NCBI GenBank assembly: GCA_937871435.1
Contig: CALMQM010000073.1
Coordinates: forward strand, 3,282-67,281
Direction of reading: 5' to 3'
From: an uncultured Bacteroidota bacterium
Lineage (GTDB): Bacteria; Bacteroidota; Bacteroidia; AKYH767-A; 2013-40CM-41-45
Length of the DNA: 64,000 nt
Shown: piece by piece, positions 1 to 64,000 of the stretch
Numbering within the stretch: position 1 is the first letter of the stretch
Layout: every line of letters begins with the position of its first letter
Translations under genes and position numbers: made by a program
Notes under the pieces: generated by a model
Told to the model about the DNA's origin: nothing
The model's database searches: none
What the model saw: only the letters and a program-made list of their open reading frames with translations

Positions 1-595
1 TTATTGCCATTTCTTCAGACCGCCATTTATGAACCAGCTTTCTGGAAGTTGTATTCGTGATCCAACGGGTATTTAAATCAGGATGTTTAGGGGAAATGAA
101 TCCATCTCTGCTTTGTGCAAATTTCAAAATGACATATGGACGATGTTCAGCATGAAAACAAATAAATCTTCGGTTCAATTCGCGCGCTTCCTTCTCGCAA
201 ATTCCTGTTATAACATCTATCCCGTTTTTCTTCAACAGCTGAATACCTTCTCCATTTACCTGCGCGAATGGATCCTGATGTGCAATCACCACCTGGCGTA
301 TTTTTTTTTGAATGATCAGATCACAACAAGGTGGTGTCTTTCCATGGTGGGAACAAGGTTCAAGACTTACATACAATGTAGCATCGGATAAAATACTTTC
401 CGGATGTGATTTAAGTGCATCCGCAATGGCATTTACTTCTGCATGTGCTTCACCAAACCGATGATGATAACCTTCGCCGATGATCTTACCATTATGTACG
501 AGTAATGCTCCCACCATCGGATTGGGCGCAACTTTGCCCAGACCTAAAGAGGCGAGTTGCAAACAGCGTTGCATGAATTGTTGATGTGAAGACAT
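1..595 (-). CDS. ribD: Riboflavin biosynthesis protein RibD, N-terminal deaminase domain (partial; 3' end runs off the window)
   Basis: Minus-strand translation from the ATG at 595-593 gives MSSHQQFMQRCLQLASLGLGKVAPNPMVGALLVHNGKIIGEGYHHRFGEAHAEVNAI...LEPCSHHGKTPPCCDLI. This is the CMP/dCMP-type zinc deaminase signature (HAE ... PCxxC) typical of RibD. The ORF has no stop before position 1. Confidence 0.8.
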   Translation of the reverse strand, partial: MSSHQQFMQRCLQLASLGLGKVAPNPMVGALLVHNGKIIGEGYHHRFGEAHAEVNAIADALKSHPESILSDATLYVSLEPCSHHGKTPPCCDLIIQKKIRQVVIAHQDPFAQVNGEGIQLLKKNGIDVITGICEKEARELNRRFICFHAEHRPYVILKFAQSRDGFISPKHPDLNTRWITNTTSRKLVHKWRSEEMAI

Positions 596-674
596 TGATG
601 CGAAAGTATTAATTTGACTGATTCTTTCCCAGAGTGATGAGCAATTCAATTAGATCAGTATTTTTGAGCAATCC

Positions 675-1556
675 ATGAAAGTCAAAGAAATCATTGATAA
701 ATTCCGGGAAGACCTGGCGATGCATTATTCCGCTGAGGAACTGGAACAAATTATCTTCCTGGTCTTCGAATCAGAAATGAATTTTAAACGAACGGATCTG
801 GTACTCGAAGCAGATCGCAAATTGCATATTCATGAATCTCTTCGTTTCAATGAAATGCTTGGTTTGTTAATTCAACATACTCCAATTCAATATGTACTTG
901 GTCATGCATGGTTTGATGGAATGAAATTTAAAGTGAATAAAGATGTTCTGATACCCAGACAGGAAACCGAAGAACTTGTTCAATGGATAGAAACGTCCAT
1001 TGACAAAGATTCGTCGATAGCTTTTGGTAAATGTCTGGATATAGGCACCGGAAGCGGATGCATTGCCATAAGCCTGAAAAAACGATTGCCTCATCTGGCG
1101 GTATTGGCTTTGGATATTTCAGAGTCGGCTTTAAAAGTTGCTGGAGAAAACGCTAAGCATCTTGGAAAGACAATATCACTTTTCCAGGCTGATATTCTGA
1201 AATGGGAAAAATTCTCCCCGGATTCGTCTCTGGCTAAAGCAGAAGAGTTTGAAATAATTGTCAGCAATCCTCCCTATGTTTTGCAAGAAGAGAAAAAAAG
1301 AATGGAATCACGTGTAACAGATTTTGAACCGCATTCTGCTTTATTCGTACCGGATTCTGATCCATTGTTGTTCTACAAAAAGATAGCATCTTACGCCGTC
1401 CGTTCTTTAAAACCGGAAGGATATCTTTACTTTGAAATTAACGAAGCAAAGGGATCAGACATGATTCAATTACTCAGCGAAATGGGATTCGTGCAGGTTG
1501 AAATAAAAAATGATATGCAGAATAAACCGCGTATGATTCGCGGGCGTAAACCATAA
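675..1556 (+). CDS. prmC: Peptide chain release factor N5-glutamine methyltransferase (HemK/PrmC)
   Basis: 293 aa. SAM-binding G-x-G-x-G (LDIGTGSGCIAI) and the NPPY catalytic motif (IIVSNPPYV). Divergent from ribD. Confidence 0.85.
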   Translation: MKVKEIIDKFREDLAMHYSAEELEQIIFLVFESEMNFKRTDLVLEADRKLHIHESLRFNEMLGLLIQHTPIQYVLGHAWFDGMKFKVNKDVLIPRQETEELVQWIETSIDKDSSIAFGKCLDIGTGSGCIAISLKKRLPHLAVLALDISESALKVAGENAKHLGKTISLFQADILKWEKFSPDSSLAKAEEFEIIVSNPPYVLQEEKKRMESRVTDFEPHSALFVPDSDPLLFYKKIASYAVRSLKPEGYLYFEINEAKGSDMIQLLSEMGFVQVEIKNDMQNKPRMIRGRKP

Positions 1557-1566
1557 AGAAAGATAA

Positions 1567-3668
<2,102 letters not shown>

Positions 3669-3669
<1 letters not shown>

Positions 3670-4226
3670 TGAAATTAACCAAAAACATACGGGCAAAATT
3701 AGGCTTGCTCAAATTCAGGCGCGACATTCACAAAGTCAGGTTCAAAAGACAGGTTGTGAGTTTCGATGATGCTGTGAAAATTGGTCTGCTGTATGATGCC
3801 AGTGATGAAAGAGATTATGAAGTTGTAAGGGCACATGTTAAACACATCCGTACCAGCTTTAAAAAGGAAGTGTTAGCCCTGGGCTATGTAGATAAAAAAG
3901 TGTTGCCTCCATCACAATTTGCTCAGTTGGGGCTTGATTTTTTTACCAGAAAGGATCTTGATTTCAGGCTAATCCCAAAGGATCCGATTGTCTTGAATTT
4001 TATCAATGAAAAATTTGATATCCTTATTAATTACAATTCCGGTAAATGTTTTCCTTTGCAATACATTGCGGCGATGTCGCAAGCCAGATTCCGAATCGGT
4101 CGATATGATCAGCGCAATATGAATGCGTATGATATGATGGTCAAAATCACTGGAGATCCCCCAATCAAAACCGTCATCGAAGAAGTCCAGGTTTTTTTAC
4201 ACCAAATCAGAAGTCAGCAATCATGA
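3669..4226 (+). CDS. Hypothetical protein (conserved, function unknown)
   Basis: 185-aa ORF. Its GTG start overlaps the ligA stop, and its stop overlaps the dapA ATG (ATGA), so it is translationally coupled inside the ligA-dapA operon. No recognisable motif. Start codon uncertain. Confidence 0.5.
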
Positions 4227-5101
4227 ATATCAATAAACTTAAAGGCACTGGAGTAGCATTAGTTACACCTTTTCACAAAGATGGAAGTATTGATTTTAAG
4301 GGATTCAGGAAATTGATTGACCGTTGTATCGACGGCAAAGTAGAATACCTTGTTCCGCTTGGTACAACAGGAGAATCTGCGACACTTTCCAATGATGAAA
4401 AAAGAGCCGTGCTGGATTTCGTGATTGAAATCACTGACAAACGTGTTCCTGTTGTATTAGGTTTAGGTGGAAACAATACTCAGGAAATTTTGAATACTCT
4501 GGAAGAATGGGATTTCACGGGTGTTGATGCGATACTTTCTGTTTCACCTTATTACAACAGACCTTCTCAACGAGGGATTTATCAGCATTACAAAATAATT
4601 GCAAATTCAAGTCCTGTTCCGGTCATTCTTTACAATGTACCTACTCGCACAGGCAGTAACATGGATGCGGATACCACTTTATCACTTGCGCATGATGTAA
4701 AAAACATTATCGGGATAAAAGAAGCTTCAGGAAACCTTGAAAAAGCTATGAAGATCATTCAACAAAAACCGAAGGACTTTCTGGTTATCAGCGGAGATGA
4801 TACACTTTCGTTGCCGCTAATTGCATGTGGTGCTGATGGAGTAATTTCTGTGATTGCCAATGTATATTCAAAAGATTTTTCTGAGATGGTCAGAATGGGA
4901 TTGGAAGGAAATTTTGATAAAGCAAGAAAATTGCATTACAAACTGTTAGATATTACCCATGCCATTTATGTGGACGGAAATCCATCCGGAGTGAAAGGTT
5001 TATTATCTGTTTTGAATATTTGTTCAGAGCATGTGCGATTACCACTGATGAGTGTTGGGAAATCTACCACAAACAAATTTGAAACTCTCCTCAAAGGATA
5101 G
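4223..5101 (+). CDS. dapA: 4-hydroxy-tetrahydrodipicolinate synthase
   Basis: 292 aa. Carries the DapA/NAL-family motifs GTTGESATLS and the lysine-containing active-site region (YNVPTRTG). Confidence 0.9.
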   Translation: MNINKLKGTGVALVTPFHKDGSIDFKGFRKLIDRCIDGKVEYLVPLGTTGESATLSNDEKRAVLDFVIEITDKRVPVVLGLGGNNTQEILNTLEEWDFTGVDAILSVSPYYNRPSQRGIYQHYKIIANSSPVPVILYNVPTRTGSNMDADTTLSLAHDVKNIIGIKEASGNLEKAMKIIQQKPKDFLVISGDDTLSLPLIACGADGVISVIANVYSKDFSEMVRMGLEGNFDKARKLHYKLLDITHAIYVDGNPSGVKGLLSVLNICSEHVRLPLMSVGKSTTNKFETLLKG

Positions 5102-5169
5102 TGTTTTTGAAAATCCGGAAACAATTTTGACAGATTCTTGTTGTTTATGCAATCCTGAATAGAATATCA

Positions 5170-7548
5170 ATGAATTACCGGATTGCATTTTTGAATTTAC
5201 TTTTTCTGACCCTGAGTTTTTCATATGCTTCTGCTCAAACCGGAAGCATCAGGGGAGTAGTGGTTGATAAGATTAATAACGAAGCCATTCCGTTTACACC
5301 TGTAATTATTATGGGAACTTCCACCGGAGCTACCACCGGAGAAGATGGGGCATTTGAAATCAAAGGCATAAAACCCGGAGTATATAATATATCCGTTTCA
5401 GCTCTTGGTTACAAGAAATTCACTTTGTTTGATCTTGAAGTTAAAAATACCCGCGTAACACAAATAAAAATTGAGTTGGAACAGGAGTCCAGGGTTTTAA
5501 ATGAGATTGATATCAAGCCGGAGGGATTTGTGAAACCCGAAGAAGCTCCGGTATCATTGAATACTATCGGTGAAGTGGAGATCAAAAGAAATCCGGGTGC
5601 GAACAGAGATATCTCCAAAGCTCTGCAATCTCTCCCGGGTGTTGCGGCAACCGCGAGTTTTCGAAATGATCTGATCATTCGTGGTGGTTCATCTAATGAA
5701 AACCGTTTTTATCTGGATGGAATTGAAGTTCCTAACATCAATCATTTTTCTACTCAGGGAGCCACCGGAGGTCCTGTTGGAATGATCAATGTTGATTTTA
5801 TCAGGGAAGTAGATTTTTATTCAGGTTCATTTCCCGCAGCAAAAGGCAACGCACTCAGTTCCATTCTGGATTTTAAATTAAAAGACGGATATGACAAAAA
5901 CGTTGTCTATTCATTTACACTCGGAGCATCTGATCTGGCCGCTACTGTTGAAGGTCCGCTTTCACCCAAAACAAGTTTTATCGCTTCCTGGAGAAGAAGC
6001 TATCTGCAGTTTTTATTCAAAGCTCTTGGATTGCCATTTCTTCCTAACTATGATGATTTTCTCCTGAAAACAAAGATCAAAATTAATGGCAAGAATGAAA
6101 TTACCATTCTGGGTTTGGGTGCCATCGATAAATTCAAGCTCAATCTTGATCAGAAAGAAACAAAATTTCAGCAGTACCTCCTTGGAAATTTACCTGTGAA
6201 CACCCAGTGGAATTATACAGGGGGATTGGTGTACAAACATTATGGAAAAAACGGATATACAACCGTTGCCTTAAGCAGAAATGCATTGAATAACGAAGCT
6301 GTAAAATACAGAAATAACGATGCCTCTGATCCTTCTAACCTCATTCTTGATTATCGTTCAACAGAAGAAGAAAATAAACTAAGAGTGGAGCATACAAACA
6401 GATTCAGTGGCTTTAAACTGACTTATGGAATTGGTGGTGAACTGGCTCGTTATAGCAATTCTACTTTCAATCGTTTGCCATTTGTAGGTACGATAAAGTA
6501 TGCTTCGCAACTTGATCTGATTAAATATACCGCCTTTGCACAGCTGAGCAAGGATTTTTTTAATGATAAACTTTCTTTGTCTTTGGGATTAAGAGGAGAT
6601 GGCAGCGATTTCAATAAAGGTATGCGGAATCCACTGCAACAATTATCTCCAAGATTTTCTGCTTCCTATGCAATCACACAAAAGTTCAGATTGAATGCGA
6701 ACATTGGCAGGTATTACCAGCTTCCGTCTTATACAATTCTCGGATACAGAAATACAAACTCTGAATTGGTAAATAAACAGGTGTCTTATATTCGCTGTGA
6801 TCATCTGGTCGGAGGTGTGGAATACAGCACTCCCGGTTTATTACGCGTCACCGTGGAAGGCTTTGTGAAAAATTATTCTTCCTATCCTTTCGATCTGCGA
6901 GATTCAATCAGTATTGCCAATCAGGGAAGCGATTTTGGAGTGGTTGGAACAGTACCTGTAAGTTCAGAAAATCAGGGACGTTCTTATGGTGCGGAATTAT
7001 TGCTGCAGCAAAAAATGAACAGGAATTTTTATGGAATCCTGGCATATACATTTGTACACAGTGAATTTCAGGATTATAATGGTAAGTACATTGCTTCGAG
7101 CTGGGATTTCAGACATATTATTAGTCTCACCGTCGGGAAGTACTTTAAAAGGAACTGGGAACTTGGAGGAAGATTCAGATTCAACAGCGGTAGTCCGTAT
7201 ACTCCTTACAATGTTTCTGCATCCATGGAGAAATCAAATTTTGATATTACAGGACAGGGAATTCTGGATAAGCAAAGTCTGAATTCACTCCGGACCAAAG
7301 CATTTCATCAATTGGATGTCCGGGTCGATAAAAAATACTTTTTCAAAAAATGGAGCCTCAATCTTTACATGGATATCCAGAATATTTACAACAACAAAAC
7401 AATGCTTGCTCCTTATTTGAGTGTACAGCGTGATAACGATGGAAACCCTTTGACCAATCCGAATGCAAGCAATGAATATCTCCCGGATTTTATCCCGAAT
7501 GAATCCGGTTCAGTGATTCCTACAATCGGTTTTGTAGTGGAATTTTAA
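5170..7548 (+). CDS. TonB-dependent receptor with N-terminal carboxypeptidase-regulatory-like domain
   Basis: 792 aa. Signal peptide, CarboxypepD_reg-like beta-sandwich (GSIRGVVVDKINNEAIPFTPVII), a plug region (SKALQSLPGVAA...RGG) and a long beta-barrel ending in an aromatic residue (VVEF). Confidence 0.8.
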   Translation: MNYRIAFLNLLFLTLSFSYASAQTGSIRGVVVDKINNEAIPFTPVIIMGTSTGATTGEDGAFEIKGIKPGVYNISVSALGYKKFTLFDLEVKNTRVTQIKIELEQESRVLNEIDIKPEGFVKPEEAPVSLNTIGEVEIKRNPGANRDISKALQSLPGVAATASFRNDLIIRGGSSNENRFYLDGIEVPNINHFSTQGATGGPVGMINVDFIREVDFYSGSFPAAKGNALSSILDFKLKDGYDKNVVYSFTLGASDLAATVEGPLSPKTSFIASWRRSYLQFLFKALGLPFLPNYDDFLLKTKIKINGKNEITILGLGAIDKFKLNLDQKETKFQQYLLGNLPVNTQWNYTGGLVYKHYGKNGYTTVALSRNALNNEAVKYRNNDASDPSNLILDYRSTEEENKLRVEHTNRFSGFKLTYGIGGELARYSNSTFNRLPFVGTIKYASQLDLIKYTAFAQLSKDFFNDKLSLSLGLRGDGSDFNKGMRNPLQQLSPRFSASYAITQKFRLNANIGRYYQLPSYTILGYRNTNSELVNKQVSYIRCDHLVGGVEYSTPGLLRVTVEGFVKNYSSYPFDLRDSISIANQGSDFGVVGTVPVSSENQGRSYGAELLLQQKMNRNFYGILAYTFVHSEFQDYNGKYIASSWDFRHIISLTVGKYFKRNWELGGRFRFNSGSPYTPYNVSASMEKSNFDITGQGILDKQSLNSLRTKAFHQLDVRVDKKYFFKKWSLNLYMDIQNIYNNKTMLAPYLSVQRDNDGNPLTNPNASNEYLPDFIPNESGSVIPTIGFVVEF

Positions 7549-8429
7549 TACGTGACATACGGTATTAACCCACGGATTCCCATGTCTACAACTGTATCTG
7601 AGGGAGGCTCATAAATATTGTTTCCGTTTGCGTCGGTCCATTCGAAACTTTTATTGTTCGACAAAGAAACAGTCACTACGATATCGTGAGTTTCGCTGCC
7701 TGTGATGGTAAGAGGTCCATTGAGCTGACCTGTAACAACACAAGATCCTGCCGGTACAGGAGAGGTAGCATTAATCGGATTAGGAACTGTTGTGCCGGGA
7801 GCCTGTCCCTGAAACACTGTATCCGTTCCGAAAATATTCATTTCAAAAGCCCAATAGCCCTGTAGCCTATTCCCATTCACAATGACAGGATGATTCTTAG
7901 GCTGAAAAGTGGTGATATAAGAATTGAAGCCAATGAATGAAGCCAATGTGCCAGTGAAATCGAACCCGCTTGCACGAAGTGGCACATCGTAATTTTGATA
8001 GGCGAGAGACACTCTCAGCCAACGGTATGTTCCGGGATTGACATCTGAGATTGGAACACTGTAAAATGTTTCACCTTCATGGACAACTCTGCTTTGATTG
8101 AAGTCAATTGCAAGACTTCCACCGGCATTCGTTTCCGGAGCACGGTATAGAATTTCACCGGCGCCAAGAAGAGTCAGACTATCCTGAGCAAGTTCTATAT
8201 AATGCGAACTTATTGAATTGAAATGCGGAGACAATGCTCCATGTCCAGCGGGAACAGTTGTTGGTTGACCGAAGTTATTTAACCTTACCTGGGTGCTGTC
8301 AAAAGCGAATTTGAAAATCAATTGCGGACTTGCCGGAGCAGGGGTGTTTTCTTCTTCAGTTTTATCCTTACATGCGGAAAGAATGAGTGCTGAAACAAAA
8401 AATACGGTGGCAATTTTTACTAAGTTCAT
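7545..8429 (-). CDS. Hypothetical lipoprotein
   Basis: 294 aa. Lipoprotein signal peptide MNLVKIATVFFVSALILSAC. Its 3' end overlaps the TBDR by 4 nt in convergent orientation. Confidence 0.6.
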   Translation of the reverse strand: MNLVKIATVFFVSALILSACKDKTEEENTPAPASPQLIFKFAFDSTQVRLNNFGQPTTVPAGHGALSPHFNSISSHYIELAQDSLTLLGAGEILYRAPETNAGGSLAIDFNQSRVVHEGETFYSVPISDVNPGTYRWLRVSLAYQNYDVPLRASGFDFTGTLASFIGFNSYITTFQPKNHPVIVNGNRLQGYWAFEMNIFGTDTVFQGQAPGTTVPNPINATSPVPAGSCVVTGQLNGPLTITGSETHDIVVTVSLSNNKSFEWTDANGNNIYEPPSDTVVDMGIRGLIPYVTY

Positions 8430-8511
8430 GGGGCGAATTTTATTGAATCAATATTTGTTTGATTGTGGTTCGTACATTTATGCGCCTTCGAATCTACTAA
8501 ATTTATCTGTT

Positions 8512-8967
8512 ATGAATTTCATTCCTGTAGCGACAGTAGTGAGTCCACGAATTATTCCTGATGACGATTATTGGGGAAATATACTTTCCGAAATCGTTTT
8601 GGAACCACATATCCCGGATGATTCTCTTCTCGGGATTGAATCTCTTTCGCATCTGGAAATTATCTTTCACTTTAACGCATTACCTGAAGATAAAATTGTT
8701 GTAGGAGCGCGCCATCCGAGAGATAACAAAAACTGGCCACTCACCGGAATATTTGCACAACGTGGTGCCGGCAGACCGAATAGACTCGGTGCAACAATGG
8801 TTGAGTTGATTGAAGTCAGGAAAAGAAGCATCGTCGTAAAAGGGCTGGATGCTATTCATGGAACACCTGTAATAGATATTAAACCGGTTTGGAGGGAATT
8901 TTTTCCATCAACTGAAATAAGGCAGCCCGAATGGAGCCACGAACTGATGACTCATTATTGGCATTGA
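8512..8967 (+). CDS. tRNA (adenine37-N6)-methyltransferase TrmO/TsaA family protein
   Basis: The ORF track begins at a CTG at 8293 inside the neighbouring gene. The first ATG (8512) gives a 151-aa protein with TsaA/YaeB motifs (RPNRLGATMVELIEV...LDAIHGTPVIDIKPV). Confidence 0.7.
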   Translation: MNFIPVATVVSPRIIPDDDYWGNILSEIVLEPHIPDDSLLGIESLSHLEIIFHFNALPEDKIVVGARHPRDNKNWPLTGIFAQRGAGRPNRLGATMVELIEVRKRSIVVKGLDAIHGTPVIDIKPVWREFFPSTEIRQPEWSHELMTHYWH

Positions 8968-9061
8968 CAAAGGGAAAAATGGCAGATCTGCTTCCCGAAT
9001 TCACTTTGTCGACAGTTTTTATTCAGCCAATCTTTTAACTTTACATCTCAAATTTATCGCA

Positions 9062-10165
9062 ATGAAAAAAATCTACCTGTTTGTTTTAGGTACACTATTC
9101 AGTTTAGTTTCTACTGCACAAATTACGATCAGCTCGGCTGATTTACCCAGCGCCCTAGACACCTTTCGGGTGAGCAATGGTCAGGCTTTTACCGGTATGG
9201 ATATCAATCTGACCGGAGCCAATACTACATGGGATTTTTCTCAGCTCACTTCAACAGGGCAAACTGTGGATTCTTTTCTGACCGTTGGAAGTACAGCAAC
9301 TGTCTATTCCATTGTTTTCTTTGATAATATTATTAATCCAAATCGTGCGAATCAGGCGGTTCGTGGACCTTCGTTTAATTTTGGAACAACTATCAGTGTT
9401 TCGGATGTGTACAATTTTTATTACAATTCCTCTTCATTCTATAAGCAAGTAGGATTCGGCGCGGCGGTAAATTCAGTTACTATTCCTGTGTTATATTCGC
9501 CGCATGATATAGTGTATAATCTTCCCATGCATTTTGGTGATGTAGATTCGTCAGACAGTGGTTATGAACTGGATCTGACTTCTACAATTGGTATTTACTA
9601 CAAAGTCAATCGCACCCGCCACAATACAGTAGACGGATGGGGAAGTCTCACTACACCATTCGGAACATTTGATGCATTAAGAGTGCTTACTACCATAGGG
9701 GAAAGAGACAGTATCTATATTGATTCACTGGGATTTGGATTTAATACACCACTGGTTACTACAAAAGAATACAAATGGCTTGGTCTGGGACAGGGAATTC
9801 CCTTGTTGCAAATTAACACTACGAATAATGGAGTGGTTACACAGATCACTTACAAAGACTCTTTGCCTTCCATCATCAATACAGTTACACCAATTGTGAA
9901 AAATCCTATCTCTTCAATTTTCCCAAATCCCTGTGCCGGAAAAGCGGTTCTTCAATATGAATTGGAGCAATCTTCCTATGTCAGTATTGATGTATTGAAT
10001 GCAACCGGTGAATTGGTGCAACACGTATCAGAACAAAAAATGGAAGCAGGACATCATCTGTCATTATTGAATAATGAAAACGGTCAGTTAAGTCCGGGAG
10101 TGTATTCTGTTCGACTGATGATAGATGGAAAAGCAAGTCAGAAACAGCTCATAGTAGCTGATTGA
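9062..10165 (+). CDS. T9SS C-terminal sorting domain-containing secreted protein (function unknown)
   Basis: 367 aa. Signal peptide. C-terminal ~80 aa (FPNPCAGKAVLQYELEQSSYVSIDVLNATGELV...VYSVRLMIDGK) fits the Por-secretion tail pattern. Confidence 0.75.
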   Translation: MKKIYLFVLGTLFSLVSTAQITISSADLPSALDTFRVSNGQAFTGMDINLTGANTTWDFSQLTSTGQTVDSFLTVGSTATVYSIVFFDNIINPNRANQAVRGPSFNFGTTISVSDVYNFYYNSSSFYKQVGFGAAVNSVTIPVLYSPHDIVYNLPMHFGDVDSSDSGYELDLTSTIGIYYKVNRTRHNTVDGWGSLTTPFGTFDALRVLTTIGERDSIYIDSLGFGFNTPLVTTKEYKWLGLGQGIPLLQINTTNNGVVTQITYKDSLPSIINTVTPIVKNPISSIFPNPCAGKAVLQYELEQSSYVSIDVLNATGELVQHVSEQKMEAGHHLSLLNNENGQLSPGVYSVRLMIDGKASQKQLIVAD

Positions 10166-10170
10166 TTCGA

Positions 10171-10662
10171 TTACTTCAGTCCTTTTCTTAACACCACCAT
10201 TTTAATGGCAGTTGCTGCCGCTTCAATTCCTTTGTTTCCATGCTTCCCCCCGGCTCTTGCCAATGCCTGATCCATTGTATTGGGTGTCAGCAATCCGAAA
10301 ATAAACGGGATGGAAAATTTTATACCGAGATTCATCAATCCATCTGATACAGCACTACATATAAAATCAAAATGACGGGTTTCGCCCTGGATCACACAAC
10401 CCAGGCAAATTACTGCATCCGGCTTTTCTGACTCTGCGATCCATTGAGCACCCAGAGGTAACTCATAGCTTCCGGGGACATTAATTCGCAAGATATCTGC
10501 AGCCGAGCAACCTTGTTGAATCAGACAATCTCTTGCACCTGTAAATAAGGCTTCAGTAATTTCAGTGTTCCATTCTGATACAACGATGGCAATGCGCAAC
10601 CCTGCAGCAGAAGGCAGAGGAGTGGAACCGAAATCGTTGAGGTTTTTGTGGAGTGTAGACAT
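10171..10662 (-). CDS. ribH: 6,7-dimethyl-8-ribityllumazine synthase
   Basis: 163 aa. RIAIVVSEWNTEITEALFTGA and the downstream lumazine-synthase fold motifs. Confidence 0.9.
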   Translation of the reverse strand: MSTLHKNLNDFGSTPLPSAAGLRIAIVVSEWNTEITEALFTGARDCLIQQGCSAADILRINVPGSYELPLGAQWIAESEKPDAVICLGCVIQGETRHFDFICSAVSDGLMNLGIKFSIPFIFGLLTPNTMDQALARAGGKHGNKGIEAAATAIKMVVLRKGLK

Positions 10663-10708
10663 GGCCGTAAAAAAGAAAACCGAACTTTAAGTCCGGTTTT
10701 TTATCATT

Positions 10709-11389
10709 TTAATTTCCTGCCAGTGTGTTGGCCCGTGAAATGTATTTATCAATCTGAGCTCCTTCAGGTGAAGAAGGATAATCTTTCTTGAGACGTTCGT
10801 ATACTTCAGTAGCTTCTTTATAATTTCCTTTGCTTTCCAAAGCTGCAGCCCATTTCATCAGCATAATCGGAGTATCGAAATTATTCGGATTCTCTTTTGA
10901 TGCCTTTTCATAATAAGTGATTGCTTCATCCGTATTCTTTAATTCCATGTAAGCATCACCGATAGCTCCCAATACGATAGCACCCGTTACTTCGTCTTTC
11001 GCATCATAACTCTTCAACATGTCAATCGCCTTATCGTATTCTTTTTGTTTGATGTAGGCCATTCCCAGATAATACCGGGCAAGGTTTCCGGAAGGACTAA
11101 CGGAGTATTCATTCACGATATCTTCCAGTCCCATATGGTTGCCATCACCGTTGATTGCAAGTTTCAGGGAATCATTTTTAAAATTCTCTTCAGCACGGAA
11201 CAACTCTTTTTGTGCATCTGTTTCTTTTCCGGCTACATAGACTTTTTGGTAGAATAAATATCCACCTACAGCCAGAACAAGTGCTCCGATAATGATTCCT
11301 AGGCTTTTCTTGTTTTGATCAATGAAATGCTCCGTTTTACCCAATGCTTCGGTAACGATAAAGTCCTGATCCTGTGGTTTTTCTGCCAT
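10709..11389 (-). CDS. Tetratricopeptide-repeat membrane protein
   Basis: 226 aa. One transmembrane helix (LGIIIGALVLAVGGYLF) followed by TPR-like repeats (YYLGMAYIKQKEYDKAIDML...). Co-oriented just downstream of ribH, 46-bp gap. Confidence 0.7.
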   Translation of the reverse strand: MAEKPQDQDFIVTEALGKTEHFIDQNKKSLGIIIGALVLAVGGYLFYQKVYVAGKETDAQKELFRAEENFKNDSLKLAINGDGNHMGLEDIVNEYSVSPSGNLARYYLGMAYIKQKEYDKAIDMLKSYDAKDEVTGAIVLGAIGDAYMELKNTDEAITYYEKASKENPNNFDTPIMLMKWAAALESKGNYKEATEVYERLKKDYPSSPEGAQIDKYISRANTLAGN

Positions 11390-11536
11390 TTTTAGCGTAT
11401 TAATTTTTAAAAACAGGCTGCAAAAATAGTCTTTTTTCCCATATAATCAACCCATTTCAGCCTGAGTTTCAAAGGCTTTTTCAACATGGAAAGCCTAAGA
11501 AGAAAGATGTTATTTTTGCGCTCTAAAATAAAAAAC

Positions 11537-12001
11537 ATGAAAGTTCTATCTCTGATTTGTTCGGGTTTAATTGTGCTTGCATCCTGTTCTTCAGGTGGTT
11601 TAAAAGATGGAGGAGGCAAACAGTTTGGGTCTGCATTCGATACCAGCTCAGCTGTGAGCATGTCTGCTCTTGCATCCCAAATGGGTGATAAATCCAGTAT
11701 GGATTGCACCGTTAAAGGAACAATTTCCGAAGTCTGTCAGTCCGAGGGTTGCTGGTTTACTGTACAAAATGAAGGAGCGGAACCGGTAACAGTCAGAATG
11801 CGTGATCATGGATTTACTGTTCCAAAAAACATTGCTGGCAAAGTTGTATTCTTTAAAGGCACTGCGAAAACTGATACAACAAGTGTCGAGACCTTGCGTG
11901 ATTACGCGAAAGATGCCGATAAAAGTGAGGCTGAAATAGAAGCAATCCAGAGCCCGAAAGTAGAATTGGTTGTGGAAGCAGACGGAGTATTGTTGCAATG
12001 A
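11537..12001 (+). CDS. Lipoprotein, DUF4920-like
   Basis: The ORF track starts at 11486. The ATG at 11537 gives a lipoprotein signal MKVLSLICSGLIVLASCSS. Cys-containing core EVCQSEGCWF. Its stop overlaps the next gene's ATG (ATGA). Confidence 0.6.
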   Translation: MKVLSLICSGLIVLASCSSGGLKDGGGKQFGSAFDTSSAVSMSALASQMGDKSSMDCTVKGTISEVCQSEGCWFTVQNEGAEPVTVRMRDHGFTVPKNIAGKVVFFKGTAKTDTTSVETLRDYAKDADKSEAEIEAIQSPKVELVVEADGVLLQ

Positions 12002-12534
12002 TCAAAAAACAGATCATTTATTTCTTCCTTCTGTTGGTGTCACATCTGCCTGCTTTGAAATGTACCGCTCAGAGTGATGTGAGTGGATATCCTGTGCCGG
12101 TGATTGGTACAACTGCGTTCAATATTCAGGGAATTGATTCTTCAGGAAATAAGCGTGACTTATTTTCATTGAAAGAAAATACAATCTTCCTTTTCTTTTA
12201 TGAGACTTCATGTCATTTGTGTGAAGCTGTGTTGCCTGACCTCATTCAAAATTATGAACGTTGGAAAGCTTCAGGAATTGAGATTTATTCCGTTGCGATA
12301 AGCAATGATCATGATATATGGAAAGGGTTTTTAAGAGAGCACCCAACTCCATGGATAAATGTGATGGATACTGTGAATAAGGATACGATTGTATCCACCT
12401 TTAAAATTAATGTAAGCCCAACCATTTATGCATTAGACAAGAACAAACGAATTGCTTCTTCCAGAATGGTTCGCGCGGAAATGATTGAAGAATGGTTGAA
12501 GGAAAATTATAAAAGTACACCACAGCAAAAATGA
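11998..12534 (+). CDS. TlpA-like thiol-disulfide oxidoreductase (thioredoxin fold)
   Basis: 178 aa. Signal peptide, then a CxxC motif (YETSCHLCEA) in thioredoxin-like context. Start and stop overlap the flanking genes. Confidence 0.7.
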   Translation: MIKKQIIYFFLLLVSHLPALKCTAQSDVSGYPVPVIGTTAFNIQGIDSSGNKRDLFSLKENTIFLFFYETSCHLCEAVLPDLIQNYERWKASGIEIYSVAISNDHDIWKGFLREHPTPWINVMDTVNKDTIVSTFKINVSPTIYALDKNKRIASSRMVRAEMIEEWLKENYKSTPQQK

Positions 12535-13382
12535 AAACAATAAAACTGGTAGAATGCCCGAGGGATGCCATGCAGGGATGGAACGCATTTATTCCAACAC
12601 AGCAAAAGATAAAATACCTGAACAGCTTATTGAAAGTAGGATTTGATACGCTCGATTTTGGCAGTTTTGTTTCTCCGAAAGCTATTCCGCAGTTGAAGGA
12701 TACCACAGAAGTCCTGTCAGGATTAACTCTTAGCAATACATCAACCAAACTGCTTTCTATAGTTGCTAATTTGCGGGGTGCAGAGCAGGCAGCAAGCTTC
12801 GAGGAAATTACTTATCTGGGCTTTCCATTTTCTGTATCAGAAGAATTTCAAAAGAGAAATACAAATTCAACTATTGAAGAATCCTTAGAACGCGTTGAAG
12901 AAATTCAACGATTGTGTTTGCAAAAGAAGAAAGTTCTTGTCATCTACATTTCCATGGGATTTGGAAATCCTTATGGTGAAGAATGGAATGCAGAAATTGT
13001 CATCAAATGGGTGAAACGGCTGGCAGAAATGGGAACACAAATAATAGCTTTGTCGGATACTGTAGGGGTGAGCAACCCTCAGAACATTAAAACCTTGTTT
13101 CAGGCATTGATTCCCGAAATTCCACAAGTAGAATTCGGAGCTCATCTTCATTCTCATCCGTTGACATGGATGGAAAAAGTCGAAGCTGCTTTCATGAGCG
13201 GATGCAGAAGATTTGATTCGGCATTGAAAGGTATCGGAGGATGTCCGATGGCCAATGATGCATTGGTTGGCAACCTGGCAACAGAAAATGTGGTCGCTTA
13301 TTTTAAAGGCCAGGAGGACCTTGGTCTGGATGATTCAGCCTTCAGAGAGTCCATGATCCTGGCTTCTGAGATTTTTCATTGA
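12531..13382 (+). CDS. HMG-CoA lyase-like (HMGL-like TIM-barrel) protein
   Basis: 283 aa. N-terminal VECPRDAMQG resembles the HMGL VExGPRDGLQ motif. The C-terminal His-containing metal-site region (GAHLHSHPLT) is present. Confidence 0.65.
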   Translation: MKTIKLVECPRDAMQGWNAFIPTQQKIKYLNSLLKVGFDTLDFGSFVSPKAIPQLKDTTEVLSGLTLSNTSTKLLSIVANLRGAEQAASFEEITYLGFPFSVSEEFQKRNTNSTIEESLERVEEIQRLCLQKKKVLVIYISMGFGNPYGEEWNAEIVIKWVKRLAEMGTQIIALSDTVGVSNPQNIKTLFQALIPEIPQVEFGAHLHSHPLTWMEKVEAAFMSGCRRFDSALKGIGGCPMANDALVGNLATENVVAYFKGQEDLGLDDSAFRESMILASEIFH

Positions 13383-13534
13383 TTTTTTCTGCAACTTTTT
13401 CCCCTAAATACGTTTCGGACAAGATGATGAATTGTTGAAAAAAGATTGTTGATTCTCTTCAGATTCATTCTGTTACTCAGGGTTTCGATTAAATTTGCAC
13501 CAGAATAAAAAAAGCGGTTTTCCGTTAAGTATCC

Positions 13535-15550
13535 ATGAACAAACACATCAAAAGCAGCGTTTTTTTAGTACTGAACCTGGTTTTATTTCTGAGCTTTTTG
13601 CCTCAATTGTCCGTCGCACAGCGAACTGGATATGTTCAGGTGAATGGCAAAGTCAGACAAAATAACCGTCCCATCGGGGGTGTTATTGTCAAAATTACAT
13701 GTCCCGGTACGATTGAACAAACAGTAACGTCTAAGGATAATGGAACTTATGTTTTCAATCTGGACTTACAAAAAAATTACACTATCACTTTTGAAAAACC
13801 CGGCTTGGTATCGAAGAAAGTCGAATTCAACACTGTTGTACCTCCGGATCAAAGCGACATTATCTATCAAAATGAATTTGCCATGGATTTGTTTGAAGAT
13901 GTTGCCGGAGTCAGCCAAAATGCATCCATGGGTAAAGCCGTAGCCAAAATATCATACAATCCAACCTATGAGGATTTTGTTCACGACCCTGCTTACACAA
14001 AACAAATTCAAAACGAACAAGACCAGGCGAGAAAAGCGGCTGAAGAATTAAATCGAATGCAGGAAAGAGCAAGACTTGATTCTCTGAATAAACTGTGGAA
14101 TGATTCTCTTGCTAAAGTAAAGGCAAGGGAAGCACAAATGCTGGCAGCCAAAGCCGAACAGGATCGATTGAAAGCTGAACAGGAAAAAGCCAGACAGGAT
14201 TCTATCGCAAGAGCAACAGCAGATGCAGCAGCAAAAGCGTTGGCACTTTCAAAAGAACAGGCAAGATTGGATAGTATCTCAAAAGCAGAAGCCAAAGCAA
14301 AAGCATTGGCAGATGCAAGAGATAAAGCCCGACAGGATTCTATAGCTAAAGCTGAGGCGGATCAGGCAAAGCTTGCTGCCTTGGCACAAGCCCGGGAGAA
14401 AGCCCGACAGGATTCTATCAGCAGAGCACAGGCAGAACAAAGTCGTAAGGATTCACTTGCACGCGTAAAAGCTGATGCTGATGCTAAGGCTTTGGCAGAG
14501 GCTAAATTGAAAGCCGATGAAAAAGCCAGAAAAGATTCTATTCAGAAAGCGGAAGCCGATGCTATAGCCAGAAAAAAAGCAGAGCAGGACAGTATCAGTC
14601 AGGCCCAGATGCTTGCTGAGAAAGCCAGACTTAAAGCAGAAGCCGATTTGAAAGCCAGAGAAAAAGCCAGCAAAGATTCTACGGCAAGAGCAGAGGCACT
14701 CGCTGAAGCTCGAAAGCGTGCTTTGGCGGATTCTTTAGCTTCTGCTGAGGCAGCTACTAAAGCAAGGGAGAAGCAAAGAGAGGATTCAATTTCCAGAGCA
14801 CAGACTGCTTTAAAAGATCGCCAGAAATTTGTGGCTGATTCAACTGCGAAAGCGGAAGCAGATGCAAAAGCACGGTTGATTCAGGAGACTGCGGCAAGAG
14901 AAAAAGCTAAGCAAGATTCTATATCAAGAGCTCAGCTTGCGGAAGCTCAGGCAAAGGCTGATGCGGATCGTAAACAAAAGGAAGCTGAAGAAAATAAACG
15001 ATTACTTGCCGCTCAGGAAAAAGCAAAACAAGATTCCACTGCTAAAGCGGAAGCAGATCGTTTGAAAAATGAAGCGCTTGCTAAGTCACAAGCAGAGAAC
15101 GAAGCGAAAGCGAAAGCCGAAGAGGAAAGAATTCGCAAACAAAACGAAGAAAAAAACAGACAGGATTCCATTGCCACAGCACAGCGACTCAAAGCTGAAA
15201 AAGACGAGCAGGATAGAAGAGCAAAAGCTTTGGCAGAAATAGAAGCGAAGAAACAATTGTTGTCTAAAACCAACGCTGCAAATGACGATAAATCAAAAGC
15301 TCCGCCAAAACCTGCAGCGGTACCAAAGATCAAAGATTCCGATTACCATGAAGGAATTACAGAAGAAACAGTCAATGAAAGCAGTCGAACAATTTACCGT
15401 ACTGTTGTGAAAATTGATGGTACCGCGATTAATTACCAGAAGATCGTTTATAACTGGGGTGGAGTCTTTTATTTCAAAAATGAAAGTAACCTCACTCAAT
15501 CTTTGTTCGATCAGGAAATCAAAAACGCGAAGACTGTTTTGAACAAATAA
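13535..15550 (+). CDS. Exported protein with carboxypeptidase-regulatory-like N-domain and long Ala/Lys/Glu-rich repeat rod
   Basis: 671 aa. Signal peptide and a CarboxypepD_reg-like beta-sandwich (GYVQVNGKVRQNNRPIGGVIVKI...). Then ~400 aa of low-complexity helical sequence with many K[AE][RK]QDSI[AS][RK]A[EQ]A units, and a C-terminal ~100-aa globular tail. Confidence 0.75.
   Translation: MNKHIKSSVFLVLNLVLFLSFLPQLSVAQRTGYVQVNGKVRQNNRPIGGVIVKITCPGTIEQTVTSKDNGTYVFNLDLQKNYTITFEKPGLVSKKVEFNTVVPPDQSDIIYQNEFAMDLFEDVAGVSQNASMGKAVAKISYNPTYEDFVHDPAYTKQIQNEQDQARKAAEELNRMQERARLDSLNKLWNDSLAKVKAREAQMLAAKAEQDRLKAEQEKARQDSIARATADAAAKALALSKEQARLDSISKAEAKAKALADARDKARQDSIAKAEADQAKLAALAQAREKARQDSISRAQAEQSRKDSLARVKADADAKALAEAKLKADEKARKDSIQKAEADAIARKKAEQDSISQAQMLAEKARLKAEADLKAREKASKDSTARAEALAEARKRALADSLASAEAATKAREKQREDSISRAQTALKDRQKFVADSTAKAEADAKARLIQETAAREKAKQDSISRAQLAEAQAKADADRKQKEAEENKRLLAAQEKAKQDSTAKAEADRLKNEALAKSQAENEAKAKAEEERIRKQNEEKNRQDSIATAQRLKAEKDEQDRRAKALAEIEAKKQLLSKTNAANDDKSKAPPKPAAVPKIKDSDYHEGITEETVNESSRTIYRTVVKIDGTAINYQKIVYNWGGVFYFKNESNLTQSLFDQEIKNAKTVLNK
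14027..15260 (+). repeat. Intragenic degenerate tandem repeats encoding an A/K/E/Q/D-rich coiled-coil region
   Basis: Reiterated GATTCTAT/GATTCCAT (DSI) cores at 14197, 14333, 14411, 14535, 14680, 14918, 15040 and 15168, with irregular 50-130 nt spacing. The antisense frame gives Ala/Ser/Phe-rich spurious ORFs. Confidence 0.6.
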
Positions 15551-15573
15551 CAGAACATCTTTTTTTAGAATGA

Positions 15574-15607
15574 AAAACTCCTGCATTAAAAGCCGGAGTT
15601 TTTTTTT
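15574..15607 (+). terminator. Rho-independent terminator after the repeat-protein gene
   Basis: The AAAACTCC stem pairs with GGAGTTTT across a 13-nt loop, followed by a T-tract. Confidence 0.6.
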
Positions 15608-15730
15608 GGATGGAAATAAATTCAGGTGCTGCTAATCAATATCACTTGATACAGAACAAATAGATTTCTGAAATTTTGTCTGATTGAAATCATGACATGC
15701 GCCGATTTGGCAAATAGGATTTTAAAATAT

Positions 15731-15792
15731 TGTCAATTTGTCTCGTAAAAATAATTTTTTGGTCAATTTTTCCGGATGGTATGTGAATTGAC
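15731..15792 (+). promoter_or_regulatory. Candidate operator: three copies of GTCAATT(T) upstream of hsp20
   Basis: GTCAATTT at 15732-15739 and again at 15762-15769 (30 bp apart). An inverted copy AATTGAC sits at 15786-15792, 60-120 bp upstream of the hsp20 ATG. Confidence 0.3.
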
Positions 15793-15855
15793 GAAAGCAG
15801 GTCATTCAAATAAAATTTAATCATCCAAACAAAAATTAAATAGGAGGACAAAAAA

Positions 15856-16308
15856 ATGACACTTGTAAAATTCAGAAATGCTAAACCTGTTGATCGTTAC
15901 ACAGGCATCCCATCCATCTTTTCAGATTTCTTCGGAGATTTTATTCAGGACGAAATTTTCCCGCGCAATGTTTTCAAATCTGTACCGGCTGTAAATATCA
16001 GTGAACAGGCAGATTTGTACCGCGTAGAACTTGCAGTACCCGGAATGAATAAAACCGATTTCAAAATCTCAGCGGAGAATGGTGTGTTGACAATTGTTGG
16101 TGAAAAGCAGGAAGAAAAAACTGATGATCAGAAGAAGTTTACCCGGAAAGAATTTTCTTATTCTTCCTTCAGCCGGACTTTCACCATGCCGGATCATGTG
16201 AATGCAGACGGAATCTCTGCTGAATATGTGAATGGCGTTTTGACACTGGTTCTTCCAAAAAAGGACGAAGCAAAGAAGAAAGAGGCGAAAGAAATTTCGA
16301 TCCAATAA
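15856..16308 (+). CDS. Small heat-shock protein, Hsp20/alpha-crystallin family
   Basis: 150 aa. Alpha-crystallin-domain pattern (YRVELAVPGMNKTDFKISAENGVLTIVGEK ... GVLTLVLPKK). Preceded by TAGGAGGA. Confidence 0.9.
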   Translation: MTLVKFRNAKPVDRYTGIPSIFSDFFGDFIQDEIFPRNVFKSVPAVNISEQADLYRVELAVPGMNKTDFKISAENGVLTIVGEKQEEKTDDQKKFTRKEFSYSSFSRTFTMPDHVNADGISAEYVNGVLTLVLPKKDEAKKKEAKEISIQ

Positions 16309-16325
16309 TTTCCATGTTGATGATG

Positions 16326-16364
16326 AAAGCTGCCGCGGTGAAAACCGGGCAGCTTTCTTGTTTT
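16326..16364 (+). terminator. Rho-independent terminator after hsp20
   Basis: AAAGCTGCC pairs with GGCAGCTTT in a 9-bp stem, followed by CTTGTTTT. Confidence 0.55.
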
Positions 16365-16455
16365 CCGGATTCGTGTTCCTACGACTACAACGACTGCATT
16401 TTTACTACCTTCGCCGGAGAAACAACCTGATGGTTTCAGGTGTAAAAAAAAACTT

Positions 16456-17238
16456 GTGAAAAGTGACAAACCGGTCATTCTTGTGACCAACGACGATGGG
16501 ATTACAGCTCCGGGATTGCACAATTTAGTGCAGGCAATGGAAGGTCTTGGTGAAATTACTGTGGTGGCTCCGGATAGTCCGCAATCCGGAATGGGACATG
16601 CTATTACAATCAATCAGCCGCTTCGTCTCGACAAAGTGGATGTTTATGCGAATCATAGCTGGTATCAATGTAGCGGAACTCCTGTTGATTGCGTAAAGAT
16701 TGCCATCGATAAAATCCTGCATCGAAAACCGGATTTATGTGTCTCGGGAGTAAACCATGGAAGCAATTCTTCCATCAATGTGATCTATTCCGGAACGATG
16801 TCTGCCGCGATGGAAGGAGCCATTGAAGGAATTCCTTCTGTTGGATTTTCGCTTCTTAACTATGCATTGGATGCTGATTTTTCAGCAGCCAGAGCATTTG
16901 CAAGGGTAGTAGCACGGAACGTTTTGGAAAACGGACTGCCATCGGGTACACTGCTGAATGTAAATATTCCGAATCTCAGTTTGGACGAAATTAAAGGCGT
17001 GAAAATTTGTCGTCAGGCGATGGCAAAATGGATCGAGGAATTTGATGAACGTTTGGATCCAAACAGGAGGAAATATTATTGGCTTACCGGAAAATTCATC
17101 AACAACGACAAAGGTGAGGATACCGATGAATGGGCATTAAACAATGGATATGTATCAGTTGTTCCTGTTCAGTTCGATTTTACGGCGCACCATGCAATCT
17201 CTTTCTTAAACGGTCTGAATTATGATCTTGAAAAATAA
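16456..17238 (+). CDS. surE: 5'/3'-nucleotidase SurE
   Basis: 260 aa. ILVTNDDGITAPGL N-terminal motif and the SurE fold. Non-ATG start (GTG). Confidence 0.9.
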   Translation: MKSDKPVILVTNDDGITAPGLHNLVQAMEGLGEITVVAPDSPQSGMGHAITINQPLRLDKVDVYANHSWYQCSGTPVDCVKIAIDKILHRKPDLCVSGVNHGSNSSINVIYSGTMSAAMEGAIEGIPSVGFSLLNYALDADFSAARAFARVVARNVLENGLPSGTLLNVNIPNLSLDEIKGVKICRQAMAKWIEEFDERLDPNRRKYYWLTGKFINNDKGEDTDEWALNNGYVSVVPVQFDFTAHHAISFLNGLNYDLEK

Positions 17239-17527
17239 GATCAGAGATAATTTTTGGACAGGTTTAGTAGTTGGGGTAGTCCTGCTGTGCATCAACTATT
17301 TCTTCTTTGAATACTTGCGTTCCATTCTTGCTGATCATTACGGCAATCCATACCTATTTCCTGCTCCACGTATTCAGCTCTTTGCGATTTTGGTTAACAT
17401 TCTGCTTTTCCGTTTATGTTTGATCAATTTCGACAAGGAAAAAACAGCAAAAGGAATTCTGTTCATCACTGTTCTCTCCGCACTCGGCTACTTATTTTAT
17501 TTTTATAAATTTCAACATCATTCCTGA
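17222..17527 (+). CDS. Small hydrophobic membrane protein (paralog 1)
   Basis: 101 aa with 2-3 predicted TM segments. The ATG overlaps the surE 3' end. Shares the ...KEKTAKGIL... architecture with the next ORF. Confidence 0.55.
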   Translation: MILKNKIRDNFWTGLVVGVVLLCINYFFFEYLRSILADHYGNPYLFPAPRIQLFAILVNILLFRLCLINFDKEKTAKGILFITVLSALGYLFYFYKFQHHS

Positions 17528-17528
17528 T

Positions 17529-17819
17529 ATGCAGAAATGGCTGGATCATGAAATTACGGGTTTGTTGCTTGGACTTCTTGCTCCGGTGATTGCATTTTGG
17601 CTCTATGTATTCCTGCAATATCCGGATTTGTCGATGATGGATGTATTTTCGTCTTTTATGAGAAGAAAAGTGCACACACATGTAATTAGTCTTGCAGTGA
17701 TCGCGAACCTGCTGATCTTTTTTTGTTCCCTTTGGTTGCACAAAGAGAAAACAGCCCGGGGAATTCTCGGTACGACAATCGGATATGCCGTGCTTGTATT
17801 TATTCTTAAATTATTCTGA
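17529..17819 (+). CDS. Small hydrophobic membrane protein (paralog 2)
   Basis: 96 aa and hydrophobic. The motif HKEKTARGIL matches DKEKTAKGIL of the preceding ORF. Its stop overlaps the lpxB ATG. Confidence 0.55.
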   Translation: MQKWLDHEITGLLLGLLAPVIAFWLYVFLQYPDLSMMDVFSSFMRRKVHTHVISLAVIANLLIFFCSLWLHKEKTARGILGTTIGYAVLVFILKLF

Positions 17820-18937
17820 TGAAATATTACATCATAGCCGGTGAGGCCTCAGGCGATCTGCATGCATCAAATCTGATGAGAGAGTTGTCAAAGCTCGATA
17901 CTTCAGCAGAATTCAGAGCATGGGGCGGCGATTTGATGGAAGCGCAGGGAGCAATACTTGTAAAGCATTACCGCAACTTAGCCTTCATGGGTTTCACGGA
18001 AGTGGTGATGAATCTCAGAACTATTCTGAAAAATATTGAAACGTGTAAAAAAGATCTCCTCGCACACAAACCGGATGTCTTAATCCTTGTAGACTACCCG
18101 GGTTTTAATTTGCGCATTGCAGAATACGCGAAGGCTCAGGGTATCCGGGTATTTTACTATATCTCACCACAGGTTTGGGCATGGAAACAATCTCGTGTAC
18201 ACAAGATCAAACGTACTGTCGATAGAATGTTCGTCATTCTTCCTTTTGAAAAAGAATTTTATCAGAAGTTTGATTACCCTGTAGATTTTGTCGGGCATCC
18301 TTTGCTTGATGCAATCACTCAAAAGAAAAATTTATTTCCTTCAAAAACGGAGTTCATTCGAAGAAATTCTTTGGAAGACAAACCGATTATAGCTTTGCTG
18401 CCTGGGAGCAGAAAGCAGGAAATTGAAACGATGCTTCCGCTTATGTTATCGGTTCAAAAGGATTTTCCTTCTTACCGCTTTGTGATTGCCGGGGCACCTT
18501 CACAACCGGATTCATTTTACCAAAAAGTTTTGGGCAAAAACGGAAATCCTGTTATTCATGGACAAACTTATGAATTGCTAACTCATGCTGATGCAGCTTT
18601 AGTAACTTCAGGAACTGCAACTCTGGAGACAGCTTTGTTAAAAGTACCTGAAGTTGTCTGTTACAAAGGCGGTACCATTTCCTATTACATTGCCAGAAGT
18701 CTCGTCAAAATAAATTACATCTCCCTGGTAAATCTGATCATGGATCAGGAAGTGGTGAAGGAATTGATTCAACACGATTTGAATACTCCACAGATCACCC
18801 GGGAATTGAGGAAAATACTTGACCCGGATTACCGTAGCAGCTTGTTGAAGAAATATGATCAATTGGCAAACATATTAGGCGGATCCGGAGCTTCAGCGCA
18901 TACTGCCAGGTTGATGTTTCAATACCTTCAAGAATAA
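17819..18937 (+). CDS. lpxB: Lipid-A-disaccharide synthase
   Basis: 372 aa. N-terminal YYIIAGEASGDLHASNLMREL is typical of LpxB (GT19). Confidence 0.9.
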   Translation: MKYYIIAGEASGDLHASNLMRELSKLDTSAEFRAWGGDLMEAQGAILVKHYRNLAFMGFTEVVMNLRTILKNIETCKKDLLAHKPDVLILVDYPGFNLRIAEYAKAQGIRVFYYISPQVWAWKQSRVHKIKRTVDRMFVILPFEKEFYQKFDYPVDFVGHPLLDAITQKKNLFPSKTEFIRRNSLEDKPIIALLPGSRKQEIETMLPLMLSVQKDFPSYRFVIAGAPSQPDSFYQKVLGKNGNPVIHGQTYELLTHADAALVTSGTATLETALLKVPEVVCYKGGTISYYIARSLVKINYISLVNLIMDQEVVKELIQHDLNTPQITRELRKILDPDYRSSLLKKYDQLANILGGSGASAHTARLMFQYLQE

Positions 18938-18944
18938 GGATGTA

Positions 18945-20096
18945 ATGAATCGAATTCTATTGCTATTATTTTTTTTATTCTTTTTCTTCAATTCATTTTC
19001 TGTAGATGTAAGGGTGGGACTAAAATCGATTTCGAATTCAAGTTCCATAACTTTTATTGCTTCCGGTGCTCCATATGATATTTTATCAGGAAAAAGAAAA
19101 GTAATCACACTAAAGAAAGATGAATCTGTACGCATCGAAATCAGAGGTGCATTGATGAACCTGAAGAAGTATGGAAAATCAAAAGGAACTTTTCGAAAGT
19201 TGAAGTTCATTACACAAGCCGATTCCGCTTTTTTCAGAATTCGATCCAATCATCCGGAAACAGTTACCATTCCTTATGATGGAAATGTTTTACTTACTAT
19301 CCGGGACAATTACATTCAGGTGGTGAATGAGGTTCCTTTAGAACGGTATGTTGCAGCTGTGGTGGAGTCGGAAATAGGAGATAGGAAAGAAGCAGAATTT
19401 TTAAAAGCCTGCTCTATACTTGCAAGAACATTTGTGATGAGTCATTGGGATCGTCATTCCGTAGATGGCTTTTCTGTTTGCGACGAAACACATTGTCAGG
19501 CTTATAACTCAAGAAGTCGCTTTAATACAGCCATCCGGCCGGCAGTGATGGAAACCGGGAACAAAGTTCTCACAGATTCACTTTGTCATCTTATTGCCGC
19601 GCCATATCACAGTAATTGCGGCGGTCAGACTATGGCTGCTCAGGATGTTTGGTCAAAACCTCTTCACAATACCAGAAGCGTAAAAGATTCATTTTGTCTG
19701 GCAGGAGAACATGCATTATGGGAATATTCTTTACCCAAAAATGAATGGATACATTACTTGAAAAGCAATGGGATTTTATTGACCGACACAAGTCTGGTTG
19801 ATTCCTTGCTTTGCTTTAATCAGGACGAAAGATCAACTTATTTTAATAGTAGCGGTGCATCTATTCCGCTAAGAAAGATTCGCGACGATTTTCATTTAAA
19901 GTCTACCTTTTTTAGTATTTGTATTCAAAATGATTTGGTCATTTTTAGTGGGAGGGGATTTGGGCACGGAGTAGGATTGTGTCAGGAAGGAGCACTCGAG
20001 ATGGCATTAGTAGGATACACAACAAAAGAAATATTAGATTTTTATTTTGATGATGTTCGGGTCACTGACTTATCAGAATTGGAATATGAAAAGTGA
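18945..20096 (+). CDS. SpoIID/LytB domain protein (amidase enhancer-like)
   Basis: 383 aa. Signal peptide. SpoIID-type core (VPLERYVAAVVESEIG ... CDETHCQAY ... GHGVGLCQEGA). Confidence 0.8.
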   Translation: MNRILLLLFFLFFFFNSFSVDVRVGLKSISNSSSITFIASGAPYDILSGKRKVITLKKDESVRIEIRGALMNLKKYGKSKGTFRKLKFITQADSAFFRIRSNHPETVTIPYDGNVLLTIRDNYIQVVNEVPLERYVAAVVESEIGDRKEAEFLKACSILARTFVMSHWDRHSVDGFSVCDETHCQAYNSRSRFNTAIRPAVMETGNKVLTDSLCHLIAAPYHSNCGGQTMAAQDVWSKPLHNTRSVKDSFCLAGEHALWEYSLPKNEWIHYLKSNGILLTDTSLVDSLLCFNQDERSTYFNSSGASIPLRKIRDDFHLKSTFFSICIQNDLVIFSGRGFGHGVGLCQEGALEMALVGYTTKEILDFYFDDVRVTDLSELEYEK

Positions 20097-20181
20097 TTTT
20101 GTTTTCAGAAAAGTTGTCGAATATAAGCAGGTGATTAAGTAATCATACATCAGGACGGGTCGCGTAAAGTACCTTGCGCGA

Positions 20182-22311
20182 ATGCCTTTTTGGAATCAAA
20201 CACCTGTCCTGCGATTTCTGCCATTTTTTCTCCTCGGAATTCTATTCGGTTTTTATGAATTTGGTTCATTGTCAATTTTAGTTTGCTGTGCGCTGACTGT
20301 AATGATTTCTTGTAGTGCCGTACTGAAACGCATCCAGTCAGGATTTTCATTAATAGCGGTGCGGTCTTTTTCAATTTTAAGTTATTGCCTGATTTTTCTA
20401 CTGGCCTGGATTTTTACATTATTGAAAACAGAAAAAAATTATCCATTCCATTTTTCACACAGCAAATCTTCAAAATATGTAGTCGTTTTGAAGCAATCTC
20501 CGGTTGATAAAGGAAATACACTTCGCGCTGAAGGTGAAATGATTCAGTTAAAATCTGATTCAGGATGGAGAGTATGTGAGGGGAAAGTTCTCATTTACTT
20601 TAAAAAAAATGAATTGAAACAAGCACTTGCATACGGTGATAGATTGCTTTTTTCAACAGTACCTGCTCTTGTTCCGGGACCATTGAATCCGGATCAATTT
20701 GACTTCAGGCAATGGTTAAGCACACATCAGGTATATCATCAGGTTTTTCTAAAGCAAAATGAATTTGTGCGGATATCTCAGCATGAAGCTTCGGCATTAG
20801 TTGAATGGTCAATAAATTTGCGAAATAAGTGGGTAAAGGTTTTTCATGACAATGGAATCCGGGATCAGGAATACGCGGTGTTGTCGGCATTGATCCTTGG
20901 ATACGATGATGAAATCAATCAGGAAACAATGCGAGCTTATGCGGCTTCCGGAGCATTGCATATCCTTTCTGTTTCTGGGATGCATTTGGGAATTATTTAT
21001 GGAGCTCTTCAGGTGCTATTAGCATTTATGAATCGCAACCGATTTCTTCGGGTTTTTAGAGCTGTGCTCATTATTCTTTTTTTATGGTTTTATGCATTAC
21101 TCACAGGATTGTCACCTTCCGTCCTGCGTTCCGCCATGATGCTTACGTTTATTGTTACCGGTCAGACTTTGACGAGATCCACCAATACAGCGAATACTTT
21201 AGGCGCTTCAATGATTGCGTTGTTTTTGTTTTTCTCACCACATTTATTAATGCAGGCTGGATTTCAGCTTTCCTACCTTGCAGTTGGAGGAATACTTTTT
21301 CTTTATAAACAAATTGAAGACAAGGCCTATTTTAAGAGCTGGTTGGGGCGACAAATCTGGACTATACTTTCAGTTTCCATCGCGGCACAGGCTGCAACAT
21401 TTCCTTTGAGTTTGTTTTACTTTCATCAATTCCCCAATTATTTTCTTCCTTCTAATCTCGTTGTGATTCCCATTTCAACCGCCGTTATTTTTAGCGGAAT
21501 TACATTGTTGATTATTTCATTCTGGACTTTCCTGTCTCTAAAAATTGCCTGGATATGTTCGAATTTGGTATTTGCACTTAATGAAAGTGTAAGTATTGTT
21601 GAACATCTGCCATATTCTCTTCTGTCTGAAATTTATCTCACATTACCTTTGATGATCCTTTGGTATGCTGCTGTTATTTTTGCTTCCTTATATTTTATCC
21701 GGGTCAGGAAAGAATATTTGTTTTTGTTTCTCACCTTACTGGTTGCTTTGTTTGCTTTTGGTATTCAAAGAGCATATGAGATTCAACATCAACAACGTTG
21801 TATCGTATATCATATTCCGAAACATACGTGTATTGATCTGATGTACGGAGAAAGCAATATTGTTTTAACCGATTCCTTCTGTCTTACAAATAAAAATTTG
21901 TTGAATATGGCGGCACAAGGATACAGGACTCGATGTGGAATGAAAATGGAATTGAGCACTTATCTTTCCATTGACAAACCGGATTCCTGCAATTATTTTT
22001 CAGGAGCTTTGAGAATTCAAAACAATAAAATTGTTTTTGTTAAAAGACGTATCAGCATTTTATATGGAAATGAACCTTATGCCAACCTGACATCCAATTC
22101 TAAAATAATTATTGTCTCAGCCAATGCCCGTTGTTTCAGAGAATTCTTATTGTATTTTCCACAGTGTAAAAAAATAATTCTGGACGGAAGTAATTCTAAA
22201 TTGAACGGAACCAAATGGAAAGAATGGTGTTCAATGAACCATAAAGAATATTACAACACATCAGAAAACGGGGCCTGGATACTGAACTTGAATTCAGACT
22301 TACAACTCTGA
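20182..22311 (+). CDS. comEC: ComEC/Rec2 family DNA-internalisation channel protein
   Basis: 709 aa. N-terminal TM plus an OB-like region. The Competence domain carries LSALILGYDDEI ... LHILSVSGMHLGIIYG. The C-terminal ~190 aa lacks an HxHxDH metallo-beta-lactamase motif. Confidence 0.8.
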   Translation: MPFWNQTPVLRFLPFFLLGILFGFYEFGSLSILVCCALTVMISCSAVLKRIQSGFSLIAVRSFSILSYCLIFLLAWIFTLLKTEKNYPFHFSHSKSSKYVVVLKQSPVDKGNTLRAEGEMIQLKSDSGWRVCEGKVLIYFKKNELKQALAYGDRLLFSTVPALVPGPLNPDQFDFRQWLSTHQVYHQVFLKQNEFVRISQHEASALVEWSINLRNKWVKVFHDNGIRDQEYAVLSALILGYDDEINQETMRAYAASGALHILSVSGMHLGIIYGALQVLLAFMNRNRFLRVFRAVLIILFLWFYALLTGLSPSVLRSAMMLTFIVTGQTLTRSTNTANTLGASMIALFLFFSPHLLMQAGFQLSYLAVGGILFLYKQIEDKAYFKSWLGRQIWTILSVSIAAQAATFPLSLFYFHQFPNYFLPSNLVVIPISTAVIFSGITLLIISFWTFLSLKIAWICSNLVFALNESVSIVEHLPYSLLSEIYLTLPLMILWYAAVIFASLYFIRVRKEYLFLFLTLLVALFAFGIQRAYEIQHQQRCIVYHIPKHTCIDLMYGESNIVLTDSFCLTNKNLLNMAAQGYRTRCGMKMELSTYLSIDKPDSCNYFSGALRIQNNKIVFVKRRISILYGNEPYANLTSNSKIIIVSANARCFREFLLYFPQCKKIILDGSNSKLNGTKWKEWCSMNHKEYYNTSENGAWILNLNSDLQL

Positions 22312-23139
22312 CAAAGCCATTTTTGTTCCCGCTTTGTATCCGCGTTCTGTCTTTTCCAGAGTTGAACATTCTACAACCGGGTCATGTTCATAAAAAAGTA
22401 TGTAATTGTTTTCCGCGGCTATCTTAAGGAATATTTCTTTCTCTTCAAGAGTTACCAATGGTCTCATGTCGTATGCCATGACATAGGGAAGAGGAACATG
22501 TGCTGCGGAAGGGATAAGGTCCGCGCAATAAGCAAGAATTCTTCCATTGTAATTCAGAATAGGCAACATCATAGATTCTGTATGACCATTCACACAGATC
22601 ACTTTGAAGCCTGGCAGTAATTCATCTCCGTTACCTAAGAATTTCAAATGACCACTTTCCTGAATCGGTAGAATATTTTCTTTGAGAAAACTGGCTTTTT
22701 CCCTTGCATTTGGTTTCACTGCCCAATCCCAATGTGCCTCATTGCTCCAATACGTTGCATTGGGAAATGCGAGCTCAAATCCATCTCTCTTTGAATTCCA
22801 TTTCACACTTCCACCACAATGATCGAAATGAAGATGAGTCAGAAATACATCAGTAATATCATTTTCAGTGAATCCATGTTTACGAAGAGATTTTGACAAT
22901 GAATCATCTCCATTCAAATAATAATAACCGAAAAATTTCTCATCTTGTTTATCACCCAGACCATTATCAATAAGAATTAGTCGGTTTCCTTCTTCCACCA
23001 ACAAGCATCGCATGGCCCAGTTACACATATTGTTCTCGTCGGAGGGATTCAATTTATTCCATATGGATTTTGGAACCACTCCGAACATGGCACCGCCATC
23101 AAGTTTGAAATTTCCGGTTTCTATTGTGTAGAGTTTCAT
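22300..23139 (-). CDS. MBL-fold metallo-hydrolase
   Basis: 279 aa with the zinc motif FLTHLHFDHCGG (HxHxDH). Its 3' end overlaps the comEC 3' end by 12 nt in convergent orientation. Confidence 0.8.
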   Translation of the reverse strand: MKLYTIETGNFKLDGGAMFGVVPKSIWNKLNPSDENNMCNWAMRCLLVEEGNRLILIDNGLGDKQDEKFFGYYYLNGDDSLSKSLRKHGFTENDITDVFLTHLHFDHCGGSVKWNSKRDGFELAFPNATYWSNEAHWDWAVKPNAREKASFLKENILPIQESGHLKFLGNGDELLPGFKVICVNGHTESMMLPILNYNGRILAYCADLIPSAAHVPLPYVMAYDMRPLVTLEEKEIFLKIAAENNYILFYEHDPVVECSTLEKTERGYKAGTKMALSEL

Positions 23140-23250
23140 TCTTTGCTTAGTTAGCCTGCAAAATACGAAAATTGCCTGTTCGTAACGATGTTGAAAGAAG
23201 AGGAATGATTTTTTTTCTCACAATGGATAGACCTCTATCTTCGAAATCAA

Positions 23251-24648
23251 ATGACTACAAACAACTCACAAAGAATTCATTTTATCGCCATTGGCGGGGC
23301 TGCTATGCACAATCTTGCCCTGGCTTTGCATCACAAAGGTCACCAGGTAAGTGGTTCTGATGATGAAATTCTTGAGCCTTCACGCTCCAGATTGAAAGCA
23401 TATGGACTCCTCCCCGAAAAGGAAGGCTGGCAACCAGAATTGTTGAGTGCTGATATAGACGCCATCATACTCGGCATGCACGCCCGTGCAGATAATCCAG
23501 AATTGATCCGTGCAAAAGAGATGGGTCTGAAAATTTATTCCTATCCGGAATATCTGTATGAACAATCAAAAGATAAAATCAGAGTTGTAATCGGAGGCAG
23601 TCATGGTAAAACTACGATTACGTCAATGATTCTTTATGTGTTGAAACAGGTTGGGATTGACTTCGATTTTATGGTTGGAGCAAAGCTGGAAGGATTTGAT
23701 ACCATGGTTAGGTTGAGTGAAGCTCCGGTAATTATTCTGGAAGGTGATGAGTATTTATCATCTCCAATCGACCGTCGGCCTAAATTTCATTTATACCAGG
23801 CTAACATTGGCCTGATCAGCGGAATTGCCTGGGATCATATCAATGTGTTTCCAACGTTCGATTCTTACCTCGAGCAATTCAGAATTTTTGCTGATCAGAT
23901 TCCAAGAACAGGAAAATTGATTTATTGCCTGCAAGATGCGGAAGTGAAAAAAGTAGTCGATGATTCTGTTACTCCGGCTGAGAAGATTCCTTATTCTATT
24001 CCCACTCACGAAATCCGAAACGGGGTTACCTGGCTCAAAACATCAAAGGGAGAAATAGATTTGCAGATTTTCGGTGAACACAATCTGATGAACCTTGAAG
24101 GGGCGAGAAATGTTTGCAATCAACTCGGAGTTTCTGATCAACAGTTTTATGATGCAATCCGGACATTCAAAGGTGCAGCAAGAAGACTGGAGGTTTTAGG
24201 GCGCAATGTGCAGCTGGCTGTGTTCAAAGATTTTGCACATTCACCTTCAAAATTGAAAGCTACAACAGAAGCTGTTCACAGGCAATTTCAGGATCGTACA
24301 CTTGTAGCTTGCATGGAATTGCATACTTTCAGCAGTCTTAACGAAGATTTTCTTGACCAATACAAAGGAGCCATGGATGGGGCTGATATCGGAATCGTAT
24401 ATTTCAATCCGCATACCATTGCACACAAAAAATTGAAACCCATTTCTCAGGAACGAGTGAAGCAGGCTTTCGGAAATCAGGGTTTAAAAATTTATACAGA
24501 TTCAAACCGTTTGTTTGATGACTTACTTGCAATGGATCCGCGCGGGAAAGTATTTTTACTGATGAGTTCAGGAAATTTTGACGGAATATCTTTGGAGGAT
24601 TTTTCCAAAAAACTGATAGAGAAAACAGAGTCTGCCACTGCACACTAA
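23251..24648 (+). CDS. mpl: Mur ligase family protein, Mpl-like (UDP-MurNAc:L-Ala-gamma-D-Glu-meso-DAP ligase)
   Basis: 465 aa. N-terminal Rossmann region (IHFIAIGGAAMHNLALAL) and ATP P-loop (GGSHGKTTITSM). The size fits Mpl rather than MurC. Confidence 0.7.
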   Translation: MTTNNSQRIHFIAIGGAAMHNLALALHHKGHQVSGSDDEILEPSRSRLKAYGLLPEKEGWQPELLSADIDAIILGMHARADNPELIRAKEMGLKIYSYPEYLYEQSKDKIRVVIGGSHGKTTITSMILYVLKQVGIDFDFMVGAKLEGFDTMVRLSEAPVIILEGDEYLSSPIDRRPKFHLYQANIGLISGIAWDHINVFPTFDSYLEQFRIFADQIPRTGKLIYCLQDAEVKKVVDDSVTPAEKIPYSIPTHEIRNGVTWLKTSKGEIDLQIFGEHNLMNLEGARNVCNQLGVSDQQFYDAIRTFKGAARRLEVLGRNVQLAVFKDFAHSPSKLKATTEAVHRQFQDRTLVACMELHTFSSLNEDFLDQYKGAMDGADIGIVYFNPHTIAHKKLKPISQERVKQAFGNQGLKIYTDSNRLFDDLLAMDPRGKVFLLMSSGNFDGISLEDFSKKLIEKTESATAH

Positions 24649-24653
24649 ATGAC

Positions 24654-25442
24654 ATGATGAAATCACTTCTCAAATTCTTTTTTCTTGCCTCCTTACTGTA
24701 TTCCTATAGTAGCTTGGCACAATCCTATTTTGGTTCTTCTGCGCCAACTTTGCAGGATAAGTTTCCAAAGCGTATCGGGAGCCTTCGATTTTCTGCAACA
24801 ACCCTGAATCTGGGGCGAATTGGAAACAATGAAGTGAAGAAGGATACAGTCAGAATTTACAACACAGCTTCCAGGGCAATCACTCTTTCATTCAATGGAA
24901 AAATTCCTGCCCATATGCAGGTGAACAGCAGTTCTGCTGCTGTGGAAGCAGGAGGGGAAGCATGGATAGCAATAGCTTATGATGGAGGCTTGAAAAATGA
25001 TTTTGGATTTGTGCTGGATAGGATTTCAATTTCCACGAATGATTCTGTTCAGTCGGTAAAATTCATCAACATTACTGCTACTATATATGAAGTGTTCAGT
25101 GTATTAAGCTCGGAAGATTCTATGCTAGTTCAAAAGGCCAGAGTTCCTGAAACTGCATTCAATTATGGAACAATTCAGAATGGCGAAAAACGCAGTCATG
25201 ATTTCGTTGTATACAATGATGGAAAACGTGAATTGAAATTACACAAAGCCAAATCTTCCTGTGGTTGTATTCAAACGGTTATTTCAAAGAATGCTGTTGC
25301 AGCAGGTGACAGTGCCTATGTACGTGTCATGTTTGATTCATTCGGAAAAGAAGGGACAGACAGTAGAAAAATAAATTTGTACACAAATGATCCTGCTCAA
25401 CCGGAAATAAAACTTGAAATGAACGGACAGATCATCAAATGA
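24654..25442 (+). CDS. DUF1573 domain-containing protein
   Basis: 262 aa. Signal peptide. The C-terminal half has the DUF1573-like pattern VVYNDGKRELKLHKAKSSCGCIQTV. Two tandem Ig-like halves. Confidence 0.55.
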   Translation: MMKSLLKFFFLASLLYSYSSLAQSYFGSSAPTLQDKFPKRIGSLRFSATTLNLGRIGNNEVKKDTVRIYNTASRAITLSFNGKIPAHMQVNSSSAAVEAGGEAWIAIAYDGGLKNDFGFVLDRISISTNDSVQSVKFINITATIYEVFSVLSSEDSMLVQKARVPETAFNYGTIQNGEKRSHDFVVYNDGKRELKLHKAKSSCGCIQTVISKNAVAAGDSAYVRVMFDSFGKEGTDSRKINLYTNDPAQPEIKLEMNGQIIK

Positions 25443-25487
25443 GGTCTGTATAATTTATACTGTTAATACTCTTGAGATTTTCGCGAA

Positions 25488-27053
25488 TTAGTGAATTGCC
25501 TGTACGTTAACTTTTTCAATTCCTTTCAGGTGAACTTCAATATGCCTGTCGTGAGCTTTACTTTCAAACTCACTGATAATTTCGAGTACATCATAGTCAA
25601 TAAAGTGTGAAGCGCTTCCATCAATATTCAGTACGGAATATGGTGGAATTTTGTCCAGCGCTTCCCTCAATTTTCTTTTATTTAAAAAAGTAACTGTGGA
25701 ATGCAATTGAATATTGTACACTTCAGTGATATGTTGTATGGATTTATCAATTTTAAATTCCGCTTTAAAATTGCTTTGGATTATAAAATACATCGATACA
25801 AGTAATCCGATTGTTACTCCGATTAATAAGTCGGTTGAAAGGATCACAACGATTGTAAAAATAAATGGTAAAAACTGCTTCATGCCCATACTGAACATGT
25901 TTCTGAATAGTTTGGGCTTACTAAGATTGTAACCTGTCATTATCAGAATAGCAGAGAGCGAAGCGTATGGAATCTGATTGATCAAAAATGGAATACTGAT
26001 GACGGAGAGAAGTAAAAATATTCCATGAGTCACTGCAGATAATTTTGTTCTCGCACCTGCATCCACGTTGGCAGCTCCTCGAACAATTACGGCTGTCATA
26101 GGTAATGCGCCAAGTAATCCGCAGACCATATTTCCAATGCCCTGAGCCACTAACTCTCTGTTTACAGGAGAGACGCGGTGCTGTGGATCAAGTTTATCAA
26201 TTGCTTCCACACATAACAAAGTTTCCAGACTTGCAAGAATTCCAATTATCAATCCATCTTCCCATATGGTATAACCAGAAAACATTTTGCTGAATTCCGG
26301 AAATTGCATCTGAGCAAAAATATTTGAGGGGATGTTCACCAACTGTGATGGATTCAACGCAAGAGAAGGGAATGCGAAGTGATACAGCTCATTCAACAAT
26401 ACACCCAAAAGAACCACCAGCAAGGGAGGAGGAATAAGTTTCAGTTTTTTACGAAGAAGAGGAGTTTTCAGAAAAAGCATCAATGAAATCGAAAAAAGTG
26501 AAATCACGACCACACCTCTCCGTACGTGGTGATTGAAATTTTCAATGTTGCCCAAGAAGTTTTTATCTGATAGCAAAGAAAAAAATCCACTTCTCCAGAA
26601 ATCCGGTTGATCGTAACCAAGAGCAAGAGGAATTTGTTTTGAGATTAAAAGTATTCCTATCGCTGCCAACATCCCTTTAATCACCGAAGAAGGAAAATAA
26701 TATGCAATACCTCCGAACTTCAGAAGTCCCATGACCAATTGAGCTAATCCGGCAATAATGACTGAAAGCAGAAAGATTCGATAATCACCATGGGATAGGA
26801 TGGAAGCAGAAACGACAGTCGTTAAACCTGCAGCAGGACCTGAAACACTGAGCTGGGAACCACTGATAAATGAAGTGAGCATTCCACCTATCACACCGGT
26901 TAATATTCCGGCATACAATGGAGCACCGGAAGCAAGTGCAATACCTAAACAAAGGGGAAGTGCAACAAAGAAGACCGACAATCCGGCCGGTAAATCATGC
27001 CTCAACCAAATCAGGCGATAGTATTTAAATTTTCTCGTACTTGGTAAATTCAT
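25488..27053 (-). CDS. SulP family inorganic anion transporter with C-terminal STAS domain
   Basis: 521 aa. N-terminal SulP signature region (LPAGLSVFFVALPLCLGIALASGAPLYAGILTGVIGG), multiple TM helices, then a STAS-like tail. Confidence 0.85.
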   Translation of the reverse strand: MNLPSTRKFKYYRLIWLRHDLPAGLSVFFVALPLCLGIALASGAPLYAGILTGVIGGMLTSFISGSQLSVSGPAAGLTTVVSASILSHGDYRIFLLSVIIAGLAQLVMGLLKFGGIAYYFPSSVIKGMLAAIGILLISKQIPLALGYDQPDFWRSGFFSLLSDKNFLGNIENFNHHVRRGVVVISLFSISLMLFLKTPLLRKKLKLIPPPLLVVLLGVLLNELYHFAFPSLALNPSQLVNIPSNIFAQMQFPEFSKMFSGYTIWEDGLIIGILASLETLLCVEAIDKLDPQHRVSPVNRELVAQGIGNMVCGLLGALPMTAVIVRGAANVDAGARTKLSAVTHGIFLLLSVISIPFLINQIPYASLSAILIMTGYNLSKPKLFRNMFSMGMKQFLPFIFTIVVILSTDLLIGVTIGLLVSMYFIIQSNFKAEFKIDKSIQHITEVYNIQLHSTVTFLNKRKLREALDKIPPYSVLNIDGSASHFIDYDVLEIISEFESKAHDRHIEVHLKGIEKVNVQAIH

Positions 27054-27296
27054 TCCGGAATCGGGTTCTTCATGCGAAAAACACCTTATAAAACGAAAAT
27101 AACTATTCTGTGATGTGAAAGTATGGAATCCACATGAATACTTGAAGAGAGGCGATTAAATATTTGTTATACAGACAATTATACAAAGATGATTTTACTC
27201 ATTGCAAATTGCAGAAAGAGCTGTTCGGAGATGTGTTGTATCACAAACGATTTCTGAAATCACAATTGCTGTGCAATTAGTACTGAGTATACTGCT

Positions 27297-27304
27297 TATC
27301 TTTG
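27297..27304 (+). promoter_or_regulatory. Candidate Bacteroidetes sigma-A -7 box (TAnnTTTG)
   Basis: TATCTTTG lies 17 bp upstream of the ATG at 27321. Confidence 0.3.
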
Positions 27305-27320
27305 TTTCAAATTTCTGACT

Positions 27321-28250
27321 ATGTGTTTAAGGAGAATAATATCCTTCATTCTATTGATCACGCTTTCTACCACGGCTTTGGCTAAGACCAAATTGGCAGA
27401 CAAGGAAATGTTCGTTCCTGTTAATGGTGGAAAAATTTATTGCCGTGTAATAGGTTCGGGAGAACCACTTGTAATTGTGCATGGGGGACCGGGAATGGAG
27501 CATACTTACTTTTTACCACAATTGATTTCCCTTGCTTACAAATACACATTGATTTTTTATGATCAAAGAGGTTGTGGCAGATCTCCCGTTACGGTGGGCA
27601 AGGAAAGTATGACTATGGATCAGTTTGTAGAAGATCTGGATACCATTCGTGCATTTTTCAAGATTGACAAAATGAATTTGATGGGCCATTCTTTCGGGGG
27701 ATTAATTGCGATGCGTTATGCGGTGAAACACCCTGATCATCTCCAACGCTTAATACTGCTAAACCCGACACCGCAATCATCCTACTGGAGGGATAGCACA
27801 TTTCACATGATGAATATTCGTGATGATGCGAAATTAAAAGCGGAAAAGGAAAAAGTTTTTTCAAGCCCCGGTTACGCGAAGAAAGATCCGGAAACGATGA
27901 AGCAAGCTTTCAGACTTTTGTTTAAAGCGGCTTTTTTTCATCCTGAATATGCCGATAGTCTCACTCTAATTTTCAGATCAACTTATCCTCAAACAAGTGA
28001 GCTGGTGAATGCCTTGTACAAAGATTCCACATTGATAAAATATGATCTGACACCGGAATTGAAAACAGTAAAATGTAAAACCTTATTGTGTGGAGCAGAA
28101 GCTGATTTTCCTCCACCGGAAGCCTATGAACAATTGCACAAGGCACTGAAAAATTCAGAATACTATATGTTTGAATCCTGTGGACATTTTCCGTTCATCG
28201 AAGCCAAGCCGGAATTTGAAAGAGTATTGAATAAATTCATGAGCAATTGA
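27321..28250 (+). CDS. Alpha/beta hydrolase, prolyl aminopeptidase (S33)-like
   Basis: 309 aa. Signal peptide. HGGPG oxyanion region and the nucleophile elbow GHSFGG. Confidence 0.8.
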   Translation: MCLRRIISFILLITLSTTALAKTKLADKEMFVPVNGGKIYCRVIGSGEPLVIVHGGPGMEHTYFLPQLISLAYKYTLIFYDQRGCGRSPVTVGKESMTMDQFVEDLDTIRAFFKIDKMNLMGHSFGGLIAMRYAVKHPDHLQRLILLNPTPQSSYWRDSTFHMMNIRDDAKLKAEKEKVFSSPGYAKKDPETMKQAFRLLFKAAFFHPEYADSLTLIFRSTYPQTSELVNALYKDSTLIKYDLTPELKTVKCKTLLCGAEADFPPPEAYEQLHKALKNSEYYMFESCGHFPFIEAKPEFERVLNKFMSN

Positions 28251-28265
28251 TAGCTCATCGGTTTT

Positions 28266-29645
28266 TCAAAGCAGTGTTCCCCGCAATATGATGAATGCAA
28301 TCGTAAAGTAAAGAATCAATCCGGTTACGTCTACCAATGTCGCGATAAAAGGCGCGGAAGAAACAGCCGGGTCAAAGCCCATTCGTTTCAGCAACATGGG
28401 TAACATTGATCCTGAAAGTGTTCCCCAAAGTACAACGCCTATAAGGGTAAAACCTACTGTGATTGCGATCAGAAACCAGTGTGGTCCATAGAGATCAGTG
28501 AATAAGGTCCATGCAGCAATCCGGATGAAACCGATAATTCCCAGCAATGTTCCCAGAAACAATCCGGATAAAAATTCCCTTCGCATTACTTTCCACCAGT
28601 TAGCAAGGGTGACCTCACCAAGCGCCATGGCGCGAATAATCAAAGTAGCAGCCTGTGATCCGCTGTTACCTCCGGAAGAGATTATCAAAGGGACAAAAAG
28701 TGCAAGGACAACAGCTTTGTTCAGTTCATTGTTGAAATAACCCATAGCACTCGCTGTAAGCATTTCTCCAAGAAAAAGGATGATCAGCCATCCGGCTCTC
28801 TTGCTGATCATTTCCATCATGGAAACTTTGAGATACGGTTCTTCCAATGCTTCTGTACCTCCGAATTTCTGGATATCCTCTGTATCCTCTTCCTCGATAA
28901 CGTCCATCATATCGTCAAAAGTGACGATGCCAAGCAAAAGCCCGTTGAAATCAGTAACCGGTAATGCGACTCTGTTTGTTTGCTTAAAGATATCAATCGC
29001 GACTTCCTGGTCGTCACGTGCATAAAGAGCAACGAACTGACGCACCATCAATTCACTTACTTTTTTATCTAATGGTGCCAAAAGAAAGTCGCGGACTTTT
29101 ATATCATCTTGTAAAAAACCTTTGTGATCGGTGACATAAATAACGTTCAGGGTTTCTGAATCTTTGCCGTATTTACGAATGTGGTCAAGCACCTGCTGAA
29201 CAGTCCAGTCTTCTTTCACCGAAACAAAATCAGGTGTCATCAATCGACCAATACTGTCTTCAGGATATTGAAGCAGTGTATTTGCTGTCTTCCGTTCTTC
29301 ATCACTGAGAAGACTCAAATATTTCTGCAGGGTCTCCTTCGGAAGCTTTTCAAATAAAGCCGTCCGGTCGTCTGGAGAAATTTGATTTAATGTGTGGGAA
29401 AGCTGGTCAACACTAAAAGTACTCAGCAGTTCGTTCTGAAAATCGAAGTCAAGATTTTCAAAAGTTTTAATCGCCTTTTCAGCTTCTAAAACCTGGAAAA
29501 CCTTTCGAACGTCAATCTGGGAAGACTCATTGATCAGCTCTGCAAGCTCTTCAGGCTGAATGGACTCGGTTAAGTGCTTCAGCTTGTAGAGATTGCCGGT
29601 GACCATTCGCTCGGCAAGCAGCTCTTTTTCTTGTTCACTAAACAT
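28266..29645 (-). CDS. mgtE: Magnesium transporter MgtE
   Basis: 459 aa. MgtE N-domain, tandem CBS region and a C-terminal 5-TM MgtE domain (ISSGGNSGSQAATLIIRAMALGEV). Confidence 0.9.
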   Translation of the reverse strand: MFSEQEKELLAERMVTGNLYKLKHLTESIQPEELAELINESSQIDVRKVFQVLEAEKAIKTFENLDFDFQNELLSTFSVDQLSHTLNQISPDDRTALFEKLPKETLQKYLSLLSDEERKTANTLLQYPEDSIGRLMTPDFVSVKEDWTVQQVLDHIRKYGKDSETLNVIYVTDHKGFLQDDIKVRDFLLAPLDKKVSELMVRQFVALYARDDQEVAIDIFKQTNRVALPVTDFNGLLLGIVTFDDMMDVIEEEDTEDIQKFGGTEALEEPYLKVSMMEMISKRAGWLIILFLGEMLTASAMGYFNNELNKAVVLALFVPLIISSGGNSGSQAATLIIRAMALGEVTLANWWKVMRREFLSGLFLGTLLGIIGFIRIAAWTLFTDLYGPHWFLIAITVGFTLIGVVLWGTLSGSMLPMLLKRMGFDPAVSSAPFIATLVDVTGLILYFTIAFIILRGTLL

Positions 29646-29850
29646 GGATGATCGTCCATTTGAAATTCCTTTTACTCAGTTGGTGAAGGTAGGAAATTCT
29701 TTTTTGGAATGGAACAATCCCTGTTTAAATAACATTATGAAATTTCCATCGTCCGGAAATTAAAATCACATCATTATTCGATCTGAAAAGTTTAGAATAT
29801 AATCTTCTCTTCACCCTACGCTCTTCACTCTTGCAAAATTGGATACACAT

Positions 29851-29886
29851 AAAAAACAGAGCCGCCAGATTTGCACCTGACGGCTC
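29851..29886 (-). terminator. Hairpin plus U-tract (intrinsic terminator/attenuator-like) ~200 nt upstream of the mgtE start codon
   Basis: Minus-strand GAGCCGUCAGG...CUGGCGGCUC stem (6+3 bp with one mismatch) followed by UUUUUU (plus-strand A-tract 29851-29856). No minus-strand gene lies upstream for it to terminate. Confidence 0.4.
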
Positions 29887-30177
29887 CCCACACGAAAAAC
29901 ATGAACACAAAAACTATTCTGAACAACGGATAAGTCCTCTACTTGTTTTATAAAATTGTCGGGTTTACATTAAAATGACAAAGTTTAACACGATTTAACT
30001 TCACTGCCTGAATACAAGAAGTTCTCAACACATTTTCTACTCGATTTTTTTATTACAAAATGATGCTTTTCAGCATTCACTAACTGTATTAAAAAAATTG
30101 ACAGAACTTATTGAGAACATGTTGAATACTCAGGATTTACTGACTTATATAGACTGAATTCGGATTCATAAAAAGAC

Positions 30178-30185
30178 TAAATTTG
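30178..30185 (+). promoter_or_regulatory. Candidate -7 box (TAAATTTG)
   Basis: Matches TAnnTTTG 15 bp upstream of the ATG at 30200. Confidence 0.3.
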
Positions 30186-30199
30186 CCCAAAAAACACGT

Positions 30200-30742
30200 A
30201 TGAAGAAGTTTTCCTTAGGAATTGGTTCAAGAGTAAGGCATCCACAGCATGGTGATGGTGTGATTGTACAGGTTAAACCTGAGGAGTATGTTGTGACATT
30301 CATGCAACACGGAATGCGGGACATTGACCGAACTGACGATGCTCTCGAAATTATTGATGCGAATGATCCGGATAATGATCTGGTGAGTCTGGCGGATATT
30401 GAAGTGTTGCTGGTGAACATCATCAAAAAATATTCAGACATACAGGAAAGAGTGGAGATCGGGCAAAAGTGGACCGGTGGTACGATGATCTTAAAACCCG
30501 GAGACACTTCACTCAAATCCAAAGAAGTTCCGATTGATGTTTTCTTCAATAAAATTGTGATGCTCCGTGATCGTCTGCGCGTGTTGGAACAAAGGATCAA
30601 TGCCCATGATAAGCTTACAGAAGAAGACAAGGTGAACATGCAACAATACATTACACGTTGTTATGGTTCGCTTACTACTTTCAATGTGATGTTTAAGTAT
30701 ACCACAGATCATTTTGTCGGAGAAAAAGGAAGTAAGGATTAA
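30200..30742 (+). CDS. Hypothetical protein
   Basis: 180 aa with ordinary composition. The N-terminus GSRVRHPQHGDGVIVQV resembles small Tudor/DUF3553-like folds. The antisense 161-aa ORF is Ser/Cys-rich and probably spurious. Confidence 0.5.
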   Translation: MKKFSLGIGSRVRHPQHGDGVIVQVKPEEYVVTFMQHGMRDIDRTDDALEIIDANDPDNDLVSLADIEVLLVNIIKKYSDIQERVEIGQKWTGGTMILKPGDTSLKSKEVPIDVFFNKIVMLRDRLRVLEQRINAHDKLTEEDKVNMQQYITRCYGSLTTFNVMFKYTTDHFVGEKGSKD

Positions 30743-30819
30743 TTTCTGATTGATTGGTGTGAGCAAAATGTTGATTGAATTGAACCGTTCTTACCCGGAC
30801 CAAATTTTGGGTTGCATTT

Positions 30820-32709
30820 ATGAATTTATTGTCTGTTGAAAATTTAAGTAAATCCTATGGAGAGAAAATTCTTTTCAACGGAATTAATTTTGGTATATCT
30901 AAGGGTGAAAAAGTCGCGCTGATTGCCCGCAATGGTACAGGGAAAACCACTTTATTAAGAATTCTTGCCGGGCAGGATCTGGCTGACTCGGGCGAAGTGA
31001 CATTGCGAAAAGATATCCGTGTAGCATACCTCGATCAGGATCCTTTTTTGGATACTCAGAAAACTGTGCTTGAAGTTATTTTCAGCATGGACAATCCGAT
31101 TATTCGTTTGCTGAAAGAATACGAGGCATGTCTTGAAGCGGATGCAGCTGCTCATTCTTCGGTAACACAGAAAGCATTGGAAGATGCAGCGGCAAAGATG
31201 GATGATGCGCATGCATGGGATTATGAAGTGAGAGTGAGACAAGTGATGTCAAGACTTAACATCCATCATTTGGATCAACCGGTAAGGCAATTGTCTGGTG
31301 GTCAAAAAAAACGAATAGCCCTTGCAAAAACTCTCATCGAACCGGCTGATTTGATCATCATGGATGAGCCAACGAACCATCTGGATGTGGAGATGGTGGA
31401 ATGGCTGGAAGAATTTCTGACTCGTTCTCAGCTGACGTTGCTACTGGTGACACATGACCGTTATTTCCTGGATTCTATCTGTGACAAAATCATCGAGATG
31501 GAAAACCTGAAGCTTTATAGTTATGAAGGAAATTATTCCTACTTCCTTGAGAAAAAAGCGGAACGGGAATTCAATGAGGAAAGAGAAACAGATAAAGCGC
31601 GAAATCTAATGCGAACTGAGCTGGAATGGATGCGTCGTATGCCCAAAGCCCGCGGGACTAAATCCAAAGCACGTATTGATGCCTTTTATGAATTGAAAGA
31701 CAAAGCAACCGGAAGAAAAAAGCAGGCCGGAATTGAGCTTGATGTGAAGATGAACAGAATAGGCGGGAAGGTGATTGAACTCAAAAAAGTTTACAAGAAA
31801 TACGGTGACCTGACAATTCTGAATGGATTTGATTACACTTTCAGAACAGGTGAACGGATTGGAATCGTTGGAAAGAATGGTGCAGGGAAATCTACTTTTT
31901 TGAATCTACTGACAGGTAAAGATGCCCCGGATAGCGGGAAGGTAAATGTTGGTGATACAATTATTTTCGGGTACTATTCTCAGCAGGGACTGGAATTGAA
32001 AGAGGACAAAAGGGTGATTGAAGTAGTGAAGGATTATGCAGAAGTCATCCAACTCAGTGACGGTTCGAAAGTATCGGCTTCACAGTTTCTGAACTTATTT
32101 CAATTTCCTCCCGAACAGCAATTCACATATGTTTCAAAACTCAGCGGTGGTGAGAAAAGACGTTTGCATCTGTTGACTGTTTTGATTCTTAATCCTAACT
32201 TTTTAATTCTCGATGAACCAACGAATGATTTGGATCTCCTTACATTAGGTATCCTGGAAGATTTCCTGCTCAACTACAAAGGTTGTCTGGTTGTGGTTAG
32301 TCATGATCGTTATTTCATGGATAAACTGGTAGACCACTTATTTATTTTTGAAGGCAATGGAAGCATTCGGGATTACAACGGATCTTACTCAGAGTGGAGA
32401 GAATCGGAAGAAGAGCGCGAAAAGGAAGCGACAAAGCTCAAGGTGAAAGAAACTGAGGAGCAGAAGAAAAAAGAAGCTTTGCCAAAAACTGATAAAAAGA
32501 AACTATCCTATAAAGAAAAATTTGAGTTTGAGACTTTGAGCAAAGAAATAGAAACACTCGAACAAGAAAAAGCGAAACTGGAAGAGCAGATGAGCAATGG
32601 CCAGGCGGCACATACACAATTACAGGAATGGGCATTGCGTTTGAAGGCAGTGATGCAGGAAATTGACGATAAATCCATGCGTTGGCTTGAATTGGCTGAA
32701 TTAAGCTGA
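30820..32709 (+). CDS. ABC-F family ATPase (tandem ABC domains, no TM domain)
   Basis: 629 aa. Two Walker A motifs (ARNGTGKTTLL; GKNGAGKSTFL), two ABC signatures (LSGGQKKR; LSGGEKRR) and a C-terminal coiled coil. Confidence 0.9.
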   Translation: MNLLSVENLSKSYGEKILFNGINFGISKGEKVALIARNGTGKTTLLRILAGQDLADSGEVTLRKDIRVAYLDQDPFLDTQKTVLEVIFSMDNPIIRLLKEYEACLEADAAAHSSVTQKALEDAAAKMDDAHAWDYEVRVRQVMSRLNIHHLDQPVRQLSGGQKKRIALAKTLIEPADLIIMDEPTNHLDVEMVEWLEEFLTRSQLTLLLVTHDRYFLDSICDKIIEMENLKLYSYEGNYSYFLEKKAEREFNEERETDKARNLMRTELEWMRRMPKARGTKSKARIDAFYELKDKATGRKKQAGIELDVKMNRIGGKVIELKKVYKKYGDLTILNGFDYTFRTGERIGIVGKNGAGKSTFLNLLTGKDAPDSGKVNVGDTIIFGYYSQQGLELKEDKRVIEVVKDYAEVIQLSDGSKVSASQFLNLFQFPPEQQFTYVSKLSGGEKRRLHLLTVLILNPNFLILDEPTNDLDLLTLGILEDFLLNYKGCLVVVSHDRYFMDKLVDHLFIFEGNGSIRDYNGSYSEWRESEEEREKEATKLKVKETEEQKKKEALPKTDKKKLSYKEKFEFETLSKEIETLEQEKAKLEEQMSNGQAAHTQLQEWALRLKAVMQEIDDKSMRWLELAELS

Positions 32710-32732
32710 GTTTATTTTCTCAAAAATAAATT

Positions 32733-33989
32733 ATGAGTAAACCCCTGATAGGAGATACAGAAACTTTTGTTGCATTCCGGCATCTGAACTTCAGAAGATT
32801 TATTTTTTCCAAGTTCATGCTTACACTTGCTTTGCAGATACAATTTGTAGTGCTTAGCTGGCAGGTTTACGAGATCACTCACGATCCGTTATCTCTTGGG
32901 TTCATCGGTCTGGCAGAAGCCATCCCTGCTGTCGGGTTGGCTTTATACGGAGGTTATATTTCTGACAGAAGTGACAGGAGGAAAATTCTTGTTTGGGTGC
33001 AGGCTTTATTAATCGTTTGTTCTGTACTTCTTGCATACATCTCGTTTCACTTTTCCAGCCTACCATTAGAACAACAACACGCTTTTCCATTTTACATGAT
33101 TATGTTCGGTGTTGGGGTCCTCAGAGGATTTTACAGTCCGGCACAGTTTCCATTGATGACACAATTAGTTCCGCGTGAAGCATACGCCAACTCCTCTGCA
33201 TGGAATTCTACTTTCTGGCATATCGCTGTTGTTCTTGGTTCATCCGGCGGTGGATTGCTGCTTGGATTTTGTGGAAAGAACACGTCGTATTTGGTTGTAT
33301 TGATAGTTATGTTACTCGGATTTATTCAGATTGTTCGCATTCCTTCTCAACCGGTTCAGGAGATAAAACCGGGAGAAAAAATGATGAGCAGTATCCGGGA
33401 AGGTTTGCGTTTTGTGTTCAGTAATCAGGCCATCCTGGGAGCACTTTCTCTCGATCTTATTGCTGTGTTGTTTGGCGGGGCCACTGCAATGCTTCCTGTT
33501 TTCGCCAGTGATATTCTCCAGGTAGGTGAAAAAGGTTTTGGCTTTCTCAGGGCTGCACCATTTGCAGGCTCTGTCCTGATGGCCTTGTATATGACCAAAC
33601 ATCCTCCGGTGAAACAGGCAGGGAAAAAATTATTGTTTTGTGTTGGCGGATTTTCAGTGTGCATGATTGCATTCGCGCTGAGCAGGAATTTTTATTTATC
33701 TCTCTTTATTTTAGCTGCGAGCGGAGCATTTGATAATGTCAGTGTAGTCATTCGTTCTATGATCATGCAATTGTTAACTCCCGATCATATGCGAGGAAGA
33801 GTTTCATCCGTGAGCACAATGTTCATCAGTTCCAGCAATGAAATTGGCGCGTTTGAGTCTGGTTTTGCCGCAAAAATGCTCGGTTTGGTTCCATCTGTCA
33901 TTATTGGAGGAGCAGTAGCATTGGGTTCAGTGGGTGCGGCCGGAGCTGCTTTACCAGAGCTCAGGAAGCTCGATTTAAGTAAAGCTTGA
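32733..33989 (+). CDS. MFS transporter
   Basis: 418 aa. ~12 predicted TM helices with the MFS motif-A-like GGYISDRSDRRKIL. Confidence 0.8.
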   Translation: MSKPLIGDTETFVAFRHLNFRRFIFSKFMLTLALQIQFVVLSWQVYEITHDPLSLGFIGLAEAIPAVGLALYGGYISDRSDRRKILVWVQALLIVCSVLLAYISFHFSSLPLEQQHAFPFYMIMFGVGVLRGFYSPAQFPLMTQLVPREAYANSSAWNSTFWHIAVVLGSSGGGLLLGFCGKNTSYLVVLIVMLLGFIQIVRIPSQPVQEIKPGEKMMSSIREGLRFVFSNQAILGALSLDLIAVLFGGATAMLPVFASDILQVGEKGFGFLRAAPFAGSVLMALYMTKHPPVKQAGKKLLFCVGGFSVCMIAFALSRNFYLSLFILAASGAFDNVSVVIRSMIMQLLTPDHMRGRVSSVSTMFISSSNEIGAFESGFAAKMLGLVPSVIIGGAVALGSVGAAGAALPELRKLDLSKA

Positions 33990-34053
33990 TCCTTCTTTGT
34001 ATCTTTGTGCATTCGGTTAAATCAAACAAACCGATTGTTAATTTACACATAAC

Positions 34054-34542
34054 ATGTTTAGCCCCTTCAATTCCTTACCGGCTCACTCACGTGTCTGGGT
34101 GTATCAATCAGAAAGAGAATTCACATCAAATGAACAGTTGAGCATTTCAGAAAAAATTAAAACTTTTCTGGAAAATTGGACTGCTCACGACAAAGCCCTG
34201 AAAGCGGGTTTCGAGATTCGTTACAATCGATTCATAATATTGAGTATCGATGAAAAACAGGCTGCAGCAACCGGATGTTCGATTGATAAATCTGTACACT
34301 TCATTCAAAAACTCGAGCAGGAATTAAATATTTCTTTGATGAACAGAATGTTGTTTGCCTATAAAGAAGGCGATAAAGTGAAGGTTTCAAATCGATCAGA
34401 ATTTGAAGAGAGGATTGAAAAAGGATTGATCAATTCTGAAACTATCGTTTTCAATAATCTGGTTCAAAGTATTGCAGATATGGAAATGAATTGGGAAGTA
34501 CCTCTGAAAAACAGCTGGCACAAAGCCTTGCTTGAGATATAA
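34054..34542 (+). CDS. Hypothetical protein
   Basis: 162 aa, no recognisable motif. Ends at a strong bidirectional terminator. Confidence 0.5.
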   Translation: MFSPFNSLPAHSRVWVYQSEREFTSNEQLSISEKIKTFLENWTAHDKALKAGFEIRYNRFIILSIDEKQAAATGCSIDKSVHFIQKLEQELNISLMNRMLFAYKEGDKVKVSNRSEFEERIEKGLINSETIVFNNLVQSIADMEMNWEVPLKNSWHKALLEI

Positions 34543-34588
34543 AACAAGAAAGACGATAGCCCGCTATCGTCTTTCTTGTTTTAATTTT
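34543..34588. terminator. Bidirectional rho-independent terminator (17-bp perfect palindrome)
   Basis: AACAAGAAAGACGATAG-CCCG-CTATCGTCTTTCTTGTT, flanked by A-rich 5' and T-rich 3' sequence. Sits between convergent genes. Confidence 0.8.
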
Positions 34589-34595
34589 ATTGCTT

Positions 34596-35369
34596 TTATT
34601 TTTTTACCGGAATTTCACGCAGGATCTGACCGGCTTTATAAATGACTTTTTTCTGGAGGACAGAATCCTGATAAACTTTCCATTCTCCTTCTTCATTGTT
34701 TGCCACATAATTTCCTTCGCGCTTCAGTACACCATTGTCGTCATATTCTTTTGCTGGCCCCTGTAAATCGCCTTCGACGTAATTGTATTCAAGAGAAGGT
34801 TTTCCGTTTTGTTTATACCATTTGCTCAAACCGTGTCTCACGCCATTCTTGTATAAAGCTTCTTCCTGGATTTTTGTATCCTCATAGAAACTCTTCTTTT
34901 CTCCGGTAAGCTGACCATTGAGGTAATTCTCTGTATTCTTGATCCGGCCATTGCTGAGATAGGTTGTACGTTTTCCCTGCAAAGTATCATTTACAAAAGT
35001 TTCATCGACTGTTGCCTGACCAATTACTGAAAACGAAATACTGGCTCCGTTTTTTCTGCCCATATTGTATTCAGTTAGCTTTGAAAGGATGCCATTACCG
35101 TTTACATATTCTCTCCACACACCGTCTTTGCGGCCATTTTTCATATATCCCTGTTCAGTAAGCACGCCTTTAAAATTCAGGATGCGTATGTATTCTCTGG
35201 ATGGATCATTCGGATCCTTGCTGATAATAGTGTCCGCTTTGTTTTCTGTTTTTTCTGCCTGAAGGAACGGAGTTGCTGGCTTCATGATTTGCGGAGCCGG
35301 TTTGGTCTGTTGTTGTGCGAACAGGATAAACGGAGTCGCACAGGCAATAGTCAAAAGGAGTTTTTTCAT
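34596..35369 (-). CDS. MORN-repeat-variant (YwqK-like) secreted protein
   Basis: 257 aa. Signal peptide. Repeated G-x-W-x-x-Y / NG units (DGVWREYVNGNG, GEWKVYQDSVLQKK). Confidence 0.6.
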   Translation of the reverse strand: MKKLLLTIACATPFILFAQQQTKPAPQIMKPATPFLQAEKTENKADTIISKDPNDPSREYIRILNFKGVLTEQGYMKNGRKDGVWREYVNGNGILSKLTEYNMGRKNGASISFSVIGQATVDETFVNDTLQGKRTTYLSNGRIKNTENYLNGQLTGEKKSFYEDTKIQEEALYKNGVRHGLSKWYKQNGKPSLEYNYVEGDLQGPAKEYDDNGVLKREGNYVANNEEGEWKVYQDSVLQKKVIYKAGQILREIPVKK

Positions 35370-35466
35370 CGTAGCTGAATATTAATGTTGCAAAATTAAT
35401 CGAATAGTTCAAAGTTGCATGAATTCTGGATGTATTCTGTATTTTTAAGCCATAATATTTGCCCAT

Positions 35467-35991
35467 ATGTCACTGACTGTCCGCCTGGTAGAACCCTCTG
35501 AATTTGAAGCTCTGGCCCAATTGGGAAGGGAGACTTTTTACGAAACCTGGAAGGATTATAATACAGCGGAAGACATGCAGACTTACCTGGCAGAAGCCTT
35601 TGATTCAGCAAAGATTAAAAAGGATCTTTTAAATTCTTCCGTGAATACTTTTTTGTTTGTTCTTGATCTGAAGACCCCGGTAGGCTATGCTAAATTAAGA
35701 AGAGACCGTACATACGATGAGTTTCATGGTGCTCAGGTGATAGAGATGGAGCGCATTTATGTAAAAGGTGAATACCAGAAACAAAAAGCAGGTAAAGCTC
35801 TAATGGATGAAAGCCTGCGAATTGCCAGACAGGAAAAGCATGAATGGATTTGGCTTGGAGTGAACATTGACAACCATAAAGCCATTCAATTTTATAAAAA
35901 TTATGGTTTTGAAATTTTTGGTTCGAAGATGTTCAAACTGGGCGACGCAGAAGACGAAGATTACCTCATGAAATTAAAATTGTCGCAGTAG
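35467..35991 (+). CDS. GNAT family N-acetyltransferase
   Basis: 174 aa. Acetyl-CoA-binding motif-A-like region (QKQKAGKALMDESLRIARQ) in a GNAT fold. Confidence 0.8.
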   Translation: MSLTVRLVEPSEFEALAQLGRETFYETWKDYNTAEDMQTYLAEAFDSAKIKKDLLNSSVNTFLFVLDLKTPVGYAKLRRDRTYDEFHGAQVIEMERIYVKGEYQKQKAGKALMDESLRIARQEKHEWIWLGVNIDNHKAIQFYKNYGFEIFGSKMFKLGDAEDEDYLMKLKLSQ

Positions 35992-36016
35992 ATTTTTTTT
36001 CAGAAAAATTTTTGAT

Positions 36017-38581
36017 TCAACGATCATAAAATTCTTTCTTCTTGAGTAATTTGAGGTCTTGCAAAATGGATGATTTTACATTGATCTGAAAATTATACCC
36101 TTCCAGATAACCAAAAGGGGTCCAGTTCAGACGCATTTCCCAGCAATGTAAATCTCTGTAAATATTCACTCCTGCATTGGTAAATCGCCCATCCTGAAAA
36201 TCGTACCAACTGTTGAAACTGATTTTCCATCGTGGTGTCAGATTCAAATCTGCATTGATACTTGCTGTTTGCGATTCAACTTTGGCCGCATTTCCAAATT
36301 TGGAATAAGAATAAGTGTAGCCGATACTTAAATTATAGGGAATTTCGAAATCCACATATTCTTCAGGATGTTGATTGATATAATCCAATTCTTGTTTTGA
36401 ATAGCGAGAACTCTTTTTGTCCTTTTTTGGTGAAAGCGAAAAGTTAGTTGAAATATTTGCTGATGTCAACCTGAACAAATGTCCATTCTGATCCTTTAGA
36501 AATTTGTTGTAATCGCGATTGTTTTCATCAAAAGCATAAGGATCAAGAATACCTCCGAAATTGATACTCATTCTGTCAAAAAGTGTAGTTCTTCCACTGA
36601 TCGAAAGTGTACTCCAGTTCATTGAATCAGCGATTAGATTATAACCTGCGCCCAGACGCAGGCTTTCCAACAGCTTGACTTTCTTTAATACAACACCTGT
36701 ATCTGAATGTGTTCGCACTTTCATTTCGATATTATTGTCGAGACTGAAATTCAGACTACCAAATTTTCCGCCGCCCGGACCGCCGTATACAGCATTCTGA
36801 AAGACAGAATATACCTGTGTTCGACCTGTAGTATCTGTTTGAACAGTTTTAAAATATCCATATCCTGCCTCACTGAAATCGGGTCGGTAGCCAAAAGAAA
36901 CATTCGGTGTCATTACATGACGCACTGCGGCAACCGGACCTTTTTTCATTTGATACATTCCGTAAATACGTGTATTCAAACCCAGACTAAATTGATAATC
37001 ACGTGCAGCTTTGAATTTATTGATGGTCAAAGTATCAATCTTGCTCAACTCAGGATTCCATGCGTATTCAGTGGTTTTAAAATACCATCTTTCTGTATAA
37101 TTCGCTGAAGGACTGAGTGTGAAATAACTGAGGATATTGAATGAAGTTGAAATCGGAATGGAATGTTGTATCCCATTTTGCATGTTGTCAATGCTGCTTT
37201 GTTTGAAAAGCAAAGAATCTTTTGTCTGAACAAAATTGGTTGCCCTGAGTGAATAACTTGTTCCTATTTTTTCAAACCAACGTTGTGCTCCAACGGCATG
37301 CTTTCTTTTGAAGGGAGAAATGCGGGCTATATTAAAACTTACATCCGGAGCTGTTACACGGATGTCGTGAGTAATCGTGTTTTGAGTATGGTTGAGCGAT
37401 ATCCCCAGGTTCATTGGTTTGTCGGGGAATGAACGGCTGTATGCAATAGAAGAGGAGAATGTATTTGAAAGGAAATTGTTGACAGAAGCAATGGTGTTCC
37501 TGTAATATCTCGATGTTCCCGCATTCACAGTTGCATTGAAACTTCTGTAGGGATTTGCTTTGGGATCCTGAGTATGTGTCCAGTTGACATGAAAATCCTG
37601 GGTGGAACTGAAATCAGGTAATTCCTTTTCTGAAGTAAGACTTTTTGCATAACTCAGTCTTAGTGTACCTGAATACTTGTAACGCTTTTTGTATAAGGAT
37701 GCAAGATCCAGTGTATAACTCCCTTTTGTATAAATATCAGATGTAAATGCCAGATTAAAATAATCGCTGAAACCAAAATAATAACCAAGATGCTGGAAAT
37801 AAAACCCACGTTCAGTGGATTCTCCAAAAGCTGGAAAAATAATCCCTGAACTTCTGCCTTTTTTGTTCGGAAAGAATCCAAAGGGAATGAGGAATGGTGT
37901 AGGAATATTTTCAATCGTAAGATAAGCCGGTCCGGTAACAATTTTATTGTTACTAATGACTTTTAGTTTATTCGCTGTAATTGCAAAATGGGGAGTATCA
38001 AGGTCGCAGGTGGTATACAAACCGTTTTTAATGAAGAAATTATTTTCTGGATCTTTTTTCACCACTTCTCCGTGAATGAATCCTTCTCCTTCTTTGGTAA
38101 TCACATATCCAATCTTACCTTTTTTTGTTTCGAAATTGTAGTGAATTGAATTGGACCTGAATTGCTGATCAGCCTGAGAGAATTCGGGAGCTCCGCTAAG
38201 CACACCCAGACTATCTGTGGTCCCTTCTGCATACAAATCCTTTTTACCCATATTGATCAAAATGTAATTCGCCTTTAAATGCAAATCTTCATAATCGACT
38301 TTGGCATTGCCGTATAGATAAACCACTTCATTTTCCACATCCACCCGAATGGAGTCGGTGGCATGGTAATGGATCTGAGATTTCAATACATCGTCTTCTG
38401 TTGCGTTAGTATCTGCATTAATCGTCAAAACACCCGATGCAGGGGCAAGAGTGTCGGAATCAAGTGGCAGTACGATTCCGGTTGGGGAAAAAGGGGCTCT
38501 TGAACCAACAGCAAATTGTTGAAAAACAAGCAGGAAAAGGGCTAAAAGCGGGGTTGATATTTTGGATACTTGCGAAAACAA
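36017..38581 (-). CDS. LptD-like outer-membrane LPS-assembly protein
   Basis: 854 aa. Predicted TTG start. Signal peptide. N-terminal OstA-like motif (DSIRVDVENEVVYLYGNAKVDYEDLHLKANYILIN), then a long beta-rich C-terminal region. Confidence 0.65.
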   Translation of the reverse strand: MFSQVSKISTPLLALFLLVFQQFAVGSRAPFSPTGIVLPLDSDTLAPASGVLTINADTNATEDDVLKSQIHYHATDSIRVDVENEVVYLYGNAKVDYEDLHLKANYILINMGKKDLYAEGTTDSLGVLSGAPEFSQADQQFRSNSIHYNFETKKGKIGYVITKEGEGFIHGEVVKKDPENNFFIKNGLYTTCDLDTPHFAITANKLKVISNNKIVTGPAYLTIENIPTPFLIPFGFFPNKKGRSSGIIFPAFGESTERGFYFQHLGYYFGFSDYFNLAFTSDIYTKGSYTLDLASLYKKRYKYSGTLRLSYAKSLTSEKELPDFSSTQDFHVNWTHTQDPKANPYRSFNATVNAGTSRYYRNTIASVNNFLSNTFSSSIAYSRSFPDKPMNLGISLNHTQNTITHDIRVTAPDVSFNIARISPFKRKHAVGAQRWFEKIGTSYSLRATNFVQTKDSLLFKQSSIDNMQNGIQHSIPISTSFNILSYFTLSPSANYTERWYFKTTEYAWNPELSKIDTLTINKFKAARDYQFSLGLNTRIYGMYQMKKGPVAAVRHVMTPNVSFGYRPDFSEAGYGYFKTVQTDTTGRTQVYSVFQNAVYGGPGGGKFGSLNFSLDNNIEMKVRTHSDTGVVLKKVKLLESLRLGAGYNLIADSMNWSTLSISGRTTLFDRMSINFGGILDPYAFDENNRDYNKFLKDQNGHLFRLTSANISTNFSLSPKKDKKSSRYSKQELDYINQHPEEYVDFEIPYNLSIGYTYSYSKFGNAAKVESQTASINADLNLTPRWKISFNSWYDFQDGRFTNAGVNIYRDLHCWEMRLNWTPFGYLEGYNFQINVKSSILQDLKLLKKKEFYDR

Positions 38582-38605
38582 TTCTACAGGTAATTTGCTT
38601 CGGTT

Positions 38606-39898
38606 TTGGCTTCAAAACTAACGAAAAAATATCGTCCCGGACTTCCTTTTGTCAGCAAACTCATCGTGCTGACATGTTTATTTATTTCCACCTCTTTTAC
38701 TCCTTTCAAGTCGCATCCATACGGCGTAACCAAAGTCGTCATTGATGCCGGTCACGGTGGTCATGATTCGGGTTGTCTTGGGAAAAATGTAAAAGAGAAG
38801 GATGTCGCGCTGGGTGTCGCTTTGAAATTGGGAAAGTACATTGAAGAACATTTCCCGAATGTAAAAGTGATTTATACGCGAAAGACAGATGTGTTCGTGG
38901 AGCTTCATGAACGTGCGGCTATCGCCAATAACGCACATGCGGATCTGTTTATTTGCATTCACTGTAATTCCGCTTGTTATTATGACAAGAAAAAGAAGAA
39001 GGAGTTGTGCAACGAAGAAATTCTGGGGGCGGAAACATGGGTGATGGGGCTTCATATGTCTGAAGCGAATCTGGAGGTTTCAAAACGTGAAAATGAAGTA
39101 GTATTGCTGGAAAAGGATTATACCAAGCAGTATGATGGTTTTGATCCGAATTCTCCGGAAGCGAATATTATTTTTTCACTCTATCAGAATACTTTCCTTG
39201 ATCAAAGCTTACGACTGGCTTCTTCTGTTCAACAGGAGTTGAAATCCAAAGGGCGCCCAAGTCGAGGGGTAAAACAAGCAGGTTTTCTCGTCCTGTACAA
39301 AACATCTATGCCAAGTATCCTGATTGAAACAGGATTTCTGTCTAATCCGGATGAGGCGAAATACCTCAACTCCGAGAAAGGACAGTCAGAAATAGCTCAT
39401 GGGATTTTCAATGCGTTTAAATCATACAAAAATTCAATTGAAGCGAATGGTATAAATCAGGAAGGACAGGAGCCTGAGAAAACGGATCAAGCCGGCGATA
39501 GCGCTGAAAAATCAGATAAAATAAAATCAGATGAGGACAAGAATGTTGCTGAATCAAAACCTGTGAGCAACATTCCCGATAAGTCGGAAGAACCTGTTGT
39601 GATAAAAGACAATACAGCTGATCCTAAACCCCTTCGTCCGGTGTTTGGAGTTCAGATTCTGATTTCACCTTCAAAGATTGCCAGGGGAAGTGCTAAATTT
39701 AAAGGCTTGAAAAACGTGAGAGAAGAAAAGGATAAGGGGATGTATAAATATGTTACGGGAGAAACCACTTCGATGGCGGATGCTGTAAATCTACAGGATG
39801 AAATGCGCAAGAAAGGATTCAAAGATGCTTTTGTTGTGGCCTATCTGAATGACAAACGAATCTCTATCAAGGAAGCCCGCCAGCTCGTGAAGCAATGA
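38606..39898 (+). CDS. N-acetylmuramoyl-L-alanine amidase (Amidase_3) with C-terminal SPOR domain
   Basis: 430 aa. VVIDAGHGGHDSG...ADLFICIHCNS Amidase_3 motifs and a C-terminal SPOR-like segment (VFGVQILISPSK...AFVVAYLNDKRI). Predicted TTG start only 24 bp from the divergent LptD-like start. Confidence 0.8.
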   Translation: MASKLTKKYRPGLPFVSKLIVLTCLFISTSFTPFKSHPYGVTKVVIDAGHGGHDSGCLGKNVKEKDVALGVALKLGKYIEEHFPNVKVIYTRKTDVFVELHERAAIANNAHADLFICIHCNSACYYDKKKKKELCNEEILGAETWVMGLHMSEANLEVSKRENEVVLLEKDYTKQYDGFDPNSPEANIIFSLYQNTFLDQSLRLASSVQQELKSKGRPSRGVKQAGFLVLYKTSMPSILIETGFLSNPDEAKYLNSEKGQSEIAHGIFNAFKSYKNSIEANGINQEGQEPEKTDQAGDSAEKSDKIKSDEDKNVAESKPVSNIPDKSEEPVVIKDNTADPKPLRPVFGVQILISPSKIARGSAKFKGLKNVREEKDKGMYKYVTGETTSMADAVNLQDEMRKKGFKDAFVVAYLNDKRISIKEARQLVKQ

Positions 39899-40118
39899 GT
39901 CCACCGGAATCAGGATTTGTTGAATTTTGGAATCACCTGAATATCACTCTCTCACATATGGTTTTATTGATTAATTGATTGTGAATCGTAGAAGGATAAC
40001 TTGTTGAGAACTGAATACAATTGCGATTATCCTCAAAGAATAAAATACTTACTTTTAAAAAATTTGCAGATCGTTTAGATCTGTAAAACGCCATCAAGAG
40101 AGCCGGAAAAAAGATTGT

Positions 40119-41084
40119 ATGAAACTTTCAAGAGAAACTAAAATAGGATTGATTGTAACGACCGGGATCGCCCTCATGTTTTGGGGCGTGAATTATCTGA
40201 AAGGGAAGGATTTTTTCACCAGTCAAAAACTGATTTTCGCCATATACGACAGAGTGGATGGATTAACAGCCAGCAATGTGATTCTGGTGAATGGAATGAA
40301 AGTCGGATTAGTCAGAAACCTGGTGTTATTGCCTGATTACTCAGGAAAAATTCTCGTAAGCATGCATGTCAGCAGCAAAGTTAAAATTCCGAGAAATTCC
40401 GTAGCAGAAATTTACAGTACTGATCTCCTCGGCACCAAAGGCATACGAATGGTTTTCGGTGATTCTAAGGATGAACTTCAGGATGGAGATACTTTGCAAA
40501 GTGCAATGCAAAGCAGTCTGACAGAGCAAGTCAGCGCTCAGGTTGCACCAATTAAAAACAAAGCGGAAAATTTATTGAGCTCTCTGGATTCGGTTTTGTT
40601 AATCCTCAGAGGTGTTTTCAATGAGGAAACAAAAAACAATCTGAAACGATCTTTTGAAAGCATATCGAATTCATTGTATTCCATCCAGAACATTGCTTCG
40701 AATATGGATACAGTTCTTGCCAAGCAGGGCAGACTCAGGATGATTTTTGATAACCTTGAAAGTATCACAACTAACATTAAGAATAATAACGATAAGATCG
40801 CTGACATCCTGAATAATTTTGCTTCCATTTCAGATACACTTGCCAAGGCAAATCTGGCTGCGACAATTGACAATGCCAAAAAAACACTGGAGCAAACAGC
40901 TACTTTGTTTGAAGGGATGAATAAAGGGCAGGGTTCATTGGGACAACTGGCTATAAATGACAGTTTGTACAACAACCTGAATTCCACTGCCCGCGACCTG
41001 GACGCATTGATTACAGATCTTCATGAAAATCCAAAACGCTATATCAACCTTTCGTTGTTTTCCTTTGGCGGCAAGAAAAAATGA
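40119..41084 (+). CDS. mlaD: MlaD/MCE family protein
   Basis: 321 aa. N-terminal TM, an MCE domain (NYLKGKDFFTSQKLIFAIYDRVDGLTASNVILVNGMKVG) and a helical C-terminal region. Confidence 0.8.
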   Translation: MKLSRETKIGLIVTTGIALMFWGVNYLKGKDFFTSQKLIFAIYDRVDGLTASNVILVNGMKVGLVRNLVLLPDYSGKILVSMHVSSKVKIPRNSVAEIYSTDLLGTKGIRMVFGDSKDELQDGDTLQSAMQSSLTEQVSAQVAPIKNKAENLLSSLDSVLLILRGVFNEETKNNLKRSFESISNSLYSIQNIASNMDTVLAKQGRLRMIFDNLESITTNIKNNNDKIADILNNFASISDTLAKANLAATIDNAKKTLEQTATLFEGMNKGQGSLGQLAINDSLYNNLNSTARDLDALITDLHENPKRYINLSLFSFGGKKK

Positions 41085-41178
41085 TAAGCAATTTGTAAGA
41101 ACTATTTGTCATAAGCAGAAATCGAATCAGGAAATTAATCTGTACTCAGGAAATACATTCCGAAAATCGTAATCAACA

Positions 41179-42486
41179 ATGTTTGCCCAAATAATTTTCG
41201 TTGTTCTCCTTATCGCCGCTGTTTATTTATTCTCGAAGAATCTTTCCAGGATAATCCGGAATATCCGCCTGGGCAGGGAAATTGACAGAACAGATCGATC
41301 TTCGGACCGTTGGATGACCATGCTGCGGGTGGCTTTTGGCCAATCGAAAATGGTGGTAAGACCGGTAGCCGGCATCATGCACATTTTTGTTTATGTTGGA
41401 TTCATCATCATCAATTTTGAAGTTCTGGAAATTATTATCGATGGAATATTCGGAACACATCGTTTTTTTTCATCGCTCGGATCCTTCTATAATTTTCTGA
41501 TTGCAAGTTTCGAAATACTCGCGCTACTTGTACTTGTGGGAGTTATCGTATTTTTAATAAGAAGAAATATTTTGAAGCTGAAACGCTTCTGGTCGAAGGA
41601 AATGACTGCCTGGCCGCGCACAGATGCAAATATTATTCTGATAACAGAAGTATTGCTGATGACAGCTTTTCTTACGATGAATGCGACTGATGGAATATTA
41701 CAGAGTCGTGCATTTGATCACTATATTCAAGCGGGATCATTTCCGGTTTCCTCACTGTTCGCCGGTATTTTTTCCGGTTTGAGCAGCGAATCATTGGTAA
41801 TGATTGAACGTTTTTGCTGGTGGTTTCACATCATCGGCATATTTGCTTTTTTAAATTACATACCGTATTCAAAACACTTCCATATTCTGCTTGCATTTCC
41901 GAATACATATTATTCTAATCTGAATGCGAAGGGTAGATTCACAAACATGGAAAGTGTAACGAGAGAAGTGAAACTCATGCTCGATCCGACAGCACCAGTA
42001 CCTCCGGTTGATCCGAATGCGGCTCCTCAGCGATTTGGTGCAAAGGACGTGTATGATTTAACCTGGAAACAGCTGATGGATGCATACTCATGCACAGAAT
42101 GCGGGCGTTGTACCTCATCCTGTCCGGCCAATCAGACAGGGAAAGTTCTTTCTCCACGTAAAATCATGATGGATACCCGAGATCGACTCGAAGAGGTAGG
42201 AAGAAATATTGATAAGCAGGGAAAAGATTTCCGTGATGATAAATCACTCTTGAATTATATCAGTGAAGAGGAATTGTGGGCATGCACGAGTTGCAATGCC
42301 TGTACAGAAGCTTGTCCGGTGAATATTGACCCGCTCAGTATCATTGTTGAAATGAGACGATATCTGGTGATGGAAGAATCCAAAGTACCTGCTGAACTCG
42401 CAGGGATGTTTAATAAAGTTGAAAATAACGGAGCTCCCTGGCAGTTTGCTCAGGCTGACCGTTTCAATTGGGCGAATGCCGATTAA
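41179..42486 (+). CDS. Membrane-anchored 4Fe-4S dicluster protein (HdrD/GlpC-like N-terminal half)
   Basis: 435 aa. ~5 TM helices carrying conserved His, then two CxxCxxCxxxCP ferredoxin motifs (CTECGRCTSSCP; CTSCNACTEACP). Confidence 0.75.
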   Translation: MFAQIIFVVLLIAAVYLFSKNLSRIIRNIRLGREIDRTDRSSDRWMTMLRVAFGQSKMVVRPVAGIMHIFVYVGFIIINFEVLEIIIDGIFGTHRFFSSLGSFYNFLIASFEILALLVLVGVIVFLIRRNILKLKRFWSKEMTAWPRTDANIILITEVLLMTAFLTMNATDGILQSRAFDHYIQAGSFPVSSLFAGIFSGLSSESLVMIERFCWWFHIIGIFAFLNYIPYSKHFHILLAFPNTYYSNLNAKGRFTNMESVTREVKLMLDPTAPVPPVDPNAAPQRFGAKDVYDLTWKQLMDAYSCTECGRCTSSCPANQTGKVLSPRKIMMDTRDRLEEVGRNIDKQGKDFRDDKSLLNYISEEELWACTSCNACTEACPVNIDPLSIIVEMRRYLVMEESKVPAELAGMFNKVENNGAPWQFAQADRFNWANAD

Positions 42487-42498
42487 TATTTAATTCAA

Positions 42499-43284
42499 AT
42501 GGATTTTCAAGTTCCAACAATGGCAGAATTTGCCGCTCGTGGTGAAGCCCCGGAAGTATTGTTTTGGGTTGGATGTGCCGGGAGTTTTGATGAACGCGCA
42601 CAAAAAATTACAAGAGCAGTAGCAAAAATTCTTCACCATGCAGGTGTTGCATTTGCTGTTCTCGGATCAGAAGAAAGCTGTACAGGGGATCCTGCCAAGC
42701 GTGCAGGAAACGAATTTCTTTTCCAGATGCAGGCCATGATGAATATTCAATTGCTCAATGGGTATGGCATCAGAAAAATCGTGACAGCTTGTCCCCATTG
42801 TTTTAATACTTTGAAAAATGAATATCCTGAGCTTGGTGGTAACTATGAAGTAGTCCATCATTCAGAATTATTGCAAAAATTATTTTCAGAGGGAAAAATC
42901 AAAGTGCAGGGTGGAAGCTTTCAGGGGAAGAAAATTACTTTCCACGACCCTTGTTACCTTGGAAGAGGAAATGATGTCTATGAAGCACCAAGAAATGTCC
43001 TCGAAAAACTGGATGTTGAATTATCTGAAATGAAACGTTCCAGAGCAAAGGGTTTTTGTTGTGGCGCAGGGGGAGCTCAGATGTTTAAAGAACCGGAGAA
43101 AGGTCAGAAAGATGTGAATGTCGAACGAACAGAAGAAGCATTGGCTTTGAATCCGGATATTATTGCTGTTGGTTGTCCGTTCTGTATGACAATGATGACA
43201 GACGGAGTAAAAAATTTCAATAAGGAAGACAAGGTAAAAGTTCTCGATATCGCTGAGTTAATCGCCGGCGCGGCGGAACTTTGA
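42499..43284 (+). CDS. CCG-domain (cysteine-rich) Fe-S protein, HdrD/GlpC-like C-terminal half
   Basis: 261 aa with two CCG-type motifs (CPHCFNT; CCGAGG ... CPFCM). Lies 12 bp downstream of the partner. Confidence 0.75.
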   Translation: MDFQVPTMAEFAARGEAPEVLFWVGCAGSFDERAQKITRAVAKILHHAGVAFAVLGSEESCTGDPAKRAGNEFLFQMQAMMNIQLLNGYGIRKIVTACPHCFNTLKNEYPELGGNYEVVHHSELLQKLFSEGKIKVQGGSFQGKKITFHDPCYLGRGNDVYEAPRNVLEKLDVELSEMKRSRAKGFCCGAGGAQMFKEPEKGQKDVNVERTEEALALNPDIIAVGCPFCMTMMTDGVKNFNKEDKVKVLDIAELIAGAAEL

Positions 43285-43357
43285 AATTCTGAAATCTCAT
43301 GCTGAAGAGTTTCTTATTTTCTGGAGATTTTTCTTTTCTAAAAAAAAAGTATTTGAA

Positions 43358-44368
43358 CTATTTCCCTTTGACACGTTCGATAAGTGCCTGCAACGCTGCT
43401 TTTCCCGATCCTTCCATTCTTCCACGTTGAATAATTAAATCATTGTTTACATTATTATTCAATGCATAACGGAAGACAGCATGACCGTTTCCGTTTTTAA
43501 AATCTGTGATTTGTCCGAATCGTAAATCATTGAGAAGAATGGTATCGCCTGTTGATTCCAATGAATAATATCCTTGAGAAAAACGGATTAGTTTTTTTAC
43601 TTCCTCATTATTCCTGAAAGGCGCGAGCAGACTATCCTGTTGAGGGCTATAACTGAAATCAATATGATCCGATTTGTCAAAGAGAGAATAATATCCCATT
43701 TGATAACCCGAGTCAGTTTTAGCCAATACATACCATAACCAATTGTTCAGTGGGGCAGGAGTAGTGAAATAATTTTGCTCATGAATATTTTGTTCGAGAA
43801 AATTCTTCCTTGCTGTTTTGTCAACTTTGTATTTGTTGTTGAATGCATAAAGGATGTAAACAGAAGAGATCAACAATCCGAATCGCATCCAGAATTTACG
43901 GTAGGGATTCACACTTTTTAAAATCAGTAATGCGATGCTTGCGATGAGCAGACTAATGGTGTAAAACGGATCAGCTACAAAAAGAATATTGAAGGAGACT
44001 CTGTGGTGACTGAATGGTTCAAACCAACCGGTTCCATAGGCTGTCATGGCATCAATTCCAATGTGAAAAAACATTCCGCTTCCCCAAAGTAGCATCCAGT
44101 TGTTAAGAGACATCTGGTCATTTTTAATCATTCTTTTAAACCAGATGCCAAGCAGGGGAGTCATCAGAATCGCGAAAAGAATAGAGTGTGTAAATCCTCT
44201 GTGCGCTAAAAGTGAATCAGCCTGATTCATCCAGGCAGAAGTTACCACATCAATGTCAGGAAGGTTGTTGGCCAATGCTCCCCACAGCATGGCTTTTTTC
44301 CCAAGTTTTCGTCCGGCCAAAGCCTCACCGGCGCAGGCTCCTAACACTGTATGTGTGAGTGAATCCAT
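43358..44368 (-). CDS. Membrane-bound metal-dependent hydrolase (DUF457/YdjM-like) with C-terminal extension
   Basis: 336 aa. N-terminal MDSLTHTVLGACAGEALA and His-rich TM segments typical of DUF457. An extra ~150-aa soluble C-terminal region. Confidence 0.6.
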   Translation of the reverse strand: MDSLTHTVLGACAGEALAGRKLGKKAMLWGALANNLPDIDVVTSAWMNQADSLLAHRGFTHSILFAILMTPLLGIWFKRMIKNDQMSLNNWMLLWGSGMFFHIGIDAMTAYGTGWFEPFSHHRVSFNILFVADPFYTISLLIASIALLILKSVNPYRKFWMRFGLLISSVYILYAFNNKYKVDKTARKNFLEQNIHEQNYFTTPAPLNNWLWYVLAKTDSGYQMGYYSLFDKSDHIDFSYSPQQDSLLAPFRNNEEVKKLIRFSQGYYSLESTGDTILLNDLRFGQITDFKNGNGHAVFRYALNNNVNNDLIIQRGRMEGSGKAALQALIERVKGK

Positions 44369-44466
44369 ATTAAGATATCATTTGGAGAGCAGACTCCGGG
44401 TGAATTTATTCCCAAAGTACATGATCGAAATCGAAATAAATATACCTTTGCAAAAAAAATATCAAG

Positions 44467-44958
44467 ATGCAAATTGCAAATAATAAAGTGGTTACGGTAA
44501 CATACCGTTTGCAGGCAAATCTTCCTTCAGAAGAAAAACGACACATTGAAACTGCTGATGCCAGCGCACCTCTTCGTTTTCTTTATGGAGTAGGAATGAT
44601 GATTCCCGGCTTCGAACGTGAACTGAGTGGAAAAGCTTCCGGTGATTCTTTTGATTTCACTATTCTAGCTGCAGATGCTTACGGCGATGCGGATGAAACA
44701 GCGGTGATTAGTTTACCGATAGACATATTCAAAGTAGAAGATGTGATCGATTTTGAAATATTAAAGGTTGGAAATGTATTGCCGATGAGTGATAATCAGG
44801 GCAACGTATTAAATGGAAGAGTTGTGAGTTACGATGACAAAGCTGTAAAAATGGATTTCAATCATCCGCTTGCTGGTCACACTCTTCATTTTTCAGGAGA
44901 AGTAGTGGAAGTTCGCGAAGCGACAGAAGAAGAAATTTCCCACGGACACGTACACTGA
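44467..44958 (+). CDS. slyD: FKBP-type peptidyl-prolyl isomerase SlyD
   Basis: 163 aa. FKBP domain with an insert-in-flap region and a His-rich C-terminus (EEEISHGHVH). Confidence 0.8.
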   Translation: MQIANNKVVTVTYRLQANLPSEEKRHIETADASAPLRFLYGVGMMIPGFERELSGKASGDSFDFTILAADAYGDADETAVISLPIDIFKVEDVIDFEILKVGNVLPMSDNQGNVLNGRVVSYDDKAVKMDFNHPLAGHTLHFSGEVVEVREATEEEISHGHVH

Positions 44959-44976
44959 TTTTCAGTTTCAGAAAAT

Positions 44977-45025
44977 AAAAAAGTGGATTATAGGTATTAA
45001 CCATGTAATCCACTTTTCTTTTTTA
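44977..45025. terminator. Bidirectional rho-independent terminator between slyD and the DUF3127 gene
   Basis: AAAAGTGGATTA pairs with TAATCCACTTTT across a 15-nt loop. A-tract before, T-tract after. Confidence 0.7.
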
Positions 45026-45054
45026 CCCTGAATTTTCAGGATATCAATTATTTT

Positions 45055-45417
45055 TCAGAAAGGCAGGTCATCCTTAGCAGGAGCTGACATACTTTCATAA
45101 TCAGGTGTACTTTGATTGTAGTCTGAACCACCAGTAGGGGCTCCAGCTCTGTCGATTTTCCAGGCTTCCAACGTATTGAAATATTTCACTTCTCCTTGAG
45201 GACTGGTCCATTCACGACCTCTCAGGTTAAAAGAAACAGTGATGTTATCGCCTTGTTGAACAGCATCCAACAAGCCGCAACGGTCTTGTGTCAACTGAAA
45301 ACTGATATGTTGTGGATACTGTGAGGAATTGTCAGTCAGGACAAATTCTCTCTTCTTAAAACGGTCATTAACGACCTGCTCAGATTTCTTTACTTTAAGA
45401 ATACCGGTAATTTGCAT
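45055..45417 (-). CDS. DUF3127 domain protein
   Basis: The ORF track starts at a TTG (45468). The first ATG (45417) gives a 120-aa protein MQITGILKV...FVLTD...ISFQL...NITVSFNLRGREW...EVKYFNTLEAWKI, matching the DUF3127 pattern. Confidence 0.6.
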   Translation of the reverse strand: MQITGILKVKKSEQVVNDRFKKREFVLTDNSSQYPQHISFQLTQDRCGLLDAVQQGDNITVSFNLRGREWTSPQGEVKYFNTLEAWKIDRAGAPTGGSDYNQSTPDYESMSAPAKDDLPF

Positions 45418-45606
45418 AGAGATAGGTGATTTTCCGCAAAGATAAGAGGAAATTGCTTCTACACCCAATTTCAGGGGTTTCTGTTGATAAGTTCATAGGC
45501 ATGAATCCTGCATCCGTTGGACTATTCTCGGAAAATATTTCAGTTTGAGCTGTTTATTATTGCCTTTTTCTATATTTACCACAACATCATCACAACCAGA
45601 TTCAGC

Positions 45607-47436
45607 ATGAAGAAACTCCTTACTTTCCTTGCATTATTTCCGTCATTGCTTTGGGCTCAGACCTTTAGCAATTCAACCTGGACGCAAATTCCAAATACCA
45701 ATACGGATATTTTTATCCCGATTCAGGTTAGCGGATTGCCAACAAACATCAACGCATCCTTTGGGATTGCTGCGGTTTGTGTACAGATTACGCATCAGTT
45801 TTCTGCAGATTTGCAGGTCAGACTGCAATCTCCTGACGGCAAACAAGTAGTTCTTGTGGATACCAAAGGCGGTAATGGCAATGGATATCCAAATACCTGT
45901 TTCACCGAAAATGCAACAGGTGGATGGATTCAATTGGCTGCGCCACCTTTCAATGGTTCTTATTTTCCACAGGAATCAATTAACATTTTCAACGATAATT
46001 CTGACCCCAACGGAACCTGGAATCTCGTGTTAAGAGATGTATTTACTCCTGCCGATACAGGTTCTTTTCATTCGATCAACATCACGTTTACGATGAATCC
46101 TCCATTGGATCCGACACAAAGCGGTAGTGGTTGCAGCACGGCAAATCCTTCCGCCTGTCAGTGTCCTGATGGTTTGTCAACTGATTGTGATTTGTTACCA
46201 GATATGACAGCTTCAGCTATGTGTATTGCACAGGAACATGTGGAATATCCCGGCAATATTACCCTGAGTAACGCTACTCCAAACATAGGCTGGGGACCAT
46301 TGGAAATTCATGGTTCTAATTCCTGCTACTGTGATTCAGTTCCTGTTCCTTGTACAACATCCATTTGTCCGAACGGTGATTATCCAAAACAAATGATCAC
46401 ACAGCGGATTTATCACCGTGATGGTAATAACATGACGTTTTACGATCGTCCTGCAGGTACGATGACATATCACCCTTCACACGGACATATCCATGTCGAC
46501 AACTGGGCTGATTTTTCTTTGCGTCGTGCAACTTCGGATCCCGATGCGCGCAACTGGCCAAAAATCGGTCAAGGCAACAAGCAAAGTTTTTGTCTGGTAA
46601 ATCTTGGTGATTGTGATTCTGATTTTGGCTACTGCGTGGATTCTGCAGGAAATCCTTTGAACAAATCAAACATTGCCAATTCAGATTTTGGCACAGTTAC
46701 CGGATGTTCGCTTGATCAGGGTATTTATGTTGGTAATCTGGATATCTATAGCTCCGGTCTCAATGGTATGGGGATTATCCTTCCATCAATGACATGCAAC
46801 GGTGATTACTACATTGTTTCCATTACAGATCCGGAAAATAATATGTTGGAAACAAATGACAACAATAACTGGGTTACTGTTCCTATCACTCTTACACAAC
46901 AATCTGCCGGATCATTCCCGGCTGAAGGGTATTCTTATACAGTAAGCAATACTACGGTAAACTTTCTTGCCACAGCTATTGGCGCAGATTCATTGGTGTG
47001 GCATTGGGGCGATGGTTCACCAGCTGAGACAACTATTAACACAGGAATGGTTCATGATTTCCCGGGCATTGGTACATACATTGTACGTTTGTATGCATAC
47101 AACCAATGCGGACCAACCGTAACAATAGATACTGTTACCATCATGTCTACAGTAGGAATATCTTCACTCGAACCGGTAGTTTCTTTCAAAGCTTATCCAA
47201 ATCCGACAAAAGGGATTTTCAACCTCACATATTCTCTCGTAAATTCCACTCATGTTTCGATGGAATTATGTGATGCACTGGGAAAATCCATCGCTGAGCT
47301 TTCTTCAGCAGATCAGGTGGCTGGAAAATACACTGTTCAAGTGGATCCGGCAGCTTACAATCTGCATGCAGGAATTTATTTTGTGAAATTGAATTCCGGA
47401 AACAGAAATCATGTGGTTAGGATGATCGTGATGTAA
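45607..47436 (+). CDS. T9SS-secreted multidomain protein: P-domain + lysyl-oxidase-like catalytic domain + PKD + T9SS sorting domain
   Basis: Signal peptide from the ATG at 45607. N-terminal proprotein-convertase P-domain-like region (LQVRLQSPDGKQVVLVD...NGTWNLVLRD). A Cys-rich core with YHPSHGHIHVDNW, GNKQSFCLVNLGDCDSDFGYC and GCSLDQGIYVGNLDIY...GDYYIVSITDPENNMLETNDNNNWV aligns with the human LOX WHSCHQHYHS / HKASFCLEDTSCDYGY / GCYDTYGADIDC...GNYILKVSVNP...NNVV segments. Then a PKD domain (WHWGDGSP) and a Por-secretion tail. Confidence 0.75.
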   Translation: MKKLLTFLALFPSLLWAQTFSNSTWTQIPNTNTDIFIPIQVSGLPTNINASFGIAAVCVQITHQFSADLQVRLQSPDGKQVVLVDTKGGNGNGYPNTCFTENATGGWIQLAAPPFNGSYFPQESINIFNDNSDPNGTWNLVLRDVFTPADTGSFHSINITFTMNPPLDPTQSGSGCSTANPSACQCPDGLSTDCDLLPDMTASAMCIAQEHVEYPGNITLSNATPNIGWGPLEIHGSNSCYCDSVPVPCTTSICPNGDYPKQMITQRIYHRDGNNMTFYDRPAGTMTYHPSHGHIHVDNWADFSLRRATSDPDARNWPKIGQGNKQSFCLVNLGDCDSDFGYCVDSAGNPLNKSNIANSDFGTVTGCSLDQGIYVGNLDIYSSGLNGMGIILPSMTCNGDYYIVSITDPENNMLETNDNNNWVTVPITLTQQSAGSFPAEGYSYTVSNTTVNFLATAIGADSLVWHWGDGSPAETTINTGMVHDFPGIGTYIVRLYAYNQCGPTVTIDTVTIMSTVGISSLEPVVSFKAYPNPTKGIFNLTYSLVNSTHVSMELCDALGKSIAELSSADQVAGKYTVQVDPAAYNLHAGIYFVKLNSGNRNHVVRMIVM

Positions 47437-47457
47437 AACAAATTTGTTAGTAAGAGA

Positions 47458-47490
47458 AGAGCTCCGGAGATTCCGGGGCTCTTTTTTTTG
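47458..47490 (+). terminator. Rho-independent terminator after the LOX-like gene
   Basis: AGAGCTCCGG pairs with CCGGGGCTCT in a 10-bp stem (one G-U pair), followed by TTTTTTTT. Confidence 0.65.
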
Positions 47491-47507
47491 TTATTTTTGA
47501 AAATCCT

Positions 47508-48899
47508 ATGAAGAAATACACGTCGGTATTTATCCATTTCTCTTTCCTTTGCATCATTTTGCTGTTGAGCAATTCATCGTTGCGTGCGCAGGTTCATCCG
47601 GGATGGAAGCACACCATTAAAAATTCTCTCAATACCATCAACAAAGCATGCAGCTTTGAAATTGATGGAATGAAAAATTGTTTTGTGCTTGGGACAACTT
47701 CAGTTCCGGATTCTGCGAAAGATATTTTACTGATAAAATATACCCCGACGGGTGCAGAAGAATGGCGCCGGATCTATGACAATCCTGATCACGGCGATGA
47801 TATTCCAATTGCAATGAATCTGGATGCACAAGGCAATGTATTAATCACAGGACTAAGCAAAGACAAATCCGGCAATGCTGACATCCTGGTATTGAAATAC
47901 TCAAGTGATGGTATTCCTGTAGTGGATATGCGGTTCGATGGACCAGCACATTCATTTGATACACCCGGTGCAATCACCAGCGACAGGTTCAATAACATTG
48001 TGGTTACAGGTGCAGAGACTTCCAGAGATTCAGGACTGAATATGGTGGTATATCGGATTCATCCGGATGGGGGATTGGCATGGAAAAGAAATTATTCTTC
48101 ACTTACCATGGATATCGGCAATGCAATCCTGACGGATGACTCCTGCAATGTGTATATCACCGGGAATTGCAATACTGCTCCTCATTCTTCGGATATTCTT
48201 ATTCAGAAATATGATAGTAGTGGAAAAGTTAAGTGGACAGAAATTTACAATGGTGTGTTCGCCGAGAATGATGCAGCATCCCTGATGAAGATGGATGATT
48301 CCACACACATTTATGTCAGCGGTTTTGTGAATCATACCAGCGACAGATCGGATGTTCCTCTTCTGAAATTGAACCGCAACGGAGAAATGCTGCGTGAAAA
48401 ATTTTATAATGGAGGAATCAGTGATTGTTATGCAACTAATTTGACTATTAATAAAAGCGGAGCGTTTCTGACCATATTCAGAACGGATTACAGTACCGGT
48501 ACTAATTCAAGTATGGTTTTGTATTATGATAAAGCCGGAATTGAAAAGAAAAAAATTGTCGCGCCAACTGATGTGATTTTTCAAAATTTTATTGAGTCCG
48601 GAACAACTCCACTCATTCTTGGAAACAAACTCACACATCCTGAAAGTACACTCATGCCTTATATTGCCGCTGTAGACACAGGTTCAACCATTCGCTGGGA
48701 TTTTGCAGATTCGACCATTTTCGGTATGGCGCATCTGGTAAAAGTGGGTATGTCGGGTGACAGAATTTATTTTCTCGGAGATGATGCAGGTGATGCAACA
48801 GGCAGTATTGAAATCATGACTTATACCTTGGTTGCGGATAAAGACAGAAGTAAAAAAGTACCATTAAATAAATCGAAAAGTGGCGTTTCAAAAAATTAA
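47508..48899 (+). CDS. Secreted SBBP-type beta-propeller repeat protein
   Basis: 463 aa. Signal peptide. Reiterated D-x-x-GN-(V/I)-Y-(I/V)-TG units (DAQGNVLITGLS; NNIVVTGAE; CNVYITGNC; THIYVSGFV). Confidence 0.55.
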   Translation: MKKYTSVFIHFSFLCIILLLSNSSLRAQVHPGWKHTIKNSLNTINKACSFEIDGMKNCFVLGTTSVPDSAKDILLIKYTPTGAEEWRRIYDNPDHGDDIPIAMNLDAQGNVLITGLSKDKSGNADILVLKYSSDGIPVVDMRFDGPAHSFDTPGAITSDRFNNIVVTGAETSRDSGLNMVVYRIHPDGGLAWKRNYSSLTMDIGNAILTDDSCNVYITGNCNTAPHSSDILIQKYDSSGKVKWTEIYNGVFAENDAASLMKMDDSTHIYVSGFVNHTSDRSDVPLLKLNRNGEMLREKFYNGGISDCYATNLTINKSGAFLTIFRTDYSTGTNSSMVLYYDKAGIEKKKIVAPTDVIFQNFIESGTTPLILGNKLTHPESTLMPYIAAVDTGSTIRWDFADSTIFGMAHLVKVGMSGDRIYFLGDDAGDATGSIEIMTYTLVADKDRSKKVPLNKSKSGVSKN

Positions 48900-50286
48900 C
48901 CAGCATCACCTGCATGAATTAGCAAGATTGGTAGGTGATTCCTTTGTGTATACTAATCAGGAAATTCTTGCTTCCAATGCACACGATTATACAGAAGACC
49001 TGCGTTTCTATCCCGAAGTGGTAGTAAAACCATCTTCTGCCGCAGAAATTTCTGCAATACTTCAGTTTTGTAATAAAGAAAATATTCCCGCTACTCCCCG
49101 TGGCGCCGGTACCGGTTTGAGTGGCGGAGCATTGCCTGTTCATGGCGGAATTGTTATTTCAACAGAACGATTAAACAAGATTATTCAAATCGATGAAAGA
49201 AATCTTCAGGCTACGGTTGAGCCCGGAGTAATCAATCAGGTCTTTCAGGATGCAGTGATGGAAAAGAATTTGTTTTATCCACCTGATCCTGCAAGTCGTG
49301 GAAGTTGTTTCCTCGGTGGCAATCTCGCTGAATGTGCCGGTGGACCTAAAGCCGTTAAGTATGGTGTAACCAAAGATTATATCCTGAATTGCGAAGTCGT
49401 TCTGCCCACCGGAGAAATTATCTGGACAGGTGCGAATGTTCTGAAAAATTCAACCGGATACAATCTCACTCAACTGATCATCGGAAGTGAAGGGACATTG
49501 GGCATCATCACACGAATTGTCGTCCGCCTGATTCCTCTTCCTACTGAAAATTTACTTTTGCTCGTTCCTTTTTTCAGTGCAGAAAAAGCCTGTGAAGCTG
49601 TAAGCGCGATTTTCAGATCCGGCGTTACTCCTTCCGCTCTTGAATTTATGGAACGTGATTGTATTGAATACGTAATGAAATTTGTAGATGTAAAAATTCC
49701 TTTGAAGGAGGGAATACAGGCGCATCTCATAGTGGAAGTCGATGGGAACGACAAGGATGTGTTGTTCAAAGAATGTGAAAAGATCTCTGAAATCCTTTAT
49801 CAGTACGAATGCGATGAAATCCTTTTCGCTGATTCAACTCAACAAAAAGCAGACCTGTGGCGAGCTCGCCGTTCTGCAGGTGAAGCTGTAAAATCACATT
49901 CCATTTACAAGGAAGAAGATACTGTTGTTCCACGAGCCGAATTACCCGCGTTGTTGAAAGGTGTGAAAGCGATCGGAACAAAATATGGATTCAGAAGTAT
50001 TTGTTACGGACATGCAGGTGATGGAAATCTCCATGTGAACATCATCAAAGAAGAAATGAGTGATGAAGCCTGGGCGAATGAAGTGCCCAAGGGAATCCGT
50101 GAGATCTTTCAGTTGTGCGTTCAGCTCGGTGGAACCATTTCCGGTGAACACGGTATCGGTTATGTCCAGAAAAATTATATGAACATTCCTTTTTCATCTA
50201 CTCAAATGAATCTGATGAAAGGAATAAAAAATTTATTTGATCCAAAAGGAATCCTGAATCCGGGAAAAATATTTCCGGAAGTATAA
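48880..50286 (+). CDS. FAD-binding oxidoreductase (GlcD / D-lactate dehydrogenase-like)
   Basis: 468 aa. GTG start overlaps the upstream gene. FAD-binding PCMH domain (PEVVVKPSSAAEI...ATPRGAGTGLSGGALP) and a C-terminal FAD-linked oxidase domain. Confidence 0.8.
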   Translation: MAFQKINQHHLHELARLVGDSFVYTNQEILASNAHDYTEDLRFYPEVVVKPSSAAEISAILQFCNKENIPATPRGAGTGLSGGALPVHGGIVISTERLNKIIQIDERNLQATVEPGVINQVFQDAVMEKNLFYPPDPASRGSCFLGGNLAECAGGPKAVKYGVTKDYILNCEVVLPTGEIIWTGANVLKNSTGYNLTQLIIGSEGTLGIITRIVVRLIPLPTENLLLLVPFFSAEKACEAVSAIFRSGVTPSALEFMERDCIEYVMKFVDVKIPLKEGIQAHLIVEVDGNDKDVLFKECEKISEILYQYECDEILFADSTQQKADLWRARRSAGEAVKSHSIYKEEDTVVPRAELPALLKGVKAIGTKYGFRSICYGHAGDGNLHVNIIKEEMSDEAWANEVPKGIREIFQLCVQLGGTISGEHGIGYVQKNYMNIPFSSTQMNLMKGIKNLFDPKGILNPGKIFPEV

Positions 50287-50314
50287 CATTATCGGTTCGC
50301 ATTGTAGAAAATTC

Positions 50315-51121
50315 ATGAAATCCAAAGTTGCAGTCATCACCGGAGCCTCTTCCGGTATTGGAAAATCACTCGCATTGTGTTTTGCAAATGCGGGTTACGC
50401 CGTGGTTATTTCCGGAAGAAATCAGCAGCGGATGAAGGAAGTACAGGATCAGATTGAAAAGGAGGGAGGAAAAGCAATCTGTGTGATGGCGGATGTTTCA
50501 AAGGCAGCAGATTGTAAAAGATTGATTGATGAAAGTATTGCCGCATTTGGTCAACTCGATGTTTTGATCAACAACGCAGGCATGTCGATGCGAGCATTGT
50601 TTGAAAAAACCGAATTGAGTGTGATCCGACAGTTAATGGACATCAATTTCTGGGGAACTGTGTATTGTTCCAAATTTGCTTTGCCTTACCTGCTACAATC
50701 AAAAGGAAGTATTGTAGGAATTTCTTCCATCGCCGGGAAGAAAGGATTGCCCGGAAGAACTGGTTATTCCGCTTCAAAATTTGCCATGGAAGGATTTCTG
50801 GAAACATTGCGAACGGAGAATTTAAAGAAAGGATTGCACGTTTTAATTGCCTGTCCAGGATTTACTGCATCAAATATTCGTCAGTCTGCATTATCCGCTG
50901 ACGGGAGTTCACAGGGAGAATCGCCAAGAGATGAGAAAAAGATGATGCAGCCGGAGGAAGTTGCAGGTAGAATTTTACAGGCTGTAGTAAAACGAAAAAG
51001 AGATCTGGTAATGAGCAGCGATGGAAAGCTGACTGTATTCCTGAATAAATTTTTTCCTTCTCTGATGGATAAAATTGTGTACAATCACATGGCTAAAGAA
51101 CCGGATTCTCCATTTTCCTGA
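50315..51121 (+). CDS. SDR family oxidoreductase
   Basis: 268 aa. TGASSGIGKSLA Rossmann motif and the YSASK active-site motif. Confidence 0.85.
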   Translation: MKSKVAVITGASSGIGKSLALCFANAGYAVVISGRNQQRMKEVQDQIEKEGGKAICVMADVSKAADCKRLIDESIAAFGQLDVLINNAGMSMRALFEKTELSVIRQLMDINFWGTVYCSKFALPYLLQSKGSIVGISSIAGKKGLPGRTGYSASKFAMEGFLETLRTENLKKGLHVLIACPGFTASNIRQSALSADGSSQGESPRDEKKMMQPEEVAGRILQAVVKRKRDLVMSSDGKLTVFLNKFFPSLMDKIVYNHMAKEPDSPFS

Positions 51122-51511
51122 TTAGCCAACAACAATTCTTACTTTTCCCACGCCGATTAATTTATCCGTTTCATCGTAAACGTATACGATGTATTCACCG
51201 GCCTCATGAAAATTTATTTCCTTTTTAAACCAGGTATAATGAGGTTTCGGATTAGCTTGAATCGAACTGTGATAAATTTCTTTTTTCGTGTCTTCGTCCA
51301 TTTTGAAAAAGTCAATCTTCAGAGAATGGGAATTGATGACGTCAGACAATTGGATGAGCATCATTAAAGATCCACCGTTGTTTCCAATAATAAAATAAGA
51401 ACTTGCATGTACCGGCTTGCCTTCAGCCGAAACATCTTCACAAAACAAAACAGATTGTGCAGACCCGGTAAGACTAAGTAAAAGAAACAGAATCAGGATT
51501 CGGAATTTCAT
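51122..51511 (-). CDS. Small secreted hypothetical protein
   Basis: 129 aa with a signal peptide. Directly downstream of, and co-oriented with, the TBDR gene. Confidence 0.5.
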   Translation of the reverse strand: MKFRILILFLLLSLTGSAQSVLFCEDVSAEGKPVHASSYFIIGNNGGSLMMLIQLSDVINSHSLKIDFFKMDEDTKKEIYHSSIQANPKPHYTWFKKEINFHEAGEYIVYVYDETDKLIGVGKVRIVVG

Positions 51512-51544
51512 GATCTTTGGATCTTCTTATGCAGATTGAATGAA

Positions 51545-54061
51545 TCAGAATTTGGCATTCAACCGGACATTCAACTGCCGCGATGTGAGGTAATTCGGAA
51601 TCGCGTATTTTCTGGCATTCGTTACATCAGTGACCCAATTGTATGAAGCCACATTACTTACCTGCAAAAGATTGAATACTTCCACACCGAGCCAAAGGCT
51701 TTGAACATTTGCAAGTAATTTGCCTTTCGGTTTGTGTTTTACTTCATCACCAATTAATTGTTTCGAGAAGCCAATGTCTACTCTCCTGTATGTCGGACTT
51801 CGCAAGACATCTTTGTAACGGTCTTTCCCCGGTGGACCAAATGGTAGAGCTGTCCCAAACAATAAGCTGAGAGACATTTTGTAAGTTGGAAATTTTGGAA
51901 GATAATCCTGGAAAAACAAGCCGAAGTTTACACGCTGATCAGCCGGACGAGGAATATATCCCGGTTCAACACGTGTACTGTCCACTGCTTTTGTATCGAA
52001 AGTATAACCTGGAATAATTCTTTCTCCTTCCGCATTGTAACGGATGTAGTAAAAATCTCCCTGGATATCTTCTTCGGTCTGCAAAATCGATAAACTCGCC
52101 CATGATTCTGCTCCCGGAACGAATTCACCAAACAAACGAAAATCAATTCCTCTCGCATAGCCTTTAGAAGTATATTCAGGCAGATAACGAATACGCAGAT
52201 TGTCGATTTTGTAAGGGATTAACTGATCCAACGATTTATAGTAAATCTCTGACGTCAGCTTAAATTCCCTTCCCATTGCAAGGAATGTAAAATCTGCACC
52301 CAATACTCCATGAATACTTCTCTGTGCTTTCGTCTCAGGATGTACTTTTCCCTCCAGATCGCGCAGCTCGCGATAGAAGGGAGGCTGATAATAAAATCCT
52401 CCCGCAGCACGGAAGTTTAAACTCTTTTTCGGATTCGGTTTAAATGTAACTGATCCACGCGGACTGATTACAAGTTCTTCATTCAGGTCCCAATAATTGG
52501 CGCGTACACCAAGATTCAAAATCAATCTGTTCTTGTCCAGTATTTCCCAGGTATTTTGAATGTAACCAGACATCCGATTTGAACTCAAAGAGGATTTTGA
52601 AATCACTACATCATTCAAAAGAATCATTGGATTTGCTGTATCGCGCGGAGAAGGAATTGAGAATCCGGCTGAATCATTATAGTACCATTCGTGCAGTTTG
52701 TCTTCGATGTCTTCGTGCTGATACTTCACTCCCCATTGCCAAAGCATACTTTCCTTCACGATTTCTCCTTTGTGTTCAGCGCTGTACACACTTGCATCCA
52801 AACGGTTTCTGGCATGATTGAGAAATGAACCCACACCAAGATTGAAAGCCACATCTCCGAAATTGTCTTTCCCGAAATCATTCTCCAACTGATCTAAAAA
52901 ATACTGTCCCAGTATGTCGAAATTCTCTTCTTCCTGAGTCCGATATGCGCTTGCAATCAGCTTTAGTTTTACATTTTCTGAAGGCTTATATGTACTTGAA
53001 AATGAGCCGGTAAAAGTCTGGTATCGATCTATTTCTTGCCCTTCAAAATAGACAGTAAATCGTTTTGCATCATTGATAGTACCGAAATTGGTTTCTCTGG
53101 TTTGAGGGACAAGGTTGTACCGGTTTCGTGCATAATTGCCGAACACTTCCAAAGATAATTTCTTCGAAATATCCACTCCTGTAAGAATCTGAACATCGGT
53201 AAAAGAAGGTTTGTATTCTCCTTTAGTATCGAAAGTATTCAGCAAGTATTGGTTGGATTTCTGCCGGACACCGGTCATGTAATACCATTTTTTGTTCTTG
53301 CTACGGTTTTCCAATTCTAATGAACCTCCGAGCATACTCGCACTGAGTGATCCGCCAAATTTAGAGGGCTTTCTATATCTGATGTCAAGTACGGAAGATA
53401 GTTTGTCTCCATACACAGCATCAAAACCACCGGCGGAAAATTGGATGGATTCAACCATGTCCGGATTGATAATGCTCAATCCTTCCTGTTGTCCTGATCG
53501 CACGAGCAAAGGACGATAGACTTCAAAGTCGTTGATATAGACCAGATTTTCATCGTAATTACCTCCGCGTACGGAATAGGATGAACTCAATTCATTCGCG
53601 GAACCCACGCCGGGCAATGTTTTAATCAGGTCTTCCACACTTTGATTGGGTGTAGGAATTACACTCACAACCTTCGGATCAATTTTCGTAAGGTTTAAGG
53701 ATTTCATTGACCGTTCCTCGATGTTCACAGTACCAAGTCCGATCACTTTATCCCGAAGTTTTCTGTCGATGTTTCTTTCTTCGCCCGGATTCAGTTTGAT
53801 CGAAATTGTATCCGCTTTGAAACCGGTATAGCTAAATACGATTTTGATAGCCTCATCGGCAGGTACAATCAGTGAATAAGAACCATTATCACTTGTTGTA
53901 ACTCCGATTGGTTTTCCAAATACAGAAACGGTAGCGCCAAACACAGCTTTGTTCAATGAATCTTTCACTGTTCCAAAGATGCGCGCTTGTTGTGCCTGAG
54001 AAGCGGAGCAACAAAAATATAAAATGAAAAGAATGGAGGAGAGTGTGCCTCTCAGATTCAT
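51545..54061 (-). CDS. TonB-dependent receptor with N-terminal carboxypeptidase-regulatory-like domain
   Basis: 838 aa. Signal peptide, then ARIFGTVKDSLNKAVFGATVSVFGK (CarboxypepD_reg-like), a plug and a barrel ending in LNAKF. Confidence 0.8.
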   Translation of the reverse strand: MNLRGTLSSILFILYFCCSASQAQQARIFGTVKDSLNKAVFGATVSVFGKPIGVTTSDNGSYSLIVPADEAIKIVFSYTGFKADTISIKLNPGEERNIDRKLRDKVIGLGTVNIEERSMKSLNLTKIDPKVVSVIPTPNQSVEDLIKTLPGVGSANELSSSYSVRGGNYDENLVYINDFEVYRPLLVRSGQQEGLSIINPDMVESIQFSAGGFDAVYGDKLSSVLDIRYRKPSKFGGSLSASMLGGSLELENRSKNKKWYYMTGVRQKSNQYLLNTFDTKGEYKPSFTDVQILTGVDISKKLSLEVFGNYARNRYNLVPQTRETNFGTINDAKRFTVYFEGQEIDRYQTFTGSFSSTYKPSENVKLKLIASAYRTQEEENFDILGQYFLDQLENDFGKDNFGDVAFNLGVGSFLNHARNRLDASVYSAEHKGEIVKESMLWQWGVKYQHEDIEDKLHEWYYNDSAGFSIPSPRDTANPMILLNDVVISKSSLSSNRMSGYIQNTWEILDKNRLILNLGVRANYWDLNEELVISPRGSVTFKPNPKKSLNFRAAGGFYYQPPFYRELRDLEGKVHPETKAQRSIHGVLGADFTFLAMGREFKLTSEIYYKSLDQLIPYKIDNLRIRYLPEYTSKGYARGIDFRLFGEFVPGAESWASLSILQTEEDIQGDFYYIRYNAEGERIIPGYTFDTKAVDSTRVEPGYIPRPADQRVNFGLFFQDYLPKFPTYKMSLSLLFGTALPFGPPGKDRYKDVLRSPTYRRVDIGFSKQLIGDEVKHKPKGKLLANVQSLWLGVEVFNLLQVSNVASYNWVTDVTNARKYAIPNYLTSRQLNVRLNAKF

Positions 54062-54073
54062 AGGCGAGAAAAT

Positions 54074-54736
54074 TTATTCGTCTTTAATGCTTTTGTTTTT
54101 ATTCTTGAATTCTCCGTTTTGCCACATTTGAATGAACTTGGACCATGCAACAGGATTCAGCAGGTTGTTGGGCGGTAATTGACCTGCATAATACAAGCGA
54201 CTGGTTTGTTGCTCCATGGCATTCTTAAAATTCATGCTTCCATCCATTGGCATTGCAGTAGCAAGGATTCCCAGCTTACCCGGATCCAGATTTCTTTTCG
54301 CTCTGACCATATCATCGGATGGAATATGCAATCGCAGAAATGCTTCCTTAAATTGCTCTTTTGTAGGCCATGGAAAGATGACTATTTCTTTAAGTAAAAT
54401 AGTATCCGGCTTTAACAACTGTATGAGGGAACAACGGTGGTCGCTCAAAGTATCCGGGATAACAAAAACAGCTTTTTTATATCCAATGGCAAGAAACTCA
54501 ATGGTATCTTTCATCTTCGCCACAAAGGAGAAGAAGCCATAGTAATCACCTACAGTTCCTCTGTAGGTATTCTTAATCATAATACTTGTATAGGGAACAG
54601 GGTTGAGGCTGTCACTTGTGACTACAATTCCAGAAAATTGAACAAGGTCATTGGCAGGCAGATTTTTTTCCTGTGCAAACACTCCTGAAGCCATCAGAAA
54701 GAAGGCTGCAATTAAGGGAAGTATTGTTTTCATCAT
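54074..54736 (-). CDS. Secreted carboxypeptidase-regulatory-like domain protein
   Basis: 220 aa. Signal peptide plus a CarboxypepD_reg-like beta-sandwich (FSGIVVTSDSLNPVPYTSIMIKNTYRGTVGDYYGFFSF). 13 bp upstream of the TBDR on the same strand. Confidence 0.55.
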   Translation of the reverse strand: MMKTILPLIAAFFLMASGVFAQEKNLPANDLVQFSGIVVTSDSLNPVPYTSIMIKNTYRGTVGDYYGFFSFVAKMKDTIEFLAIGYKKAVFVIPDTLSDHRCSLIQLLKPDTILLKEIVIFPWPTKEQFKEAFLRLHIPSDDMVRAKRNLDPGKLGILATAMPMDGSMNFKNAMEQQTSRLYYAGQLPPNNLLNPVAWSKFIQMWQNGEFKNKNKSIKDE

Positions 54737-54870
54737 ATGGATCGCAGGCCTAAAGGTATCAACTTATTTTGTACTAAATCAACGCATTTTTGAACGTTTC
54801 AAAGGCTGAAAAATTGTTACAATTCCCTGTCATCACTCCACATTGAATTGATTAAATTTGTAGCAATCAG

Positions 54871-55920
54871 ATGGGAGCAACTCAGTCCACCTCACGCAAT
54901 TACAAATACTTCTGGAGTTTGCTTCCAGGATTGGTAACAATTTCAGGGAATTTGGCCGGAGGATGGTGGGGAATTTCCAATCTGATCTTTTCTCTTGGAA
55001 TACTTGCTTTTATCGAATGGTTTTTTCCTGAAGACAGAAGTCAGGAGCATGAAGATTCTTCCTTCATTCCTGACATGATACTGATGCTGCATGCGTTTCT
55101 TCAGGTTTGTGCATTGGTATCGTTTTTCTACTCTATAAAAACAGGTCGTTTTACCGGATGGCAATTGTTTTGGGCATCCTTATCAACCGGAGTACATTCA
55201 GGTTCATCCGCGTTAATCATTGCACATGAAATGATTCATCGTAAACAGCGGATATGGCAAATTACAGGAAAACTATTGCTCTTTTCTGTAAGCAATGTTT
55301 ACTTCTACATTGATCATTTAAGGGTGCATCACAAATGGGTAGGAACAGATAAAGACCCGGCTACCGCTAAATTTGGAGAAAATCTCTATCGTTTTTTTAT
55401 TCGATCCGTTTTTGGACAAATTGCAAGTGCCTGGAAAGTTGAAAAGAACCGTTTAAAGGCCGAAAACAAGCATCCTGTAGGTTTGGAGAATTATGTTCTA
55501 TCCAATACCTTGCTCCTTATTGTATTTTATATTCTGATCATTCTGACACTTGGAAAAATTGCAGCGATCGCTTTTGCTCTGCAGAGTTTCTTTGCGAATT
55601 TTCTGCTGGAATACACCAATTACATTGAACATTATGGTTTATCCAGAAATGAAAAAGAAAGAGTGAATGAAAGATTGAGCTGGCAAACGGATAAAGTCAT
55701 CAGTCGATTTATTTTGATTGATCTCAGTCGTCATAGTGACCATCATTATTATGCATCGAAACCATATCATACACTTATCCGCTACGAACACAGTCCCGTT
55801 CTTCCCGGTGGTTATGCTTCAGCAATCTTCCTTGCATTATTTCCTCCATTGTGGTTTCATGTGATTCATAAACGATTGAAAGAATACAAGGTTCAGGTTC
55901 TCCAAACAACTCAGGAATAA
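54871..55920 (+). CDS. alkB: AlkB-family integral-membrane alkane 1-monooxygenase / fatty-acid-desaturase-type hydroxylase
   Basis: 349 aa. His boxes HEMIHRK, HLRVHHKW and RHSDHHYY, plus the NYIEHYGL (HYG) motif diagnostic for AlkB. Confidence 0.8.
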   Translation: MGATQSTSRNYKYFWSLLPGLVTISGNLAGGWWGISNLIFSLGILAFIEWFFPEDRSQEHEDSSFIPDMILMLHAFLQVCALVSFFYSIKTGRFTGWQLFWASLSTGVHSGSSALIIAHEMIHRKQRIWQITGKLLLFSVSNVYFYIDHLRVHHKWVGTDKDPATAKFGENLYRFFIRSVFGQIASAWKVEKNRLKAENKHPVGLENYVLSNTLLLIVFYILIILTLGKIAAIAFALQSFFANFLLEYTNYIEHYGLSRNEKERVNERLSWQTDKVISRFILIDLSRHSDHHYYASKPYHTLIRYEHSPVLPGGYASAIFLALFPPLWFHVIHKRLKEYKVQVLQTTQE

Positions 55921-55938
55921 AACAGCGGCTTTTTAGAA

Positions 55939-56670
55939 ATGATAAATAATCCCGTATCTGTTCTCAGAAATTACTTTCTCCTGATAAGTGGAGTATTTAT
56001 GTTATTTCTTTTTTCATGTAAAGATGATGTTGTTGAGCCGCCGATTAACAGCACGTATACCGGATATTTCCCTTTGGACTCAGGCTTCTGGGTCATCTAT
56101 GATGCGGATTCTGTAGTGCATCTTGATTTTGATGATCCATTCAATATTGATACTGCAATTGAACGGTACAGTTTTCAAATCCGTGAAGTGATAGATTCGG
56201 GTTTTGTGGATGCCGAAGGTGACTGGGCGTACAGGATTTCACGGTATAAACGCGGGAGCGATACTCTTCCCTGGACTTTTCTGAATTTATGGACAGCAAA
56301 AATAAATGGTAGTTCTGCTCAGCGGGTTGAAGACAATATTCGTTTTGTCAAACTTTCATTTCCTATCAACGAAAGAAAAACCTGGAATGGGAATGCATTC
56401 AATTATTATACAGAAGAAGACTATGCATATAGCCAGATTCATCAACCTTATTCCATTCAATCTAACCATTTTGATTCCACAGTCACAGTGATCCAAAATG
56501 ATTTTATTTCCAATGTGAATCGCATATACAAATCTGAAGTATATGCCAATCATGTTGGAATGGTATTCAAAGAACAGGATAGTTTGAACACCGTGAATTT
56601 ACCCAATGGCACAGTCCTGATCCTGAATGGTACAACCTATCAGTTAAGAATCAACGATTACAAACACTAA
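55939..56670 (+). CDS. Hypothetical lipoprotein
   Basis: 243 aa with a lipobox (LFLFSCKDD). Its stop is 3 bp before the S8 peptidase ATG. Confidence 0.55.
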   Translation: MINNPVSVLRNYFLLISGVFMLFLFSCKDDVVEPPINSTYTGYFPLDSGFWVIYDADSVVHLDFDDPFNIDTAIERYSFQIREVIDSGFVDAEGDWAYRISRYKRGSDTLPWTFLNLWTAKINGSSAQRVEDNIRFVKLSFPINERKTWNGNAFNYYTEEDYAYSQIHQPYSIQSNHFDSTVTVIQNDFISNVNRIYKSEVYANHVGMVFKEQDSLNTVNLPNGTVLILNGTTYQLRINDYKH

Positions 56671-56673
56671 GTC

Positions 56674-58329
56674 ATGCTAAAACGGCTTTCCTTTCTGATC
56701 ATGTTGTTGTTTGCAGGCCTCTCACAGGCGCAACACACAAAATATTTTATTCAGTTTACGGATAAACTGAATTCTCCGTACAACATCGGAACTCCATCTG
56801 ATTTTTTATCCCAAAAAGCAATCGATCGCAGGACAAGGCAGCATATTGCAGTTATAGACAATGATATTCCTGTTAATCCGAATTATGTAGCTGCAGTAGA
56901 AAATACCGGTGCGGTTATTTTTGCTAAATCAAAGTGGATGAATGGTGTTGTTGTGCAATGTGATTCAACACAACTTCAAAATATCCTCACATTGTCGTTT
57001 GTGCGTAATGCGAAGATGGTGAACCGGCAAGCGAACTCCGTCGGTGGGAAAAATAAATTTAAGACTTCCAATACAGCTCCACTTGCTGCAGGAAATTTAC
57101 TTCGCATCCAAAGTTATGATTATGGTAGTTCATTCAATCAGATTCATCTTATGAATGGAGAATACCTGCACAATGCCGGATTTAAAGGTGAAGGGATGAC
57201 CATTGCTGTACTGGACGGAGGATTTTATTCAGTTGATGTATTGACTCCATTTGACAGTATCAATGCAGCCGGACAAATCCTTGGAACCTGGGATTTTGTA
57301 GCGAATGATAATTCTGTTTACGAAGACATCACACATGGAATGTCTGTTCTTTCCTGTATCGCGGGGAATGTATCAGGACAACTGGTAGGGACAGCACCAC
57401 ATGCCAATTTCTGGTTACTTCGTTCAGAAGATGCTGCAACGGAAAATCTCATTGAAGAATACAATTGGGTGAGTGCTGCGGAATATGCAGACAGTGTAGG
57501 AGCAGATTTAATCTCCAGTTCACTTGGTTATTCAACCTTTGATGATTCGTTGATGGATCACACCTATGCAGATATGAATGGTGATGTTTGTCCGTCCAGC
57601 ATTGGAGCCGATATCGCAGCATCAAAAGGATTGTTGGTATTGGTAAGTGCAGGAAATTCCGGACAGAATCCCTGGCATTATATTTCAGCGCCTTCTGATG
57701 CTGATAGTGTTTTAAGTGTGGCTGCTGTGGATGAGTTTGGATACAAAGCAAATTTCAGCAGTTGGGGACCAGCATCTGATGGAGCAATTAAGCCAAATGT
57801 AGCGGCAAAAGGAAAAAATACTACCATATCAAATTTTGACGGAAGCATTGGTCAGGGTAATGGAACCAGCTTTGCCTGTCCGGTGCTTGCCGGTGCGGCA
57901 GCTTGTCTATGGCAGGCTCATCCATTAAAAACTAACATGGAAGTATTTCATGCAATTGAGGAAAGTGCGAATTATTATAACAATCCTGGTGATTCACTTG
58001 GTTATGGCATACCAAATTTTATGGTTGCAGATCTATTGCTTGGCGGAACTGTATTGAACCTGGATGCAGAAGATAATCTTTTAAGTGTGTTTCCGAATCC
58101 ATTTCAACAAAGTTTCGAAATCAGTTATTATTCATCTCTCACTCAAACTATTCAGTTGGAAGTCATCAATGAATTGGGACAGAACCTGATGAATTCTTCA
58201 GCAGAAGTAATAGGAGGTAAAGCAAACACGATTACTTTCCCTTCGCTTTCATCTCTTCAAAATGGAGTTTATTTTGTTCGTGTAGTCTCTAAATCAAAAT
58301 CGTTCCTTCGAAAAGTTGTAAAGATTTAA
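56674..58329 (+). CDS. S8 family (subtilisin-like) serine peptidase with T9SS sorting domain
   Basis: 551 aa. Catalytic D (TIAVLDGGF), H (HGMSVLSCIAG) and S (GTSFACPVLAGAAAC). C-terminal Por-secretion tail (LSVFPNPFQQSFEISYY...GVYFVRVVSKSKSF). Confidence 0.85.
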   Translation: MLKRLSFLIMLLFAGLSQAQHTKYFIQFTDKLNSPYNIGTPSDFLSQKAIDRRTRQHIAVIDNDIPVNPNYVAAVENTGAVIFAKSKWMNGVVVQCDSTQLQNILTLSFVRNAKMVNRQANSVGGKNKFKTSNTAPLAAGNLLRIQSYDYGSSFNQIHLMNGEYLHNAGFKGEGMTIAVLDGGFYSVDVLTPFDSINAAGQILGTWDFVANDNSVYEDITHGMSVLSCIAGNVSGQLVGTAPHANFWLLRSEDAATENLIEEYNWVSAAEYADSVGADLISSSLGYSTFDDSLMDHTYADMNGDVCPSSIGADIAASKGLLVLVSAGNSGQNPWHYISAPSDADSVLSVAAVDEFGYKANFSSWGPASDGAIKPNVAAKGKNTTISNFDGSIGQGNGTSFACPVLAGAAACLWQAHPLKTNMEVFHAIEESANYYNNPGDSLGYGIPNFMVADLLLGGTVLNLDAEDNLLSVFPNPFQQSFEISYYSSLTQTIQLEVINELGQNLMNSSAEVIGGKANTITFPSLSSLQNGVYFVRVVSKSKSFLRKVVKI

Positions 58330-58460
58330 CTGAAGGATTTCAACGCGACTTACCTATTTTATTTTTGAAATGGAATAAGTCCTCAAATAGCAATAGCAAA
58401 CTTTATTTTTGGATAGTAAAATATTTATATTCAAAATGAAAGTCTGGAGCACGATTTTAT

Positions 58461-58883
58461 CTACTTAACATTCTGTTTTTTTGCAGCTAATTTTACCGCC
58501 AGAAGGGCCATTGGAATATAGGCTCCCGCTACATCTAATATAGAAAACCAGACAGGAGAGGGCAGCATAAAAACATTCGCGATACCGCCAAGCATAAATA
58601 AAATTGCGACAATCATGGCTGGCTTCAATTTTGAACCAACTGCCATTAATGCTGCAATAAAAGCACCTACAAGAGTTCCTAATGCATGAGCAACAAAGGG
58701 AAAAATGAAATGCCTGGGCTCAAACAAATGCATCGAAGCTTTTAATCCTTCCAGAGTTGTATTATCAACTCCGGGAGGAGGAGGAATGACAGAACCACTC
58801 AACATAATAATTCCCATGTTGACAACACTTCCTACAATTAAACCTGTAACTACAGCCAGTATATTTCTAAGGGTTGGATTCAT
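58461..58883 (-). CDS. Hypothetical membrane protein
   Basis: 140 aa with 3-4 predicted TM helices. No motif recognised. Confidence 0.5.
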   Translation of the reverse strand: MNPTLRNILAVVTGLIVGSVVNMGIIMLSGSVIPPPPGVDNTTLEGLKASMHLFEPRHFIFPFVAHALGTLVGAFIAALMAVGSKLKPAMIVAILFMLGGIANVFMLPSPVWFSILDVAGAYIPMALLAVKLAAKKQNVK

Positions 58884-58957
58884 ATCCTATAAGATAATTC
58901 ATTTATTAATTTACCTGAAACATATTTCAGTTCCTGTCTATTCACGCTGAATATTCT

Positions 58958-59551
58958 TTACTTTTTCTTAAGCAAATGAAACGAAAATATAATGATTCCC
59001 AAAATGAAAGATAAGTAAGTGTTTAAATAGGCAACGGGTATGGCGATGATCAGACCCAGCAGGCCAAGAGAACTGTACACTTTGTTCTTTTCATTGTCGG
59101 TAAAAAAAGCCTTTGGAATAAGATTTTTGTAATAACCATACCAGTACAATGCAGCGAAAGAAATATTCATAATAAAGTAGTTCGAAAAGAGCAGCGCCAC
59201 AGCAAAAGGATCATGGTGATTTTTGCCGGCAAATGCCGTAGTAAATGGCACCAAACTCAACATCAAAATGAAAATCATGTTGAGAAAAATATATCGCTTT
59301 GTGATTGAATGCACATTCAGAAAAAGTGTATGATGATCAATCCAGATACCTGCAATCAACAAAAATGAACCGACATAGCTAAGCAGAAAGGGAAGCAATG
59401 AAATGACCTGATCCTTTGTCGAAACATCTGCGCCATGTGATTCCTCCGGCACTTTGAGCTCGAGAACCAGAATTGTCAGAATGATTGCAATCACCGCGTC
59501 AATAAAAGTCTCAAATCTTCTTTTATCAAAAGTGTAATTTAGTTTTTGCAT
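58958..59551 (-). CDS. TMEM175/DUF1211 family potassium-channel-like membrane protein
   Basis: 197 aa. N-terminal RFETFIDAVIAIILTILVLEL matches the RxxxFSDGVxAIxxTLLVLE signature. Confidence 0.65.
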   Translation of the reverse strand: MQKLNYTFDKRRFETFIDAVIAIILTILVLELKVPEESHGADVSTKDQVISLLPFLLSYVGSFLLIAGIWIDHHTLFLNVHSITKRYIFLNMIFILMLSLVPFTTAFAGKNHHDPFAVALLFSNYFIMNISFAALYWYGYYKNLIPKAFFTDNEKNKVYSSLGLLGLIIAIPVAYLNTYLSFILGIIIFSFHLLKKK

Positions 59552-59768
59552 GATCAGTTGATTTTATGGGTTAACTTTCAAATCAACCCTACAGAACGAA
59601 GAAACTAAATTTGAAATTAATAAACAATTCGGTTTATTGGAATCTCAGGGTTCAACCTTATTTGAAAAAGAAAAAACGGAATTTTGAAAACGACAAAGAG
59701 AGGATGAGTGGAATAGAACTCTACATATCAAATCCTGACACGTTCAAATTAGAATAATTTCAAATCAA

Positions 59769-60017
59769 TTACTTTACTTCTTCGTATACTTTTTCAATCT
59801 TCTTCGCCAGTTCCAGATCTTTTTCAGTCACCACGTCGCCTGCATCATGCGTACTGAGTAGAATGTTAACCCGGTTGTATACATTGCTCCATTCAGGATG
59901 ATGATTCATTTTTTCTGCAATCAATGCCACTCTGGTCATGAATGCAAAAGCCTGCTGAAAATCCTTGAAAACAAATGTAGCTCTCAATTTGTTGTCTGAC
60001 TCAGTAAATGTCATCAT
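59769..60017 (-). CDS. 4a-hydroxytetrahydrobiopterin dehydratase
   Basis: 82 aa. The motif [24 protein letters not shown] is typical of pterin-4a-carbinolamine dehydratase. Confidence 0.85.
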
Positions 60018-60201
60018 GATGTTTATTTAAAATTGAAGAACAAAAGTACACACCATTCAAATCATTCTACGAAACAAAATACACATTGCGGGAAGTTCTG
60101 CAATTTGTATGAAAACCAAATAATGGAAAGATCCGATTATTCAATTTAAAACTACATCTTAAACAGTATCACCGGTCTGAATCGGAACATTTTCATACTT
60201 A

Positions 60202-61167
60202 TCAATGAATACCTTTTGATGCAAGATATCTTTCCGCATCCAAAGCAGCCATACATCCGGTGCCTGCAGCGGTTACAGCTTGTCTGTAAACCTTGTCTGC
60301 AACATCACCTGCTGCAAACACACCTTCACGATTTGTTTTACTTGAGCCCGGAATGGTTTTAATGTATCCGGTTTCATCCATATCAAGGAAGGGTTTGAAG
60401 ATTTCTGAATTCGGTTGATGTCCTATTGCCACAAAAAAACCGGTAACCTGGAGCGTTCTTTCTTCACCTGTTTTGCTGTTGGTTACAACGACACCTTCTA
60501 CAGTTTTCCCTCCGATTACTTCTTTTGTTTGAGAATTGTACAAAACTTCGATATTCGGAGTATTGAGTACCCTGTGTTGCATAGCCTTGCTTGCCCGCAT
60601 TTCATCACGTCTCACGATCATGTAAACTTTCTTACAAAGTTTTGCAAGATAGGTAGCTTCTTCAGCTGCAGTGTCTCCGGCACCTACAATGGCCACATCT
60701 TGTCCTTTGAAAAAAAATCCGTCACAAACGGCACAGGCAGACACTCCAAAACCATTCAGTCTTTGCTCGCTTTCGAGTCCGAGCCATTTGGCTGATGCTC
60801 CCGTAGCGATTATCACCGAATCCGCAGTGATGGTTTTGGTTTCATCTACAACAACTTTATGAACCGGTCCGCTGAAATCAACGGAAGTGGCATAACCATA
60901 CCGGATATCTGTACCAAAACGCTCTGCCTGCGCTTTGAAATCTTCCATCATTTCAGGACCCATGGTCCCTTTTGGATAACCCGGGTAATTTTCTACTTCA
61001 GTAGTAATCGTGAGTTGTCCTCCCGGTTGTAAACCCTGATACATTACCGGTTTCATATCTGCGCGGGCTGCATAAATCGCTGCAGTATATCCTGCAGGTC
61101 CTGATCCGATGATCAGGCATTTTACGTGTTCTGATTCTGTTGACATATTCAATGAAATGGACTGCAA
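60202..61167 (-). CDS. trxB: Thioredoxin-disulfide reductase
   Basis: 321 aa. FAD GxGxxG (IIGSGPAGYTAA), redox CAVCDG and NADPH motifs. Confidence 0.9.
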   Translation of the reverse strand: MQSISLNMSTESEHVKCLIIGSGPAGYTAAIYAARADMKPVMYQGLQPGGQLTITTEVENYPGYPKGTMGPEMMEDFKAQAERFGTDIRYGYATSVDFSGPVHKVVVDETKTITADSVIIATGASAKWLGLESEQRLNGFGVSACAVCDGFFFKGQDVAIVGAGDTAAEEATYLAKLCKKVYMIVRRDEMRASKAMQHRVLNTPNIEVLYNSQTKEVIGGKTVEGVVVTNSKTGEERTLQVTGFFVAIGHQPNSEIFKPFLDMDETGYIKTIPGSSKTNREGVFAAGDVADKVYRQAVTAAGTGCMAALDAERYLASKGIH

Positions 61168-61305
61168 AAATACTCAATTTTCATCGAATATCTGTGATAG
61201 ACATCACATGCAGCTCTTGTGATTTGTATTGAAAATCAATTCAATGGAATAGGCTCTGAATTCCTGATAATCGAACAACCATTCAATTGTTCCTTTTGAA
61301 AATAA

Positions 61306-62220
61306 TTACCGCGCGATGATTGTGTCATAAGAAGGAGAATAGCCACCCCAGATACCCAGTCCTCCTTCAATGTTACTTGTTATCGGAGCAGGTGATCCAA
61401 ACGGATTGCCGTTATTTCCTACTTGTGTTTCTTCGGTCCGCCAGAATTCAAAGTGCGCTCTGTCTATACTGCAGAACTTAACAACAATAGTATCGCCCCT
61501 CTTAAAATAAATTCTTTCGTCATTTTGATCATCTTCTTTTTGTGAGTTCTGAAACTGTCCACGGAAAGCATTAAAATCAAAACTTCTTCCGTTGTAGAAT
61601 TTATCTTCATTCGCTGAGCCCTGAGGAGCAATGAAAGTACTGTCTTTTATTTTTCCAATATCGTCACCATATGTGTAGTGATTGATTCGTTGAGCAAACC
61701 AGCGGTAGCAATTTCCGAGTGTATCCGGATCCGTCAGATGTCCCCACGCAAAACCGAGCGAATCTTTTTGCCCGTCAACTTTCCACCATACTGAATCCAG
61801 CTTTACAACATTCGGAATAGTGGTTGTGGCTCTGAGTGTTTTTCCATTTACCTGTATGGTGAGCTCATAAGTTTTTCCTACTTCTCCCATCATCCGGACT
61901 GTAGAATAAATACCAAAGTCGGTTCCTGCCAGTTGATTGAGGGTATCGATCATGGTGCCGTTATTAATGGTCACCAAAGCACCGGTGATTGTGTTTTCCA
62001 GTAAACTTGTTGTGCTCGTATTAATGCTTCCAAAAAAAGGTAAAGTCTTTGAAAGGATCACATAGGGATATGTTCCTGTTTCAATGTATCCTTCAACAAC
62101 AATTTGCGTGTCAGCTTTCGGAACTTCTACTGTTACATTTTTTTCACACGAAAACAGAGAGAGGAGAAGGGTGCCGTTTATTAGTGTAGAGAGAAAGGTA
62201 TTTGTGAAGGTTTTTTTCAT
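61306..62220 (-). CDS. DUF4249-like lipoprotein partnered with the upstream TonB-dependent receptor
   Basis: 304 aa with a lipobox (LSLFSCEKN). 19 bp downstream of, and co-oriented with, the TBDR. Confidence 0.5.
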   Translation of the reverse strand: MKKTFTNTFLSTLINGTLLLSLFSCEKNVTVEVPKADTQIVVEGYIETGTYPYVILSKTLPFFGSINTSTTSLLENTITGALVTINNGTMIDTLNQLAGTDFGIYSTVRMMGEVGKTYELTIQVNGKTLRATTTIPNVVKLDSVWWKVDGQKDSLGFAWGHLTDPDTLGNCYRWFAQRINHYTYGDDIGKIKDSTFIAPQGSANEDKFYNGRSFDFNAFRGQFQNSQKEDDQNDERIYFKRGDTIVVKFCSIDRAHFEFWRTEETQVGNNGNPFGSPAPITSNIEGGLGIWGGYSPSYDTIIAR

Positions 62221-62239
62221 GACTGATAAAAATAAATCA

Positions 62240-64000
62240 TTAGAATTTGAAATTGTAAGTCACACTTGGAATAATCGGGAACAAAGAAATTTGCTTTGCC
62301 TGAATTTCGATAGAGTTCTCTTCAAACTTTTTATCAAAATATATTATATAGGGATTGTAGCGGTTGTAAACATTGAAAATGCTGAAGTTCCAACTCGACT
62401 CAAATTTTTTTCCCGGTTTACTTTTAATGGTTGCACTTAAATCAAGACGATGGTATGCCGGTAAACGGTAATTATTTCTTTCACCTCCATAATCTTCAAC
62501 GACATTTCCGTTTGACAATACATACAAACGTTGCGGAAAGGTGTTCAGATTACCGGTTGCATAAATCCAGGTCGCGCCAAATACCCAGCGATCACCCAAT
62601 TCATAAGTCATAACAATGGAAACATCGTGGCGCCTGTCATACTTTGCGTAAAATGTATTGCCTCTGTTCAAATCATCAAATTGTCTCTTTGTCCAGGCAA
62701 GGGTATATCCAATCCATCCGCTGAATTTTCCTTTCGCTTTCTTCAAAAATAATTCAGCTCCGTAGCTCCAGCCTTTACCATAAACAAAATTATTGTCAAT
62801 ATTATCATTCACAGTATTTTCAGGGAGATATCCTTCTTTAAATTCAACCTGATTTTTCATTTCTTTATAATACACTTCCAGACTGGTTTCGAAAGTATTG
62901 TTCTTGAAATTTCTGAAATAGCCCATCGCATATTGAGTACCGAATTGTGGTTTGACTTTATCAGTGCTTGGAATCCATGTATCGGTAGGCAATGAAATTC
63001 CTGACAAGGATGCAAGGTGAATATATTGGTAGTTCTGTGTGTACGAAGCTTTGATGGAAGAAGTAGGATTCAAAGTAAATCGGGCACTGAAACGTGGTTC
63101 CACGTGATTATATGTTTTCACATTTTCACCGGATGCATAATGAAGCGTGTCAATTTCATTTTGATTGGTCACGCTTCTGTTGAATCTGTCAAAGGGTCCA
63201 ATCTGCTGGAATACCGTGTAACGCAAGCCGCCATTGAGTTTAATTGCATTCGTAAGATCAAATTCATCATTGACATACACCGAACCGTCGTGCGCATAAT
63301 TTTTCAGGACTTTGCCTAAATCAAATACAACATCACCTGATTTAGCGGAAGCATTGCTTGGTACAAAAATGTGGAATATATATTGCCCACCGAATTTTAC
63401 ATTATGTCTCACATTCGGCAGCCAGGTAAAATCTGATTTCAGATTGTAATCGGTAATTCCGGAGAATAGTTTAAAGCTAAAAGCATCCTGACCACCTTCA
63501 AAAGAAAACTGATAGTCAGTATAAATGAGAGATGTATTCATGAACAATTTATTATGAAATAAATGGTTCCAACGGAGTGTAGCTGTGGTATTTCCCCATG
63601 GAACATTGACGAAGAAGTCGGAATCAGGACTCCTGTATCTGAAAACATCTCTTCCAAAATACCCGCTGATAAACAAGCGGTCTTTGTCACTCAGACGGTA
63701 ATTCAATTTCGCATTCAGATCATAGAAAAAATACTTGTTACCATATATATCGGATGTTTTCTTTACGAACGGTGGGCCAAAGAAAAGATCGATGAATGTT
63801 CTGCGTCCGGAAACAATAAATGATCCGGTATCTTTTTTTATTGGTCCCTGAACAGTCAATCGGGAAGAAACAAATCCCAAACCACCTTCCGCGCTAAACT
63901 TCTGATTATTTCCTTCTTTCATCTGAATGTCGAGAACTGATGCCAGTCGTCCTCCGTAATTTGCAGGCATTCCACCTTTAGTAAGAGTAATATTTTGCAC
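62240..64000 (-). CDS. TonB-dependent receptor (C-terminal portion; N-terminus lies beyond the window)
   Basis: The ORF is open to the window edge. The beta-barrel region ends in the aromatic terminal motif YNFKF. Confidence 0.75.
   Translation of the reverse strand: MQNITLTKGGMPANYGGRLASVLDIQMKEGNNQKFSAEGGLGFVSSRLTVQGPIKKDTGSFIVSGRRTFIDLFFGPPFVKKTSDIYGNKYFFYDLNAKLNYRLSDKDRLFISGYFGRDVFRYRSPDSDFFVNVPWGNTTATLRWNHLFHNKLFMNTSLIYTDYQFSFEGGQDAFSFKLFSGITDYNLKSDFTWLPNVRHNVKFGGQYIFHIFVPSNASAKSGDVVFDLGKVLKNYAHDGSVYVNDEFDLTNAIKLNGGLRYTVFQQIGPFDRFNRSVTNQNEIDTLHYASGENVKTYNHVEPRFSARFTLNPTSSIKASYTQNYQYIHLASLSGISLPTDTWIPSTDKVKPQFGTQYAMGYFRNFKNNTFETSLEVYYKEMKNQVEFKEGYLPENTVNDNIDNNFVYGKGWSYGAELFLKKAKGKFSGWIGYTLAWTKRQFDDLNRGNTFYAKYDRRHDVSIVMTYELGDRWVFGATWIYATGNLNTFPQRLYVLSNGNVVEDYGGERNNYRLPAYHRLDLSATIKSKPGKKFESSWNFSIFNVYNRYNPYIIYFDKKFEENSIEIQAKQISLFPIIPSVTYNFKF

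Follow-up and report, generated by a model that had tools for sequence, protein, structure and literature searches.

A 671-aa open reading frame with an ATG start, located at 13535..15550 (+) of the window (the whole 64-kb stretch of DNA analysed here, from an uncultured Bacteroidota bacterium), probably encodes a heavily sugar-coated rod that belongs to an unstudied protein family. The protein is composed of a signal peptide, a transthyretin-like β-sandwich, a helical rod, a Pro-rich linker and a C-terminal domain (Table 1), and the rod harbors 16 short motifs that fit D-(S/T)-(A/I/L/V/M/T), the general O-glycosylation sequon of Bacteroidota (PMC12871550, PMC8550257). The original prediction had listed a signal peptide, a CarboxypepD_reg sandwich, a long helix and a small C-terminal domain; this order is correct, as judged from a match to PF13620 and from AF2 models of both ends, and the observation is confirmed, its interpretation being partly supported.

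Architecture of the protein

Table 1. Features of the rod protein gene and of overlapping antisense ORFs, in window coordinates.
Feature	Residues (aa)	Coordinates	Strand	Description
Sec signal peptide	1-28	13535..13618	+	SVA|Q is the predicted signal peptidase I cleavage site, exposing Gln29
N-terminal domain	29-151	13619..13987	+	Transthyretin-like / CarboxypepD_reg β-sandwich with a family-specific extension
Rod	152-583 (~432 residues)	13988..15283	+	Ala/Lys/Glu/Arg/Gln-rich predicted helix with a single-α-helix-like charge pattern
16 D-S-[I/L/T] motifs	Asp at 182, 190, 222, 246, 268, 293, 306, 334, 352, 381, 399, 417, 435, 461, 500, 544	14078..15172	+	Each fits D-(S/T)-(A/I/L/V/M/T)
Linker	584-602	15284..15340	+	Pro-rich, flexible; ends ...KSKAPPKPAAVPKIKDS
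C-terminal domain	603-671	15341..15547	+	Predicted five-stranded β-meander followed by a C-terminal helix
Antisense ORF, 95 aa		14008..14295	-	Judged spurious; low-complexity Ser/Ala/Phe/Cys/Leu translation
Antisense ORF, 106 aa		15013-15333	-	Similar; also judged spurious
Antisense ORF, 97 aa		15293-15586	-	Similar; also judged spurious

The signal peptide, which reads MNKHIKSSVFLVLNLVLFLSFLPQLSVA|Q up to the predicted cut (A28|Q29), contains an n-region with two Lys residues, a 14-residue hydrophobic core, V at position -3 and A at position -1. Both A28 and Q29 show at least 90% conservation in 30 orthologues, and cleavage between A and Q agrees with the Q-rule of Bacteroidetes (PMC5837995, PMC10653852). 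A lipoprotein is ruled out, as no lipobox is present and aa 1-55 contain no Cys, and the absence of an N-terminal transmembrane anchor, as originally claimed, holds true, the only such segment being a cleavable signal peptide. From these sequence features we infer a Sec-exported, soluble cell-envelope protein with a predicted mature mass of ~71 kDa after the A28|Q29 cut.

The N-terminal domain belongs to the CarboxypepD_reg/transthyretin-like group both by score and by fold. PF13620 matches aa 35-106 with an E-value of 1.3e-7 and 32.3 bits, which is exactly the gathering cut-off (Pfam), and relatives reach up to 45.9 bits. An AF2 model of aa 29-179 has a pLDDT of 95.2; the helix begins in it at model residue 124, corresponding to residue 152 of the protein, and the start of the rod helix is modelled at a pLDDT of ~90. 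A family-specific extension of ~45 residues with invariant aromatic and acidic residues (PVAKIxYNPTYEDFxxDxxY) adds extra strands and acts as a clamp at the helix base. Foldseek matches in the PDB include SleC, the transthyretin-like domain of carboxypeptidase D, CnaB and the SusC NTE (9hfj), with E-values from 3e-6 to 7e-4, and a PDB profile search adds NOMO and the SdrD B domains. As in the SusC NTE, the domain comes immediately after the signal peptide in an envelope protein of Bacteroidota; unlike in the SusC NTE, it carries the ~45-residue extension with its added strands and continues into a helix rather than into a plug and barrel. The CarboxypepD_reg fold is too generic for any transfer of function.

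The rod, originally described as Ala/Lys/Glu/Gln-rich and ~400 residues long, is somewhat longer, about 432 residues, and its predicted helical character stands. Pro and Gly are absent from aa 153-589 (437 residues), the composition of aa 161-575 is A26 K14 E11 R9 Q8 D8 (%), and strong hydrophobic residues account for 12.9% of the rod. Oppositely charged i/i+3,4 pairs number 134, as compared with 74 ± 6.6 in shuffled sequences (z ~9). No hydrophobic periodicity was detected in the rod at 3.5 residues (z=-0.2, or -0.7 when Ala is counted), and period 7 gave z=1.4; a canonical coiled coil was rejected for want of heptad hydrophobic periodicity, as was an amphipathic 11-mer helix of the apolipoprotein/LEA type, since hydrophobic periodicity at 3.67 residues is likewise absent. 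The rod thus displays the sequence hallmarks of the ER/K type: no helix breakers, few hydrophobic residues, an excess of charge pairs and no heptad core. Its continuity as one helix is predicted from this composition and from the 3.6-residue phasing of the sequons described below, which provides indirect support for a helix; unbroken, a helix of 432 residues would be ~65 nm long.

Single α-helix (ER/K) domains are found in myosin-10, myosin-6 and caldesmon. The rod resembles them in its lack of Pro and Gly, its few hydrophobic residues, the absence of heptads and the excess of opposite i/i+3,4 charges, and, given its predicted helicity, it would likewise act as a rigid spacer between functional domains. 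Its Ala content (26%) is far above, and its Glu content below, that of these eukaryotic helices, and it is bacterial and, by prediction, extracytoplasmic, with a glycosylation motif every ~31 residues.

The linker, with Pro at aa 590, 591, 593 and 597, is non-helical in the AF2 model (pLDDT 61-72). The C-terminal domain behind it was put at ~100 aa in the original prediction; a small folded domain is present, but it comprises 69 aa and is preceded by the linker. Its modelled pLDDT is 87.5, exceeding 90 across the fold (AF2), and its signature is Y.EG.TEET...R.I.R.VVK..G...Y.K..Y.WGG.FYFKN. No Pfam family matched consistently across 49 C-domains of the family, a PDB sequence profile search with the C-domain gave no match, and a word-indexed search with the C-domain profile alone returned short fragments only. 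The best Foldseek match against the PDB has an E-value of 0.11 and a TM of 0.5, and the partial matches to an SMC head sheet and a PUR repeat are insignificant (E>=0.1). The modelled fold therefore appears to be novel, with no counterpart in Pfam or the PDB.

An array of O-glycosylation sequons

All 16 sequons lie inside the rod and none elsewhere in the protein, at a density of ~3.8 per 100 aa of rod or ~1 per 31 residues, as compared with 1.18 ± 1.06 sequons in shuffled rods (maximum of 7 in 20,000). The rod had been described as a structural array of ~16 K-A-R-Q-D-S-I repeats spaced by 18-43 residues. The number of copies is indeed 16, but the 13-residue pattern given for them fits just two, only the D-S-[I/L/T] core being constant, and the spacing found is 8-44 residues; reading the unit as structural overlooked that this invariant core is the sequon, the single most telling feature of the protein. 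Several of the motif D and S columns are invariant among 30 orthologues. The number of sequons in orthologues ranges from 4 to 23.

The same preferences are observed on a larger scale. In 77 close-clade proteins, 96.8% of 1167 D[ST]x motifs conform to the sequon, against a background of 41.5% for A/I/L/V/M/T, and the order of third residues (L>I>T>V>A>M>S) is close to that at real glycosites, namely L, I, V, T, A, S, M (PMC12871550). Asp precedes [ST][ILVTM] 1100 times and Glu 14 times, though Glu is 1.6x commoner; the O-glycosylation system of B. fragilis does not tolerate Glu in place of Asp (PMC12871550). The spacing between consecutive sites shows a phasing of 3.60 residues (R=0.365, with a null maximum of 0.11), corresponding to one face of the helix. 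In an independent lineage, P0238, the 18 tandem units of 10 aa retain only D-S/T-L/I and a basic residue, and the motifs of other lineages include DTT, DSV, DSA and DSM in quite different flanks.

As judged from the sequence, the protein also resembles an O-glycosylation substrate in that its predicted location is non-cytoplasmic and its sequons lie in a soluble region. In exported Bacteroidota proteins, non-cytoplasmic sequon serines are usually near-fully occupied (PMC12871550), engineered sequons become glycosylated, and most O-glycoproteins are periplasmic or membrane-associated. Glycosylation across species boundaries has also been documented (PMC12871550). Genes for glycosylation were not seen within the 64-kb window. 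The observed/expected ratio of sequons there is 2.6 for the 13 ORFs with a signal peptide or transmembrane segment and 1.8 for the remaining 37, which is a weak test of enrichment in exported proteins. The usual load is ~2 sites per glycoprotein, and the record is held by TfsB of Tannerella forsythia, in which 19 of 20 predicted sites are occupied, with ~34 kDa of glycan (PMC8550257). Like TfsA and TfsB, the present protein concentrates many D-(S/T)-(hydrophobic) sequons in one exported protein, 16 here and up to 23 in orthologues as compared with the 20 predicted in TfsB. TfsA and TfsB are type IX secretion (T9SS) cargo with a C-terminal sorting domain and build a surface layer (PMC8550257), whereas no T9SS domain is present here, and the sequons form a periodic array on a low-complexity helix whose glycosylation is predicted.

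Family, genomic context and alternative explanations

The C-domain defines 1585 cluster representatives, and among the matches listed it is extreme C-terminal in every representative. The N-domain and the C-domain are found together, separated by spacers of 113-1225 aa; within the close clade (35 species genomes), the rod ranges from 261 to 616 aa and its length correlates with sequon number (r=0.88). All named members are from metagenome-assembled Bacteroidota genomes, with no cultured or characterised member among the named hits, and are unannotated or generically named as "hypothetical" or "carboxypeptidase-like regulatory domain-containing", apart from a few spurious compositional names (CheA, FlhF, colicin import). 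The gene order HMGL-like, gene, (Hsp20), SurE, LpxB is kept in the close clade, and distant members occupy unrelated housekeeping contexts. In the window and the loci of relatives, gene context gave no hint of an operon or of partners for the end domains, and promoter and terminator scans were at chance level.

That the ORF is not a real product, being either a low-complexity ORF or a repeat collapsed or expanded by metagenome assembly, has a practically negligible probability. The source is a metagenome-assembled genome (MAG), and in one MAG the gene is split across two contig ends (L035, L044). However, the nucleotide repeats are just 60-76% identical, Tandem Repeats Finder detects no array, a recorded 555-kb contig encodes an identical protein, both end domains are modelled confidently (AF2), and full-length orthologues occur in the same syntenic slot at 45 loci of different assemblies, including a closed 3.7-Mb genome. 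Repeat divergence together with the same architecture in 45 independent assemblies effectively refutes an assembly artefact. The antisense ORFs that the original prediction called strong are present but modest; their translations are of low complexity and they lie within a + strand gene conserved across orthologues, and hence they are regarded as spurious. The sense strand is strongly purine-rich, with an AT skew of 0.35-0.48.

A purely structural, unglycosylated role of the D-S-[I/L] repeats, in which they would serve as an N-cap, as a D(i)-K/R(i+4) salt bridge or as a partner- or ion-binding repeat, is unlikely, but several observations agree with it; the protein would then be a naked single-α-helix spacer between two docking domains. 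The conserved motif, E-K-A-R-Q-D-S-I-A-K-A-E-A, is longer than the sequon, and K/R occurs four positions after Asp in 13 of the 16 copies of this protein and 13 of the 18 units of P0238, indicating that the motif is constrained beyond the published sequon by requirements that could be structural. Ala is strongly avoided in the third place, where it occurs in only 2.6% of close-clade motifs although the sequon allows it and it makes up 25% of the rod, and the phasing at 3.6 residues indicates a helical frame in which the motif is read. Moreover, the rods of distant family members are not enriched in sequons (0.29 per 100 aa); since these relatives do without the motif, glycans cannot be essential to the core function of the family. 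On the other hand, neither a salt bridge nor a cap would be expected to demand Asp over Glu almost absolutely (1100 vs 14) or to select a third-residue set, including Thr, Val and Met, that matches the preferences of glycosites. Both the Asp requirement and the third-residue set correspond to the known specificity of the glycosylation system, which argues against a purely structural repeat, as do the DTT, DSV, DSA and DSM motifs in quite different flanks in other sublineages and the normal occupancy of such motifs in exported Bacteroidota proteins (PMC12871550).

Two further alternatives concern the location of the protein. Surface projection, as suggested in the original prediction, is unsupported by known export signals, there being neither a T9SS C-terminal domain nor a lipobox, and a surface fibril or adhesin in which the C-domain acts as a new sorting or anchoring signal for a glycosylated rod projecting from the cell is improbable. 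In its favor, the C-domain is always extreme C-terminal among the matches listed and stands behind a flexible linker, as secretion and anchoring domains do; it also occurs in P0068 behind Laminin_G_3 and HYR, a pair typical of surface proteins. Rods of up to hundreds of nanometres would, in addition, be easier to house extracellularly, and the most heavily O-glycosylated proteins known from the phylum belong to surface layers (PMC8550257). Nevertheless, T9SS cargo was rejected, as PF18962, TIGR04183 (type A) and TIGR04131 (type B) gave no match at E<=1 (Pfam, NCBIfam); no T9SS domain was detected in 49 family C-domains (Pfam), and hhalign gave a probability of 0.14% for the C-domain against the genuine T9SS domain of a neighbouring gene (9062-10165). 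The C-domain is modelled as a five-strand meander with a helix and not as the seven-strand Ig-like sandwich described for T9SS C-terminal domains (PMC11285876). A dedicated transporter gene is not adjacent in any context examined, and the C-domain is far more conserved than typical sorting signals.

A TolA-like tether or ruler that spans the periplasm from the inner-membrane side to the outer membrane, setting or sensing envelope width, is quite improbable. Like TolA, a proteobacterial protein of cell-envelope integrity, the protein would combine a long Ala/Lys/Glu-rich helical envelope stalk with a small globular domain at its far end; some relatives are called "colicin import/uptake membrane protein" by JGI, and the envelope genes LpxB and SpoIID lie nearby. 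The resemblance to TolA domain II noted in the original prediction is real in composition but purely compositional: the Ala/Lys/Glu-rich helix is of that type as a resemblance only, TolA and the family profile match each other weakly in both directions, and true TolA proteins match the profile through the A/K/E stretch only. TolA membership was rejected, as the TIGR02794 match (E=0.013) reaches 14.7 bits, well short of the 59.45 required, and covers aa 158-309 only. The C-domain is unrelated to TolA domain III (hhalign probability of 0.55% for its profile against the TolA protein P0369; no PF06519 match), and domain I, the anchor that couples to TolQR, is absent, so that no TolQR coupling is expected; tolQ and tolR do not occur nearby in the window, and tolQRB and pal are not adjacent in the window or in the loci of relatives examined. 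The N-terminal β-sandwich, the sequon array and the hypervariable rod length are further differences from TolA. The periplasm is usually ~25-30 nm wide, well short of a ~65-nm helix, and spacer length spans a >10-fold range across the family and a 2.4-fold range within the close clade, which is incompatible with a ruler. The term "tether" in the original prediction is nevertheless plausible, given that the rod is invariably bracketed by the two conserved end domains; it is the periplasm-spanning ruler that does not fit.

Proposed glycosylation and role of the rod

The reading we prefer, which has an even chance of being correct, is an end-docked, single-helix envelope protein that carries a comb of O-glycans. 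Two conserved globular ends would be kept apart by one ~430-residue α-helix that owes its stability to i/i+4 salt bridges and not to a coiled-coil core, and in this clade the helix would have been turned into an array of O-glycosylation sequons. After export, the general O-glycosylation machinery of the phylum would add an oligosaccharide to most of the motif serines, yielding a rod with a glycan comb largely on one helical face; with glycans of 1.7 kDa each, as measured in Tannerella forsythia, the sugar would total ~27 kDa. The end domains would presumably dock either on conserved partners in the envelope or on one another, and the glycosylated rod may serve as a spacer or brush that is hydrated, resists proteases and need not have a precise length.

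Lubricin/PRG4 and other mucin-type bottlebrush proteins with globular ends offer an analogy, in that two terminal docking domains surround a long, densely O-glycosylated and length-variable center. There is no homology between them; the backbone is predicted to be helical here, instead of being a disordered chain rich in Pro/Thr/Ser, and the expected glycan density is far lower and the glycosylation chemistry bacterial.

A broader and tentative reading, to which we assign a low probability as a whole, is that the family with its N-domain, variable spacer and C-domain represents an unrecognised envelope system in uncultured Bacteroidota with an evolvable spacer, which has here become a bottlebrush glycoprotein. 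In such a system, the ends might dock on fixed envelope structures or head-to-tail, the spacer might take the form of a single helix, of a TPR-like solenoid or of a helix bearing glycans, the first being naked, and a one-sided comb of 4-23 O-glycans might create a hydrated layer, either periplasmic or at the cell surface.

If glycans are absent, what is left is an uncharacterised rod protein, TolA-like in appearance, from uncultured bacteria. Regardless of glycosylation, the analysis defines a family of ~1600 cluster representatives, annotated so far with a generic domain name only, in which two conserved ends flank an extraordinarily plastic spacer. Selection appears to have shaped the repeat units chiefly as carriers of sequons, and, if glycosylated, the rod would be a natural high-density substrate whose sites are phased on one face and scale in number with rod length. 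The function of the general O-glycosylation system of Bacteroidota is largely unknown (PMC12871550), and the glycosylated rod would provide both a scaffold for testing the transferase on a helical sequence and a handle on what the O-glycans do.

Rod gene, export signal and folded parts

A database search found a protein identical to the product of the rod gene, listed as hypothetical and encoded on a 555-kb contig of a Bacteroidia MAG. Its export features are those of a classical signal peptide (MNKHIKSS-VFLVLNLVLFLSFL-PQLSVA|Q) that contains no Cys; therefore, the product is not a lipoprotein. Conservation of residues A28 and Q29 reaches 90% or more in 30 orthologues, and cleavage at Ala|Gln is what the "Q-rule" describes for substrates of signal peptidase I in Bacteroidetes (PMC5837995, PMC10653852). 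The repeats are old, with nucleotide copies 60–76% identical to one another; Tandem Repeats Finder reported no array in the gene, and full-length orthologues are present at 45 loci in different genome assemblies. An assembly artefact is excluded by these three observations. Antisense ORFs of 95–106 aa inside the gene result from the strong purine richness of the sense strand, and had rightly been called spurious. In the MAG RE-9nov16-37, the orthologue is split over two contig ends (loci L035 and L044), indicating that diverged repeats can still break short-read assemblies; it is therefore probable that some of the "short" database entries of the family are fragments.

Features of the rod gene, its product and its surroundings (nucleotide positions in the window; aa, residues of the rod protein)
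Feature	Position	Description	Basis
Sorting-domain protein	9062-10165 (+)	367-aa protein with type IX secretion C-terminal sorting domain	PF18962, E=1.5e-7
Syntenic block	11486-20096; loci L004-L047	DUF4920, thioredoxin-like, HMGL-like, rod gene, Hsp20, SurE, LpxB, SpoIID	
Rod gene	13535-15550 (+)	671-codon ORF	
N-domain	aa 29-151	transthyretin-like sandwich	AlphaFold2 on family alignment, pLDDT 95.2
CarboxypepD_reg match	aa 35-106	score exactly equal to the gathering score	Pfam
Pro/Gly-free stretch	aa 153-589	zero Pro, zero Gly	
Linker	aa 584-602	Pro-rich	low-confidence in AlphaFold2 model
C-domain	69 aa after linker	five-stranded meander plus helix	AlphaFold2, pLDDT >90

The two end domains are both folded. 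In the N-domain, a conserved extension, PVAKIxYNPTYEDFxxDxxY, adds strands in the AlphaFold2 model, and the helix begins at aa 152. Foldseek matches were limited to generic fold relatives (SleC prodomain, carboxypeptidase D, CnaB, cohesin modules and the SusC NTE domain 9hfj), and a PDB profile search matched NOMO and SdrD B domains; the N-domain is a bona fide CarboxypepD_reg/transthyretin-like domain, the fold of which transfers no function. For the C-domain, compared with Pfam in 49 family members, no family matched consistently; there was no PDB sequence match, and only insignificant structural matches (best E=0.11, TM 0.5).

The rod is a breaker-free helix-former (A26 K14 E11 R9 Q8 D8 %) in which strong hydrophobic residues account for 12.9%. 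Opposite-charge i/i+3,4 pairs number 134, compared with 74 ± 6.6 in shuffles, and no hydrophobic periodicity was detected at 3.5 or 3.67 residues. Such a pattern marks a single α-helix of the ER/K or TolA-II type rather than a coiled coil or bundle. The predicted span of the 432-residue rod helix, if unbroken, is ~65 nm. The feature noted in the original prediction is real and had been described correctly. Its likeness to TolA domain II is one of composition only; the protein falls short of the score required by the TolA model and lacks both the membrane anchor and domain III.

A phased array of O-glycosylation sequons

The most informative property, which the original prediction had missed, is that the repeats form an array of O-glycosylation sequons along a rod made of one helix. 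The predicted number of ~16 repeats was correct, but the proposed 13-residue pattern is matched by only two copies, the sole constant part being a D-S-[I/L/T] core, and the spacing is 8–44 rather than 18–43 residues. D-(S/T)-(A/I/L/V/M/T) is the general O-glycosylation sequon of Bacteroidota, in which Ser/Thr of non-cytoplasmic proteins are modified in the periplasm (PMC12871550, PMC8550257). The rod protein contains 17 D-[ST]-x tripeptides, 16 of which fit the sequon and lie in the rod, whereas the remaining one, DSD, is located in the linker; shuffled rods contain 1.18 ± 1.06 sequons (maximum 7 in 20,000 shuffles). When the rods of the close clade (77 proteins) were pooled, D-[ST]-x motifs numbered 1167, where composition predicts 192, and an allowed third residue is found in 96.8% of them, compared with a background of 41.5%. 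The third-residue counts are L 433, I 388, T 194, V 59, A 30, M 26 and S 16; the order at experimentally observed glycosites is L, I, V, T, A, S, M (PMC12871550). The residue preceding [ST][ILVTM] in these rods is Asp in 1100 cases and Glu in 14, although Glu is 1.6 times commoner, and Glu in place of Asp is not accepted by the B. fragilis O-glycosylation system (PMC12871550).

The array is also conserved and phased. Several sequon D and S columns are invariant in 30 orthologues, while the surrounding region varies freely. The number of sequons, for which a comparison among genomes had been suggested, varies from 4 to 23 in 35 species genomes and tracks the rod length (261–616 aa, r=0.88) at a density of ~1 per 31 residues. 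Distances between successive sequons are commonly 18, 25, 29 or 32, and the dominant period among them is 3.60 residues (R=0.365 vs a null maximum of 0.11); the counts come from related sequences and are thus non-independent, but the peak position is still telling. This periodicity indicates that the sequon serines align on one face of a continuous α-helix. Distant family members show no enrichment (0.29 sequons per 100 aa).

Two features are not accounted for by the published sequon and would fit an explanation in which the repeat is a purely structural helix element: K/R occurs four residues after Asp in 13 of the 16 rod copies, suggesting that the motif is also under helical constraints, and Ala is strongly avoided in the third place (2.6% vs 25% background in the 77 rods). 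We consider a purely structural repeat improbable, and glycosylation of many rod sites, as predicted from the motif, the likelier state of the protein. As a side observation, D[ST][AILVMT] exceeds the composition-shuffle expectation even in window ORFs without a signal peptide (observed/expected 1.8, vs 2.6 in exported-protein ORFs; ≥150 aa, small set), indicating that composition shuffling is too simple a null for observed/expected tests of glycosylation.

An unannotated family with a plastic spacer

Approximately 40 full-length orthologues (40–66% identity) were found, all unannotated. In a split-query search, the N- and C-domains occur together in ~95 of 120 matches, with an often unmatched, always A/K/E-rich middle of 167–944 aa. 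When the C-domain profile was used in an exhaustive HMM search, it matched 1585 cluster representatives at E≤1e-3 (759 at E≤1e-10); this domain lies at the extreme C-terminus in 150 of 150 among the matches listed, and nearly all full-length proteins carry a complete N-domain directly after the signal peptide, with spacers of 113–1225 aa. The spacers are of several kinds: some are simple A/K/E helices, others consist of TPR-like ~68-aa repeats (P0184, 2282 aa) or of a D-S-L repeat 10 residues long (P0238), and the close clade has the sequon-bearing helix. TPR-like ~68-aa repeats were also noted in P0078, P0079, P0083 and P0097 (about 1000–1165 aa); Pfam TPR models match these and P0184 only as sums of weak matches.

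In P0238, a 436-aa metagenome protein with the same end domains, the spacer is not Ala/Lys/Glu-rich and comprises 18 tandem 10-residue units (D-S/T-L/I-x-[K/R]-x5; 10 sequons per 100 aa) that share only the sequon and the basic residue. Its triplets are 18 DSL/DTL/DSI, while P0173 uses DTT/DSV/DSA and P0228 uses DSM/DST; these independent sublineages have built sequon arrays of their own, with different flanks and other allowed triplets. In P0068 (697 aa), Laminin_G_3 and HYR replace the usual N-domain, followed by a short rod and the C-domain; hence, the C-domain is a separable module and could be an anchoring or sorting element.

The named members include no isolate and no informative name, and all derive from Bacteroidota MAGs. 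For P0294, P0303, P0312, P0352 and P0127, the Ala/Lys/Glu-rich rod has apparently misled automatic naming in JGI data, which gives names such as "chemotaxis protein histidine kinase CheA", "flagellar biosynthesis GTPase FlhF" and "colicin import/uptake membrane protein". Candidatus Pollutiaquabacter aromativorans (order Ca. Pollutiaquabacterales) belongs to the close clade, which keeps the order HMGL-like/rod gene/(Hsp20)/SurE/LpxB; of the 45 loci, 38 have HMGL-like upstream and 32 have SurE downstream. Distant members sit elsewhere, without the syntenic block, and in all loci examined, close and distant, the context is housekeeping with no readable partner.

Proposed working and known systems

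We hold the architecture and the family to be established with high confidence. The rod protein would be cleaved between A28 and Q29 and, as it carries no signal for export across the outer membrane, would remain in the envelope. The sorting-domain protein (PF18962) indicates that the organism has a T9SS; with its domain as a negative control for the C-domain, sorting-domain searches led to rejection of the rod protein as T9SS cargo. The species' O-glycan would then be added to most of the 16 rod serines; in proteins of this type, occupancy of sequon serines is usually close to complete, and engineered sequons are used (PMC12871550). At the average T. forsythia glycan mass of 1.7 kDa (PMC8550257), ~27 kDa of sugar is predicted on the 71-kDa polypeptide. 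Typical glycoproteins carry ~2 sites (443 sites in 224 proteins of P. intermedia; 312 in 145 of T. forsythia, PMC8550257), and the highest load on record is that of TfsB, where glycans occupy 19 of the 20 predicted sites (PMC8550257). TfsA and TfsB, the closest known in sequon load, are built differently and are surface-layer proteins secreted by the T9SS.

The result would be a stiff rod bearing a one-sided comb of glycans, which plausibly shield and hydrate it, between two docking domains. Because family spacers differ in length by a factor of more than ten and only this clade has the sugar array, the conserved function should reside in the end domains, and the rod should be a spacer or bulk element of unimportant exact length. 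This docking and spacer role is offered tentatively. Mucin-type bottlebrush proteins likewise combine end domains with a glycosylated, length-variable centre, by analogy only, the glycans here being predicted.

The rod protein would fall within known kinds, the Bacteroidota O-glycoproteins and single-helix spacers, and its two conserved end domains define a large and so far unannotated Bacteroidota family. Its interest is moderate at present; a demonstration of glycosylation and of a role in organising the envelope would raise it.

Follow-up and report, generated by a model that had tools for sequence, protein, structure and literature searches.

The gene at 45607–47436 of the window, by which we mean the whole stretch of 64,000 nucleotides that was analysed, encodes a protein whose core, judged from its sequence, is a genuine relative of animal lysyl oxidase (LOX) with an apparently intact active site. 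The reading that we consider probable, though by a long way not certain, is that the gene is monocistronic and that its product is an exported, copper- and lysine tyrosylquinone (LTQ)-dependent amine oxidase of the LOX family, which would act preferentially on polymer-bound amines. Uncultured Bacteroidota carry hundreds of comparable genes, and this one is not a one-off. The features on which this reading is built are the following, all of them on the + strand:

45607..47436, +, complete gene for a 609-aa P-domain / LOX / PKD / T9SS-CTD protein, with the stop codon at 47434–47436 (ORF list, homologue N-termini and translation)
45607..45657, +, predicted Sec signal peptide, aa 1–17 (MKKLLTFLALFPSLLWA), read from the sequence
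45661..46101, +, proprotein-convertase-type P-domain, aa ~19–165, without a protease domain (Pfam P_proprotein)
46102..46185, +, Cys-rich linker, aa 166–193, with C176, C184 and C186 invariant in the homologue alignment
46186..46911, +, lysyl-oxidase-like catalytic domain, aa ~194–435, the most conserved part of the protein
46471..46494, +, predicted copper-site motif HPSHGHIH, with H292, H294 and H296 as predicted Cu ligands and H289 as the fourth “talon” His
46579..46581, +, Lys325, the predicted LTQ lysine, in GNKQSFCL aligned to GHKASFCL
46747..46749, +, Tyr381, the predicted LTQ tyrosine, in DQGIYVGNLDIY aligned to DQGITMGCWDMY (LDIY against WDMY/YDTY)
46924..47145, +, PKD domain, aa ~440–513 (PKD profiles and fold)
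47194..47433, +, type A T9SS C-terminal sorting domain (CTD), aa 530–609 (TIGR04183 / PF18962)
47452..47498, +, intrinsic-terminator-like hairpin of 17 pairs (7 G-C) with a T-run, 16 nt past the stop codon (terminator scan)

According to the ORF list, the reading frame is open on the + strand from 45517 to the stop codon at 47434–47436, and translation from the ATG at 45607 yields a protein that begins MKKLLTFLALFPSLLWA|QTF. The N-termini of the homologues align at the Met encoded there, so the gene bounds of 45607–47436 given in a preliminary description of this DNA are correct, and protein P0001 of a public collection is 100% identical to the window protein. The motifs quoted in that description were all located in the translation at the places it named, with HPSHGHIH at 46471–46494, GNKQSFCLV at 46573–46599 and DQGIYVGNLDIY at 46714–46749. 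From the N-terminus onwards, the parts follow each other as signal peptide, P-domain, Cys-rich linker, LOX domain, PKD domain and type A T9SS sorting domain. The N-terminus is hydrophobic and carries an A|Q cleavage motif, and the predicted cut, read from the sequence, would leave Gln18 as the first residue. This Gln, kept in 112 of the 121 relatives, conforms to the “Q-rule” that describes signal peptidase I substrates in Bacteroidetes (PMC5837995). The P-domain (P_proprotein, E 6e-10) begins directly after the signal peptide, at the N-terminal position that had been claimed for it, and is followed by the Cys-rich linker, in which the confidence of the structure model is lower.

The lysyl-oxidase-like nature of the central domain, as first proposed in the preliminary description, is borne out on three counts, by profile searches, by the comparison of folds and by the conservation of residues. 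The Pfam profile PF01186 (Lysyl_oxidase) matched aa 282–433 of the window protein with 20.4 bits and an E-value of 4.2e-4, a marginal score that equals the gathering cut-off of this profile (20.4 bits) exactly; the threshold is reached, so the profile match on which the earlier proposal had been staked does exist. Among 37 relatives, 24 were matched by the same profile, the strongest of them at an E-value of 2.8e-8. By using hhalign, the alignment of the central domain was matched to 22 animal LOX/LOXL sequences from the database with 95% probability and an E-value of 3.5e-8 over 123 columns. In the fold comparison, LOXL2 was the only PDB match at E <= 1e-3 for the isolated model of the central domain, which has the fold of the LOX catalytic domain. 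Plain sequence searches miss LOXL2: phmmer with the window protein against PDB chains gave no match and did not recover it, the full-length family HMM reached it in the PDB chains at E 0.18 only, and the central-domain HMM gave no LOXL2 match among them. Profile-profile and fold comparison are therefore required to see the relationship. The sequence alignment to LOXL2 covers the C-terminal ~150 aa only, and the N-terminal half of the domain leans on fold similarity. Across the relatives, no other region of the protein is nearly as well conserved as the LOX domain.

In the alignments, the residues expected of a LOX active site are in place. In the hhalign comparison, the His triad, the Lys and the Tyr stand in register with those of animal LOX, and the same register was obtained with Acanthamoeba LOX (sequence from the supplement of PMC4448552) and with the LOXL2 catalytic domain, for which the query was a sequence 82–95% identical to the database LOXL2 entries. 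H292, H294 and H296 align with the HxHxH of LOXL2/LOX, and none of the 121 relatives lacks any of the three; H289 is present in 106 of these 121. K325 is present in all 121 close relatives and in 124 of the 125 sequences of a wider alignment, composed of 124 cluster representatives and the window protein; for Y381 the counts are 121 of 121 and 123 of 125. The five catalytic positions are kept in 121–124 of 125 sequences spanning other architectures, and their earlier assignment to the LOX catalytic positions stands. The combination of His triad, K and Y is an accepted predictor of LOX activity (PMC4448552). The protein has 14 cysteines that are invariant in the family. Only C329 and C336 align with disulfide cysteines of LOXL2, and an insertion of ~20 aa separates K325 from Y381 relative to LOXL2.

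The PKD domain and the T9SS tail, both part of the preliminary description, are confirmed by profile matches. The tail was recognised by Por_Secre_tail of Pfam (E 2.5e-11) and by TIGR04183 (E 2e-10), and the searches that had been suggested with PF01483, TIGR04183 and PKD profiles were all positive. The earlier view of an exported protein is supported by this domain make-up. From its domains, the protein would enter the periplasm by means of its Sec signal peptide, where it may fold, form disulfides through the 14 invariant cysteines and bind copper. [quoted passage not shown] A second T9SS cargo bearing a CTD is encoded in the same window at 56674–58329, which lends this route indirect support. 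The ORFs scanned in the 64-kb window included no gene for the T9SS machinery.

By homology with LOX, Cu(II) would be bound by H292, H294 and H296, and copper and O2 would turn Y381 into a quinone, which would cross-link with K325 to form LTQ. An amine R-CH2-NH2 would then be oxidised to the aldehyde, with NH3 and H2O2 released. Lysine side chains may be the chief substrates, whether in extracellular or in surface proteins, and whether in the organism’s own matrix or in foreign or detrital protein, and this is the weakest step of the proposal; the resulting allysine could condense to give cross-links. Polymer-bound amines are judged to be the preferred substrates since binding-type beta-sandwich modules, including P-domain, PKD, Ig_7, CUB and TIG, are joined to the catalytic domain in (nearly) all proteins of the family.

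It is conceivable, and worth keeping in view, that the same enzyme, exported in the same way, would instead have small soluble amines as its physiological substrates, for example polyamines, free lysine, amino sugars, peptides or antibiotics. The cell would then profit by scavenging nitrogen as NH3, or by turning the H2O2 on competitors or prey, and not by the cross-linking of proteins. For the archaeal HTU-LOX, BAPN-sensitive amine oxidase activity towards lysine-containing polypeptides has been demonstrated (PMC6452851), which shows that a prokaryotic LOX can be active. Its specificity is nevertheless relaxed, with many small amines, aminoglycosides and polymyxin among the compounds oxidised, and a role in nitrogen scavenging has been proposed by its authors (PMC6452851). 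A preference for small amines would also agree with the finding that no candidate substrate protein lies consistently beside the gene in 85 loci, and with the presence of at least 8 paralogues in one MAG, which suggests substrate diversification. However, fusion to binding modules, together with surface or secretion tags, is typical for enzymes of insoluble or macromolecular substrates, and argues for the polymer-bound amines of the favoured reading.

That the LOX-like domain has become a structural or adhesive pseudoenzyme within a surface adhesin, with the P-domain and the PKD domain doing the binding work, is improbable. Such a role would be in keeping with the marginal Pfam score, the adhesin-like accessory domains and a disulfide pattern unlike that of LOXL2, but it is at odds with the retention of the five catalytic residues in every one of the 121 relatives and almost throughout the wider architectures. 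Since these residues are invariant and the LOX domain is the most conserved region of the protein, the pattern is the one to be expected of a working active site and not of a scaffold.

The ~605-aa architecture of the window protein recurs in more than 900 clusters at 90% identity, all of them from Bacteroidota MAGs, and in 184 stretches of GTDB species representatives. In the wider family, the LOX domain is combined in many orders with P-domain, PKD, Ig_7, CUB, TIG and GEVED modules. It stands right after the signal peptide, followed by Ig_7, PKD, PKD_6, TIG or P-domains, in 82 of the 124 cluster representatives, and only 20 of the 124 have the order P-LOX-PKD-CTD of the window protein. These wider Bacteroidota T9SS LOX proteins resemble the window protein in their LOX residues, the type A tail and the frequent P-domains. 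Given the number of clusters and GTDB stretches and the many other T9SS-LOX architectures, the preliminary description overstated its case in calling the architecture unusual.

Secreted lysine and glycine oxidases are also found in marine bacteria, where LodA and GoxA employ a quinone cofactor (CTQ) and release H2O2 extracellularly. Their fold is unrelated to that of LOX, and the biogenesis of their cofactor needs a partner flavoprotein. They may offer a functional analogy, and no gene for such a partner flavoprotein is present at the window locus.

Compared with animal LOX/LOXL1-4 (human LOXL2, PDB 5ZE3), the window protein shows ~21–28% identity, a kinship that is visible by profiles only. 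The “copper talon” signature of animal LOX, InterPro IPR019828, reads WEWHSCHQHYHSMD (PMC4448552). The window protein has MTYHPSHGHIHVDN at this place, in which the four His match the strict animal signature and nothing else does, and for this reason it is not classed with the animal-type LOX. The disulfides of animal LOX lie mostly at different positions, the SRCR and propeptide regions of animal LOX/LOXL are replaced by the P-domain and the PKD domain, and export, unlike that of animal LOX, would proceed through the bacterial T9SS.

Grau-Bove and others reported in 2015 that Bacteroidetes are among the LOX-bearing phyla, and that prokaryotic LOX are single-domain proteins in all but three cases (PMC4448552). 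The window protein shares with the prokaryotic LOX of that survey the membership of PF01186, the signal peptide, the His triad, the K and the Y, whereas it has four domains and a T9SS tag. The bacterial LOX described there are without the first talon His (PMC4448552), which the family of the window protein keeps. None of the subfamily motifs QGIY, SFCL[IV]N, TPNIGWG and CDLLPD occurs in the sequence supplements of PMC4448552, so the subfamily seemingly lies outside that data set; nor were Bacteroidetes genus names found in these supplements. A literature search for lysyl oxidase together with T9SS, type IX secretion or Bacteroidota returned no relevant paper.

The native role of prokaryotic lysyl oxidases is still described as “enigmatic” or “cryptic” (PMC6452851), and a large conserved Bacteroidota family provides a concrete setting for extracellular amine oxidation or protein cross-linking in bacteria. 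Such an activity could matter in flocs and biofilms, in predation and in nitrogen scavenging, in environments such as activated sludge and freshwater. As a speculative extension, uncultured environmental Bacteroidota might carry a large modular set of T9SS-exported lysyl oxidases, with the window protein as one of them, in which the accessory modules target the enzymes to particular extracellular proteins for cross-linking or chemical marking; if true, this would be a bacterial counterpart to the cross-linking of the animal extracellular matrix. The fourth “talon” His is otherwise reported only in animals and ichthyosporeans, and the family could therefore be relevant to the question of a bacterial ancestry for the LOX of eukaryotes. 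The advance is incremental and its novelty moderate, as LOX in Bacteroidetes have been known since 2015 and nothing points to new chemistry.

There is little to recommend the idea that the LOX gene heads an operon or pathway with the three genes that follow it, of which the latter two might process the aldehyde product. The order of these neighbours is as the preliminary description gave it, with an SBBP-like gene (a weak match), a GlcD-like FAD-linked oxidase and an SDR, all on the same strand with short gaps between genes; the order is kept in about 11 related loci, and a Lys-rich tail at the C-terminus of the SBBP-like protein is conserved. However, the terminator-like hairpin and T-run lie directly 3′ of the LOX stop codon and before the next gene. 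Moreover, only the ~11 closest loci have these downstream neighbours, and there the collinearity spans a whole block of 10 genes, made up of unrelated housekeeping genes, and amounts to a lineage effect. The SBBP, FAD-oxidase and SDR neighbours are absent at more than 70 other loci, and no recurrent neighbour gene was found around the LOX-family genes across 85 loci, on which the operon or pathway idea was rejected. In their translations, the FAD oxidase and the SDR have no N-terminal signal peptide, which makes a cytoplasmic location probable for both, in contrast to the predicted export of the LOX protein. The suggested link to, or co-expression with, 47508–51121 is thus unsupported, as is a functional partnership with the downstream genes, and the LOX gene is treated as standing alone. 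A sigma-70 promoter scan, which is unsuited to Bacteroidota promoters, gave fewer sites than in shuffled sequence.

The automatic JGI name of many relatives, subtilisin-like proprotein convertase, together with the P-domain match, would make the window protein a protease, a reading with next to no credibility that was rejected since Pfam finds no Peptidase_S8 domain, nothing but the signal peptide precedes the P-domain, and the sole enzyme-like domain matches LOXL2. In furin and kexin, a subtilase domain precedes the P-domain; the window protein is without it, and its P-domain is N-terminal, ahead of the oxidase. Most members of the family are misnamed or under-named in public databases, as “subtilisin-like proprotein convertase family”, “P-domain-containing”, “PKD domain-containing”, “T9SS sorting domain-containing” or “hypothetical”, so that the catalytic domain is hidden in public annotation. 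Some relatives are already entered at NCBI as “lysyl oxidase family protein”, for example HKR06754.1.

The protein encoded at 45607-47436 is a new, uncharacterised member of the known lysyl oxidase (LOX) enzyme family, and it implies no novel chemistry or mechanism. The LOX domain noticed in the preliminary description was confirmed, and its central interpretation is supported by the PF01186 match, by a His triad and K325/Y381 in LOX register, and by a predicted LOXL2 fold. The gene lies in an open + strand frame that runs from 45517 to a stop codon at 47434-47436 (ORF list). The ATG at 45607 is its true start: every full-length homologue has its N-terminus aligned at this codon, and the translation opens MKKLLTFLALFPSLLWA followed directly by QTF. 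The domains of the protein, and the three stretches quoted from it earlier, each of which was found in place on translation of the LOX gene, are as follows:

aa 56-161, P_proprotein (Pfam E 6e-10)
aa 282-433, Lysyl_oxidase, PF01186 (Pfam E 4.2e-4; 20.4 bits, which just equals the gathering score)
PKD domain, Pfam matches below threshold
aa 530-608, Por_Secre_tail (Pfam E 2.5e-11)
46471-46494, + strand, HPSHGHIH
46573-46599, + strand, GNKQSFCLV
46714-46749, + strand, DQGIYVGNLDIY

Pfam, NCBIfam, profile and Foldseek matches agree, and the P-domain, LOX, PKD and T9SS tail first proposed are therefore all real. TIGR04183, the NCBIfam model of the type A T9SS sorting domain (CTD), scored 40.4 bits (cut-off 23), and the family profile matched the PKD domains of the ColH collagenase (E 4e-13). 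An AlphaFold2 model of the LOX protein, built from 37 family sequences, reached a mean pLDDT of 85.5 and matched 5ze3 (LOXL2) with a Foldseek probability of 1.00. When the central-domain model was searched alone, LOXL2 was the sole PDB entry at E <= 1e-3, the next match having a probability of 0.06.

The LOX call goes beyond a marginal Pfam match, judging by the PF01186 scores of relatives and three profile-profile alignments. Scanned singly, 24/37 relatives matched PF01186 (best E-value 2.8e-8). With hhalign, the central-domain profile was compared with three references: the catalytic domain of LOXL2 (probability 87%; the sequence used was checked by a database search, which gave LOXL2 entries at 82-95% identity), 22 aligned animal LOX/LOXL sequences from the database (95%, E 3.5e-8, 123 columns) and an Acanthamoeba LOX taken from the PMC4448552 supplement (93.6%). 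The register was identical in all three, setting YHPSHGHIH against WH(D/S)CH(R/Q)HYH, GNKQSFCL against GHKASFCL, and DQGIYVGNLDIY against DQGITMGCWDMY. Human LOX is defined catalytically by its His core, K320 and Y355 (PMC4448552), whose counterparts here are H292/H294/H296, K325 and Y381; the register against Y355 also gives a position to the tyrosine that had been left unnamed. Profile, His triad, Lys/Tyr pair and predicted fold all place the protein in the LOX family (PF01186).

These five catalytic residues are each present in 121/121 sequences of an alignment of the protein with 120 close relatives (43-100% identity), as are W300, C329, C336, C343, C367, Q371, G372, D379, C397 and Y401. 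Near-invariant positions number 51/240 in the LOX domain, 1/147 in the P-domain, 5/74 in the PKD domain and 5/80 in the CTD, and selection therefore centres on the oxidase core. In a wider alignment, made of the window protein and 124 representatives of 50%-identity clusters with other architectures (n=125), 121 sequences keep the His triad, 124 the Lys and 123 the Tyr. A LOX-like domain serving as scaffold or pseudoenzyme is argued against by this retention and by the concentration of near-invariant sites in the LOX domain, a pattern that argues for a working active site.

The protein was rejected as an animal-type LOX, since of the strict talon signature WEWHSCHQHYHSMD it keeps just the four histidines, only two of the LOXL2 cysteine positions align, an insertion of ~20 residues separates Lys from Tyr, and SRCR domains are absent. 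It was also rejected as a proprotein convertase, since no S8 domain was found by Pfam. The first talon His is said to be absent from bacterial LOX (PMC4448552), but it is kept in this family as H289 (window 46471-46473), the fourth 'copper talon' His, in 106/121 close relatives and 114/125 sequences of the wider alignment. Grau-Bove and others listed Bacteroidetes among the LOX-bearing phyla and described prokaryotic LOX as single-domain in all but three cases (Grau-Bove et al., 2015; PMC4448552). The sequence supplements of that study contain none of the invariant motifs of the present subfamily (QGIY, SFCL[IV]N, TPNIGWG, CDLLPD), and literature searches pairing lysyl oxidase with T9SS or with Bacteroidota turned up no relevant publication. 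The subfamily belongs to Bacteroidota, is populous, would be T9SS-exported by its predicted signals, and is essentially undescribed; all of its hosts are uncultured. The window protein gives work on the function of prokaryotic LOX a defined place to start.

Going by established knowledge of the families, the protein would be exported by Sec, and cleavage by signal peptidase I would expose Gln18. This residue is conserved in 112/121 relatives and fits the Bacteroidetes Q-rule for signal peptidase I substrates (PMC5837995). The protein would fold in the periplasm, where disulfides would form and Cu would be taken up, and the lysine tyrosylquinone cofactor would arise autocatalytically from Y381 and K325. 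The type A CTD would be recognised and removed by the T9SS, and the enzyme, either released or surface-anchored, would oxidise R-CH2-NH2 to R-CHO, releasing NH3 and H2O2. Because the LOX domain is regularly joined to beta-sandwich modules of a binding type, the favoured candidate substrates are polymer-bound amines, with lysine side chains of proteins foremost, and the consequence would be cross-linking via allysine. The chief competing reading is an oxidase of broad specificity that acts on small amines and serves nitrogen scavenging or H2O2 production, and such relaxed specificity is displayed by the archaeal HTU-LOX, a characterised prokaryotic LOX (PMC6452851).

The idea that the architecture is rare did not hold. 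At E <= 1e-3 a protein search gave 916 clusters built at 90% identity. Most of the best 120 measure ~600-615 aa, a few being shorter and partial, and all are annotated with domains drawn from the same four families. A GTDB scan with one genome per species gave 184 stretches, the best 80 all from Bacteroidota or Bacteroidia MAGs; the nearest two came from an uncultured 'Flavobacteriales' MAG and a Bacteroidetes MAG of activated sludge (86% identity in the LOX domain), and Candidatus Pollutiaquabacter aromativorans came next (74%). An exhaustive HMM search of 1.84 billion cluster representatives returned 214 matches at E <= 1e-30, rising to 1124 when the limit was E <= 1e-10; the 3294 at E <= 1e-3 are an inflated count, owing to giant repeat proteins whose similarity is confined to the CARDB-like strands at the C-terminal end of the domain (query aa ~210-265). 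Among these repeat proteins, P0317, P0336, P0342, P0355 and others carry 14-25 matched stretches, of the C-terminal strand segment only. In the window protein the corresponding strands, NGDYYIVSITDP...NNNW (window 46789-46878, aa 395-424), also match CARDB, which hints at a beta-strand motif common to LOX and CARDB.

Among the 124 cluster representatives, 82 have LOX directly after the signal peptide, 20 have the order P-LOX-PKD-CTD, and the remaining 22 are arranged differently. Nine examples scanned with Pfam showed fusions to Ig_7, PKD, PKD_6, TIG, GEVED and three CUB domains, between one and three P-domains placed before or after LOX, and a T9SS tail in 5/9. With such abundance and varied fusions, the window architecture is thus one arrangement of a modular family and no singular curiosity. 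CUB domains are known mostly from animal extracellular proteins; two metagenome proteins, P0244 (from a 3.3-kb JGI contig) and P0246, have three of them before LOX and P-domains. At least eight separate LOX-domain loci (L015, L016, L019, L023, L027, L045, L050 and L077) occur in one permafrost/palsa Bacteroidetes MAG (palsa_967, PLYJ01), which points to paralogue expansion. The public names of relatives mostly tell little or mislead. Among them are 'subtilisin-like proprotein convertase family protein', 'proprotein convertase P-domain-containing protein', 'T9SS type A sorting domain-containing protein', 'PKD domain-containing protein' and 'hypothetical'. This widespread mis-annotation is hereby corrected; one relative, HKR06754.1, is already named 'lysyl oxidase family protein'.

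The order of SBBP-like, FAD-linked oxidase and SDR genes downstream is as previously described (Pfam), and functional coupling with LOX had been suggested. At 47452-47488, starting 16 nt past the LOX stop codon, there is a hairpin with a T-run after it (17-bp stem, 7 of the pairs G-C), which suggests a monocistronic unit. The SBBP-like and FAD-linked oxidase genes overlap by 20 nt, the last of the former covering the GlcD-like start (48880), and probably form their own unit. Across 85 loci with a LOX domain, SBBP-like, GlcD-like and SDR neighbours occur in only ~11, those with the most similar LOX, and in none of the >70 others. This is plain lineage synteny, as the entire block (CCG, YdjM, FKBP, DUF3127, LOX, SBBP-like, GlcD-like, SDR, small ORF, TonB-dependent receptor) is collinear there. 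When all flanking ORFs from the 85 loci were clustered, no partner recurred; the most frequent neighbour, present at 19, is a 633-aa protein whose Pfam matches, to glutamine-amidotransferase (GATase) families, are only faint. Functional coupling is therefore unsupported.

Some smaller features of the region may be recorded. The secreted SBBP-like protein (47508-48899, +) has a basic tail, with 24% K over the last 25 aa against 6.7% overall, kept in 10/10 syntenic orthologues; its adjoining a lysyl oxidase gene is suggestive, though the pairing is confined to this lineage. Locus L085 (~4300-12200) carries a LOX gene 43% identical to that of the window in the same chromosomal slot, between YdjM and GlcD-like plus SDR genes and without FKBP, DUF3127 and SBBP-like genes; divergence of an orthologue, or gene replacement in situ, may account for it. 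A 129-aa ORF with a signal peptide (51122-51511, -) and no Pfam match is conserved in the syntenic block, adjoining the TonB-dependent receptor. The Bacteroidetes -7 promoter element is TAnnTTTG, and TTTCTATATTTACC at 45566-45580 (+), ~30 nt 5' of the LOX ATG, resembles it; a sigma-70 scan is uninformative for Bacteroidota. GC is ~0.40 and composition even across the whole window, which also holds ordinary Bacteroidia chromosomal genes (LigA, ComEC, LptD, MgtE, SulP, an ABC-F protein, TonB-dependent receptors). A second T9SS cargo at 56674-58329 (+) joins a Peptidase_S8 subtilase to a Por_Secre_tail without a P-domain, and the LOX protein is its mirror case, with P-domain present and subtilase absent.
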